A stretch of DNA of 54,475 nt from Patellaria atrata CBS 101060 (Eukaryota): assembly GCA_010093705.1 (NCBI GenBank), contig MU006089.1, positions 602,607 to 657,081 of the forward strand, given 5' to 3'. Shown here piece by piece: positions 1-54,475 of this stretch; the first letter of the stretch is position 1, and each line of letters opens with the position of its first letter. The translations under genes and the position numbers were made by a program. The notes beneath the pieces are model-generated. The model searched no databases, was not told the origin of the DNA, and was given only the letters and a program-made list of their open reading frames with translations.

Positions 1-609
1 GGGGAAAGGGGGAGGAGACACACCGTCGAGTAAGGGCAATCGGGGAGCCCAGTCGGGAAGCACGAGCTTGGTGTCGATGGAGCGGAGACCCCAGTAGAGC
101 AGGCTGATGAGGGTTTCCAGCGGCGCGCTGGTGACTGAGAGGGCGTTTTTGAGGAGGAAGACGCGGTGGGAGAGGGTTAGGTCGGCGAGGAGGCCGAGGA
201 GGAAGGTCGTGCTTGCTAGGGAGAGGCCGACAATGGTGAGGTATTGGAAGTGCCAGCCGTAGGAGGCGGTGATGGTGTTTGGGTGGTCTGCTAAGCTGGG
301 GATGTGAGAATTGGTCGGGGGGATATTGGCGGTTGGGGTTTTTGGGCGGGGGATTTTTATAATGGTTTTTGGGATAGTTTTTTATTTATTTCTTTCTGGT
401 CTTACTATTTGAATGAGGATGCGAAACTTATTAATCCGGTTAACTATAATGGTTGTTAGTATTGGGTTTTTGCGCTCTGTTTGATGCTAGATGGTGAGCA
501 TGCCACTTACATGTAGTAATGCTGATGGTCCTCGAGAAGGGGACTCAAAGCGTTGAAGTGGATGTCTGCGGAGCAATGTCTGCGCCGCAGGACTACTGTT
601 AGAAGCCAT
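1..609 (-). CDS. FAR-17a/AIG1-like (ADTRP family) integral membrane protein; 3' end runs off the window start
   Basis: ATG at 609. Spliced translation MASNSSPAAQTLLRRHPLQRFESPSRGPSALLH | LTGLISFASSFKY | LADHPNTITASYGWHFQYLTIVGLSLASTTFLLGLLAD...PLETLISLLYWGL. Introns start GTAAGT at 510 and GTAAGA near 405, the latter ending CAG at 296. The GWHFQYLT and LLYW motifs are typical of this family. Confidence 0.8.
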
Positions 610-2226
610 TATGGGGGGATGTGAATTTGGATAAACCGGAAGATTGAAAGAAACAAGAAATCTAGGGTATATAACACATCTATGGAGTGAGATTAGGTGC
701 TGGGAAAGTGAATGGAAATCAGATAAGATTGAAGCCATTAAGATGTGAGTATTTCGTCATGTGGGTATGCGGTATGGTGGAGTTGCTGGAGTACAGTAAT
801 CCAGTTCATGCTAACTGGAACTGGAGGTATTTGCTCACAAGTTCGACTCTGTACTGTTAAAAGTTAGTACTGTACAAAAGTAGGTATTTCTCCAAGACTC
901 TACTCCCTCCCGTCGGACGTGGTCCCGTAAAGCACGCGACATCCGTTGAGCTAACCGGTATCGTACTTGGGGAATTCCCCGCCATACTGTGCAGTAAAGT
1001 CCATATGGGATGTAGCAAAGGCTCCTTTAACAATAATATCACTCAACATCAGAACTTTATTATGATCAACAAGACATTTCGTGATCAGATGGATCAACGC
1101 TGTGCAACAATGATCTTACATACAGCAGCGTCCGCATTTCAACTCCATCTCAAACCCTTTTCAGTTGATGACAGCGGAGGCGGCTCACAGAAGTAATCCC
1201 ATATCCATGCCTCTCCTCGGCTGAGGCCCGCCCTTCCCAGTCTTCCACCCTGCCCACACCCGCTTCACAGGCATTATTGGCGCGGAGGGTCCGTTAAGCA
1301 ACGTACAAGCTCGTGTCTTGTGCACCCCTTTGAAATTTGAACCCTCGCTACTGAATCCCATCGGGGGATTGCTGAGAGCCTGAAAGCACTCAAAACCAAC
1401 ATTGCTCCGTATGGAAAGGCTTGGGGAACAGGGCACATTTCATTTGTAATGATCCTTCAACTGCAACCAGCGGGACTTGCGTGGCCTCCTCTTGCATAGG
1501 CCGTCTACGAGACCTTGAGAAAACACCAGGAGGACCTTGAACCCCCGAGTATACCCCCCGTACATCCCCCCACCAGTAACCCTCCAGAAGAGCTGGAGAG
1601 CTGGAATGGAGCGCCCGCGGCGTCCAGCTGGTTGCTTATCGGCCATATTGCAACCACTCAGATCTGCCTTGATACAACCGTCAGCAAATCATCTGTGCAG
1701 GGACGGCATTTACAGACGCAAGTTGCAGAGTCCGAACCTTACGGCCTACACGATCCATCTCTCCTCTCTCGCTTTCATGGCGTTACTGGCGTCCTGGCTG
1801 TACTGGCTGTACTGACCCTACAGAAGCCAAGCAGGACCCTCAGTCTTAACTTCCTTCTCTTTTCCCCTTGCGGCAGCTTGACCGCAAGATGTTACCTTAA
1901 CGACGTGTGGGCTACCTATGAAGGCTTCAGTCCGCTTGAGATGCTCTCCCATCCCCAAAAGTTGCCTGTCGTGCTTCAGGTTGTCTTAGACTTTTAATGC
2001 CATCGAATGCCAGCTCGACAAGCTCGTGCCCGCCCTCATTTCCGTCTTGTCCCCGCCGAGTTGCCTTACCCCTCTCCCGGATCCGGACTCTTGATCCTAC
2101 AGCCCTATTTCGAGAGTGTCAACGACCGGGTTCGGTGGTGAGCCTCCTGCTGTACCTACCTCCTGTAATCGACTTCCGACCATCTCAAAATCTCGTCGAT
2201 GCCGTCGCGCGCGCTCGTAGACCACA

Positions 2227-5040
2227 ATGCCCCGCCCAAAGAAGGAAGGAGCTGGCGAACCAAAGAAGAGAAGTCGTAATGGCTGCTGGTGAGTATATAG
2301 ATCCCCGCCACTGCTTAACAGCTGTACAAAAGCTTTCTGGATAAACGCGACTGACACTCCGTAAGGCCATGTAAAGGTCGAAAAGTCAAATGGTAATGCT
2401 CCGAAACCTTCAATACACTTTCATTGTTTATCTAGCATTACTAACTTTTTTTTTTCTTTAATAGCGGCGAAGAAAAACCGACGTGTTTGAACTGCGAGCG
2501 TCAAGGAGAAACATGCGACTACAGTATCAGGCTGAACTGGGGAGGGAGAACGAAGAAGAAACCAGAAGATCAGCTCGGAAGTGCTGGCGGCACGAAGAGT
2601 CTTCTAAACAGTCCTCATGAAGCAACATTTTCCTTCAATGAACCGTTACCAGACCCGCCAGCGATACCATCATACCCGCAGGTTCAAAATCAGACGTTTC
2701 CACCCCGTCCCGGTCTCCATGGAAGGTCGCTATCTAGCCCGGTATTTTCAAGCCAGGAACATTTTCATATCGATCCGGATTTGATGCGTCTCGGGCAGAA
2801 CAATGCACAACAGCCGTTTTCAGGATTTAGACAGGAAAATCAAAGTTTTCAGCCATCTCAGGGATTCCCCGACGCATTCCGCCATCAGAGTCTCAGCAGT
2901 CGACCTGCGAATCCGACCTCTGCACCTGTAGATACACGACTTCAGAATGTCCAGCATCGGGGTGTTCTGGACTACCCGTCTCCCGCAGAATCAAATATGG
3001 ACCGTGCAAATTTCGGGAACGGTGCCAGTAAATTAAGATCCTCCACTTCTCCAACTGCAATGCCACCCCCAAGAGCGCCCGGAACTGCGGAGTCTCCAGA
3101 TCGCGGTTTGACTCCCAGTGGAGAGTTCACCGTGCTCCCGGAACACCGTAGTAAGCGCCTCAGGTTGAGTCCCACCGACACTGGACCCCTAATGACCTCT
3201 ACGAATGGTTCCCATTTCCCAGAAGGTAATATGGATAAATTTGGAGGTGCATCGTTTTTGATGGAATCTTTCTTCGGTAGAGGTCCGTCCTTGAATCACA
3301 GCCCCTTACCGGGTCCTATGACGCCGGGCTCGTCCATTGCCTCAGATGAGCAAGCATCGAGACACACTCTCGCATCGTTAGGAAATTCTAAACATATATC
3401 TGCAGATGTCCGTCGGTTATCTGTTGTCTCGTTGCTTTCCAGTCCTACTAACGATCCTCACTTCGATGCTACTATTCCCACTAGACGACAATATCCAATA
3501 TCTGACAAGGGTGGTGCTACCATCTACGGTTACGACAATGGTCACTCTGATATGGATACACCGCAAAATGACGATCTGAATGCTATCACAGTTTTCAGCC
3601 CTGTTGCTTCTCATTCGGTTATGGTCGGCGAAACTCATCATGGCAACAATGAAGTAGATACTCATAGAACGAGAGATATTGCCTTCCAAGGAGACGGTTA
3701 TTACGCAAAGCCTGTACCTGTACGAATACCGAAGTCACTGGAACCTCTACCAGCTCGACTACTCGAAAAGCCCATGAACCTCTTATATTTCCATCACTTC
3801 CTGAATCATACGGCAAGAATTCTCGTACCTCATGATTGTGCTTCCAATCCCTTTAGAAGCACGTTCCCCTTGAGTAAGTCATCATAACCCCCCAACAACC
3901 GACCTCATGCTTATACATTCTTAGTGGCTGTTCAAGATGAGGATCTTCTACACCTTATGCTCGCGTATTCTGCCATTCACAGAGCACATCTTCTAGGTCA
4001 TCCGAAACCTTCAAACAGAATAGCCGTTTGGGTAGAGGAAGTATTCCCTAGGCTTCGTCAAGTTCTTGCTGGTAATCCGGACAAGATCACCAACGCTAAT
4101 CTCACAACGGCTATCATGCTTGCTTCATTGGAAATCATTTCTCCAAACGCTTTCGAAGTTTCTATATCTTGGCAGAATCATTTGACAATTGCACGACAGA
4201 TGATTCTAGCTCGTGGCGGACCCCTGGCGTTGAAAAGGTCGGATAAGAATTCCGCGTTCCTCGGCCGATGGTTTGCATATCTGGACGTTGTAGGACTGCT
4301 TAGCGGAAACAAACTTGATCCCACTCTTCATGCAGACTACTCATCAGAAGAAGCGTTTTCCGACGATGACTACCAAATTGACTGCCTGCTTGGATTTACA
4401 AATAGATGTGGTAAGATATTAGCAAAAGTTGGCCGACTGGTAAAGCTTTGTGAAAGTGCTCGTATCGACCAGCACGGCCACGTTCGCGAAGGTTGGACTC
4501 CACGACGTGATATCGCCGAAGTTGCAGAGAAGTTGCGGGCCGAATTGCAAAAAGGGAGAGAACGTGACTATAAAGGATGTACGCATGGGTCACCGAAAGA
4601 TAGTGAGGCCGAGGCTGCCTGGGATTCTCGTGAGATACATTCGACCAACGAAGCTTTCCATTGGGCCGGCCTCATCCACCTTGATCGACGAGTGCTAGGG
4701 AAGCAATCGGATGATCCAGAGGTTCAGGAAGCTGTACGCAAAATCGTTGCCGCTCTTTACAGAATTCGAGAAGGAAGTACTGCGGAGGCGTGTTTACTGT
4801 TCCCCATGTTCGCAGCTGGTTGTGATGCTATAGATCTGGCACAGAGGGAAAAGATCACAGCACGCCTGAAAGGCGTGGAAGGATTTGGTATGAACCAAGT
4901 GAGTGTCATCTCTGTTTGCTTGAATTGTCAGTTGGCTTACAATTGTTTTACAGATCGTCAAAGCGCGGACATTGCTACAGAAGGTATGGGAGACTGGCGA
5001 ATCGTGGGAAAGCTTGAGTTCTGAAGACTTCTTTGGTTAA
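2227..5040 (+). CDS. Zn(II)2Cys6 transcription factor with C-terminal fungal-specific TF domain (Fungal_trans_2 type)
   Basis: Removing introns 2289-2365 and 2393-2464 gives MPRPKKEGAGEPKKRSRNGCWPCKGRKVKCGEEKPTCLNCERQGETCDY, a complete six-Cys cluster. Two further introns (about 3874-3924 and 4899-4953) join the 466 aa and 366 aa ORFs. Last exon IVKARTLLQKVWETGESWESLSSEDFFG, stop TAA at 5040. Confidence 0.9.
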
Positions 5041-5598
5041 TTGTACATGATTCGTGTTCGATAGAATTCGGTATCCTTTCCCCTGTCGGGAGTGGTACTA
5101 TGTGGTTGCTGTACAGTTTGCTGTACGGAACCTGGGATACTACCAATTTTCGCCCTGTTCATCAGATCTCCTAGGAACTGTACAGGTAGTCAAGAGACTT
5201 TTTGATACCAGCATACCAAAAGGACAAAGTGGTACGATACGGGAAGGGATATCTTGTACGGTCTGTGACCGAACTGTCACTACAGCGATTGGCATTACAC
5301 GGAGGGGGATCAACATACAGGTTGGCGTCGGTGGGAGATGATATACTGTGAGATAGTGCGTGCATAGAGGTCTTTTGCTTTTCATTGTTCATTTTAAGGT
5401 TGTACCAAAATTTTCCAGATCTCCGTGTCACCATAAATCCCACAACGTGTAAAATATTTCTAGGAAAACATTCTCCCGCAACGCCAAGACTTCTTGCGTA
5501 CCTTACCTCAACCTCACCAGGCCGCTATCTCATCATCGGACATCCCCCATCACCCCATATCATCTCCACTCTACCCACTTATACAAAGCTCAGCAAAC

Positions 5599-6448
5599 AT
5601 GCCAATGCGGTGTACAGCCATCCTCCCCTTCCGCACCTCCACCTCCACCGTCGCCTCCCGCTTCCAATCCCTCTCGACTAGCAGCATGAGGAGCTTCACC
5701 GCAGCCACAGCATCATCGAGAATATCTAACGCAACAAGCCCCCGAGTGCGCTCCTCCACAGCATCCCTCGCCAACCCGACCATCAGGCCCTCACCAGAGC
5801 TCTTCCGTGTCCCAAAAACCCCCCCACAATCCCGCACCCTCACAACCACAGCGCCCCCTCCTTCCTCATCAGCAGCCAACGCTTCCTCAACACTGACCTG
5901 GAACCGCTTCCTCGCGCTCCGCCGCACGCGCCGCCGCATCTCGCTCTTCGCCTCCGTCATCGCGGCCCTCGGCACCACGGCTGCCGGCGCCGTCTTCATC
6001 TCGACCCGCGACCTCGACGCCGTGGGATCGCAGGTCCTAGGCCTAGACCAGGTCATCGTGCTGGGCTTGGGGACGATCGCGAGTGGAGCGCTCGGATGGC
6101 TCGTCGGGCCGTTTATCGGGGGCGCCGTGTTTGGGATGGTTTTTAGAGGTGTGAGGGGGGAGATGGGGGTGGTGGGTTGAATCTTTGCCTTCTCTTTTCC
6201 TGCCTGCTTTTGTTTGGGGTAGTGTATGGAGATGAAGCTAATGTGTGTTTGCTTTATAGAAGGAACGCGAATTCTTCGCCCGCATCAAGAAATACCGCGT
6301 CGATCCTTCCTCGTCCTCCATCGCGAACCCGGTCCCGGATTACTATGGCGAGAAGATCGGGAGCGTGGCAGATTATAGACGGTGGTTGAAGGATCAGAGG
6401 GCATTTAATTTGAAGAGGGCGCCGTCGGGGGCGAGTAAGCGGGGTTGA
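5599..6448 (+). CDS. PAM17: Mitochondrial presequence translocase-associated motor subunit Pam17
   Basis: Arg/Ser-rich presequence, LTWNRFLALRRTRRR, two hydrophobic segments (GALGWLVGPF). After an intron (about 6172-6259) the second exon reads KEREFFARIKKYRVDPSSSSIANPVPDYYGEKIGSVADYRRWLKDQRAFNLK, the Pam17 signature. Confidence 0.92.
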
Positions 6449-6480
6449 ACCGAACGATTGAGGGAGGGGGCCGGGGGAAA

Positions 6481-6520
<40 letters not shown>
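6481..6520 (+). repeat. 40-nt poly-G tract in the PAM17 3' region
   Basis: Uninterrupted run of G from 6481 to 6520. Confidence 0.9.
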
Positions 6521-6522
<2 letters not shown>

Positions 6523-7078
6523 GCGCGGGGATTGGTGATGCAGGGTGTGGTCTATGTGTTGCATTAATGGGGATACGAGGAGAGAAGGCAAGAACACCCT
6601 GTGAGTTGGGGGTTCATGTGGATTCCAAAATCCCATGGGGAAATAACATCATCGGCGTAATTGGCTTATCGGTTTTACATATCACCTGTCTCTTTTGTGC
6701 TGTGGTGAAGTTTCATCTCGTGTATAACATTTGATTCTCGTCGTGGTTGGGACATCTCCATTCGACACTTTTGTGGTAAAAGGGCGTGAGGAAGAAATAT
6801 GATGTTTTGTTGAGTAAGCTATCTTAGTGTACATGCTCCCCTCCATATGAACTTTTTGATGCCGCCTCGCTAGATGGTGATAGGGGGTTCCCACTCCGCA
6901 AAAAGGGAGAAGGAGAAAGAAACGGGGAAGGGTAATGGGAAAAGGGAATACCGAGTAGATGAACCCGGAACCGGAAACTGAAACTAAGCCGGAGAAAGGA
7001 AAGAAAGCAGAGGAACCCATCCCCCATGCCCCCTAATAAAAACCCAACCAACCCGTCCAAGTCCCCCCGCAAATCAAC

Positions 7079-9753
7079 TCAATAAAAATCACACAAATCC
7101 CCCACCTCCGCATTCCCAGTCTCGCATCCCGCCCCCACAGAATCCCGATCCATATATCCCCCATACCGACCCCGGGGCCGAGAAGCCAGTGGAGTCCTGC
7201 CATCATATTCGTCCTCGTCCCCCTCATCGTCATTATCGTTGGAGTTGGGGAGATAGAGATCCAGTTCCAGCTCTCCCTCTTCGCGCGGGGATTTCGGCGG
7301 AGTCGGCGGAGTCAGGGGGGGTGTGTCCGGTTTGAGGAGGGGGGAGGGAGTGCGTCGTGTGCGGTCGGCGTTGGGAGGGGAGGAGTCGTTTTGGGGGGAC
7401 TGGGGGGAGTTGGGAAGGGGAGCTGGGATTGGGGATGATGGGGGTTGTGTGGTCGGGTTTGGTTGCGTGTGTGTGTCGAAGGTGCTGGGTTCGATGGTGG
7501 GCACCGCGGGGGTTGGTGCTGCGTGCCAGTTGGTGAAGATTGGGGTGGGTTCGCCGTCTTGGGCTGTAGGTGGGTGGGGTACGGGCTTATTTTGATCTAC
7601 GGCGGCTAGAGAGGGGAGCTTGATGGTTGCTTGGGATGGAGTGATGGCGAGGTCGTCGCGAACTGTCGTGGCTGTTTTGAATGTGTCGTAGTCCGCTTTG
7701 GGCATTGGCGTGGTATCCTGAAATGCAGTTACTGGAAGGGACAGGTGTGGTTCTTGAACAGATCCCGAAGGTGGTGTTGGAATAACCTTCAGTTCGAGTC
7801 CCGGGGGAGGAGATTTGGGCTTTTGACTCTCGTTCGATGATAAATCTACACACTCTTCGATGTCTATGAGGTCATCTGAAGCGATAGACAATTGCTCGAT
7901 GAGATCATCCTCTTCGTCGATTTTGGCCTCCTTCTCAACGAAGACTGATCTTAATCTGAGCGATCCTCCATTCCCAGGGGCGGGGATGTCACAGGGATCA
8001 GGTAAGAATTCGGCGCGGCAGCCGGCGAATGGTCTGTAGGAGATTATCTTGCCATACGCTCGACCGGCCATGTTGACGTCCTGAAAGACAATGGTGAAGC
8101 TGTTGTGTCCGCTTGCGGTGATACTCTCGATCCGATCACGGCGGAGGTAAGGGTTGAGATTCATCATCAGCCTCAACTGGATCTTCGACGTACCGGGACG
8201 CAGATTATTCACTCGCATGCAGCGAGTGTGACGGTACTTGGTGATTGCTGTCTTTAGGGGATCGGGGACTGGCCAGGTAGGGTAGGGGACGAGGTAGACT
8301 CGCACCTGTTTGCCCGATATGAATAAGGGATACTTCCTTACCAATGTGCTATATCCGCGAGCAGCCGCTTCCCGAAAGAAGACAACCATGACAGTCAAGC
8401 TTTCCGTGATAGAGGAGGTATCTAGTAACTCGCACGAGATGAGGAGTCCTCCACGAACTTTTTCCATGACGGTCGAGAGCGCAGTGCCGAGAGGGATTCC
8501 ATCGATAATGATGGTTCGATAGACTTCTCGATCGAAGGAACGAGGAGAGAAAGCTAATCCATACTTGAAAAAGTCCGGATATTGGGATTCGGAGTAGCCA
8601 GCACTTTGGGCATGTTCCCAAGCAGCTGCCTCCAACTCTCCAGTAGACTTGAAGAGGTCACTAGAAGCCTTAGTTGAATGAGAGCCAGTGTTTGTACGGG
8701 GATCATATAGGGCTGGAGAGTTGATACTCCTGACATTAGCCGTCTTTGGTTCCAGCATGCCATTGTCTGCATGCTCATGTGCTCTGCTTCGGTCCACATT
8801 TGCTGTATGCATGCATGCTGCTGCCGGCAAGTTTAAGATCTTACTCCTGAGATCTCGTGTCTCTAATGGATTCGGGTGGGATATCTTCATGCACATAAGT
8901 TACTCTATTCGTAATTGCAACGAATGACATACCTTACCTCATTGTCTTGTCCTTCTGCCTGAGTCAACTCAATCCGTGGGACCAGGGCGCCGTGCCGAAT
9001 GAGACTGCTCCTAGAGTACTTGGCGCCGACGTTATGAGATGTAATGTTCCGAACTGCGTGCGGATTCTCCTCATTGGACAAAGGTAAATTTGTTGAATGC
9101 GGATTTGTCGAAGGCAGATTTGTCGAAGGCATATTTGTCGAAGGCATATTTGCTTGAACCGAAGATTCCTCCACAACGGTAGTACCAGAATCTTTACGAG
9201 AGGGATTTAGCGGGAAGTACTCCGTCTGTTGGTCCGTAGAAGCATTTGCAGCATCCCAAACTGCACTGTTCTTGTCTGTCCCTTGCCGCGCTGGTCTTCC
9301 GCTCGAAGTCGAACAATTGGACGAGTGGTGAGGTGAGATGTTAGCCCATACCAGTGGGATTCCCCTGTTACGAAACAACTGAATTTGCCTTAGGCGTTCC
9401 TTATACCGGCGATTGGAATGCCTCTCACTTCTCAGTGCAACCTTCAACTTTTCTATTTCACTTTCCAACTTCTGGATCTTTTTCGTCTCCCCCGCCGCTT
9501 CTGCCACGCTTGAGCCTTGGGATAATGCTAATTGCTGAAGTAAGTAAGACCTAACATTACCGTCGATTTGTTCTCGCGTGTTCAGGTGCTGCAGTTGCGT
9601 CGTGAGAACGCCGAGTTGATATTCGAGGGACTGGCCCGGCTGAGGACCTGCACATGGTTGATAGCACTGTGGAGCAGGATTGCCGAAATTGAATCCCGGA
9701 CCGGGAAAGCCATGGAGGTATCCTTGTTGTGTGTAAGCAGGATGCTGGTTCAT
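7079..9753 (-). CDS. Hypothetical protein with Q/G/P-rich N-terminus, coiled coil, two divergent RRM-like domains and Pro-rich tail
   Basis: The 282 aa and 605 aa ORFs join in phase 0 through a 53-nt intron 8937-8885 (GTAAGG...AAG). Segments YRTIIIDGIP...KVRGGLL...VVFFREAAARGY and TRCMRVNNL...FTIVFQDVNMAGRAY...AEFLPDPCD look like fungal RRM-like folds (by inspection only). Confidence 0.65.
9081..9152 (-). repeat. 15-bp coding tandem repeat (about 4.5 copies) encoding N[ML]PST units
   Basis: Plus-strand units ATTTGTTGAATGCGG / ATTTGTCGAAGGCAG / ATTTGTCGAAGGCAT / ATTTGTCGAAGGCAT; protein NMPSTNMPSTNLPSTNPHSTNLP. Confidence 0.9.
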
Positions 9754-10915
9754 CGTGATGTTGCCGTGCTCATCGACTGAATATAACCTTAAGCTACGGC
9801 TCTGTAAATAAAGCTTAATATGAGAAGAGCGTCGAGCTACGCGCGGGAGTGGGAGTAAGGCTAACAGAAGGAGAGAGTGTGTGGTAGTACTGTCTACGAG
9901 GAAGAGTAACGGGTTCAGCGAAGACTATCTGATCCCCTTTAACTCATTTCACGTTGTATGAGAGTGGAGTACATTCGGTATGAAAGAAGTTGGAAGCTTA
10001 CGGGGAGTTTACTCGGTGCCGGACGGTCCGGTTTTTGCTCTTTTCTAGATATGTTAGCTGTCAACTTCAGTAGTGTAAAGAGTGAGTAGATGAGATCAAG
10101 GCGACCATGTAGAAAAGACTGAGGATTCCTTACAGTTTATATGCTGATCAGCTAGAAAACGGAGGTTCTTCCTGGTGACTACGGACGTTTGAGTAAAGTA
10201 GAGCTCTTATAGGACGTCTGAATTACCTCTGAGCGAGTAAATGTAGATTACAAACGGGGTGTTTCGCTGAGCATACTCACCGCAAACGAGGATCCGCAGA
10301 ACCCACGCATAATTGCGGGTAGGCAGATAGCTCGTGAATGATTTATGTAAATCGGTGAGGCCTAAGATGTGATTTTACGATAAAAAAATGAGCATATGAA
10401 TGAATCACAAGACAAATGTCGAGCTTGGTAGATGAGAGAATTCGATTCTTTTAGACCGACCCTAAACAACATTAAATAACCTCCCGCTCCTCCTAAAATT
10501 GCGGGTATCTAGTTTACAGCTTAGCAGATGTAGTAGAACAACTTTGGACTATAGAGTGGAATGGGCCAATCAACCCATTTTGTCGAAGGCGAATACAAAC
10601 CGAAATGAGAATGGGGTCTAAGAAAGAAAATAGGAGTATTAGAAAGGCTTGAAGAAAATCCATCCGATGCAATACCTGACCCAAACGGGTACCCAAGGAT
10701 TCCCGCTGATCGCCTTCTATCATCACTGAATTTTATACAGCTGGGCAACGCCATCCCAGTCCGTATCCCAGAGCATGCCGATAGTAGCTATAACCCTCTT
10801 TAACTCCGAGTAAAAGCGCTAAGATGAACAAAATGCATCCATTGTGTGGAAGTCAACAAAGGAAAGAAACTCATGCGCGTGAATAATGCGTAAACGTCGT
10901 TTCCGGTGGCGTGCG

Positions 10916-13900
10916 TTAATCATCAGAGATTATTCTCGCAAAATGCTTCTCCCAAATCCATCCTATCTGACCAGAAGAATCATCTTGGTTCTTAGCAAGC
11001 CAGAGTTCGCCTTTTTGGGCGATGACATCAAAGACCTATATTGGGAGATAATTAGATCTGATTTTATGAGATATTTCAAGGAAGTCTTACCTCTCCAGGA
11101 ACATAGCGTAAATACGGAAATCCTGCTTCTCTACGGTCGTGGGCAATATTGAACTCGAAAAGACTTGCAGCAAGAAACAAAACTTTGACTACTTCCTGTC
11201 CAGTTTCGGGAGTAGCAGGACGGGTTGTGGGAGTTTCTGACATCGGCATTGCAGATGAGAATAAAACAGATCCTCTAGGTGCAGAAGATGAGGACATACG
11301 ATGTCCGGCGTGGGAGGGGACGAGATCGTACGTTGTGTTCGGACGTGGCTCAAGGGTGTTTTCCAAGCTCAACCTTGGGAAAGGAACCTGGGGCTCTGTC
11401 CGCGTTGAACTGGTTGATGGTCTCAGAGGGAAATATGAAGTTGACGGGGTATTTGCGGATTTTGGCGTTGCAACACCACGGCTCGAGACCCCTGAGTTAG
11501 CTCTCACTCTACCGGCTGGTGAAGATTGTCCAAGGATATCTCCGGGCGGAGATGCGACATCAAAAGGTGAATAAACAAAATTACCACTGTGTCGTTGGCC
11601 ACCTTCAGGAGCGGCATAGAAAGGTAGCTGGTCACTATTCATTGAGTTCACCCTACTCGAACCAGTCATCGTCGAAGGTCTCTTGAGAGAAGATCCATCC
11701 GTAATGAAAGTGGGGGAAGCCATCTGATAAAATTTCTCGAGCTGCGAACGATTGCATATGGAGAGATTTTGAACGTCATTTTCGATGATTTGGAAGTCCG
11801 CTTTGAAATCGGCTATGATATCCGACTTTTCATGGGACAGACGTCTATCCGAAAGCTGCTCTTGCATCATTGCTTTGATCTTCATTTCCCATGTCTTGTG
11901 CCAATTGGATTGAATTTGTATGAATATACGCATGCAGTTTTCTACTAGCTCCTTACTTAGTTTATATAAAGCAGGCAGCTCGATTTTAAGAGCCTCGTTC
12001 AGCGCTACGTAAACTTCTCCAGCATCTTTGATCTTCGCTGGGACTGATTCTCCGCGCTCTTTCAAGGTCTTAAGTTTACTGTAATCTGCTAGTCGCTTCT
12101 TCCTCTTGTTCATGAGTTTCTGAGGGCCTCCGTTATAGATTTTCCAAAGAACGCCAATAGGTTCAACGACTGATTTGCGTATGGCGGCCTTATGTTCAGG
12201 TAGTGAAGTCGCGGTGAGTTCTTGGATAGTCCTTGCGAATCTAATCCATCTGCTTGCCTTTTCTGGATCACTACCTTCGCTTACGTTAAGCCAGTCTTGA
12301 AAGCCGACCATAAGCTCATTACAACGATCGACGTGAATCTGTACCTCTTCCATGTATTTTTCGACATCCCGCATAACAACCTGCAACTCGAAGGCGTGTT
12401 TTCCAAATTCTTGAGCATGTTTAATATACTCTGTGTCTTCAACAAACTCGGTCAGTCCGACCTGTTGCCGCAGCTTTTCAGTTCTCCTGCCGAAAGCTTT
12501 GGCAAGTCCGGAAGGGACTTTTGTGTCTGATTCCTTCCGCTTGCGATTTGGGTTCATGACAGAGTCGAGCACCTCAGCACGTTTCTTACTATCGTTTATA
12601 TCTTGAAGTACTTGCATAGTCTGCTGGACGGCGAGTTCGATGGCGGCATAATCCGGATGATCCTTGGCTGTATTCATTTGCAAATCCTTGAGGAGCAAAG
12701 GGTACTTGCTGAGCCTCTGTGTGGGTTTTACCAATAGTGCATCAAGATTCCAAGCAAAAGTTATGTCCTTCGCCCAGTGTTGACACTCACCAAGCCAAAT
12801 TTTGACTGCAGGTCGTTCTTGAATAAGTTTCAGGCGATCGCTTGCAGCTAGTTGATTTTTGATGTAGTCACCGTATACCTTATTCATCTGAGGTATGTGC
12901 TTAGCGAAAACCTCACCGATGGTTGTTTGACGGTCAAGTTGCTCATCTACAATATCAGTGCCAGATGAGACTGACTGTTCTGTCGTAGCACTGTGTGAAG
13001 TTGAGACGCTGTTCCGCTTCACGCCAAATCTACTCGACTTCGGTAAAGTGTATATGCTCGATGCAGCTTGCTTCAATGCATGAAGAAACTCTTGCGAGAA
13101 CTTCTGAACCTCGTCTGCGTTTCCGAAAAGCACTTTGCGGTCTTCCGGTTTCATTTCCTCAATATCGACACACGTGGGCATATATATGTCTTGGACCACC
13201 TTCATATCCTGATTAAAAGTATGCTCCGTGAACACGAGTTCACCTATAATCTTCTGGCGTTTCGATAACCGCTTATGTTCATCCGATTGTTGCGTTAAGG
13301 ACAGATCTTGATCTGACTTTTGAGCAAGCGACGAATTAGGGCGAGAGATTTGAGAATCTCGAGCCGCAGGACTAAGACTGCGAGATTGTGAATTCCGGGT
13401 TAGGGTCATAGACTGAGACCATGAGGGAGGAATCTCGGGCACCGGTGGCTGAAGTTCACTGGAGCGCGGATTATGGCTGTATACACTAGGAGACGGAGGC
13501 GAGCGAACGTCCTGTAAGTCACGACCAACGATAGTATCTGAGTGCGAAAGTGACGGCAGGGGAGGTGGAGAAGAGGCTGGAAAAGGAGGTTGTGAGGGTA
13601 TCGCGGGATCTAGAGCTATAGGTTCCCCTATGTCCAATCCGAGTCCTTCGCCTGTGCCACGAATTTCTGGTAAAAGAGATTGATTTCCAGTGCTCATCCT
13701 CGCAGCCCATCCAGTGGGACTCTGTGAATTTCTATCAACGGGTCTTTCGACATCGAGAGCATGCCAATCTTTCGGAGGAGGGGTGGGCGGAGCTGCACGG
13801 TACTGGCTTTGGTCTTGCTGATTTGAGTAGGGATCTGTCATTGAATCGGTACTGATTCTGCGACCGTAATACTCAGGCTGTCCGTAAATGATTGCTGTAC

Positions 13901-16562
13901 CACTATACTCCCCTGATGGGGAAGTGTCCGCGATTTTATTCGATGAGTCATGAACGCTTGAGCCGTCTGCGTAGTCTCCATGACTTGCCAAAGGTGTACT
14001 GACAGCAGTTTCGCTTGGTAAGCGTATTTCCTTCAGTAACTCTTCGAGATATCTTCTCGTTGCGTCTGGTGAGTCCCAATTGGTTTTCGCAGCTAGGTCC
14101 GGCGATACTGCAGACATCTGCTGTTGAAAGCCAAATACGGTTTCCGGAGTCAGAGTCTCAGGGTTGTGGTATTGCTCAAAGATACGATTTATGACGCTGT
14201 ATGTGTCATTGTCAAGTTTCTGGGGCGCATTTTTCGAATGGAATAGTGGATAACTGGGTATATGTGGCGACCAGTTACTTGTGTTGCCAATCCTTTGACC
14301 AAATGCCACGCTGATCGAGTCATCAGGTTTCAGAGAGTAATGAGGATTCTCAGTGTGACCGATATACCGCCGCTCTTCTTCGTCCCTAGGGCCTCTGTTA
14401 TCCATAGTATTAGGATCAACAAGGGAACTATCTCTCTCGGTTTTGTGGTCGGATTCACTAGGGTTACTCCAATCTTGACGTGCGCTCTGTAGAGCCGGTG
14501 TACTGTGCAGAATTATAGGGACAGTCTCCTCGTCCTTCTCCGATGCGAAGTCCTCAGCAAATTCGGTCCGAGTACCGCTTGATACGCTGCTTTGTCGCAT
14601 GCGCATGACATGGTTCAAAATCGAATCTTGCTGGTTCTCTACGTTTGTTATATCATCAATGGACTCACTTCCTATTCTGACAACGGGAATTCGTGGAGTC
14701 GCCATTGAAGATCGATCCTCATCTTGTTCATCAGGGCTTTCCGAAAATGGAGTATCCCCTTCAGGGAACGTACCAGGCATACCAAGGACTGGAGATTCGT
14801 CGTTTTCAAACTCTGTAGTCGCAGTCAAAGGTTCTTCATCGGCGGGTTTGGGAAGATCTGTGACATTCAAGCTAAGCTTTTCCGATATCCCCGGGGAGTC
14901 ATAAGTCCCATGCGTAAGGTTATGAACTCCAGCATCATTAGTGCCCTTGGTGGATCTATCCAGACTGGGTTTAGAATTGAAATCACGAAGAGAACCTTTG
15001 GACCGTGCATCCTGAGTATTCGCTAATTTTGCTTGCAATTGCGCTCTTCTTTGAGCAACTATGGTGTTGCCTATTCTTAACGCTGGAATATGGTGTTCCT
15101 GGGGAGAGACAGGTACCCGCGGAGGCGCTCTTCTCCCAATTGAGGATGATACTGGAAGCGATTGTCTTGCCCTTGAGGCAGCTGTAGACGCAGATGAAAC
15201 CGGTTGACGACCTTTTGAGCCTCGAAGTGGTGGAGATAGCTTTGGGGGTGGTACGATGATGTTGGCTTTAAGATTTTGATTTGAACTCAGGCCGGGGGAA
15301 CGGGCCCTGTGGGTTGGTTGGTAGCGGGATGATGAGAGTGTAGGTGGTGTGACGGGCCTGGTGTTTTCCTTTCCCGGAAGGACATGGTTCTGTTTGTCGG
15401 ATTGGGCTGACAACGGGAAATACTGATTGTTGTATCCAGGGGCGGAACTTGCAGGGGATTCGGGCTGAGATACGCTAGGTTCCGATCCATTGCCCTTGCG
15501 ACTAGTGGGAACAGGTATCCGGGATTGCTTCTGTTCGAATATACCGGATGAATTACGATGTCTTGAAGAGATAGGGCTTGTGGGAGTGAGAGGTATCTGG
15601 GATGAACCGTAAGTGATATGTCTATGATTGTCACTTTGCGATCTGTTATGGCCGTGTGCGGATGATGGGCGGTTTGGTTGGGGAATAGAAGATAATTGTG
15701 ATGAGTTAGGAAGAGGAGGAATTCCCACATCGGTCTGACTCTGTGAGAAGAGGAACGAAGAATTTGACTGGTATACACTGCCTTCCGAGCCTCGACGTGG
15801 ATTTCGTAGACTCGATATGCCATATCCTGCTTCTTGATGGTCCAATAAGCCAGACGTTGTTTCTCCGAATAACATTCGACGCGACGAATTGTTAGGATTT
15901 GTCGGTAGGCTGGGAGTAGACTTTACACCATTCTCAGCCACAGAATTGAGCGAAGTTCGCCTCCCGCGTTCAGTGGGCTTTTTAGAAGTTGAATGAGCCG
16001 TTCCCACAGCGTAAGCTCTCGGATTCTGATATTTCGATGATCCAAACTCATTCTCTTTCAATGGGTCAAGGCTAGCAGGCCGACTAACAGCGGGGCTAGA
16101 TGACTTACTTCCACTAGGTGTTCGTGTCCTATTAGGGCGAGTTGCGTTGTGCGATGGGCTCGTTTGCGCCGATTGATTAAACTGTTCGATGAGTGTTTTC
16201 GTCTTATTAGGTCCAGAGCGAACGGCCGAGGAAGATGGACCTGGAGGACCAGATGCCGACCTAACATATTTTCGAGGGCCGTTTCGAGCCGTCATTGTTC
16301 CACTTGCGGGGGCCGCAACTCTACGTTGAGCCGAAGCCATCGCACTCCCTGAATGATCGATACCAATTTCTCCTTCGTGAGACTGACTCTGATGGTCAAA
16401 CCCAGGGTGGCCAAAATCGCGATAGAAGTCATCTGGGTCTGCAAGAGTGTCCTCCGTATGAGAGGTATTCAGCGGCGCTCCATTTCTGTGCGGTGAAAAG
16501 CCGTATGGGTCGAAGTGGTTCACCTCGTTGCGGGACGAAAAGAAATCATTGTCGGGTTGCAT
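10916..16562 (-). CDS. Rho guanine nucleotide exchange factor, DH-BAR-SH3 architecture (dynamin-binding protein/Tuba/Gef1-like)
   Basis: 1828 aa ORF with DH motifs (KRQKIIGELVFTEHTFNQDM, LLVKPTQRLSKYPLLL), a helical BAR-like region (KRKKRLADYSK...ALNEALKIELP) and an SH3-like end (LFLAASLFEFNI...PGE | intron | VFDVIAQKGELWLAKNQDD...GWIWEKHF). Stop at 10916-10918. The exact start codon is uncertain. Confidence 0.88.
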
Positions 16563-17745
16563 CCTTTCTCACGGTAGAGAACATGCCTCGTACCGAGTTT
16601 TGCCCTCTCAACGCCACGACAGTCCAGGGTTCAGTATTATCTTCCCACTGGTCCACTGCCAGCACAATTCAAGAGAGGATCTTGGGCCCTGGCGAATTGG
16701 GTGACGGGTCCTTGGGCTCCAGGTGTCGAGCGCGAACAGTGAAAGGTCCTACCTCGTGGTGCCAGACGAGAGTCGCGAGCGAATGAAGTCGACAGGGTAG
16801 AATAGGCGTTCAAACTGTGTCAATAAGCACCCAGAGTGAACAACTCACACACGAAGGACGTTTTGGAAGCTTGGAGTTGGCAGTTGGCGGTGCATACAAG
16901 CATGGGCCAATAGCACGATTGAAGCGACAGGAAGAATAGCGCGCAGAGAACTCTAACGAGTCAAGCGCTTCGGGATTTGCACTTCAACGACTGGGACGTT
17001 GGTGATGTGTTGTCGACCAGAAGAAAATATGGATGAGGATGATACGATGATAGGATTAAGTCGAGGATATCTCACTGGTATGTTAACGTAGGAGGGGTTC
17101 AAGAGTAGAATACTAGCTGCATTTGCATTGGGATGGAGAAGGGTAAGGTAGGCAATTTCATGAGGCATAAATTATTACGATACTGAGGTGAGGTTGCTCG
17201 TACAGTAAGATTGGTGTTCTGAATTTGGCAGGGACACTACTCGTTAGAGTTAGGGGTCTTAGGTAGGATTTCTGTACGGTATCGTAAGGTATAAAGCACG
17301 GTACGGGACGGGAGGGAAAGTCATAACGAGGTGGCTCCTTCCTCACTTATGCACTTGTGGCTTCAAAGCTTTTGCTGTACCGATGTATAGGATGAGGTAG
17401 TAGAGGTACTGGTGGAGATATTTACCGTACCTCCCGTTTAAACCTATATACTTGTACTGTACAGTACAGCAATAATATAAAAGTTATTCCGTACGTCGTT
17501 CTATTGTGCAATTACGGAACGCTGCATCGATTTCTCAGCAGATGAGCGGAAGGTTTGTGGTGTGTCGAGTCGCACAACACTTCCACCAACTCGAAACTGC
17601 ATTCTCTTATGTATATGCAATCATAAGGTGCGCATATTTGATACAATAATAATCCTAGCGTGATGCAATCCCCACCTGGAGAAGGCTAGTTTTTCTCTCT
17701 TTGAAGCAACAAATTTCATGATTAAGCATTTCAGGACTCTTATCG

Positions 17746-17760
17746 ACGCGTTTGACGCGT
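17746..17760. promoter_or_regulatory. Two tandem MluI cell-cycle boxes (ACGCGT) upstream of TERT
   Basis: ACGCGT at 17746-17751 and 17755-17760, about 160 bp before the TERT ATG at 17917. Confidence 0.65.
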
Positions 17761-17916
17761 TCTTTATCATCTCAAGCTGACTGCAGATGTTGGCGTACTC
17801 CGGCCAATTCCCCCATCTCTCCTGTAGTAGTCCACCTTAAACCCCCGGTTATTATCGATCATTGAAATAATTGCAGTCCTGTGTGGAAAGACACTGCATG
17901 GTCGACATTAGTACCC

Positions 17917-20900
17917 ATGGCGAGGCCACGGAAACGCAAGAGGTTGTCTGAATCCGAAGAAGACCAGAAACGATTAGGGATCGAGAATGAGAGTAAGGAA
18001 TCAACGTATTCTGGACCAGAGATCAACCATCCAGTTCTGTCTTGCTTTTACCATAACATATTGACACTACGTCAATATCTACTTTCCAGATTACCGGAAA
18101 CATCCAAGAGAAGACGTCGAGCGATCACTCTGTTTGGCTTTGAAGATGTTGATATACAATCGTGTCCAAGGTCAGCAGATATTCCCAGGAAAGATATTCT
18201 ACGTCTGCTCGATACCACTATAGTGGGCTTCGACAATGGAATAGTTCCTTGTAGAGATGATGATTACGAGCATGATCTAGCAGTATTTTCCCAACAAGTT
18301 CCGGGGTCGTCTTTAGGTAGCACACTCGCTCCCGGAGACACGCTTCAATCAGAGGTATAGATAATCAATTCCATTTCTTGGGAGGAGATTCCCGCTTTTT
18401 GTACGAATGACATGCTTCTCTATAGCCTCAATCCCATGCCGCTTTCAATCTTGAAGAGTCAGTTCCCGCTAACAAGCCCAGATCGTGGATTTCGTCATAT
18501 GGCATTTTTTCAAACATAACGCTAAGCCATCTCATATACTATGTCGTGGGTTTCTACGAGCTTCTGGGCCCAGCCGCAACGGTTTGAATTTAAGGGCTGC
18601 CCTCGGTATTCCAGGAGTTGTGTCATACTTTCCCAACACCCATGTGGAGACTGTTAAAAGTCCCATATGGTCCACAGTCTTAGCATCACTCGGACGTGGC
18701 GGTGACCGTGTCATGCTAGATCTTCTCATACATTGTACTCTCTTTGTCTCCCTCGAAGATCGTTCCGGGAACTACTCCCAACTTAGTGGTATATGGCACT
18801 CAAGATAACTCTATACTGTGCAAAGCTAAAAAATTCCAGGAGTTCCGCTATCGGGATTAAAACCAATTCCTCAGCATCTGAATTCTACCTGCATTCAGGG
18901 GACTACTCGGAAATTGGTCTTAGAAAGAGGTGAGGCCAGTTCCCCTACTTCGTCGATTCGGGACCTAGTGGATATAAAATTTGTCCGAACTCGTATGTTT
19001 TATGGTAAACCAGCAACAAATGCGAACGGCAATGTTAAGTTTGGACTACGCCATATACGTAGGTAAAAGCAAGGGATATAATCTGTAATGAAGCTTATAT
19101 ACTTATCAGACGTACTGAACCGTTATCGCGATGTAAATGATGTTAATCAGACGGTACATGTCATGAAGTACATATTCCCTCGACAATTTGGCTTGCATAA
19201 TGTTTTCACCTCAACCGTCGACTTTAAGGAGAGCGCGCATATCTTCAAAGATTACACTTTGCGTGAGCAGGAGATCGCAGTCCTACAACAAAGGCGTGAT
19301 ATTAAAAGAGCGGAAAAAGAGAAAACCGACATGTGTCAACAAAAGATTCCCAAACGGCTGAGAGGTATGACTGTCGAGCTTGTAACAAAACTCCGCAAGT
19401 TGCACCAACGCTGCTCATATGCAGCAATTCTTCAGTATTACTGTCCTATTTCTGTAAGTTCAACTCGTTCAGCGAATGATATTCCACTAAGTTTTAAGGC
19501 GCTTGATAAGAGCAGACTGGCGAGCCACGCACTACCGAAAGAGGTCGGCAACTCCACGGGAAACGTAGCAACTCAATACGTCAATGTAGAAGAACCAAAA
19601 TATACAGAACTTGCGTGCTCAGTATCTGAAGTCTCTGCATTTTGTCGTGCTGTGCTGCTCAATATCGTCCCTCACGGATTTTGGGGTGATACAGAAACAT
19701 ATCGACAAAATGAAGCAATCATCAGCAAGTACATCGATATGTTCATTCGTGCTCGAAAGTCTGAATCTCTCTCAATTCATGAAATTATTCAAAACTTCAA
19801 AGTACGTTCATCCATCCATAAACGTTTCATAAAACTTACATTAGTAGATTACCGACCTGTCCTGGTTGCGATGTCCACGCACTGATCCCAACGGGAAAAT
19901 GTCGCAGACAGACTTCTCAAAACGCAAGGAAGTCTTTCTGGAGTTTATATATTATGTTTTTGATTCGCTATTGATACCTCTTGTCCGTTTCCATTTCTAT
20001 GTCACTGAGTCTAATGTTCACAAAAATCGGCTCTTCTACTTTAGGCACGATGTTTGGAAAAAGCTTACAGAGCCTTCTCTAACAACCCTTAAGTTCTCAA
20101 TGTTTGAGGAACTGGAAACGGAAAGAGCTGTGAAATTATTCGCTAGAAGGCCCATTGGATTTAGCAAAGTCCGATTATTGCCCAAGGAGAAGGGTATGAG
20201 GCCGATCACCAACCTACGGAGACGAACACAAGTTCAACAGAAAGGAAAGATCGTTCTTGGAAGGAGTATCAATTCGTTCATGACTCCGGCATTCAAAGTA
20301 TTTAAGTTCGAAAAGGTAATCACTTCAAGCTTCTAAAGGGATCAATGCTGATTTGGGCAGACATCTCAACCGTCAAGACTTGGATCCTCAATTTTCTCGA
20401 TGGCAGACTTATATCCGAAATTGAAATCATTCCGAAATTCACTGAAACATCGGGGACTCGATAATGAACCATTGTTCTTTGCCAAAGTAGATGTTCGATC
20501 TTGTTTCGACACCATCCCCCAGAAGCAGTTACTAGAGTTAATGGAGAACATATGCTCGGTCAACGAGTATCGTGTGGATCGCCATGTGGAAATAACAGCT
20601 CCAAATTATAAACCATACGATAGAAAAGACCGGTTCTCTAGTGAACCTAGAGCGAAATTTTTGACTTACGGTCGACCAGCTGGCATTGGAGGGGATTTCA
20701 ACCAGAGGATTTCCACTGAACATTCCTTTGGTAAGACAAATACCGTGTTTGTGGACGGAGTTGTAGGTCAACTTGCAAGCAAGAAGGAAATTCTGGATAT
20801 GCTAAGAGAACACGTCCAACGCAACATTGTCAAGATGGGGAAGAAATTCTACAGGCAGAAACAGGGTATCCCCCAAGGCTCGATTCTATCTAGTCTGTTG

Positions 20901-22165
20901 TGCAATTTGTTCTACGGCGAGCTTGAAAGGAAGCATTTAGCTTTTCTCTCGGGGCCTGGAAGTCTTCTTCTACGCCTCGTAGACGACTTTCTACTTATCA
21001 CGACGGAAAGAACACATGCGGAAGAGTTTCTGCGAGTCATGCATCGAGGCCTCCCAGACTATGGGGTCTCCATCAAGCCGGAGAAAAGTTTAGCAAACTT
21101 TGACATAGTCTTGGGAAAAACGAGGATTACCAAACCAGTCGACACGAACAAATTCCCATATTGCGGTATTTCAATTGGCGTACCCAATCTTGAGATTAGC
21201 AAAATTGTCAACCAGAAAGAAAGAGACGGTAAGTTAAGCGCTGTTGAGTTACCGTACAGTATATGCCGCAAAAATTACTAATAGTACCTTTAGAGGTTAT
21301 GGATGGGTTGACAGTGGAGCGGTCGAGGGCTCCAGGACTAACATTCCGCCGTAAGACGTTGAAGTATGTACTCTATCTTCCTCTTCTACTCTTCTTACCA
21401 TTGCATGCAAATTTTAGAACTTGAAGGCAACTGGAATCTAATGGTAACTTGCAGCGCTTTCAAAATACGAATGCATGGTATGTTCCTGGATACGACCTTC
21501 AACTCTGTGGCTACGGTCCTTCAAAATCTACATCAAAGCTTCCATGAATCGGCAGTTAGGTGCTTAGCTTACTTGAAATGCTTGCCAAAGTTGGGTCGAT
21601 CAGTTTCCCGGATTTTGATCAGTAAGTAGTGAAGTTTCATTTTTATATGATCGCTCGTTTAGGGGTTAAGTGATCGATCGGTACATACCCCGGAGCAGGC
21701 GATAAACTCTTCAAGAGACATAAACAGGATTCTATCTGCAGAGTAGTATGGGTTGCTAACGTGTTTCTGTGTTCTTTTGTGTGGTGTAGAAACGGTAGAG
21801 GATGTCATCGCACTCGCTACTATCCTTATGAGGCAAAGTGGGAGGATAAGACGGATACAACAACCACAATTGGGGGGTATGGTGGGATATCGCTATACTG
21901 TCAGTCGAAAGAATACAACCTGGTACGTTCCCTGTTTCGTAGCGCGCTTCAGCCAACGGGAGTCAGGGGATGCATCATCTCAAATCTCGGACGTCCTCAT
22001 CTAATCAATGTCCACAGGTTGGCTTGCAAGGCCTTTCAATCCGAGTTTCAGCGACGACAGACACAATTTAGCGAATTCTTACGATGGCTAGATGAGAAGA
22101 TGTCAACCAATCGACCAACACATGCCGCAGAACTGGCTATATTGGAGCAGATATTGAAAAGATAA
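17917..22165 (+). CDS. TERT: Telomerase reverse transcriptase catalytic subunit (TERT/Est2/Trt1), about 10 introns
   Basis: TEN region (IVDFVIW...HILCRGF...YSQLSG), FVRTRMFY, QFGLHNVF, T motif FYVTESNVHKNRLFYFRHDVW, motifs 1/2 KVRLLPKEKGMRPITNL, A KVDVRSCFDTI, B' GIPQGSILSSLLC, C LRLVDDFL, E FPYCG, CTE MFLDTTFNS. Introns at 18355-18481, 18789-18839, 19059-19109, 19454-19498 (probable), 19802-19847, 20316-20360, 21229-21293, 21364-21454, 21622-21789 and about 21923-22017 link the ORF fragments in frame. Confidence 0.97.
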
Positions 22166-22888
22166 CACTCCCGTCCCTCTGGTGGAGGGGTGGTAACAAC
22201 TGGTAACGGTTTGTCTTGTGCATAGCTGTAAAATAGCTGTAAAATAGCTTGATTGCCTGAGATTTTCCTTGGTTAAAGACTTGTGGTGGTCTTGCGCAAT
22301 GGGTGTCTTTGGGCTTGCAGTTTGGCGGCGGCTCTCTGCATCTAAGGGATTCTACTGCAGCCTTTGACGTGGTGATCAGATCGCCATTGCGTATTGAATC
22401 ATCTCGATGCTCTGATTGAACTGATAGGACAGCACGTTTTCTAGAGGTTTATTAGGACCAGTAGCCGGTGTAATTGAATAGATGATGCAGAAATGATCTT
22501 GAAGTCAAAGTGGAGTTTGCAATTGCATTATTTATCAAGCAATCGAACGAGTTGCGGACGTGGGATGTTCTGTCCTGCCTATTCAGCCACCATGAAGCTA
22601 ACTTGAGACCTAACTTACTTCAAGTTTGCGTAGTACATGTACCAGCCTACTCCTCCGCCTCTTCAACCGCTTTCAACTCCTACGAACGTTCTTAAATTTC
22701 GAATGATTTATGAAATCATATTCTTATGAAAAGACCAAGCTTTGTGCGTTTATCTTAATTTTTCATTTCATCTCTTTGAGACTTTTAGACACGATCAAGA
22801 TCCATGTGAAGATTGGATCGTGCACGCATGACTAAGCCATCATTTCCCGTCCAAGGTTCTTCCTTCACTTCATCTTCTCCTGACAGCC

Positions 22889-25399
22889 ATGTCGACCACA
22901 GCGACTGCCCTTGAGTTGCGCCACCAGCAAAGTCACTCGTTTACTTCAACACTCATTATTGATTCTTCTTCTGTCTCTTGTGAAGACAATTCATCTCATG
23001 AATATTTACGTTCCTTAATTTATCCAGTCGCCAAACAGGCCTGTCACAATCCGATCATCCCGTTTGCGGCCACTCGACTTTTAACCAACAACAATATTCA
23101 ATTGCGATTCATAACCCCAATCACATTTTCTAGAGCAACCATGATGTCTGTCGAGTCCGCTCCTGGGTCTCCTCCAGACCTTACAACCTCCAAATCGTCT
23201 AAATCATCCTCCTTCCATTCATCGAGTCTCGCCGATGCGGCTGGTCCCAACGACGTAACTCATTTCGAAGATATTACTCTGGATGATCTACACGACGGAA
23301 GTAAAAACAAAAGAGAGCTTAGGCCTCGTCCATATCTTTCTAGATCAGCAATGGGAGCTTCCAGGGGAACACACCAGGCAACGCCAAGTTCTAGAGATCT
23401 TACAAACACTATAAAACAATACCCTAGCTTGAAGACACAGGTCAGTGGAGCACTGAGAGAACAATCATCCCTAGGGATACCAAATGCAAGGACTATGAGA
23501 AGAGGTTTCACCAGCCCGTCCAGTCCTTCCTTAGCTGCACCTGCTCCACCTAGCCATACCTCTCGAACCCCCTCACCGGCAAAATTGTCCAACTTTTATG
23601 GAATGTCCCGATCATTTTCTCGATCAAACCCCCGATTCATACCAGATATATCACCTTTATCCAAATCTCCCGCTCGCAGGCAGTCGTGGCAGCCAGGAAG
23701 AAAAACCGTAAAAGAACTAGAAGATGAATATCATGATTCCGATGAGGATGTGCCTGAAGATGCTGTTATATGGAATGTACCAATTTCTCCAAGGCGTCCA
23801 GGCGAAAGATCAACATCTCATAGTCCAGATAGGATGTCCTTAGCCTCTTCCGCAAATAGTGAAAGCTTTGACCGAAATCGACATCACTCCGCACCGGTTG
23901 GGACCTTAAGTGTTTCCTCAAGCACGAGTAACACACCCGATCTCCGTCGTATACCTTCTAATATGTCTATTATGAATGGTTCTGATGCAGGACGGGAACG
24001 GACGAAGTCATGGACTGCAGCTATGACCCATCTTTCAGACGAGGCTAAAGCATTAACGGAAGCTTTGGAAGTATATGCAGACTCGAATGACCGCAAGATT
24101 GAAGAACGAATCCAAAGTGGACGCAGCTCTCGCAGATCCTCTCACGACAAGCAGAAAGTGTCGAGTTCCACGATTGAATTACCACCGGTGAGAAAGGGCA
24201 ACATCATGATTGATCCGTTGCCCATTAGCAAGGAGAAAGAAAAGGTCCTCACTCGAACTCGCCCCAGTTGGCTTCCCCCAAAAGATCCTAAGGAGGAGAA
24301 AAAGCACCTCAAAGAATACCAACAGATTATGGCTCGCTCCATAGAAGCTGGTAAGTTTATTGTACGATGTTGTTGAAAAGTCTCTAACTTTGAGTAGAGC
24401 GTCAGAAGAGCGCCAAACGTCTGGAAGAGCAACAGTCACGTGATAAGACGCAGGGTTCGATATCCCGCATTTGGGATCAACATGTTTTACCTAACTGGGA
24501 TTATGTTATTCGAGAACCTCGAACGAGAGAGCTGTGGTGGAGAGGTATTACACCTCGAAGCCGTGGAGTCGTCTGGGAGAGAGCTATTGAAAACACGCTT
24601 GAGCTCACGAATGCTAGTTATGCTGCCGCACTAGACCGAGCTAAAGCTCGGGATAAGGAACTATCTATGCTAGACGTTGACCAACAGAATAAAGCCAAGG
24701 AGGCGGCTTGGTTCTTCAGTATCAAGAGAGATGTGATGGATACCTTCCCAGAAGTCAAGATTTTCCAACCTGAAGGTCCACTCCACGATGCGCTAGTGGA
24801 CGTTCTGATGGCGTATTGCATGTATAGATCTGATGTTGGATATGTATATGGCACCCATGTACGTTTTTCCATTCTTCCTTATGACAATACGAGTACATAC
24901 TGACTTATACCAGCTTATCGCCGCGCTCCTACTCATAAATGTATCAGCGTCTTCAGCATTTATCATGCTCGCGAATCTTCTAAACAGGCCTCTGCCAATG
25001 GGATTCCTCGTCCATGATATAGGAGCTATGTCCCGTGCTCACCAACTCGTTCAACAAACCTTGCGGTACAAGGTTCCGAAATTGCATCAGTATCTTCATG
25101 ATACATTGCAATTGGATCCCGCGGAATATATGGACCCCTTGTTTCGCACCATGTTCTGTAATGGTCTTGGCATCGATATCGCCAGCCGTATATGGGACGT
25201 CTACGTTTTTGAAGGGGATAAAGCACTGATAAGAGCCGCCGTGGGAGCCCTGGTGTCGTTGGAGGGAAAGCTGTATGGGACTAAGGATGAAGTGCTGGAC
25301 CTGTTGGGTTGGCCGGCGAATAAGCGCTGGGATGTAGGCAACGAGGATGACTTTATGAGAAATATGAGGACTGCGGGAAAGGTAGAGACAAAAAAGTAG
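22889..25399 (+). CDS. TBC (Tre2/Bub2/Cdc16) domain Rab GTPase-activating protein with long Ser/Pro-rich N-terminus
   Basis: [48 protein letters not shown] (Arg finger), [27 protein letters not shown]. Introns about 24352-24398 and 24859-24913. Start is either 22889 or 23141. Confidence 0.88.
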
Positions 25400-25778
25400 T
25401 TCTCACCGGAAAGATAGAGACGGAGGTATTAATAGAAGAGGGGGATTGTACATATTACGAACTTACGAAGACGAGATGCATCAACTTGGGAGGTGGCGGT
25501 TAGAGATGGAGTTCCGTTTAGCCATCGGCTTGCGCGTGGAGTTTGACTTCTGAGTCGGCACATTATCTTATTATTGCTAAGGCAACGGTAGTACCTTATT
25601 GTAGTTCTAGTTTTGCAATTCGATTATCTCTCGACGCCAGCCTGACGCACGCGAAAGAGTTAAGACCAACATCAGATTCTGCTAGTCCTCGCTTTTCAGC
25701 AAATTCAAATCCAAATCCAAATCCAAGTCAAATATATATATACCACGTCCCATACCTCCCTCATCGAAACCCCCACCC

Positions 25779-27146
25779 CTACAACTTGCCCCCCAACCCC
25801 CTCAAAACCCCAACCGCGTCCCGCCTAACCCTCTCCACGACCTCCTTCGCCGCACAAACCTCCCTCACCAACCCAACCCCCGTCCCCGCATACATCGTCA
25901 GCCGTCCCTCGACCCCCCACCCCTCTTCCCCCTTNNNNNNNNNNNNNNNNNNNNNNNNNNNNNNNNNNNNNNNNNNNNNNNNNNNNNNNNNNNNNNNNNN
26001 NNNNNNNNNNNNNNNNNNNNNNNNNNNNNNNNNNNNNNNNNNNNAGCCTCCTCATATAACCGCCGGTTCTCAGCCAACTTCATCCCCCCCTCCGCGTCCT
26101 CCCAGCTCCGGTTCAACACACCCCGTCCCCCATACCCGGCCGGCCACTCCGGCGTCCCCCGCAGACTGTCATAAAGACGTGTTCGTAAGGTAGTAACGCC
26201 CCCGTCGCGCGTGGAGAGGAGCGCGCGCTGGTACCCCGCCGCGATGGAAGCTTCGTGCGTGCAGAGGAAGCGTGTGCCGACGGCGCCGCCGACGGCGCCG
26301 AGGGTTAGGGCGGCGGCGAGGGAGCGGCCGTCGGTTAGGCCGCCTGCTGCTATGAAGAGGGGGAGTTTGGGGGTGGGGTCGCGGGGGTTTTCTGAGGAGG
26401 AATAAGAGGTGGGAGAGGAAGAAGTGCATAATGCGGTCACGGCGTCGATGGTTTCAGGGACCAGGGTGACGATGCTGGCGCAGGCATTTAGGCCGTGCCC
26501 GCCGGCATCGGTGCCTTGCAGGACTAGGACGTCCGGGGAGCAGGACGAGACGATGGCGAGGGCGGACGTTACGGTGGAGGTTTGGATCCAGATTTTGGTG
26601 CGGTTTTGCGTGGTGCTGCGGACGGCGGTTGTCCAGGTTACGAGGGAGGGGAGGGAGGACGGGGCGAAGAACCATATTGCGGCGGGTGTGTGGAGTGTGA
26701 TGGCGGCAAGGAGGGAGGGGAGGGAGGCGCCGAAGTTGATTATGCCGATGCCGATTGGGAGGATGGCGGGGGAGGGGACGGGAAGGGGGGGAGAGAGGGA
26801 GGAGAGGAGGGTGGAGGCGTGGGTGAGGTGCGAGGATAGGGTGGAGAGGTCGGTGCCGCCGCCTATGAAGCCGATGCCCCCTGTGGGGAATTAGTTGGAG
26901 TGAGGAGGTCGAGTAAGGGGGTGGGTATAAGTGATGGGGATGAGGATAGGGTTAAAGGGGTGAAGAGGGGAATCGGGAACTGAGGAGAGTAATTGAAGCT
27001 GAAGAAGAGGGAATCAGACCGGCTTTGGAGATTTCAACGGCAAGAGGTGCGGCTGCTATGAGACGCATCGGTGCGCCGACTATGAGAGGTTGGCGGATCC
27101 ATGGGTAGTCAGTCTGGAGATTCGGTGGTTCTGGTGTTAGTGCCAT
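25779..27146 (-). CDS. Nitronate monooxygenase (2-nitropropane dioxygenase family, FMN TIM barrel); spans an assembly gap
   Basis: YPWIRQPLIVGAPMRLIA...VEISKA | GGIGFIGGG...VLVLQGTDAGGHG...LFIAAGGLTDGRSLAAALTLGAVGGAVGTRFL...YAGTGVGLV. One intron about 27019-26881; stop at 25779-25781. Confidence 0.9.
25935..26044. other. Assembly gap (110 N)
   Basis: Run of N characters. Confidence 1.
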
Positions 27147-27835
27147 GATGATGCTGTTTGTGAGAATACATGGTGGGGAAGCGTAGGGTATATATAAGTA
27201 CGGTAGTCATGTTAATAATAATAATTCGAGCTAGAGGAGGTGAGGTAGTTGAGGTTCGGGTTATGGATTTGTTAAGCACGTTAAGATAATTCCGCGGATC
27301 TAGAGCCGAGTGGTGCCGATCCGGGAAGGAGCCGACGCTTTAGTTCCCGAGGTCCAAGTCCTTGATCTATGGGGTCTCCTTTTTGATGTCCTCAATAGAC
27401 GATTAATACTGGAAGTCAACTCTACAGGAGGATATAGCTGTAAAAGTCTGTCCGGTTTCAGTTTAAGTATATTTAAACATCTTTCTCTGCATCACTCCAA
27501 GTTGTATTACTCTGCGTAAAGAGCAGGATGAGACTCCATGAAGGCCAATAGATATACGAAGTATTGATGAATCACAAGAGTCTTGTACGAAGTAATATCA
27601 GTTATTGTTCTTACGTGACCCAAAATCACTTTATGGTTGAACAACCAACGGATAAAAGAGGCCATATATCAGAATGTTAAAATAGCATCTCCAGTAACCT
27701 CAAAAGAATGAATAGCCCAAGACGCTATCATAGGTTTCCTGTATATCCATCCCTGGCTCTTCTCTCAATACATGCAAGATATCTCTGTCGGAAATGATTC
27801 AGAACGAATAGCTTACCATAACTCACCGGCATTAG

Positions 27836-29847
27836 TATCGTTTTCGTCCATGGTCCCTTGAGAAGCAGTCGAACATGGCGCATGAGAGACAAGGACGTTC
27901 CATGGCCGAGAGAACTTCTACCGAGTGCGACGTCCGATTCAAATATCAGTCCTCTCTTATGATCCGCATTTATCCTTCCAGGACTCCCACAATATGTGCA
28001 AGATATCACAGAAACTTTTGCGTTGTTTGCGCAAAAGCAGAGGAGAGCATGTAAGTTCAGCTAGGAATGGCGCTTTCGTATGCTAAATGCTCTATGAAGG
28101 TAGAACGGCTGATATTACTTGTAGCACATTCTCTGAGTGGGGCTATTGTAAAGTAGGTAGGTTACTGAGATCATATAATGAGTAATTTTAATGTGTGAAT
28201 AGGCTCTTGTTGGACAACTCACAGCCTTGCAGCGCACAATTACCAAGAATGTCATCGGGATCATATTCTTTGGGACACCACATATTAAATGAGACGTTGG
28301 GAGATCCCAAGATGCGCTCCACAAGATCACTTCAGCTTTTTAGGGAAAATCAGCTCCCTACATTCGATATCATGGTGAAGGAGCATTTCCCAGAAAGCCT
28401 CTCGCAACTGGATGTGGATTTCTCCATGCTCTTTAAGGCTCGGAGAAGACCTAATAATGCACAAACCTGACAGATCGTCTCATTCTATAATGAGCTTGAA
28501 ATTCCACGCATTGGCTTTGTATATTAGCACCCGTAATCTCTGGGGAGGTTACTAATCTTGTTTTCGCAGATCATGCCACCCATTAGTCTAGTTCGTCCTC
28601 CATTTAGAAGTTTAGGGCTTCCTACGGACTACGCAAGCTCGTCTTAGTTAACAAGTAAAACTGATATTGGATACGTTAGATTTATAGATGAGATCCAAAG
28701 GATCGTCGGCGACTCACTTGGTATCAACTCCCCTAATCTCTCATCAAAACCTATTACCTCCCTTGGCCCTTCTCTATTCAGCTTAAAACGTTCATTACTC
28801 CTATGGAAGAATCTCTACCAAGCGCAATACTTCCTGCGCGAAACAGTGGAGATTGTTAGTATTTTGGGTTCTGACACTGACTATGCGTACACATTTGAAA
28901 GAAAGCGCATGGCAAATGTGTATTTTGTTTGTTTCTTGAGGATGGCAGAGCGTGAACTTTGCACGCCTTTTGAAATGATTAAGGAGAATAAGTCCAGATA
29001 TGGAGACAATTTGCCCGAAACTGTGTCAACCTCTCTAGCACTGGTATATTTAGAACCAAACCGTCTCAGTGATGCCGAAGATCTCATTACCACTATCAGT
29101 GGACCAATCCAAGCAGATATCAGAGCCGCTTTGTGCTTCCGAAAATACAATTCTATGGAATCTCTAGAAATTCGCTCCAAGTTAGCAAACGCAGCAGAAA
29201 CCATGCACGGTAAGTCGAGCCTTATGGGACTACAATCCGCAACCTTCAGATCCCTAGTAGCTTTAGCCAGCGGGAAACAAACTGTTTTTGATATTATGAT
29301 CAACAAAGAGTCACGTTACAAATAATTACAGACGCCTTTTCTGGAACGCCTTCCGATCGTCCTCCGCCAGAAAGGTATCTTAGCTTTTTTGCTCCTGAAG
29401 AAACGCCGTTCCAACTTGCTACCGTCAAAGTCACTCAAACGGGAGGATGATTTGCAAAGGGCTACTAAGCTCGCATTCAACGCATCATATGGTTCGCGGG
29501 GAATCTATGCTTACCACGCGAGAAATCATGATGCGATATGTTCGATTTTCAGCGGACAACTATCAAAAGCACGTAATATCGCCACGGGTGTATCGGAAGA
29601 GTTGAAAGAGGCTGGTGCAGACCCCTCACATCCGCTATCAAGGGCATCACGATGGTTGATAGCAATGTTACAAGGGACAGACTCTTTGGAAGAACTTTTG
29701 ACGGTGATGGATCTAATGGCTTTTCTAGTAGACTGGGCCATTTCCAGCCAGTGGCTTCCGGACCTGATATTCAGTGGAGCGATATTCCACGAAGAAGAAG
29801 AGAGTCATGCGCTAAGTTACTCGCAAACAAGAGAGTATACGTCCTAA
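27836..29847 (+). pseudogene. Disrupted SesB/SERAC1-like alpha/beta hydrolase fused to TPR-like helical region
   Basis: IVFVHGP...TW...WPRELLP (frameshift near 27948) VLSYD..., ILLVAHSLSGAIVK* (nucleophile elbow; TAG 28154-28156), GIIFFGTPHIK* (TGA 28290-28292), IVSFYNE, TDIGYVRF (TAG 28645-28647 just before it). Then in frame LALVYLEPNRLSDAEDLI and HPLSRASRWLIA, with TAA at 29323-29325. True 5' end not resolved. Confidence 0.75.
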
Positions 29848-30263
29848 ACCTGGTGTTTCTTCATCTCGACCAAATTGAAAAGTGTCTACTCTATCAGATT
29901 CGTCACCCCTTGCTTACTTTACGAGCTATAGAACATTCTCTACATTGGCTCATTATTCCAAGAAAGCATGATCATTAAGGCAAAATACTGACCTTAATGC
30001 CGTGTTTAGCAGTAAGGCTTATATCCAACAAGGTACTACCCCAGTCTAACGAGATTTTGGCCTTGTACGAGTATTAGCGGTTCTTGAACAATGGATCAAC
30101 GATAGTGTCTTGAATTACTTTTTAGGTCGTGCACAGAAACTTCCTCTGGCGCAGAGACAATAGGGACCTGCCTAAAGCAAGTAAAGATTAACCTAAAGAA
30201 GACAGGGAAAAGATTTTTCTCTAACATTGAAAATCTAGAGTGGGCAATTTGAACACGATAGCA

Positions 30264-31620
30264 CTATTCCACCGACCACAATGTAGCAGCTTCAGACTTC
30301 CCTGAGATAAACTTTCCACCATCTGTCAAATTTAGAGCCGACTCCCTTTGCAAAAAAGATGGATCCGGGTCTCTTGTCGAATGTTCCATGCCTTTATTCT
30401 CTAGCAACGCTATGACGGCTATGTTATATATTTTGCAGGCGTCTGGTCGGTCGGTTGGTGTCGGTTGGAAACAGGCTCTCATCAGCACTTTCAAGTTTTC
30501 CGTATATTTATCGAACTGTCCCGATAAAATTGACTCTAGCTCCGTTTTTGGCATAGACCCTGAGCACATAAAGTAGATTGTACCTGCGTTGAGATCAAGT
30601 CAGTATTGTACGTTGACATGCTCATGGCCAAGTATAGCTTACATCTGCGAGAGTAGATATCGCGCTTCTCTGTCCATACGACTTTCGAGTTCCCCTCGCG
30701 AATTTCCTGATGTGTAGGGTAAGTGCTTGAATATATATATGCTTGTGATGATTTCAACTACTCTGTTGCTGTACGCTTGCTATACACGTACTAGAGGGTA
30801 TTCAATCTTGTATTTTCCATAGCTCTTTCAAGACATCTAACGTGGGGGCATGTATACCCTTTACATGGATCTTTCATCAGGTACAGGGTGCTAAATGTGT
30901 TCTTAAGATAGCACAGCGCTATGGTACAGGAAAGGGCAAGATGGAGAGAGGTACTCACCGGGGCAACGAAAGGATGGTTCCAATGTGTTTTGAAATCGGG
31001 ATGTTCTATTTTGAGTTCGACCGAGTGTCCAAAATCTCCCAGTTTAACACTAAGTTTACCATGAACGTCATAGAATAGGAAAACTAGGGTATGCATCGTA
31101 AGCGCCGTAACCGCTTGGAGAAGCTTTAGGTAGACCCACTATTGTCCGGTTTTATATCTCGGTGTAGGATCCGGCTCCGTTTTGAGAGATCCATTTTGGT
31201 ATCAATTTTAATGTCTTCGTTGGTCACATGTAAATATCTATAATGACAGTAGATGAGAGTTGAAGCAATTTGCTTTATATAGTGCCAGATATCCACTTCG
31301 TCAGGTTTCAAGCCCCGGGTTTCTAGATTACTGCACCAGGAAAGGAGATTTCCGTCTCTGCAGTATTCCATATAGATCTCACCAATCTTTGCATTCGATT
31401 TGGTGTATAGTAATTGAAGGTGCTTGTAACGAATAATGTAAGGATGCTCAAGCCTTCTTAACGACTCGTATTCGCTTTGAAGCTCCTCCGTCTGAGTACT
31501 CTTTGGAAGCATAACGTATTTACACGCAGCTTTCTATATCAATATCAGTAATGCTTGAAGATCGCTCCCCCGGAAAAGCATCTCGTCTCTTGTAGTCGCA
31601 CTCCCGACTTATAGTACGCT
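30264..31620 (-). pseudogene. Ser/Thr protein kinase (NIMA/Nek-like motifs), probably degenerate
   Basis: Exons give AACKY (subdomain II Lys), EYESLRRLEHPYIIRY, IYMEYCRDGNL, ILHRDIKPDN|I, VKLGDFG, PFVAP|E, KRDIYSRRC (normally DIYSLGC) and RACFQPTPTDRP. No intact Gly-rich loop or first exon was found, and the candidate upstream exon contains a TAA. The activation-segment IGT lies in a shifted frame. Confidence 0.75.
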
Positions 31621-32055
31621 TATGACAGGAAAACTTGGGACGTGTGCTGTATAGGTCCATAAGATTTCACAAGAGGATACAAATTCAACAGTGTTCCGTG
31701 GCGTGTACAACAAGCGTACTGTATAGTGAATTATCGAGAAGTGCTATGACATGGAAAAAGAGATTACATACATGGTCATCCGAGATTCTCTCAGCTACTA
31801 CAATATTGCCGCCGATTCTCTAGTCAGTGGTCCGATAAAGAATCTTGAGCACTTCTCGGTGAGGATACCTTTCCACTGTTAAGAGTAAAGAAGCGATAGC
31901 CTATCGGAAGATGTATGGTCTTAGTGTCAACAGACGTCGTAATCCTTCGCACCGTCTAACGCGTACTCATAGTGGAGCCGAAGTTTTTATTCTAAGAGCA
32001 ACTATACAGCAAGCCGAGAGTACCACGGAAAAGCCGATACGAACTCTTTCCAGCT

Positions 32056-33743
32056 ATGGCAGAAATCTTTACCATTATCGCCTTTCCGGTTGCAGCCTAT
32101 CAGACCATCGAAAAGTTCTATCAATTTGGACAGTATGTTCATAGGAAGTTGGAGGTGGACAGGACCACTCGACCGGAAATTGAGGCAATTCGTGAACATA
32201 TGAAGAGCCTTTCGGAAGGAAGTATTAAAAAGAATATGGAGAGAACGAAGTGGGTCTTCGAGTAAGACCATATTGTACAGAGCACTAAAATGAAGATAGA
32301 AGATAAGCTCAAAAAGTTACTTGAAACCCTAAAAGTGATTGGAGACGCTGTAGAGAAATCGATCGACAAAAGTGGAGAATTGAAAAAATTGAAATACACC
32401 CTTTTCTACGAAAGGAACATGAAGAAGGCTGTCAATGAACTTGAGATATGGGAAACTAAGTTCTGGCACCTCCATACTATCAACATAGACGAGAACTTAC
32501 CAGGTACTCACCTACTCGCTGGATCTCATTTCGCACCTGTTAAGGGAAGGGGCGGGATCTGGCCATCGGCCGTACCTCCACTACTCCGCTTGGTTATGCT
32601 GAGTACAAGGAAATGGGTAAGTTCCGAGAAGTCTGCGTATTGATTGAACGCACCCAGGCAGTCGAAGAGGACGGCCTTCCACTAATGTCACGGGGCAGGT
32701 TATTCTATAGAGGAAGATCGAAGAGCTGTAGTGGAAGAGGCAAAGGCTATTGCAGCTGATCTTACAGGAAAACTCCATGAGACTATAAGGGGACTTGCGA
32801 CTGGAGGCATCCTAAGATGCTTAGGATACCGAGATTATCCTATGACCGAACTCATATTTGAAGTTCCTGAAGGATGCGCCATAAACCCACGAACATTGAG
32901 GCAGATTCTTACTGAAGGTCGGGGCGGGAACCATAACAATATACTAGCGCCCTGGAATTTCAGAAATAGATGAATTAGTGAGGTCGCTTTTACAATGTAT
33001 GCTGTTAATGCTGCAGGATATGTTCATAAAAACCTGTCCCGATAACATTATCATGTTTTCTAAAGAATCTCGTTCGGACTTGCAAGACAGCTCGATGATG
33101 TTCCCTTTCAAAGATCTCGGCCCGGCATATCTTATGGGATTGCGTCTAGTTCGGAAAGTGGATATGGCCTCCCATCGTTACGGTGATGACGACTGAACCA
33201 AGAACTTCTACCGTCACCCTAAGCGACAGGGCATTTCACCCCAAGACCGTTACGAGCCTAAACATGACGTGTACAGTCTGGGGGTTTGCCTCCTCGAATT
33301 CGGACTCTGGGAGTCATTCATTGTAGAGGAAGATGGTGAACCTGCTCTCAGCAAGTATTTCCTCGATGCTGCAGAGGAACATGCTGGATGCCCCCCATCT
33401 AAATTTGGAGACTTCAACCGTCCACAGGGCGAGAGATATAGCAAAATGACCCCATTATGCTGTAGCTACCAGCTCAAAGACGTCTTTGTAAAGATCGCCG
33501 AGGCCCGACTTCCTCAACACATGGGGACTGACTTCACCGAAAAGGTTGTACGATGTTTGAGTAATGTAGAAGACTTTATTTTGAATGATATTATGCTGGA
33601 GGAACGGAATATTCTTGAGTGATGGCCCTTTAAGTGATCTGGATTGTGCCGGGAAAGGAAATGAAGTCCTAAATTTTATCACCTCCTTTGTTACGCTGGA
33701 TACTTCTCGATCGCTGGTCATTGGTTGTACTGGACCTAAATAG
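32056..33743 (+). pseudogene. Disrupted HeLo-like N-terminal domain plus kinase-like domain protein (fungal 'het-s domain' kinase-like family, MLKL-like architecture)
   Basis: Hydrophobic N-terminal helix MAEIFTIIAFPVAAYQTIEKFYQFG, then a helical bundle (KLKYTLF...KKAVNELEIW). C-terminal family motifs GILRCLGYR, GYVHKN/xPDNII, AYLMG, D*TKNFYRHPKRQG, HDVYSLGVCLLEFGLWESF, LPQHMG...VVRCL. Stops at 32263-32265, 32971-32973 and 33194-33196, plus frameshifts near 32550, 32700, 33030 and 33620. Confidence 0.78.
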
Positions 33744-34188
33744 TGCAGGTCAGGGACTCGTTTTAACGATCATTAGCACTGGCTATCCATCGTTATAGTA
33801 ATACGAAGGACATATTTGTCCTGTGGTTATGAACAAGATAGTATCACTATCTCGTGGTAGGTAGTGCTTTCAGGAATTAAGATGGCGACACAGGCGATGA
33901 GGACTAAGGTAACGTAGTTCTGGCTTTAACGCCGATTTGGGCTTAGTGTAGAAAAGATAGCTTAGTCATTCAAATTCTTTCATCCCAAGTTCCCGACGCG
34001 GTATCGAACAGACGTCAGGTCTCTTCACAAAAATATATACCTTATTAAGTCATTGGATCCCCTTTGACCTCAACTCTTCACGTTTGGGACGTCACGTTTT
34101 TTATTCAGCCATTATTATCATCACGTACTTTCGTTGGATTTTGAAATTTGTCACTTTGGTTACGGCTGTACACTTTTGGTTCACAAAG

Positions 34189-34934
34189 ATGAATGCGCCG
34201 GATAGGTGTGTATCTCAGAAATTCACTTTTACATACACCAGTTCTACTATCTCGCCACTTCCTTCCAAAACAATTCTGGGGTCTTCACAACTTCGCGCTT
34301 TCCAAATTCAACCTCCTCACACCCCGCCATGACGCACACTCTTTCTCAATCCTTTCCTTGCCCACCCCACTCTCTACTTTCTCCCGTTCACGAAACTTCT
34401 TCCAAATGACGATCTACACTCTATCCAAACTCGCCGGCGAAAACGGCGTGGGCAGGAGAGCAAAGTATAGGTCCGGCGGCAATATGAAAGCTGACCTTCC
34501 GGCCGACAGATTCGAGCTGTTCCTCCTCGGCGATGGCGAGAAGAAAGTAACCTGGGCGCTCGACACCCGTACGCTTCTCTCTTCCCACTTTCCACCCTAT
34601 CATCCCTCTATAGCAACGCTAATATCTACTTGTTTGATCTTATTTAGGCGTCCCTAATACTGCGATTTTCACGTTCAACAAAGAGGATCATACTCTCGGC
34701 AACCTACTCTCGTCGCGCTTACACAAGTACCCCACTATCAAGTTCTCCGCGTACATCATTCCGCATCCCCTCAAACCCTCGTTCGATCTCCGTGTCACCA
34801 CCGACGGCTCAATCACCCCACGTGATGCTATTGTTCAGGCCTGCCGAGATGTCGTTCAAGATCTTGAAGTCCTTAGCCGTGAATTCACAAAGGAGTGGGA
34901 GCTGAAGAAAATTACTAACATTGGAAGAGATTGA
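34189..34934 (+). CDS. RPB11: DNA-directed RNA polymerase II subunit RPB11
   Basis: MNAPDR | FELFLLGDGEKKVTWALDT | RVPNTAIFTFNKEDHTLGNLL...AYIIPHPL...FTKEWELKK. Introns 34206-34509 and about 34569-34648. Confidence 0.96.
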
Positions 34935-35380
34935 GATGGAATGAAATCTTAAAGACCAAAACTTGAAGGATGACACAATGCGTGTGCAAGATTTACTTGG
35001 TAAAAATCTAGCCACCAATTCTTTAATATCACAAGCGCGCTGAGCGGTAATTGTTGAAGTCTAAGAACACATCTCTTCTGGGGATGGGAGGTGGTTTAGT
35101 TGCAAGAGGACTGAGGAAATCCAAAATCTCACGTTCACACTGAGTACTGGAATTGTGTTGTTGCAGTAATTGTTTGGATTAGAGGCTGCTAAAACTACAG
35201 AAGTTATCAAGAATCCTCCAGTTCGGACGACCTTGAAAATGCCGATAAGAACACCACGCTATGCATTCGCTAACCATGCTAACCATCAAGTGAATACCAA
35301 GTTGCCCTTTTTTCTCCACTGAGTACCACTAACCATCATGTTCTCTTTGTTCCTTCACCGACTCGAAGTTCGCGAACCCT

Positions 35381-36178
35381 CTACTCCACCTGGATCTTCC
35401 TTGGTGTGAAGTTCTCAGCCTTGGGCACAACGATGCTCAAGATACCGTTCTTCAAGCTTGCCTTGACAGCGTCATGGTTGACCCTAGCCGGGAAGCTGAA
35501 TGAGCGGCTGAATGATCCAATCGCGCGTTCCGAGACCCAGTACCTGTCTTCATCTTCTTCCTCTTGCTGGTGCTGTTCTCCTTCCTTGCCGGAATGATTC
35601 TCCTGTGCTCTCGTGGCAACAGTGTTCTCAGTTGAAGCATCGGCGGCTGGCTTCTCGGATCCGTCTTCAGCCTCCTCAGAGACGCTAGGACGGTGATATT
35701 CGTGAGCCGAAGGTGCTTCTCCATTCGCGCCGGAAGCGTTCGCTTGTGACTGCTCCCCCGACTCAGTCACTTGCTTCTGCTGCTCACCACCTTGGATAGC
35801 ACCAGAAGCCTGGGCTTCCGGCCTCCTTCCGCGCTCCGAGCGGTGCTCAGTGCGACCGGAAACGGTGAGGGTATTGTCGTCCGTCCACTCGATGCTCAAG
35901 TTCTCCGACTCGATGCCCGGCAGCTCGCCGTGCAGCTCGTAGGCGTCTTTGATCTCGCGAACGTCGAAGGACGGGTTGAAGGTGCGCATCTGCTGCGGCA
36001 TGCTGCGCGTGACGGTGTTGGCGTAGTCGTCTAGAATGCGGAAGAGAGGTGCTACTTCCTGGAAGGGGCTGTAGTTGCCGTAGCCGCGCGGGAAGAGAGA
36101 CATGCTGCGCACCGGTCCGCCGTATTGAGAACCGGACTTGTTGATGCGGGAGAGGGGTAGTCTGGCTGAGCGGTACAT
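35381..36178 (-). CDS. hsp30: Small heat-shock protein (Hsp20/Hsp30, alpha-crystallin domain)
   Basis: Intronless 265 aa ORF. FNPSFDVREIKDAYELHGELPGI...TLTVSGR and YWVSERAIGSFSRSFSFPARVNHDAVKASLKNGILSIVVPK flank an acidic insert typical of fungal Hsp30. Confidence 0.93.
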   Translation of the reverse strand: MYRSARLPLSRINKSGSQYGGPVRSMSLFPRGYGNYSPFQEVAPLFRILDDYANTVTRSMPQQMRTFNPSFDVREIKDAYELHGELPGIESENLSIEWTDDNTLTVSGRTEHRSERGRRPEAQASGAIQGGEQQKQVTESGEQSQANASGANGEAPSAHEYHRPSVSEEAEDGSEKPAADASTENTVATRAQENHSGKEGEQHQQEEEDEDRYWVSERAIGSFSRSFSFPARVNHDAVKASLKNGILSIVVPKAENFTPRKIQVE

Positions 36179-36312
36179 TTTGAATGTTGGTGTGTTGAGG
36201 ATGGTTTTTAGAGAAGTTGTTGAGCGCGTTTTGAAAGCTTAAGAGTAGATTGCTGATTGTTGCTGGCTCTGATTTCTGATGATGGGGAGTTATGGTGGTG
36301 GTTGGAGGGTAA

Positions 36313-36490
36313 TATATACCCGTAGGTCCACTATTCTAGAAGAAACTAGAGGTATGTATTGTTTGACTCGGAAATTCATAATGAACTTTCGAACTATTTC
36401 TCGATTGTTCGAGTGCAGTCTCTATTTCCCGATTAGTGTTCATCTGGTGGTGTCCAGAAAGGGAGGGTAGGTTCCGGATCTTTCTAGAAT
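36313..36490 (-). promoter_or_regulatory. hsp30 promoter: TATA box and clustered heat-shock elements
   Basis: TATATA at 36313-36318. nGAAn/nTTCn arrays at 36334-36341 (TTCtaGAA), 36383-36410 (GAActTTC...TTCtcGAttgTTC) and 36472-36489 (TTCcgGAtctTTCtaGAA). Confidence 0.8.
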
Positions 36491-38134
36491 ATCGGTCACG
36501 TGATTTGGGTTCCGTATCATATCCCCAGGCCGTTATGGCTTACAACAACAGCACCGTTCTGAAGTATAGGAGTGTTTTTTACTACATTCTACTACAGTAA
36601 TGGGAAAGCGACTTATTTCTATTACAATGTTTTCATATCGCAGTAAGTCCCGGCCTGTGTTACATGTTGTTGAGATCTAAAACAGGATGCAGTTGAGAGA
36701 TTGAACTGAGAGTAGAAACGATAGCCCCTAGCAATCACGATCATGTGAATGAGACGTTGAGAACTATACCTGCAAGACGGGATAGAGTTCTCATTCATCA
36801 ATAACTCTACGAAGCGGAACACTGAGCAGGTTGTCGCTTTGCATTTTATAGTCTTGATATGAAGAACATACGCATTACAGAACAAACCTAGGATTATGAG
36901 ATATTAATCGACCGAACAGATAACAACAAAGATGAGTGAAACTATGTTGAGCATCCTGTTATAAGAATAAGTAGTGAGTCAGTACTTTTTGACGTTAGAG
37001 TCTTACAATGTCTGCCTACCTGATCTTAACATGTTTTAATGATAATTGGATTTGAAGAGAGATTTGACGACGAACGAAGAACGAAGAAAATCTAGAACAT
37101 AGATGTTACAAGCATCGCTGAAGGAGTATATGAGATTTTGTCCCGCATGATAACTACGGCACTCACGGTAAGAACTCTAGAGCGGCTGAGCAAAATGATC
37201 ATAGACCCAAGAGGCTCCTAAAAGATATATCCAAGTATACCTTAATGTTAATAAATAGCGGAGTGCCGATATGTCTCAAGAGAAAGTGCAGCTTAAGGTA
37301 TCAATTTTAGTCCGTAGGCAGCAGCCATGGTAGAGAACAACGAATGTATATTAACCAACTCTAGAGAAATATCTTCGTCCTTAGTGCATTTGGTCAATTC
37401 GTAAAAAGACAGAAGATTAGCATTTCCCCTGCACAAGGTTGAAAATCGCATCAGAGAGAGTAAAGACTTTTTTTTTGCTGGCTTTCGATGTTGGTGTTAG
37501 CGCTGTTCCCTAGAGGCCCGGATCAAGGCGTCCTCAATTCGACTCCTGTACTTATAGAGCTTCATATGAATCTTTTGCTGGTTTGTCTGTCAATGTTTTG
37601 ATGGGCACAATGTTTGTTTTGATATTGGGTGTGAGATGGGTTAGTTGTTGATTGGGCCATCGAGGTGTGTTGAGATGGCTTCATTTAGGGCGAGTTGGTC
37701 CAAGAACCGAAGATCGAAACTGGGATTTTGAAAAATTATACAAAGTATATTAGGAAAAGAATTGCATCCGAGTAGATGGGAGGGCATAAGTCGATGCACT
37801 TGCAGTTTGGAAAGGACTATTTCTGGACAGAAGGGTCTATGGGATTTTGATATCAGCACGTTAGGAAGTATTGTAACTTTCTTCAGACGCACTCATTCTA
37901 TAAATATCAATTAGAGAACATAGCAATTTGAAGACGACCCCTATTCTGTGTTTGTGTTTTGTCCACTAAACTTTATCATGGTGTTGTAATTCTAGATGTT
38001 GCCATTCTGCCGCCGAGTCACCGCCTCGCTAGTCGCACCAATTACAATCATCATCCTCTCACCCACACCTCTCCCGAATTCCACGTCTCTCACATCCGCG
38101 AACAATCTACGAACGACATCACCACCAAGCAAAG

Positions 38135-38792
38135 ATGCCAAAGGAGGTAAAGCAGAAGAGCGGCCTCGCCGTGTAAGATTCCAATGTCTCCCACCAATGA
38201 ACACCAAACTAACGCTCTTTCACAGAGGCCTCAACGCTGGTCACGTACGTAAAATTTGTAGTGTCGCGCAGATGTCCTACAGGATAAGAGAAGACTGACG
38301 GATTTGGACGATTACAGAAAGTCACACCACGCCAATCGAAACCTCGTGTGTCGAGGACCAAGGGACACTTGTCGAAGAGGACTGCGTTTGTTAGAGAGGT
38401 CGTGAAGGAGGTTTCTGGGTAAGCGGCGCTCCCAAACCCATATACTCCCTCCGTGAGGGACGGAAAAACCAGGAGAGTGTTACAGTTCGAAGGATATGGA
38501 TGACTGAGTATATTTTAGCCTCGCACCCTATGAGCGCCGCGTTGTCGAACTTTTACGAAATAGCAAGGATAAGCGCGCCAGGAAGTTGGCGAAGAAGAGG
38601 GTATGTCTTCTCCGCCCTTGCACACAATCTATATACCCTGTCCCTAGTACCTTTAAAGAGACACACAAAATCGAGAAAAAAACGAGAACACAAAAAACTG
38701 ATATTTCCAAGCTCGGAACCTTCGGCCGCGCTAAGCGCAAGGTCGACGAGATGACCAAGGTCATCGCCGAATCTAGACGGGCTGGTCACTAA
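38135..38792 (+). CDS. RPL36: 60S ribosomal protein L36 (eL36), 4 introns
   Basis: Spliced [106 protein letters not shown]. Confidence 0.97.
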
Positions 38793-39138
38793 ATGTCGAA
38801 AACGGGAACGGGGTTTTCTTTGCTTGAAACGAAATGGCACGGTGTTGATCTCTCAGCATTTGCGCACCGTCGAATACTTGAGGGGAAGGAGGGATTTTCG
38901 TGTATCCTACTTATCATGAATGAATCGAAACGAGAAACCTCACGCAACTGTCGCATATTATGGTCGTGATTTATACATCTGTCTATGTTCGTTATCGTAA
39001 TGAGCTATAAGGCGACTCTAGCCATATGATCGAATCACTAAACCGCAAGTAGGACTATCAGCAATCCCCCGGCCTCTACTTAGCTATAAGTGAGGAGTAA
39101 TATGGAGTAGTAGAAGATCTTCCAACCCGATCTACCTC

Positions 39139-40826
39139 CTACTTCTTGCTAAACTTTCCCAGAAGGCTCTTGAGTTTACTCTCTTTCTCCGCATGACTCA
39201 ACTGCACCTTCGCCTTGCCCTTATCCTGCTTGCCCTCTCCCACCGTCTTCGCACACTCGTTTCCCTTACTCGACTCCGCCTCCCTCATGCCTAAATCAAC
39301 CTTGATCTCCTCAGCCTTATCGCGCCACTGGCTCTTGAGGATCGGTTGCTTCCTCACACTAAGGATTACAGCGTCATCCCACGCAAACACGACGAGCGCG
39401 CGGCCAACGAAGCCCAAATCCTTAACCAGCTTCTCCCCGCCATCCTTCAACACCAACTGACCGCCCTTGGGGCCGGTATAGCGCAGCACAAACCCCTCAT
39501 CCGGCTTTTCGAGCACGTATCTCACGAAACGGTATAATGCGGCGGTGGTATCGTCCTGAGTGAAGTCCGCCTCGATCTGGTACTGATCCGGTAGACGAAC
39601 GCGGATCGTGACGGTCTTGATGGCTGAGAGCTTGTCTGCTTTAGCGCGCTCTTGGGCGGCGAGCTCGGCGTCGGATTTGAGGCGGCGGTTGCGCGATTCC
39701 TGGGCCAGGTGCGCTTGGTATTGTTTTGCGTGGTCGATGGTGAATTCATAGTCGGCGTCGTTGAAGGCTGTGCGGGCGGCGAGGGGGACGGTGTCGGAGG
39801 AGGGGGAGAAGATCCGGAACGCGTGGTTCAAGGTTGGAAGGGGAGATGTTGACTCGACGATGGGTGTCGAGATCGTTTCTGGGTTCTGCTCTGAGAGAAC
39901 TGTGTTGTCGGGTGTGGGTTCGCTGGCCTGTGGAGCGGAGGCCGGAGATTCTTTGGCGAAAACAGTCAAGGGGGCGATTGGAGCTTCCTCCTTGGATGAC
40001 GTCGAAGGAGCGGTCGGATCTTCCATTGGTGTGTCGTCCGGAGAAGGAAGTGAAGGCACATCTGCGTCGATGGACATGGACATGGGTGCTGCTTCTGACT
40101 GAAATGTTCCCACGCTTCCAGCGTGTGCACCACTTAGAGTCGGCTCGGGTTCATCAGCCTCTTTGAAGTAGAGACTGATTTCTTGCATAGCTTCCTCGAG
40201 CGGTTTTCCGCTGTTCCGGAAGCTTAGCCTCAACAGGACATTGCCAGTATTGAATCCCATCTGGCCTAGAGTCTTCTGTAAATCCGTAAAAGTGGAAAGC
40301 TCCCTTCCCATGAAATGTAATACCGGTATCTCATAGTTAAGCCTGCCAGAACCTCCCTGTCCCATTTCCGGAACTCCCCTCTGTGTGATTATCAGATTGC
40401 GGGGTACATTGGTGATTGTGGACTGGCCGCTCTCGAAGACTCGGAGGATTTGCCAGAACGAAGTATTACTAGGAAACTTATGGGTGAGACGAGTGCTGTT
40501 CTCCGACTCTGGTAACTGGAGCGCAACGGTTATGACAGAGGGCGAACGTGATGCTTGAACGAGCTCAAGTTGAGCTCCAGGAGGAAGGTTTGCGAGGCGG
40601 AGAGTTAAGGAGAGATCAACGATCTTCTTATTATGCCTTTCGTCTGTCAGTAAGTCTGTTATGAAAAGTAAGAGGGGTTGCACACATACTTGAGAATGTA
40701 CTGTTCTGCGTTCAAACCCCATTTTGAACATGCTTCTTGTAGTACATCAGTGAGATGTTTTCCCGGCGTGGTCTTGATTGTTGCTCTGCGGGCGCCAGTA
40801 TCTATGACCACGACATGAGACGCCAT
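39139..40826 (-). CDS. UBX4: UBX-domain Cdc48/p97 cofactor, TUG/ASPL (Ubx4) type
   Basis: Exon 1 MASHVVVIDTGARRATIKTTPGKHLTDVLQEACSKWGL (TUG ubiquitin-like), intron, then HNKKIVDLSLTLRLANLPPGAQLEL...DYEFTIDHAKQYQ...TIRVRLPDQYQIEADF (UBX). Confidence 0.85.
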
Positions 40827-41490
40827 GAGCAGTGTATAGTTTGAAAGACTGTGGTCAAAGCAACAATGCTATAACCGATGGTTAGAACGCGGCGGCGTGA
40901 GCAATCTGAGTGGTGTATGCGGCGTGTTTCTATTATCTTCTCTACGGTACTCTGTAACAGCCATGCATTGACCATAATATACAGGAATCGAGATTCTTTA
41001 TAAGTCAATGATAGACCAGTAATGTTTGCCATCACACGATGTAAGAGGACGTGTGGTTGTAATTATTCAGGTAGTTTAGGCTACCGCCATGGTATATCTA
41101 CAGTACGGAGGATGGAAAGAACGTTCAGACTGAGTAATATGTAATAGTACCTTATTAGACGTGGGATATTCTTCCTGCGGTTCTATCTATGCGATAAATT
41201 GGAGAGTAGTAAGGTGGATTTTACCGCAGTATGTCAACAATGTATACCTATACATCTTCCGGGCTGCTACCTTTTATTACAAACTCTGCATTTCAAACCG
41301 AATTTCCAGGTAGTTCTATTGATTATCATTCAGCGGGAGTGGTAGAGCAAAAACGTCAGCATAATGCAAACAAGCCAAACTGGTGGGCACGAGTAGCTCG
41401 CGGTGAGGTCCATTTCTCATATCAGACTTTCCGCCCCACTAGTTCTACTCCATACACTTTCTTTGCCTTACTACTAGACTTTAAACCGAA

Positions 41491-42610
41491 ATGACGACCG
41501 TAAAGATAACTTCCCCTGCTCAATTCAACAATCTACTCTCCCAGTCAAGGGTCGTGGTGGTGGATTGTAAGTCCAGACTTGCCTGAGTGCTGACTCCCGG
41601 CTGATTCTGTTTGCTATCTAGTTTTCGCAGACTGGTGTGCGCCATGCAAGGTGATTGCCCCGGTCTATGAGCAGCTATCCGCTCAGCTATCGAGACCGAA
41701 TCGAGTTACCTTCACAAAAGTCAACGTGGACGAGCAAACACAGATCGCACAGCAGTATGGCATCTCAAGGTAGGCAGGACGGGAGCAACATCTACTGTAC
41801 GGGCAAAGTTCTGACTGGCGTACCAGTATACCTACCTTTATGATCTTCAAGAACGGACAGGAAGCGGCGAAGATACGCGGGGCAAAAGCGAAAGACCTCT
41901 CCGATGCAGTCAAAAAGCTCGCGGCTGAAGCCGAATCAAGCGATGGGACATCCGCGTCAGGATTCGCGTCAAGTTCAGGCTTAGGGTCATCATGGCGCGG
42001 TTTTGATCTTCCACGATCTTATGTGGATGTAACAGATCAAATAGACTCTAGAGGAATAGACTTGCTCAACTCAGATGCGGAATTCGGGAGTGGCAGCACC
42101 CTATTCAGCACAGGGAAACCAAGTAGCTTAGAATCACCAAAGGGCAAAGGACCAGCAAAATCGGCTGCCGTAAAACCGGATTGGATAGAAAGTGACACTG
42201 ATGAGCAGCTAATGCTCTTCATTCCCTTTCAATCTATGTTAAAGATCCATTCGCTCCAACTGACCTCCATCCGTCCAACATCTTCAGAAGATGACAGTGA
42301 CGAACTACCTATGCGACCCAAAACACTCAAGCTGTACACAAACAGAGCAAGAAATCTAGGATTCGAAGAGGCGGATGATATACCTACAACTCAGACAATT
42401 GAGCTCAGTCCACAAGACTGGGATGAAAAGACTGCGACTGCAAATGTTCAGCTTCGATTTGTCAAGTTCCAGAATATAACATCACTAGTAATATTCGTCG
42501 TGGATGGTGATGGAGATAGTGAAAAGACAAGGTTGGATAGGATTAGGATTATTGGTGAGAGTGGTGAAAAACGCGAGATGGGCAAACTGGAAAAGCCAGG
42601 TGATGAATAG
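41491..42610 (+). CDS. TXL1: Thioredoxin-like protein with C-terminal PITH domain (TXNL1/Txl1 type)
   Basis: VVVDF|FADWCAPCKVIAP...FTKVNVDEQ...|IPTFMIFKNG (thioredoxin fold, two introns), then WIESDTDEQLMLFIPFQ...LRFVKFQNITSLVIFV...KTRLDRIRIIG (PITH). Confidence 0.92.
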
Positions 42611-45600
42611 AGGGTTGGATCATTCGCGGCAGCGATTATTTCTGGCTTATCCATAGTAGGTCAAAAGCATTGCAATCAATAAATGAGTAGGAATATATCT
42701 AAAGATCAGGTTTTCATCGCCTTGCGGTTTTCGGCTTGATGATACCAAACTTAACATTGAAGGGATGGGATAATGGATTTGTTCTGCCTTTGACGCATGA
42801 CAAAGCCACTCAACAGGCAGAGTCATATGTTGGTCAATAGCTGATGTGCAATATATTTATTCTGTGACGCAACTGACACTTGAGTTATCACCATTGACGA
42901 GGTGGACAAGTAACACGGGTTGATAGATGCGTCGCCGCACAATGAAGAAAAGGAAAGGAAGAAAATCCTTTTCAGAATTTTCATAGAAATGGGAAGAGTG
43001 CTTAGTCACCGAGATTCACCGCTTGACTATTCATGGGTTAGCGCAAATCCACAACCACTTCGTGATAGAATTCTTGTTGCGACCTCACATCCTTTCTATC
43101 AAGGCCGGTGATGAACGATACATTTGTATCAAATCAATAATAGGAAGAGAATGACTTGGCTATGCTGAGGTTGATCTCAACAGACACTTTTCTGAGGCCT
43201 AACGAACTGTCCCACGCGGTGAAATGCCTACCGGTACTCATCAAGATATTCTTAGAATTTCTTCTAGCGATAGCAATGCATTATTTCCAGTCAGATATTT
43301 TGAGTTCTTCTTGAAAGCTCATTGATTACTCTTTATTTCAGAAATATAACAGAGGATAGAGATCGAGACTGCCGTAAACTTTCACTGAAATTTTGCCTCT
43401 ACCTTCTATACCAATATTCATTCAATATCACTGCAAAGAACCCGCTAACCGTACTCTCAGGATTGAGCATTACACCAACTATCAAACCTACAATGACATT
43501 TCATCATTCATTCATTCATACGCTTCTCCGTCGACCCTAGGGGTGTAGAGAAAGCCGTAGAAATTGAACAAACAGTAAGGTTCTCTGAAGAAAGCAGTTT
43601 ATATACAAAATATCAGTACGTGGACCTGTTTTCAATACTAGAACTAGATATTCATTTTATCTTAAGCTAGCTTTCTATTTCTTCTATTCGTACTAAAACT
43701 CCTGCGAGTTTCCATAGTGTGGTAAGCGCCTTTCTGTTCTCATTCTTTAGTTAACATCGGAACATTATTGCTAGTCCCCGAAATGAAGGAATTAATATTA
43801 TAAGTCGACATCTTTGGTATGGTTCAATATTGGAAACTTAAGTAAGAAAGAGCAAGGAACGACGTCGTCTGGCATTAACTTCAATTATTTCATATCATTC
43901 GAATACGGGAGATATTTGTAGTTACTGTTTATACGCATTTTGCGGTTTCGACCGGCCTATACAGGTATAATTTCAGCTGGTTCCTATTCGCAACATATCA
44001 CATCCACCTCCAAGTTTGTATCACTTGAGCACTCGTAGATGTCAGTAACTCGCATTATGAACAGAGGCCAGTGTACACCATTACAAGTCAATGTCAATGA
44101 AATTTTAGAGAACTTTCGGGAGTGAGAAAGGAATATGAAGTCACTTTCTACAATTGCAACTTTCATATACCGCTTGTATTATAGGCTCGATGAATTCTAT
44201 TCTGCTCTGGGAGTGTCACTTACTGCAGGAGCTAGCTACAAGGTGAACTGATCCGCCGGACATTGTCAACCACTACGCCATGTTGACTCTTATTGTTCAT
44301 GTGTAAGACCCAAGAACAGTGCGACAGACAGCCAGAGAGAGTTGACGTTACCTTTAGTACGACTATGGAGTTGTCAGTACAGTCGTGATGAATAGGGTAG
44401 AAGAAGAGAGACAGGTAAACGGGTAAGTTTCATTCTAGCATCAAAGTTCGCCGTATTCCTGTTAGTACTTGGTAAGCAATAATTGCCATACGCTGGCGTG
44501 CTTGTCAACCCAAAGTCTCAGCACAAAGCGGCCGAACCATCGATAAGGTCAAGGTCTCAACACACTGTCAAAACCAAATCGAAAGCTATGGTCATGTTAC
44601 GACCTTCTACAATGATAACATGAGGTGGCACGGCTGGTCATGAACGTCAAGCGGCGAGAGCCGGCACTGAAGTACAAACTCAACGGTCATGATTCGGTTG
44701 CTGTATCCACCGTCTCGCACTCTCGTGGAAAAAGATTCCAGTCCTTTGAATTTTATGAAAATCATCCTCGATTCAACTGCGAGGCTTCCAAATTGCCGAA
44801 TTGGTGGCGCCACAACACCGTTCTTTTGGGAATTCCATCTTTCCATGGACCCGACAAGAGGCAATTGTGGGGATAAGCGGCGAGACAAACTCGTATGAAG
44901 GCTTTTAAACTGTTAGAGGATAAAACACGACCTGGCGAAAAACGCTCGGTACCGGTACCCACTTAGTGCGGAAGTCATAATCTCGCGGGCTCGGGACACA
45001 TGGAATTCCTTCCACATATCGTGGGCCCCCGGTTCTGTGGCGTTTTCCCGAAGAAAATTCGAATCTTAAACTTCCTGTTTGAGAGAAAATGTTCGAGCGC
45101 GGCTGAACACTTGGACGGATACTGTGGATTCAAAGCCTTGACGTACTAGTATGGGTTATCGTCAGAGTGGGATGTGAGAGTGGGAACCGTTTTGACTGCG
45201 TGGCCTCTCCCACCCAAAAGGATCAGTGATGAGTTTCAGCAGTAGCTGCAGAAGGATATGCAAAATTCTGATGCGTACCTGCATTGATGAACGACCGGAA
45301 AAAGGACACGGACATTCCCTGACACATAAAGTTTTTCTTTTTGCACCGTCGAGACATCTTAACATCGTTACCAAGATACTGACTCTTTAACATATCATGA
45401 GAGTCACGACACGAACTATTTCCCCAGCTTCGGAAGGTCATTATTACTGAATCCACGCGGCCCGTCGCGGGAACATCAGCTTAGAGCCGTTGAGAGTCAG
45501 CGACGCTGACTCTCTATCAAAAATTCATGATGAGCCGAGGAACGATCTGTAAGAATTTACGCAATCTCGTCAAATTGATAAGGTAGATCTGTGGGGAGGA

Positions 45601-48600
45601 ATCAAACCCTTCGCTCAGGCTGAATTGGTATGAAAACTAAGGAAGCCAAAACCTCTTCCCCGGCGCCGTCCAACACGCTTTGATGGCACTAAAGAGGTCG
45701 ATAACCCACGATTCCCACATCTCGGAACCATTGCTAGAGGGAAGGCAATTCCAAGGGTCTGCTCGCGGAGTCGCGGGCACGCGGATATCGCCAAGTTTCG
45801 ACGGTTTTCTCCTCTTTGCGAATTCGAGTGTCTGCCCAGTCGACCCCTCAGCTAAAATGAAAGAAAGAAAAAGCCAAAGATGATGATTACTGTGAAGCGT
45901 TTATCTCGTGAAACTTATCGTCGTTGTGCGATTCTCTGTACCTGCAGCGTTCCTGCATTAGGCACATACCACTGCATAATAGGCACTTATCAAACAAAAT
46001 TGATTCTCACCAGGTACGAAAGATGTTATTCGTCAATTTCGACTGGCTTTCTCACCGTCCAATCAAGAAATCTGGTGGAGAGATTGATAGACCGCTTTAC
46101 CGATAGACCGATAGGCTGATGTTCTGGAATTCGTTCAATCAGCGTCCCAAAAAAGCATAAAAGGAAATTAATGCATTAATGCAAGTGTCTCTGAGCGCAC
46201 AGTGGCATAACGTCCACCGAAGACTGGTGGAGTTATGGACCGGTATATCCAAACTTTGTGCACATGTTGCTCTTCAAAAGCAGCGACATCACCATTCCTA
46301 AACTGGTCATAGGCCGTGTCAAGGGTATTCTGCTCATGCAATCCTTATGCGAATTGTGCTCCCTCGCCTTGTCTTTGTTCGTGTTTCCTCGTACTTGACC
46401 CCAAAATAGACGTGCGAAGATTCACGAAAGGATGTACATGCTGGGTTAGTGCATGAAGAAATAACATGAGAAACTTAATATTTACAACCCTCGCTATAGA
46501 TAATTTGTGCGGATATGGTGGGGTCATCAATCTTACATCGCGACAATCATCATAATCTATCCGTCAACTAACTCAACTTCATTTGCTATCTCCAGAACTG
46601 CTTTTTCCTCAGGATATTGGGTAAACCTTTCAGTCATGGCTCCTATTCGAGTGGAAAAGAGACGCATCGGGTCAGCGGTTGGGCTACGAATTTGGGTAGG
46701 ACGGTTATTCCTCAGCACCATGATACGTCAACTGAGAAGATCTTTTTGGAATCTTGCCACTGGAACTTTTCTCCCACCTTGAGCCTGAGAAAGACGATGA
46801 AACAGTCGGTTCGGAGGGTCCCTGGACCGCTTAGAGAATCCTTCAAGATGTGAGGACGGATGTTTAGGAAACATTTTTACAGGCAACGGGGAGGCAAAAC
46901 GGAGCGGAGGCTGCCTACCAACCAGCATGAAAGTTGACCCTCCATGATACTCTTTTGTGTCTCAAGTCGCTACCGTGTCGTTCGAGAAGTTGGCAACCGA
47001 TCCAATATTTCACCCCACACGAGTAAGAAAACAACCGACGTGGAAGTCCACGGCGTATCGCGATGGATGAAGTCGAAGTTTCTGCAGCTTGCAGAGTGCT
47101 TTGCAGAGAGACTGCAGATTTACTAGAGCAGGTACCTTTGTACCTGCAGAAGATGGGCGCTGAACGAGAATCCAAACACCGAACTCTACACTTCCCCACA
47201 AATGATGATGTAGGGTCCAGAAGATGAGGAGTATTACAGTGGTGATGTTCCTGAATTGTCGTCTTCCATGACGGCAATCAGCATTTTAGATCTTCGTCTT
47301 GCATTGATGGTGGGATTTGATGTTGCAGAGACGAGCAAGTCGCTCGTTCGAAACAGTTGAGCCGCGGTTCAGGTGAGAGCCGGCGCGGATGTTGAAGCTG
47401 AGCATTATCTGACCACCACCATCGGAAGATTTCAAAGACAGACAAAAGAAGATGTGGAGAGAAAAAGTTTTTTTTTGATACAGTTAATACATATCGATAA
47501 CGACGATAGGAGATATGATAGGGACCGCTCTGTCGGCGTCAATTCCACTTGCTTTTACAATATCCCACATGGCAGGACGCATTTCCCAAAACAACCCAAC
47601 TTCTGGCCTGAGAGCGCTTTACTAACCAACCTAAGTCGTCCTTAAAGTCACTTCGGCATGCTATGGATTACTATTGGGGACGGGTGCATCCACAAGTGTG
47701 TGATAGTGTCCTGATAGGCGGTTGAGGAAAGCTGAATCCCAGTCCATAGTCTTTGTTGCACGGCCTCGATGCAGACCTCCGTAAGCTACTATTTCGTTGC
47801 CGCACAGCTACGATCAGAAGACAGAAAAGAAGCACAGAAATCACACTGCCACCGCTTCTGGACGAGTTGGTTGGTTTAAGAGAATCCGAGTCTTTAACGA
47901 ATTACTATCAAGAGCACATTGCAGAAGATGTTTTCGCCATCAGCTTCGTTCTTTTCCAGCTGTGGCTACGCCGTTGATCTATGGGTCTCGAGTACTGTAC
48001 GTTTATTTTCTTTGACGGTGTTGTCCGGTTGACCTGATGATATCTTTTCAGGTTAAAGTTCGACTTTCTTTTGGCTACGGTAGCCGGTCTATAAAACTTA
48101 TTCATGGAGATTATGCAGAACGCTAAGGTTTCACATACCAACAAGTTGTGCTAGTTTGGAAGGTGACGATGAAGCATAGGACGCATAACGCGATGCATAT
48201 GAGCGTGGGTCAGAAAATTGTGGGTGTGTGTCGGTCGCAATCTCTAGACCTGGCACAAGTGTGCTCTCTGGTGCTCTTCTGGTGCCCTCCGGTGCCTCTG
48301 GTCAGTCTGGTGGCATCTTGGGTATGCTGTCAGCCAATATGAATGCATGCCTTTTGTGTACGAGGTGGCATAAAATAGTGCCGCGCGTCTTGCTGCTCTA
48401 ATGGCGGCCTCAGTTGTCTCTTCATACAGGCACTATCTTCCTAGGACCTTACCTGGATTCGCGAGTCATATTTCACAGTCACAGAATAATCATTGCATTA
48501 GTTCCAGGCAGGGGGGCTCAATGTTCGCCTGCACCTTGACCAGTAGTGCCCAGCAGCCCAGCATAGTAACCAGTCTGTGCCAGTGGAGTTGGGTTAACTT

Positions 48601-49272
48601 TGGGGCCTGGTGCTGCGCCTTCATCGTCCTTCCCGGTCCCCCCTCCCACAGTGTTCGACCAATTCCGTTCCTGGGGTCTTGCGGTGCCTGGTCATCTTTT
48701 CTTCTTCAGTCCTAATCATCGTCTCGTCTCTCGCTGATCTCCTCTTTACTTATCCACGGCTTATCCCTCCACTCGTTGTCTTTTCCTTGCTACGGTTTAT
48801 CAACCTCGTCATTCGCACCCAGCATTTCTTCTTTCTTCTTTTTTTTACAGCCGTTTTTGTGCTTCACTCTTTTGGTTTACAGTCTACTAGCTTGTTCTAT
48901 TAAACAGCTTGTCAGATTGTTACCTTGCCCTTCCTTAGGAACCATTTCCATAACTCAACTATCCATCGACATATGACCCTCGACACTCGACCTTATAAAT
49001 CTTTACTATTAGATAGCATACAGATCACCTGTTGCTATTGTCCAGTCATTCTTTAAAGACATACTTCTCATATTTATCTTTCTGTACTATTGCCAGCGTG
49101 GCATATATACTGTACAAATATTAATTCTCCGCGACGAAGTGTTGGATACTAGACAACAGAAATCAATAGGTCGAATACTATATTAAACGAATAAGTATGT
49201 GACCCTCTTCGAGATAGAAACATTCGGTTGTTGGAATATGAGATTTCCTATTGATATGGGGTTAACATTTAT

Positions 49273-51234
49273 ATGGAAGGCACAATGGAAGGTCAATACA
49301 CGCAACATCCTCAAGCTCAAGGGCAATCTGCTTTCTTCTACTACAATCCGGATCCTAGCCCAGAAAACCGTCAGCATGGACACTTTACACCTCATCCTCA
49401 TGGGATAGCTACACCGTTGACGATGCCTCACGAGCCCATGGGGTATTATAATCACGGAATGGTATATCAAAGGCCATCATCATCTAAGTCGCAGCAACAA
49501 GGATACCTCAATCAGACAATGCTCACCCCAGTTGCATCTCCTCAACCAATGTACCAAAAGCCAGCGATCCTGATCCAACAAGACTCTCCTATGTTATATC
49601 CTCTGGATACAGATTGCGCCGACTACCACTTTGCGCCGTCTACACCACCTTTGTCTTCGTCTGGTAGCGCAATCAGCAGTCCACCTTCGACATGTGACAT
49701 TCTACCAACTCCAGTTAACGGTATCTTCTTTCCGAATGAAGGCATCGAAGGTGTAAAGCAAGGTTGCGAAGAGGAAGTTTTTTCTGAGATTCTTGCTGGT
49801 GAATGGTCAGGTTCGGCATCTCCACCAATGACACCTTGTAAGTTTCACCTCTTGAAGCACATTGACAATTCAATTCTTTTTTCTTCATCGGGTGCATTCA
49901 ATTATTTCAAAAAGATATCACGTGTTTCAGTTGTTGAGGACGGAGGGAATTAAAGCATTTTCGTGATTGTGTTTCTAACTAACGTGTCCCCTGCAGTATT
50001 TATACAGCCACCTTCGGTTACGGGCTCCCAAGCTAACGGTTCATACCTCCTGTCTGCAACCTCATGCCCATCACTTTCACCATCTCCATCTCCTCTTCCA
50101 CGTAACAACGAATTCGACACTGAAGCAAACTTTTGTGATCCTCGCAATCTCACTGTCGCTTCTTCAACTTCGCCAAACGAAGTTCCTTGTCTTCCAACTC
50201 TCTGCCCTGGAGACGACGAGGAGCACAAGTTAATCCTTAGCGGTGACGCCTTTGCACTTAAACCCGAACAAGTTCAACTCGCTACTGCCAAGGATTTTAT
50301 TGGTATCAACGGACTACCCACTTTTAAACCACTTTTCGAACTCGACTCAGACGACGACTTTGCTGGTCTTGTGCACTTTCCATCTACTGAAAACACCAAC
50401 TTCATCGGAAACAAGAGACAACGCACTGAGCTTCTCTCCTTTGGTCAAGAGGACGATTCCTTATTAAGTGACGAGACTTTCAGTGACTTTGACGAGGATC
50501 TCGCAATCAGTGGTCTCCTTACTCCTACCGACACGGATATCTCATTCCAAAGCGAACAAGGTACTAAGATGAAATCGAAGAGACGTTCCAGCAAGAAGGC
50601 CAAAGCTGGCAGTGAATCCGACTCTGACAACATGGAAACCTTCCAAAGCCACGGAAAGGAGAATAAGGCTGCATCTAGCTCTTCCGCTCAACAACAGGCA
50701 ACTGAGGCTGAGGATCAAGACCACGCTGAAGATGCAGGTGCAGTGTCAAGCACCGACGAGCCTAATACCCCATCTGCACCTGTCAGCCGTCGTGGTCGCA
50801 AGCAATCCTTGACTGAGGATCCTTCTAAGACCTTTGTGTGTACTCTCTGCTCTCGTCGCTTCCGTCGTCAAGAACATCTTAAGCGTCATTACAGATCACT
50901 CCATACTGGCGAGAAGCCTTTTGAGTGCACTGATTGTGGGAAGAAGTTCTCACGAAGCGATAACCTATCTCAACATCAACGTACACACGGTACTGGTGCC
51001 ATCGTCATGGGTGTTCTCGACGGTTCAGAGATTCCATCGCCAAAGCAGGAGCACAGCCATAGCAATAGTCCATTTGAGGTTCAAGATACGAGTGCACTTG
51101 GTGCAGTTCTATTTGATGCTGCCGCTGCCGCTGCAGCTACTTTCTCCAGCAGCTCATCAGAATCTTATTCTGAACGAGACTTCAGCCCTTCGGGTATGGA
51201 CAAGAAGAACAAGAAGAGGAAACGAGAGGAGTGA
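49273..51234 (+). CDS. seb1: STRE-binding C2H2 zinc-finger transcription factor (Seb1/MsnA/Msn2-like)
   Basis: [19 protein letters not shown]-terminus and an intron 49838-49996. [68 protein letters not shown] forms two C2H2 fingers of the Msn2/Seb1 class. Confidence 0.92.
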
Positions 51235-52244
51235 AGACATGGAAGATTGGCGCAAGCTACACTTTTTTACCTTGAAGAGGAATTCATCTTGATACCTCAT
51301 CAAGACTTTTACGAACAGACATGAACAAGGGTCCTCTCTTTCATGAATGAGACCTATAATGCAAGACGTACACCGTCTGCTAATGCCGTCACGCTCGGGT
51401 AGACTGGAAAAATTGGGCGGTTGGTATCATCGGCGTGGAGAGTAACAAATCTAAAAGTCTCTCGTTTGATCACAAATATTTTCTTTGTACTTTGGTTTTG
51501 ATTGATACCTTCAGCATTGCGACTTTTATTCTGGAAGCCTGGTATAGGGTGGGGTCTGGGAAGAAACGGTATTTTTTTTTTGGGGGGGGGGGAAGTATTC
51601 GAATGGCAATTTGGGCTACTCTTTTTTTTGGCGATCAAGCAAACCTTACGAATTGTTCTCATACGTTCGTTGTAATAAGGGAACGGGAGGAGCATATGGC
51701 TACCTGTCTGCGTCTGGAATATTTTCCCCTTCTATTCAGCACTTGTATTTTTTTTTCTTCTTTGATGTTGGTTTTAGTGCTGGACACATTAGAAATCTCA
51801 TCGCCGATAGCACTTTTACTTATTTACTTCTACTTCGAAACGTTAACATGCGAAATCGAATGGACATGATACATTTAATTTGGTGTTCTACAAAGTATGA
51901 TGTGATTTGATAGTGTCCCACTTGATGATATATCCAGGTAGCTCCCAAATGTAGAATCTCACCTCTACTCTCCCACATGGGGAGCATATTATGCGAAAAG
52001 TATCAACCTTGCTACGCATCTAACGTCTTATCAAGCTCAGGACTGAAAAATAGCAGTAAATGTCTATCGAATCGTGATCGAAAGAATTTGCCAAAGAGGA
52101 AACTGGACAGCCGACTAGAATATCATCCTTTAAGAGCTTGGGTCCAAACGAAAAAGTAACCCAATTCTCAAAGGGGAGGTAGAAAAGAAGAGCCAAATAT
52201 AAACTCGACATATCTTCACCTGAAAACCCCCACCACCATCCACG

Positions 52245-54475
52245 ATGTCCTCCGACCGCCTAAACGTCATAGCCCTAATATCCGGCGGCAAAGACTCCTT
52301 CTTCTCCATCCTCCACGTGCTCGCAAACGGCCACAGAGTCGTCGCCCTCGCAAACCTCCACCCGTCCGACACCGAAAACGAAGACACAAACAGCTTCATG
52401 TACCAAACCGTCGGGCACACCGTGATCCCGCTCTACGAGCGCGCCCTCGCACTCCCGCTGTTCCGCCAACCCATCGCCGGCTCCGCCGTCAACACCTCCT
52501 CCACCTACGCCCTCGAGGGAGAGGGCGACGAGACTGAGGATCTGATCCCGCTGCTACGGAGAATCAGGGAGGCGGTTCCGGAGGCGAATTCGGTGTCGAC
52601 GGGTGCGATACTAAGTACGTACCAACGCACCCGCGTGGAGTCGGTCGCGGTTCGGATGGGTCTTGTGCCGTTGAGCTATCTTTGGCAGTTTCCTTATCTT
52701 CCGCCTTATCGGGAGACTTCGCTGCTTGGGGACATGAGGGCGGTGGGTCAGGAAGCTAGGATTGTCAAGGTGTGTTCTGGGGGTTTGGATGAGGAGTGCC
52801 TTTGGAGTGATGTTGGGGATGTGAGGACCGTGAGGAGGCTGAGGAGGGGTATGCGGAGGTTTAGGAGTGAGGTCGGCGCTGTACTCGGGGAGGGAGGGGA
52901 GTTTGAGACGTTGGCGTTGAAAGGACCAAGACCACTTTGGAAGGGGGTTATCGAAGTGGGGGAGAAGGAGGTGGTGAAAGAGGAGGGAGGGAGTTCGTTT
53001 GTGAAGTTAAGAGATGTGAAGGTGGTAGAGTTAGGGGATAAAGAGGATATTGAAGAAGACCGACTCGAGAAACTCAGGATCCCAGACTTTTTGGACGTGG
53101 AATTCAAAACCGTCCTGTCCAATCTATCGACTTCTACAAAGGACGACCAACCTATACAATCCAACGAAATCAGCACCGAAGTCTTCAAACCCACTCCCAT
53201 CCCCATCCACAACACCCACTCCATCCACGAAACCCCATCAACCCTCCACATCTCCAACATGATCTCCTCCCAACCCCTCTCCACCGACCCCCCCGAACCC
53301 ACCGTTCAACAACTCCACAGCATCTTCCACGCCCTCCGCGGCCACCTCACCCGCTACAACCTCAACCCCACCTCCATCGTCTCCTCCCTCGTCCTCCTCC
53401 GCTCAATGTCCGATTTCGCGCCCCTAAACCCCATCTACGCCTCCTTCTTCCCCACCCTAAACCCCGCAGCTAGAATCACCATCGCAACCGGCACCTCCCT
53501 CCCCCCCGGCATCAACATCGCCCTCTCCGTCATCGTGGATAAAGGTCCCGCGGAGAGACGGCGCATATTGCATGTGCAAAGCCGCTCTTACTGGGCCCCG
53601 GCGAATATCGGACCGTATTCGCAAGCTGTGGGGGTGCCGGTTACTCCCCATCTCAACACCCCAAACAGAATTCAAGCACTCAACGACGACGATGATGATG
53701 AGGATATAGAACTGAAAACCGAACCAGCGGAGATTGTCCATATAGCAGGCCAAATCCCCCTCGTACCCGCGACCATGACACCCGTCTCCTCCTCCCTGCC
53801 AATACCGGAGACCGGGGCTTTGGAAACACAGGCCGCACTCGCGCTCCAACACCTCTTCCGCATCGGCCGCGCCATAGGCGTCGACGGCTTCGGCTGCGCC
53901 ATCGCGTTCCTCTCGGCCTGCGGGGTGGGAGATAGTAGACGCCGCGCTGGGGTTGTGGGGAGCGTGTGGAGGGGAATCCACGCTGTTACGTACGAGGGGC
54001 AACATGGACGACGGGCTGACGAGGGCGAGGACGGGGGAAAAGAGGAGGACGACGTATGGGACCGTCTCCACAACCGGCACAAACACCCACTGCAAACTAT
54101 GGAAGAAAAGGCGGACGAGCAGGAAGGAAATATCAGACCCCTCCTCCCCAACTGGGCCAGACTAACCCTCAACTTCAACACCCCAGGCCCACGAACACCC
54201 GGCTCCGCGCCCGCGTGTTTCGTCGTTGAAGTCGAGGAGTTGCCTAGGGGCGTCGACGTCGAGATTACCGCGCTCGGATTTCGCTTCCCTTCTCCCTCTT
54301 CCTTCTCTTCCCTTTCATTTCGTCGGGCTGCAATGCAGGCGCCGGGTCCGTGTGACGCGTTAGGGTGGGAATACCTCGACCTCCCCGTCTCCGGTGGTAT
54401 GGCGGCTCGAGGGGGAGTCGAGAGGTTCGCCTGGGCGCCTGTGCGCGAGAGCGGGGAGTTGGAGGGGTTGGAGGG
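52245..54475 (+). CDS. DPH6: Diphthine--ammonia ligase (Dph6) with C-terminal YjgF/RidA-like domains; runs off the window end
   Basis: Missing from the ORF track because there is no stop in the window. MSSDRLNVIALISGGKDS (PP-loop)...DTNSFMYQTVGH...GAILSTYQRTRVESV...GEGGEFETL, and in the same frame LHVQSRSYWAPANIGPYSQA and IAGQIPLVP. Confidence 0.93.
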   Translation, partial: MSSDRLNVIALISGGKDSFFSILHVLANGHRVVALANLHPSDTENEDTNSFMYQTVGHTVIPLYERALALPLFRQPIAGSAVNTSSTYALEGEGDETEDLIPLLRRIREAVPEANSVSTGAILSTYQRTRVESVAVRMGLVPLSYLWQFPYLPPYRETSLLGDMRAVGQEARIVKVCSGGLDEECLWSDVGDVRTVRRLRRGMRRFRSEVGAVLGEGGEFETLALKGPRPLWKGVIEVGEKEVVKEEGGSSFVKLRDVKVVELGDKEDIEEDRLEKLRIPDFLDVEFKTVLSNLSTSTKDDQPIQSNEISTEVFKPTPIPIHNTHSIHETPSTLHISNMISSQPLSTDPPEPTVQQLHSIFHALRGHLTRYNLNPTSIVSSLVLLRSMSDFAPLNPIYASFFPTLNPAARITIATGTSLPPGINIALSVIVDKGPAERRRILHVQSRSYWAPANIGPYSQAVGVPVTPHLNTPNRIQALNDDDDDEDIELKTEPAEIVHIAGQIPLVPATMTPVSSSLPIPETGALETQAALALQHLFRIGRAIGVDGFGCAIAFLSACGVGDSRRRAGVVGSVWRGIHAVTYEGQHGRRADEGEDGGKEEDDVWDRLHNRHKHPLQTMEEKADEQEGNIRPLLPNWARLTLNFNTPGPRTPGSAPACFVVEVEELPRGVDVEITALGFRFPSPSSFSSLSFRRAAMQAPGPCDALGWEYLDLPVSGGMAARGGVERFAWAPVRESGELEGLE

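Follow-up and report, generated by a model that had tools for sequence, protein, structure and literature searches.

Three adjacent genes of Patellaria atrata CBS 101060, of types associated with fungal self-defence, appear damaged, and the question they raise is whether they were once a single cell-death module that was lost together or are unrelated genes decaying side by side. We analyzed them within a window of 54,475 nucleotides (MU006089.1:602607-657081), whose first letter is position 1. The three relics lie between NMO (25898-27206, minus strand) and RPB11 (34638-34931, plus strand), as the original prediction had placed them, and Pfam names both flanks. The features of the locus are the following.

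27822..28283, plus strand: gene 1, 5' part; remnant of an alpha/beta-hydrolase-like domain, judged from frame translations and motifs
28285..29847, plus strand: gene 1, 3' part; long former coding frame, domain unknown, probably helical
30264..31533, minus strand: gene 2; Ser/Thr kinase, closest to NEK
31534..32055, no strand: divergent intergenic region between genes 2 (minus) and 3 (plus), where the 5' end of gene 2 is expected
32056..33622, plus strand: gene 3; pseudogene of a family whose members combine a helical bundle at the N-terminus with a long connecting helix and a pseudokinase domain

The damage is confined to the island

The genes around the island had been described as undamaged, and they are: they have long open frames and strong Pfam matches, and the two in-frame stops that we checked in them (3885 and 49951) both fall inside canonical-looking introns. 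The accompanying claim that all three island genes are broken holds for genes 1 and 3, which are decayed, whereas the damage to gene 2 had been overstated, most of its apparent breaks being introns.

RIP would be expected to raise TpA/ApT and to lower (CpA+TpG)/(ApC+GpT) in the island relative to its flanks; the usual thresholds are about 0.89 and about 1.03. The island has values of 0.87 and 1.14, and its flanks 0.73-0.77 and 1.11-1.15. On this comparison of the dinucleotide indices of island and flanks, we rejected RIP as the cause of the decay. A mobile-element origin is also without support: the region has no inverted repeats, no flanking repeats and no Rfam families, and its sole direct repeat pair spans 23 nt at 83% identity.

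Gene 3 is a dead member of a large pseudokinase family

Gene 3 is a definite pseudogene. Relative to an intact relative of 536 aa (P0001) and to a profile of 51 family members, it carries three in-frame stops, at 32263 (TAA), 32971 (TGA) and 33194 (TGA), and three frameshifts, near 32545, 32680 and 33037, across which the homology is continuous. The tblastn alignments to P0001 reach 36% in one segment of 332 columns and 55% in another of 184, and the HMM of the 51 relatives matches the three frames with E-values of 1e-63 and 1e-58. The motif VHKNL is found in the window copy ahead of a frameshift. A search with 151 query proteins gave no match in the window outside 31900-33800, i.e., neither a second copy of the family nor a paralogue link to gene 2.

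The family to which gene 3 belongs is very large: its cluster representatives number 2078 at E<=1e-3, falling to 860 at 1e-10 and to 80 at 1e-30. The AF2 model of P0001 (pLDDT 87.2, pTM 0.76) has predicted helices at residues 2-9, 14-33, 40-54, 56-69, 75-102 and 111-147 and, after them, a kinase fold, to which 500 or more kinase chains of the PDB are similar at E<=0.001. None of 51 members has D where the HRD aspartate would be (36 carry N, 12 carry S and 3 another residue), giving the motif H-K-[N/S] with an invariant K before that position, and these members have no DFG. An E is present in 47 of the 51 at the VLIE site, which we infer to be the beta3 position. Hence the family consists of pseudokinases, having the kinase fold and lacking the catalytic residues, and the assignment of gene 3 to this class in the original prediction was correct. 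The family's pseudokinase signature reads V-H-K-[N/S]-I-R-P and Y-R-H-P-x-R-Q-G, and the first ~13 positions of the family are mainly small or hydrophobic residues.

Pfam recognizes part of the family as DUF7580 (PF24476), a domain of unknown function. It was found at E<=0.01 in 15 of the 51 close relatives and at E<=0.001 in 13 of the 78 more distant ones, covering the kinase-like C-terminal half (e.g., residues 258-503 of P0019). P0019 lies above the curated cut-off (28.1 vs 27 bits) and most gene 3 relatives lie below it; the decayed copy itself has no DUF7580 match at E<=0.01. A full-text literature search for the name DUF7580 returned no paper.

The same gene had been called HeLo-like, and here our searches disagree. 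HeLo (PF14479), HeLo-like (PF17111, now PigL_N, formerly Helo_like_N), SesA and Goodbye were absent from the window frames (Pfam, E<=0.01) and from the 51 close (E<=0.01) and 78 more distant relatives (E<=0.001), i.e., from 0/129; a scan of 30 relatives at E up to 1 gave one sub-threshold PigL_N match (E 0.064). Using a model of the N-terminal domain (P0059, pLDDT 85.9) as query, a Foldseek search of the PDB gave 231 matches, none at E<=0.001. The best was a four-helix bundle of a FAT domain (E 1.1), and HET-s was absent from the best 50. The MLKL structure 4btf ranked ninth, a non-significant match (E 2.9, probability 0.30, 126 columns, rmsd 5.0, TM 0.38 by query length). A PDB sequence search with P0059 retrieved unrelated proteins, at best with E 1.2.

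Gene 1 was once coding and is now dead

In the 3' part of gene 1 one frame has 5 stops in 520 codons, compared with 30 in 520 in each of the other two. Such a stop-poor frame indicates that it was formerly coding and has since acquired nonsense codons. With ~4 stops and ~2 frameshifts over its length, gene 1 is dead, and no start codon was found for it. The lesions of the 3' part are stops at 28468 (TGA), 28645 (TAG) and 29323 (TAA), ahead of a terminal stop at 29845. There is a putative intron at 28519-28569, and a candidate intron of 174 nt (GTAAGT...TAG, 29210-29383) could take out the stop at 29323. The 5' part has putative introns at 28051-28099 and 28157-28202 and an in-frame TAG at 28154; frameshifts near 27943 and 28284 are putative and are placed by motif consensus.

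The hydrolase identity of the 5' part is suggested by a set of motifs: VFVHG (27840), WPRELL (27903), HSLSG (28127) and GTPH (28272) occur once each, in this order and on the same strand, an order that we take to be typical of SesB/DUF676-type hydrolases. The rest of the window, in six frames, holds no further VFVHG, no WPRxLL, two HSxxG and one GTPH. The nucleophile elbow, downstream of VFVHG, reads AHSLSG, so that the serine is retained and the first glycine of G-x-S-x-G is lost.

Homology searches gave no further identification. The whole frames matched no Pfam family at E<=0.01, and the framed pieces none at E up to 10. Word searches found no relative of the 5' part among 1317 candidates, nor of the 3' part among 7338 word-sharing candidates. 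Searches of PDB sequences gave no match for the 5' part and a non-significant one for the 3' part (best E 0.79). The Atlas returned a weak lead for a 46-aa piece (rank 28, score 0.77), a cluster with DUF676 in 11% of its members. For a 225-aa piece its matches were bacterial clusters, with a recognition of 1457, under the 2300 mark, and a cluster with TPR_14 in 12% of its members appeared only at rank 28. No plus-strand frame of the gene contains a Walker A motif (GxxxxGK[ST]), and no NOD domain was found by Pfam. The view of gene 1 as a SesB-like hydrolase followed by TPR was therefore not recovered: no TPR family appears in Pfam at E up to 10, and no profile, PDB or word-search match supports SesB.

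Gene 2 is a kinase with an open spliced frame

Gene 2 had been read as a Ser/Thr kinase, and Pfam agrees, with a Pkinase match (PF00069, E 9e-12) of 45.4 bits against a cut-off of 31.7, over profile positions 27-125 of 263. Four exons (A 31533-31140, B 31083-30959, C 30706-30643, D 30583-30264) are separated by GT-AG introns at 31139-31084 (56 nt), 30958-30707 (252 nt) and 30642-30584 (59 nt), with donors GTGGGT, GTGAGT and GTAAGC, acceptors TAG, CAG and CAG, and a branch-like site (TACTGAC) in intron 3. The spliced sequence has 903 nt and 300 codons with no internal stop, and ends at a terminal stop (30264-30266). It retains the beta3 Lys (AACK), HRD (HRDIKPDN), DFG and an AP|E split over a splice junction, together with DIYSRRC and DRP. 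Two conserved sites have odd residues, NHP for the usual kinase GTP and SRRC for SxGC.

The 5' end, i.e., the glycine loop and the start codon, is missing or decayed. A TAG (31534-31536) immediately precedes exon A, all three minus-strand frames upstream are stop-rich, and in 31534-31950 no frame offers a glycine-rich loop (GxGxxG) or a usable start exon. When donors and frames were enumerated, the only exon candidate starting with ATG and ending at a donor had four codons.

Among PDB sequences the four best matches of the N part include CDPK (E 2.5e-4) and NEK2 (E 5e-4) as the best named ones. The C part matched NEK7 weakly (best E 0.25), and all 10 matches listed hold NEK7 sequence. By sequence, gene 2 appears closest to NEK and is a candidate member of that group. 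Its insert between the end of the alphaC-to-alphaE region and HRD presumably follows the NEK style.

No disabling lesion is present in the 903 coding bases of gene 2 or at its six splice sites. Genes 1 and 3 together have 12 lesions in ~3.6 kb, a density at which ~3 would be expected in gene 2 (Poisson P(0) ~0.05, by hand arithmetic). This suggests that gene 2 may be alive or, as a pseudogene, much younger, and it sits uneasily with the idea of three equivalent relics. Gene 2 is a recent pseudogene or, alternatively, a gene whose 5' exon escaped recognition.

Competing explanations of the island

We consider it probable that the 6.6-kb stretch between NMO and RPB11 is a small decaying island of accessory genes, made of three unrelated gene relics and without a present function as a unit. 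Gene 3 would once have encoded a protein of ~520 aa laid out as predicted for its very large fungal family: a short hydrophobic helix at the N-terminus precedes a helical bundle, which a long helix connects to a kinase fold devoid of catalytic residues. Gene 1, now dead and without a start, would have encoded an alpha/beta-hydrolase-type domain and ~500 residues of unknown, probably helical sequence. Gene 2 would be a NEK-like Ser/Thr kinase whose core is still an open spliced frame and whose ATP-binding loop and start were not found. Their decay would be the ordinary neutral loss of presumably dispensable genes, possibly of unequal age, and neither RIP nor an assembly artefact. One observation counts against unrelated relics: genes 2 and 3 diverge head-to-head from a shared upstream region of 522 bp and so look like a co-regulated pair.

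This arrangement is also part of the case for the original prediction, in which the three genes were one cell-death module, working by phosphorylation and lost as a unit. The hydrolase would have been sensor or effector, and the kinase would have phosphorylated the pseudokinase to free a membrane-damaging bundle, as RIPK3 does with MLKL. The adjacency of the genes, the MLKL-like layout of the gene 3 family, the small and hydrophobic residues at its start, the presence of MLKL 4btf among the weak fold matches and the frequent clustering of fungal immune-type genes described in passages of PMC12258605 are all consistent with such a module. We nevertheless think it unlikely. None of the 129 relatives of gene 3 is fused to a hydrolase, TPR, NACHT/NOD or HeLo-type Pfam domain, the FAT-domain bundle scores better than the non-significant MLKL match, gene 1 has no TPR or NOD sensor domain, the kinase lacks an ATP-binding loop, and lesions abound in genes 1 and 3 but spare its core. 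In another reading gene 2 is living, with an unrecognized 5' exon or as an N-terminally short kinase-like protein, and lies by chance between two unrelated pseudogenes. Its stop-free spliced frame with canonical donors and acceptors, the branch-like site and the kept catalytic motifs make this a possible, if less probable, reading; the missing glycine loop and start exon in any frame of the 520 bp up to the neighbouring gene, the unusual NHP and SRRC and the partial Pfam match speak against it. It is very improbable that all three genes are intact and only look damaged through sequencing or assembly errors. The assembly is a draft, with 110 consecutive N in the NMO gene (25935-26044), and frameshifts are a typical error type, but ~7 of the lesions are stop codons of the substitution type rather than indels. 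Neighbouring genes are unaffected, and an unbroken frame of 1830 codons at 11076-16568 speaks against indel errors being widespread in this assembly. A library 'protein' of 141 aa (P0043), 100% identical to window positions 33197-33619, begins right after the stop at 33194, a weak argument as it may derive from the same assembly.

If the island is indeed made of unrelated relics, the locus as it stands is a small graveyard of dispensable genes, of a sort that fungal genomes often contain and that matters only locally. The gene 3 family is the more useful by-product, being very large, of bundle-plus-pseudokinase type and without functional annotation, with Pfam covering its kinase-like half only. 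A 2025 review (PMC12881547) states, in the passages relevant here, that plants have bona fide MLKL homologues and urges a wider look at fungal HeLo/4HB proteins. Should the bundle of the family be membrane-active and controlled by the pseudokinase, the question posed in these passages would become directly testable. It is conceivable, although we regard it as a long shot, that the family, with its 2078 clusters or more, with its brace-like helix, is the fungal counterpart of MLKL and that the NEK-like kinase, transcribed divergently from the same 522 bp, is its activator, in a phosphorylation-driven, necroptosis-like switch of filamentous fungi. Such a switch, present or past, would stand beside the known amyloid-driven HeLo systems, and the window would then contain a dead copy of the kinase/pseudokinase pair, the hydrolase gene being a third and possibly unrelated neighbour. 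The present locus cannot decide the fungal MLKL question, since its copy is dead. A literature search for a described fungal bundle-pseudokinase or for this gene trio found none, which is not proof of absence.

Comparison with known systems

Gene 1 has a motif order that we take to be typical of the SesB-like lipase/esterase effector domains of fungal NLRs (DUF676/PGAP1-type), from which it differs in having no profile match and an elbow of AHSLSG instead of G-x-S-x-G. Fungal NLRs differ further: gene 1 has no NACHT/NB-ARC, no Walker A and no TPR/ANK/WD40 repeats downstream, and is therefore not an NLR. Gene 2 differs from NEK kinases in the weakness of its matches and in the absence of the glycine loop.

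HeLo/HELL domains belong to gene classes of fungal nonself recognition, according to passages of PMC12881547 and PMC9815663. Like those of HET-S and HELLP, the gene 3 family has an N-terminal helical domain that opens with a few small or hydrophobic residues in a row. In contrast to them, it has no HeLo-type Pfam match, and neither an amyloid motif at the C-terminus nor a partner NLR was seen.

The gene 3 family also has a likeness to MLKL, whose layout of four-helix bundle (HeLo), brace and pseudokinase is given in parts of PMC12881547 and, for plant MLKLs, of 10.1101/681015. The gene 3 family differs from MLKL in having no detectable N-terminal sequence relation to it, a fold match to 4btf that falls short of significance and a pseudokinase signature of its own; the likeness is known from sequence and predicted models, and the window copy is dead. 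With the MLKL of animals and plants the family has the order of parts in common: first a helical bundle, then a long helix (residues 111-147 in the model of P0001), and last a kinase fold that lacks the catalytic aspartate. Gene 3 also lies next to a kinase gene, which may be compared with RIPK3 acting on MLKL.

The island and its flanking genes

The window is a gene-dense eukaryotic chromosome segment of fungal type, with short introns. Flanking genes were identified by Pfam on its long open frames, and they include a Zn-cluster-type transcription factor, Pam17, a RhoGEF-BAR protein (a frame of 1830 codons without a break), a telomerase reverse transcriptase, a RabGAP, a UBX protein, a PITH protein, a C2H2 zinc-finger protein, and a diphthamide-synthase-like protein. 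The three genes studied here lie in an island of 6.6 kb bounded by the nitronate monooxygenase (NMO) and RPB11 genes:

25898-27206, minus strand, nitronate monooxygenase (NMO)
27822-29847, plus strand, gene 1, delimited by stop counts per frame and motifs
30264-31533, minus strand, gene 2, delimited by a Pfam protein kinase match and the spliced frame
32056-33622, plus strand, gene 3, delimited by tblastn with an intact relative and by a family HMM
34638-34931, plus strand, RPB11
35381-36238, minus strand, Hsp20
about 38315-38606, ribosomal protein L36e

In-frame stops split two long flanking frames, those of a Fungal_trans_2 factor and of the C2H2 zinc-finger protein. They fall within short introns with canonical-looking ends (3876-3923 and about 49925-49996), and both genes look intact. 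The NMO gene contains a gap of 110 N (25935-26044), showing that the assembly is a draft. Further along, in the 6.6 kb at 42600-49250, every open frame is shorter than 130 codons and six read-through frames yield no Pfam family (E<=0.001). The stretch could be another gene-poor or decayed region, or it could carry intron-rich or lineage-specific genes.

Gene 3 and the family behind it

Gene 3 matches an intact protein of 536 residues (P0001) with E 3e-48 in a word-based search. By tblastn, residues 1-322 of this relative correspond to 32056-33036 in a single frame (36% identity over 332 columns) and residues 324-507 to 33038-33571 in the next frame (55% over 184 columns). We built a family HMM from an alignment of 51 full-length members (A1) and ran it across the three forward frames, where profile positions 1-309 fell in one frame, 171-210 in a second (around 32553-32667), and 311-489 in the third. 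There are in-frame stops at 32263 (TAA), 32971 (TGA), and 33194 (TGA), the last replacing a tryptophan conserved in the family, which gives a total of three stops and three frameshifts in about 1.57 kb. Since homology is continuous across these points, they are lesions and not introns; judged from its sequence, gene 3 is certainly a pseudogene. A 141-residue entry of the public representative protein library (P0043) is 100% identical to 33197-33619 and begins directly after the stop at 33194. Hence, pieces of pseudogenes enter protein catalogues.

Of greatest interest as a lead is the bundle-pseudokinase family to which this gene belongs, which is large and unannotated. An exhaustive HMMER search with P0001 retrieved 2078 cluster representatives at E<=1e-3, 860 at 1e-10, and 80 at 1e-30. 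In A1, Pfam detected kinase families only weakly (Pkinase in 29 of 51 members, PK_Tyr_Ser-Thr in 23) and, at E<=0.01, DUF7580 in 15 of 51, positioned on the kinase-like C-terminal half. Among 78 further relatives with divergent N-termini (A3), the only recurrent families at E<=0.001 were Pkinase (43), PK_Tyr_Ser-Thr (31), and DUF7580 (13). One of these 78 matches Herpes_heli_pri (E 2.5e-35) and single members match DUF7571, DUF6428, and Cu-oxidase_2, which are probably fused or chimeric library predictions. A full-text search found no publication on DUF7580, and the accessible parts of the reviews and NLR surveys found describe neither a fungal bundle-pseudokinase family nor a hydrolase/kinase/pseudokinase trio.

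The AlphaFold2 model of P0001 made from A1 (pLDDT 87.2, pTM 0.76) starts with a short helix (2-9), continues with helices at 14-33, 40-54, 56-69, and 75-102 and a long one at 111-147, and ends in a kinase fold. Foldseek confirmed this fold with at least 500 PDB matches at E<=0.001, the best being phosphorylase kinase gamma 2 (E 7e-7). In the columns of A1, HRD is replaced by H-K-[N/S], with the lysine present in 51/51; the aspartate position holds N in 36 members, S in 12, another residue in 3, and D in none of the 51, from which DFG is also absent. A VLIE motif is conserved (E in 47/51) at what we infer to be the site of the beta3 lysine in kinases. The kinase fold together with the loss of these catalytic residues means that the name pseudokinase, proposed for gene 3 in the original prediction, is well supported.

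Gene 2 has an intact kinase core

The second gene had been described as a Ser/Thr kinase, and kinase is the right name: its 135-residue open frame matches the Pfam protein kinase family (E 9e-12, 45.4 bits). Against PDB sequences, the N part matches CDPK (E 2.5e-4) and NEK2 (E 5e-4), and the C part gives weak matches to NEK7 in all 10 rows (best E 0.25). We read the introns off the minus strand and checked them by script, which gave these exons:

31533-31140, minus strand, exon A, followed by an intron of 56 nt (donor GTGGGT, acceptor TAG)
31083-30959, minus strand, exon, followed by an intron of 252 nt (donor GTGAGT, acceptor CAG)
30706-30643, minus strand, exon, followed by an intron of 59 nt (donor GTAAGC, acceptor CAG)
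30583-30264, minus strand, last exon

The frame changes fall at these canonical introns, so most of the apparent stops and frameshifts are ordinary splicing. Once spliced, the exons give 903 nt, or 300 codons, with no internal stop and a TAG at the end, and they encode the beta3 lysine (AACK), HRDIKPDN, DFG, AP|E over a splice junction, DIYSRRC, and DRP. The earlier view of a gene broken by stops and frameshifts overstates the damage; the missing part is the 5' end. A TAG stands immediately upstream of exon A, stops occur throughout all three frames of the 520 bp between this exon and gene 3, no GxGxxG loop is found there, and the sole ATG-to-donor candidate for a start exon has 4 codons. Some conserved sites are atypical (NHP for GTP, SRRC for SxGC). 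Gene 2 is either a young pseudogene that has suffered damage at its 5' end or, less probably, a live gene with an unrecognised first exon. An isolated Walker-A-like string in its C-terminal tail (GKFISGKS, 30317, minus strand) is probably due to chance.

Gene 1 is a former coding frame with putative hydrolase motifs

Between 28285 and 29847, one frame of gene 1 has 5 stops in 520 codons whereas each other frame has 30, which shows that it was formerly coding. Two of the five stops lie inside a 51-nt candidate intron (GTATAT...CGCAG, branch site TACTAAT), leaving those at 28468, 28645, and 29323, the last of which could lie inside a 174-nt GTAAGT...TAG intron. The 5' part carries, in order on the plus strand, VFVHG (27840), WPRELL (27903), HSLSG (28127), and GTPH (28272), motifs of which a six-frame translation of the 54-kb window has few or no other copies. 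Two candidate introns (49 and 46 nt) join these pieces in phase, a TAG ends the exon after ...HSLSGAIVK, and the inferred frameshifts near 27943 and 28284 cannot be explained by splicing. Gene 1 is certainly a pseudogene. A pair of 23-nt direct repeats at its 5' end (27761-27783 and 27985-28007, 83% identity, 224 bp apart) is probably fortuitous.

This motif order presumably matches the one found in fungal NLRs with a lipase-like domain of SesB/DUF676 type. The proposed SesB-like identity is unproven: Pfam (whole frames and pieces), PDB, and word searches all gave nothing, and Atlas, a protein-cluster look-up, gave only a rank-28 lead. The proposed TPR part is unsupported by Pfam on the pieces and by Atlas; the last 400 residues had no relatives in word and PDB searches. 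An NLR was ruled out, since Pfam found no NOD domain and there is no Walker A motif.

Decay of the island and the module reading

RIP was rejected as the cause of decay because the dinucleotide indices of island and flanks are nearly alike (TpA/ApT 0.87 against 0.73-0.77; (CpA+TpG)/(ApC+GpT) 1.14 against 1.11-1.15). GC is slightly lower in the island (0.43) than in the flanks (0.48-0.49), and neither flanking repeats, inverted repeats, nor RNA families mark a mobile element there. It is unlikely that the lesions are assembly errors: about seven are substitutions to stop codons, the neighbouring genes are clean, and the flanking in-frame stops that were checked are intronic. The island is real but ordinary, a set of decaying accessory genes of which two are certain pseudogenes and the third is a kinase gene that is damaged or doubtful.

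The original prediction proposed that the three genes may once have been one phosphorylation-signalling module, lost as a unit. They are adjacent, and the kinase and pseudokinase genes are, as we now find, head-to-head and 522 bp apart. According to the available portions of PMC4986451, PMC9815663, and PMC10197012, genes of each of the three classes are part of the nonself-recognition repertoires of fungi, and such genes tend to cluster, according to those of PMC12258605. However, hydrolase, TPR, or NOD fusions occur in 0/129 relatives of gene 3, gene 1 lacks sensor-type repeats, and the kinase core has no lesions where about 3 were expected at its neighbours' density (P about 0.05), so there is no obvious common decay age. 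We consider a single functional module improbable. The divergent genes 2 and 3 have a common upstream region (31534-32055).

Comparison with HeLo domains and MLKL

Membership of the gene 3 family in the HeLo/HeLo-like superfamily, as originally proposed, is unproven. Across the 129 relatives, Pfam gave no match to HeLo, SesA, Goodbye, or PigL_N (as PF17111, earlier Helo_like_N, is now called), nor to NACHT, TPR, or hydrolase families, and a scan of 30 relatives at E up to 1 left a sole HeLo-type trace (PigL_N, E 0.064, one relative). For the N-terminal domain we made a separate model of a 170-residue fragment protein (P0059), based on an alignment with 35 relatives (pLDDT 85.9, pTM 0.79); 0/231 Foldseek matches to PDB reach E<=0.001, and a PDB sequence search gave nothing relevant. 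The best fold matches are other four-helix bundles, such as the FAT domain (E 1.1, TM 0.54 by target length) and p130Cas, and HET-s is not among the best 50 of the 231. The first ~13 positions of the family alignment hold mostly small or hydrophobic residues, like the start described for HeLo-type domains in the accessible text of PMC10197012. In section 18 of a 2025 review (PMC12881547), plants are the only group for which bona fide homologues of MLKL are mentioned. MLKL itself (4btf) ranks 9th among the matches of the bundle (E 2.9, probability 0.30, 126 columns, rmsd 5.0), and in the predicted models the layout of the gene 3 family resembles that of MLKL.

Follow-up and report, generated by a model that had tools for sequence, protein, structure and literature searches.

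A decayed head-to-head pair of a NIMA-like kinase gene and a bundle–pseudokinase gene in Patellaria atrata belongs to a recurrent fungal gene pairing

The window analysed here, a 54,475-nt stretch of contig MU006089.1 of Patellaria atrata CBS 101060, contains two genes in divergent, head-to-head orientation (Table 1): a kinase gene on the minus strand (31533–30264) and, on the plus strand, a gene encoding an N-terminal helical bundle followed by a pseudokinase (32056–33743). The initial annotation had described a kinase with K, HRD, and DFG about 0.5 kb from a divergent gene, and the distance from the start of the public kinase model P0003 (31512) to the partner ATG (32056) is indeed 544 bp; its description of the partner as a hydrophobic N-terminal helix, a helical bundle, and a kinase fold lacking HRD and DFG was likewise borne out, both by motifs (VHKNL, YLMG) and by modelling. 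The pair is a real but decayed copy of a recurrent fungal pairing. Logan contigs from runs X1 and X2, which behave as DNA contigs, showed no differences from the assembly over the pair (depth 320–480), making assembly error an unlikely source of the lesions described below, though the two sets of contigs are not independent because they come from one sample. The island also contains a third broken gene, for which no Pfam name was obtained, and a dispersed repeat. We do not claim a RIP signature, because dinucleotide indices over the island were not clearly raised (composite ≤0.09 within 30–34 kb).

Table 1. Positions of the features of the divergent gene pair (numbering of the window).
Feature	Position	Strand	Basis or remark
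Last kinase exon: C-lobe and short tail	30264..30583	-	Stop at 30264
Kinase exon: Glu of APE and degenerate subdomain IX (DIYSRR)	30643..30706	-	P0003 model; splice junctions
Kinase exon: DFG and activation segment as far as VAP	30959..31083	-	P0003 model; splice junctions
Kinase exon: β3 Lys, αC, YCH insert, HRDIKPDN	31140..31533	-	Pfam Pkinase, E = 9e-12
Divergent intergenic region	31534..32055		Contains acceptor before β3; three-frame reading beside L016, L022, and L023
N-terminal hydrophobic helix and helical bundle (HeLo/HELL/MLKL-4HB-like)	32056..32505	+	AF2, Foldseek, VIA; in-frame stop at 32263
Pseudokinase domain, VHKN at the HRD place, no DFG	32506..33571	+	Frameshift-aware alignment to P0004 and P0007
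Activation-loop Ser, candidate phospho-acceptor	33170..33172	+	Six residues past the invariant Arg
C-terminal tail, frame ambiguous	33572..33743	+	VLNF motif in another frame (33666-33677)

The plus-strand effector gene is almost certainly a pseudogene. Frameshift-aware alignment identified three in-frame stops (32263, 32971, and 33194), and alignment to the homologues P0004 and P0007 placed three frameshifts near 32560, 32690, and 33037; the pseudokinase domain carries the second and third of these stops as well as all three frameshifts. An intron reading of the stops was rejected because the alignment with intact homologues runs through them ungapped, and two further stops (32641 and 32683) were rejected as lesions, since a pair of compensating frameshifts encloses them and puts them out of frame. 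Motifs that can still be read include VHKNL (33022–33036), YLMG (within 33125–33139), YRHPKRQG, and HDVYSLGVCLLE; LMG occupies the DFG-equivalent position and is followed by Leu, as compared to an aromatic residue in 89 of 91 family members. The C-lobe is 48–55% identical to those of P0004–P0007, and the N-terminal segment is hydrophobic (15-residue Kyte-Doolittle mean of 1.69). The VLNF motif in the tail (Table 1) resembles the tail of homologues.

The window kinase (Pfam Pkinase, E = 2.6e-25) presents Lys, HRD, DFG, and APE, with KAACKY, which includes the β3 Lys, at 31533–31516, HRDIKPDN at 31164–31141, and DFG at 31036–31028 on the minus strand; DIYSRR stands in place of DIxSxG/DxxSxG, and the tail of about 50 residues matched no Pfam domain. 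This gene is probably decaying as well. Read in three frames, the intergenic region yielded no open exon before β3 that combines a start codon with a Gly-rich loop, whereas the partner kinases L016, L022, and L023 have a Gly-loop exon in the corresponding place; a first exon may nevertheless lie farther away. The public model P0003 begins downstream of the β3 Lys. Judged by its sequence, the window kinase is NEK2/NIMA-like, with a YCH insert before HRD, and not RIPK3-like: a PDB sequence search returned NEK2 (E = 1.7e-15), CDPK, and NEK1 as best matches, and no RIP kinase was among the seven PDB sequences with E < 1e-10. Because it is only 32% identical to L014, the NIMA-like gene of the same genome, it appears to be a diverged NIMA paralogue and not an orthologue. 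In the kinase tree it forms a long branch (1.52) in no supported group; it scores 79 bits against L014, 77 against P0183, and 69 against L016, and the best relative found in the database has 34% identity. It shares an APE intron with L016, L023, L026, and L031 and a subdomain-IX intron with L016, L022, and L023, while L014 has neither; the pseudokinase partners of L016, L022, and L023 fall in the window's own pseudokinase clade (SH-aLRT 97).

The 150 codons of 32056..32505, with X at the stop, were modelled by AF2 as a helical bundle (pLDDT 86.2, pTM 0.80). The initial annotation had proposed a HeLo/4HB fold for this N-terminus; the helical bundle itself stands, and three lines (family profile, Foldseek, and ESM features) weakly place it near HeLo/MLKL, but Pfam HeLo (PF14479, gathering cut-off 23.2) found no match in the window N-terminus and was reached by none of 27 close homologues (proteins P0004–P0030). 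In the Foldseek search, chains of the human MLKL N-terminal domain took ranks 1, 2, 5, 7, and 9 at weak E values of 0.8–2.0, with no match at E < 0.001. The family profile matched full-length MLKL (4BTF) in one stretch across both domains (E = 4.8e-4), while a profile of the N-terminus alone gave nothing below E = 0.17 against the PDB, i.e., chance matches only. By ESM features, residues 1–150 of P0004 were nearest to HeLo clusters (0.92 and 0.90); of the ten best Atlas matches, just five shared the family. VIA aligned the bundle to MLKL 4BTF with Z = 9.1 (rmsd 3.0, 100 residues aligned) and, above MLKL, to IncA (Z = 11.5, the best match), values below about 13 being common among helical bundles. 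HET-S HeLo structures were absent among the VIA and Foldseek matches listed. Across 37 N-termini, one matched Pfam HeLo, at E = 0.058; the distant paralogues L007, L008, L009, L010, L105, and L106 passed the cut-off, and a profile-profile match of the N-terminus to HeLo-positive paralogues had a probability of 24%. The hydrophobic first helix was kept in all eight sequences tested.

Over the family alignment (91 sequences, 270 columns), HRD is replaced by HK, with both residues present in 91/91 members, and no member carries an HRD-type or DFG motif. An Arg after the DFG-equivalent motif is invariant (91/91), and one activation-loop column, with basic residues flanking it, is Thr in 72 and Ser in 19 members, i.e., Ser/Thr throughout; one other column of the 270 is all Ser/Thr. 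The β3 Lys column, assigned by model strand order and not by superposition (E199 of P0004, strand 190–200), holds Asp in 38, Glu in 36, Asn in 6, and Lys in 1 member, with a gap in 9. The model of the intact homologue P0004 has a kinase fold (best Z = 21.6, rmsd 2.6, 250 residues aligned) whose similarity to MLKL (Z = 17.9) does not exceed that to BRAF (Z = 21.6). One gene of the module specifies a protein that begins with a helical bundle, its first helix hydrophobic, and continues into a catalytically dead kinase fold.

The other gene encodes a kinase with catalytic motifs, to which intact loci often add a variable tail. A divergent kinase lay within 4 kb at 27 of 37 distinct metagenome loci for which at least 2 kb of upstream sequence was available, as compared to a chance expectation of 1–2%, and Pfam Pkinase was confirmed in 23 of these partners; adjacency is far beyond chance, and the enrichment of neighbouring kinases that the initial annotation had anticipated among homologues is clear. 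On the downstream side there were no convergent and three tandem kinases in the 37 loci, and the far flank yielded one kinase gene per 153 kb surveyed. The closest relatives (P0004–P0008) lie outside this count, and among loci that do have context the nearest show about 30% identity. Spacing between the divergent ORFs is 241–2818 bp. Ten of the 37 loci lacked a divergent kinase, eight of them having no kinase seen nearby, and in the P. atrata genome 5/8 family members were found without a kinase within about 3.5–4.7 kb. A second divergent pair in this genome, L105 at about 1298700–1303450 of G000:C5, combines Pfam HeLo (E = 6e-17) with an HRD kinase. The kinase and pseudokinase genes, arranged head-to-head, are inherited together: their trees are congruent (Mantel rho 0.77 for 33 pairs, reached by 0/5000 permutations; 0.79 inside the large clade alone), a congruence expected from linkage alone and obtained on loci that are not independent. 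Partner kinases are drawn from several families, and their tails vary (WD40, ankyrin, TPR, lectin, and ubiquitin); L019, inside the window's pseudokinase clade, has a lectin-kinase partner, so that a family swap still left a kinase.

The reading that we consider best, and rather probable, is that the window pair is a defunct copy of a two-gene module, widespread among ascomycetes, in which a sensor kinase would phosphorylate an MLKL-like death effector. The variable tail of the kinase may sense a non-self or danger cue, upon which the kinase would phosphorylate the pseudokinase at its invariant activation-loop Ser/Thr; two invariant residues, the Lys of HK at the HRD Arg position and the Arg that follows the DFG-equivalent motif, could hold the phosphate. 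The bundle would then be freed, oligomerise, and permeabilise the fungus's own membrane, as in RIPK3–MLKL necroptosis. Phosphorylation, binding, and killing are all steps that we infer. From the neighbourhood data every family member gains a candidate activator, and only one candidate phospho-site has to be considered, so that two plasmids would suffice for a test.

Other arrangements can also be considered. The kinase might phosphorylate the bundle–pseudokinase to keep it off, as in a guard or toxin–antidote system, with death following kinase inhibition, loss, or allelic mismatch; we regard this as unlikely, even if the linkage, tree, and phospho-site data are equally compatible with it. The window effector has six breaks in about 507 codons, against none over the 296 codons of the four identified kinase exons (chance about 0.03), the order of decay expected if an antidote cannot go first; however, no first exon was identified for the window kinase itself, open-frame pseudokinase genes without a kinase seen nearby occur (L037, L038, L057, L081, L087, L091, L008–L010, and L106), and sensor-type tails may better suit an activator. 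There are kinase–pseudokinase pairs in plants and animals in which the pseudokinase serves as an allosteric regulator, scaffold, or decoy. A comparable signalling pair without lysis, in which the bundle would be a protein-interaction domain, fits the weak bundle fold scores and the absence of Pfam HeLo from the close clade, but we think it doubtful given the conserved hydrophobic first helix, the Pfam HeLo domains of distant members, and the MLKL chains heading the Foldseek list.

Linkage might also serve co-expression or co-mobility only, through a shared bidirectional promoter within a fast-evolving island, with no action of one product on the other. Congruent trees can arise in this way, tandem and convergent layouts exist (L007, L024, L032, L042, L069, and L074), and the window island holds the further broken gene and repeat noted above; against this, the partner remains a kinase through swaps between unrelated kinase families, and the dead kinase fold retains its Ser/Thr in a basic context, which makes pure linkage quite improbable. 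That an unrelated NIMA duplicate landed beside a dead gene by chance is most improbable. The long, unplaced branch of the window kinase, its near-equal scores to L014, P0183, and L016, and its remote database relatives would allow this, but the two intron positions common to partner kinases and missing in L014, an orientation and spacing that match the family, and a prior of 1–2% argue against it.

Phosphorylation of an MLKL-like effector by its neighbour, the reading preferred here, draws on a resemblance to RIPK3–MLKL that the initial annotation had pointed out and that holds in part: a helical bundle joined to a pseudokinase is present, but the kinase is NEK2/NIMA-like and the window copy cannot work. 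In animals a dedicated active kinase acts on the helical bundle and pseudokinase protein, and here the kinase is a candidate. The MLKL catalytic loop reads HRN in mouse and HGK in human, that of the fungal family HKN, and neither has DFG. MLKL is phosphorylated in its activation loop at S345 in mouse and T357/S358 in human (PMC11893596), matching the candidate site of the fungal family; unlike MLKL, with its VAIK lysine (K219 in mouse and K230 in human; PMC11893596), 74/91 fungal members have Asp/Glu in place of the β3 Lys. The fungal genes are adjacent and head-to-head, with sensor domains on the kinase itself, unlike RIPK3–MLKL. Since the window kinase is NEK2/NIMA-like and other partners come from other families, the fungal kinase would be an analogue of RIPK3 and not a homologue.

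The HeLo-(pseudo)kinase architecture is already published: a figure legend mentions fungal HeLo/HELL proteins with a kinase or pseudokinase domain, and the available part of that paper names no activator or gene pairing for them (PMC12881547). Same-genome paralogues combine PF14479 with a YRHP pseudokinase, the same architecture, whereas the window clade falls below the Pfam HeLo cut-off. We found no description of the kinase/HeLo-pseudokinase gene pairing in the literature searched. Known fungal two-gene death clusters, NWD2/HET-S amyloid and gasdermin–protease (PMC10197012 and PMC12881547), likewise have adjacent sensor and effector genes, WD40, TPR, or ankyrin on the sensor enzyme, and frequent decay; the signal here would be phosphorylation and not amyloid templating or proteolysis. 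HET-S/HELLP-type effectors have a C-terminal prion-forming motif and an adjacent NLR, where the window has a C-terminal kinase fold and a kinase neighbour.

We give about even credence to the broader proposal that filamentous ascomycetes harbour a large undescribed class of necroptosis-like modules, in which sensor kinases recruited repeatedly from unrelated families, with swappable WD40/ankyrin/TPR/NACHT/lectin/ubiquitin-like modules, would directly phosphorylate a cognate HeLo-pseudokinase at its one invariant activation-loop Ser/Thr and so bring about cell death. If so, fungi would fire death effectors by phosphorylation as well as through amyloids and proteases, a third signalling mode; the RIPK3–MLKL logic would have been reached independently, and kinase-repeat proteins would be a class of immune sensors. 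The window copy is a relic, and the worth of the finding lies in the module itself. The two-domain plan is also that of AtMLKL; the bundle matched plant MLKL (AtMLKL3, 6KA4) and the CC-R domain (NRG1.1, 7L7V) with Z = 8.2–8.3 at 7–12% identity. For these plant proteins, and for the plant MLKL Pm13 of wheat, no adjacent cognate kinase gene is known to us.

The partner gene belongs to a family in which a helical bundle is followed by a kinase fold that has lost its catalytic motifs. Neither HRD nor DFG was found in any of the 91 sequences of the family alignment (29 database proteins, 61 distinct loci from the best 80 of at least 393 relatives, and the window); the catalytic loop has H and K in 91/91 sequences, followed mostly by N, and the same position reads HRN in mouse and HGK in human MLKL according to the available text of PMC11893596. 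Unlike MLKL, the family has Asp or Glu in 74/91 sequences at the position taken as the β3 Lys. In a predicted structure of the intact homologue P0004 (AlphaFold2, 28-row alignment, pLDDT 78.7), helices run across residues 14–145 and a kinase fold lies beyond residue 150. A fold search with this model matched BRAF (Z 21.6, rmsd 2.6, 250 aligned) above the rat MLKL pseudokinase (Z 17.9, rmsd 3.4, 244 aligned), and the kinase part is therefore not specifically MLKL-like by fold.

In a model of the first 150 codons of the window partner (pLDDT 86.2), a short hydrophobic helix precedes four long ones. In Foldseek (350,542 chains), the MLKL N-terminal domain took ranks 1, 2, 5, 7, and 9 (E 0.8–2.0, best TM 0.53), while VIA returned 16 chains at Z ≥ 8, including MLKL (Z 9.1, rmsd 3.0, 100 aligned; second Z 8.7), the CC-R domain of NRG1.1 (Z 8.3), and AtMLKL3 (Z 8.2); IncA scored above MLKL (Z 11.5), such Z values being common among helical bundles. 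The family profile aligned with full-length MLKL (4BTF) in one continuous match (profile positions 18–394, E 4.8e-4), and ESM features placed residues 1–150 of P0004 nearest to HeLo clusters (0.92, 0.90). Pfam HeLo matched none of 27 close homologues and one of 37 N-termini (E 0.058), a search of the PDB with the N-terminal profile found nothing, and profile–profile comparison with HeLo-positive paralogues gave a probability of 24% (E 8e-4). Kinship of the bundle with HeLo/MLKL, as first proposed, is likely: the Foldseek and VIA matches to MLKL, the full-length profile match, and the ESM features speak for it, and the high Foldseek E-values, the IncA score, the Pfam result, and the two N-terminal profile comparisons against it.

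A metagenome scan yielded at least 393 confirmed relatives among at least 589 pattern matches; the best 80 represented 61 distinct loci at 90% identity, of which 24 with <2 kb upstream were excluded. Both flanks were scanned in six frames with a kinase profile seeded with three database and five neighbour kinases, which therefore favours partner-like kinases, equally on all sides. A divergent kinase lay ≤4 kb upstream in 27 of the 37 loci counted (from the best 80 of at least 393 relatives), against a chance expectation of 1–2% per locus (120–215 kinases in the P. atrata genome); as the loci are related, these 27 are not independent events. Such neighbours had been anticipated in the initial annotation. 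Tandem kinases were found upstream in one of 37 loci and downstream in three of the 37 loci with ≥2 kb on that side, and convergent kinases in none; L024 has a convergent kinase, but its downstream flank of 1971 bp fell under the 2 kb cut and it went uncounted. When a 4 kb flank was required, the divergent kinase was present in 23/31 loci (from the same best 80 of at least 393), and far flanks contained one kinase gene in 153 kb scanned. Pfam Pkinase confirmed 23 of the 27 divergent kinases; those of L016, L022, L056, and L086 were called from our own kinase profile plus HRD or DFG motifs. Three further short-flank loci outside the count (L027, L039, L045) also have a divergent kinase.

Many partner kinases carry further domains, either in their own open frame or in neighbouring frames on the same strand, where fusion to the kinase is likely (see table); fungal NLRs usually have ankyrin, WD40, or TPR repeats as sensors, according to the available text of PMC4986451. 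Behind the L030 kinase, on the same strand, lies a second kinase-like frame without canonical HRD, possibly forming a tandem kinase-pseudokinase. Close to the members of one clade without kinases (L054/L087/L089/L090, L081, L091) there is a NACHT gene that has ankyrin-like repeats and, at its N-terminus, a short stretch rich in Asn and Val, possibly an amyloid motif; this gene is possibly another activator for that clade, or possibly a chance neighbour in repeat-rich DNA.

Trees of 40 kinases and 69 pseudokinases (quick IQ-TREE, LG+G4, SH-aLRT only, weak backbones) share the groups L026+L031, L021+L024+L041, L066+L067, L044+L049, L071+L078 with L072 and L094, and L027+L040+L083. Patristic distances were correlated (rho 0.77 over 33 pairs, with 0/5000 permutations as high; rho 0.79 over 23 pairs in the large clade only), a congruence that linkage alone can explain. 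The partner kinases fall into at least three kinase groups, and the L019 pseudokinase sits within the window's clade, yet its partner is an unrelated lectin-kinase; as judged from these sequences, a partner that is replaced yet remains a kinase is more telling than the tree correlation.

One activation-loop column is Thr in 72 and Ser in 19 sequences (91/91), preceded six residues earlier by an Arg in 91/91; among the 270 columns, Ser/Thr fills just one more throughout, that of the structural Ser in DxYSLG, itself within the search pattern. The patterns used to collect loci excluded the Ser/Thr and Arg columns. In distant paralogues such as L105, loop length differs and the column therefore needs a separate alignment. 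In PKA-type kinases, two residues hold the activation-loop phosphate: the Arg of HRD, and a basic residue located five positions beyond the Asp of DFG. The invariant Lys and Arg of the family occupy the corresponding places. Retention of a Ser/Thr site in a kinase fold that has lost catalysis would be what a phospho-switch predicts; alternatively, the site may be conserved for its structural role. In MLKL, the switch is phosphorylation of S345 (mouse) or T357/S358 (human), according to the available text of PMC11893596.

As the most likely mechanism, we consider it moderately probable that a sensor kinase phosphorylates the pseudokinase loop, upon which the bundle would be freed and would breach the cell's own membrane. 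Architecture, lost catalytic motifs, linkage, co-inheritance, and the conserved site are established; the sensor role, the phosphorylation, the direction of control, and the membrane action are what we infer. If control ran otherwise, the kinase could be a guard or antidote, and if the membrane were not the target, the pair could be non-lytic; we hold each of these unlikely, and about equally so. That the genes are linked without interacting, which would suit the tree congruence, is less likely still given partner replacement, and local chance as the source of adjacency in the window is very improbable. The pair seen in the initial annotation stands, and its RIPK3-MLKL interpretation only in part: the two genes would work like RIPK3 and MLKL, but by the tests run belong to neither family. 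Some HELL domains are joined to kinase or pseudokinase domains, reminiscent of MLKL (figure legend in PMC12881547), and fungal death pathways are often clusters of two or three genes; the available text of that source names no activator for HELL-kinase/pseudokinase proteins. The pairing is likewise unmentioned in the available texts of PMC9815663, PMC10197012, PMC11476962, PMC12258605, and PMC4986451, and full-text searches of mostly open-access literature found no description of it. Thus, while the HeLo/HELL plus (pseudo)kinase architecture is already published, the divergent-kinase pairing appears undescribed in the literature searched, and the value lies in the two-gene module, not in the broken window copy.

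Positions of features in the window and in related loci, and domains of partner kinase tails
Feature	Sequence	Position	Strand	Basis or remark
Partner gene start	window	32056	+	
Partner in-frame stops	window	32263, 32971, 33194	+	frameshift-aware alignment
Partner frameshifts	window	near 32560, 32690, 33037	+	frameshift-aware alignment
End of assigned partner frame	window	33571	+	tail beyond ambiguous in frame
Kinase, four exons	window	31533 to 30264	-	
Start of public kinase model P0003	window	31512	-	downstream of β3 Lys
Intron within APE motif	window	30707-30958	-	~250 bp
Third gene, heavily broken	window	27830-29850	+	convergent with kinase
IVFVHG, AHSLSG, GIIFFGTPH	window	27837, 28124, 28257	+	third gene, shifting frames
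Dispersed repeat, ~55 bp	window	29973-30031		
Skipped stretch	window	25934-26045		Logan contigs
Second head-to-head pair	L105 (G000:C5)	4202-6169; 7293-8951	-; +	
HeLo-pseudokinase, then tandem kinase	L007 (G000:C5)	3485-5338; 5933-8272	+	
HeLo-pseudokinase paralogue	L010	4517-6385		
Long open frame right behind it	L010	2305-4647	-	
Both genes apparently broken	L023	6300-9500		
Second kinase-like frame	L030	3333-4112	-	
Hydrolase-like frame	L055	568-1113	-	
NACHT gene near kinase-less clade	L081; L089; L091	1-1520; 560-3740; 12344-13021	-; -; +	
WD40 tail	L044, L049, L076/L080, L083			own open frame
TPR tail	L042			own open frame
KA1 tail	L028			own open frame
Fruit-body lectin, N-terminal	L019			own open frame
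WD40 tail	L040, L075, L086, L022			next frames, fusion likely
Ankyrin tail	L021, L041			next frames, fusion likely
TPR tail	L031			next frames, fusion likely
NACHT tail	L026			next frames, fusion likely
Fucose lectin tail	L016			next frames, fusion likely
Ubiquitin-repeat tail	L023			next frames, fusion likely
WW tail	L067			next frames, fusion likely
RhoGAP tail	L066			next frames, fusion likely

The window pseudokinase clades with those of L016, L022, and L023 (SH-aLRT 97), and the window kinase shares an intron after AP with L016, L023, L026, and L031 and one after subdomain IX with L016, L022, and L023; a NIMA-like gene of the P. atrata genome has neither intron. The window pair therefore counts as one case of this module, although its kinase is a long branch left unplaced in the kinase tree. 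The window partner aligns over its full length with intact homologues P0004–P0008 (44–55% identity in the C-lobe), and alignments to P0004 and P0007 gave the same six breaks; it is a pseudogene. Logan contigs of two runs from one sample (X1, X2; depth 320–480) contained no substitutions or indels over the pair. The kinase and partner motifs lie where they were first reported. The kinase exons run for 296 codons without a break (chance ~0.03 at the partner's break rate); an open Gly-loop exon was not found in the window kinase at the place where L016, L022, and L023 have one, and DIYSRR replaces DIxSxG, so that this gene is probably decaying as well. In the PDB it matches NEK2 (E 1.7e-15) and NEK1 best, and it is not a RIP kinase, contrary to the proposed RIPK3 likeness; apart from P0003, an identical P. 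atrata protein, the nearest database relative has 34% identity. The intron within its APE motif, compared with 56–59 bp for the other two, may hold an insertion. At L023, two pseudokinase stops and a stop shortly past the likely kinase start codon were observed.

The genome of P. atrata, a Dothideomycete, has at least eight family members; divergent kinases occur in the window and at L105, and no kinase was found within ~3.5–4.7 kb of L008–L011 and L106. L105 combines Pfam HeLo (E 6e-17) and a pseudokinase with an open HRD kinase frame that has DFD at the DFG position, and is therefore a convenient test pair. At L007, the tandem kinase has HGD/DFG and a TPR-like tail and groups with the partner kinases of L021, L024, and L041. 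The long L010 frame, with what we take to be IQ-like and protease-like motifs, may be part of the L010 gene or a neighbour.

The window (G000:C1:602607-657081; assembly size 28.7 Mb) contains fungal genes for telomerase, a TBC GAP, a RhoGEF-BAR protein, nitronate monooxygenase, HSP20, and UBX and PITH proteins, and the pair sits inside a ~6 kb island flanked by the nitronate monooxygenase gene and a gene that we take to be RPB11-like. The motifs of the third gene resemble those of a SesB-like alpha/beta hydrolase and are followed by ~400 codons of an unrecognised domain; Pfam gave no match to this gene, and no paralogue of its second part was found in the P. atrata genome. A similar hydrolase-like frame lies behind the L055 partner kinase. 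Both Logan contigs skip 110 bases at one place in the window, with three other letters between; with N at both ends of the skipped stretch, a gap or masked sequence in the window is the probable cause. The dispersed repeat at 29973–30031 has at least 19 further genome copies (82–91% identity) and is possibly a transposon end remnant.
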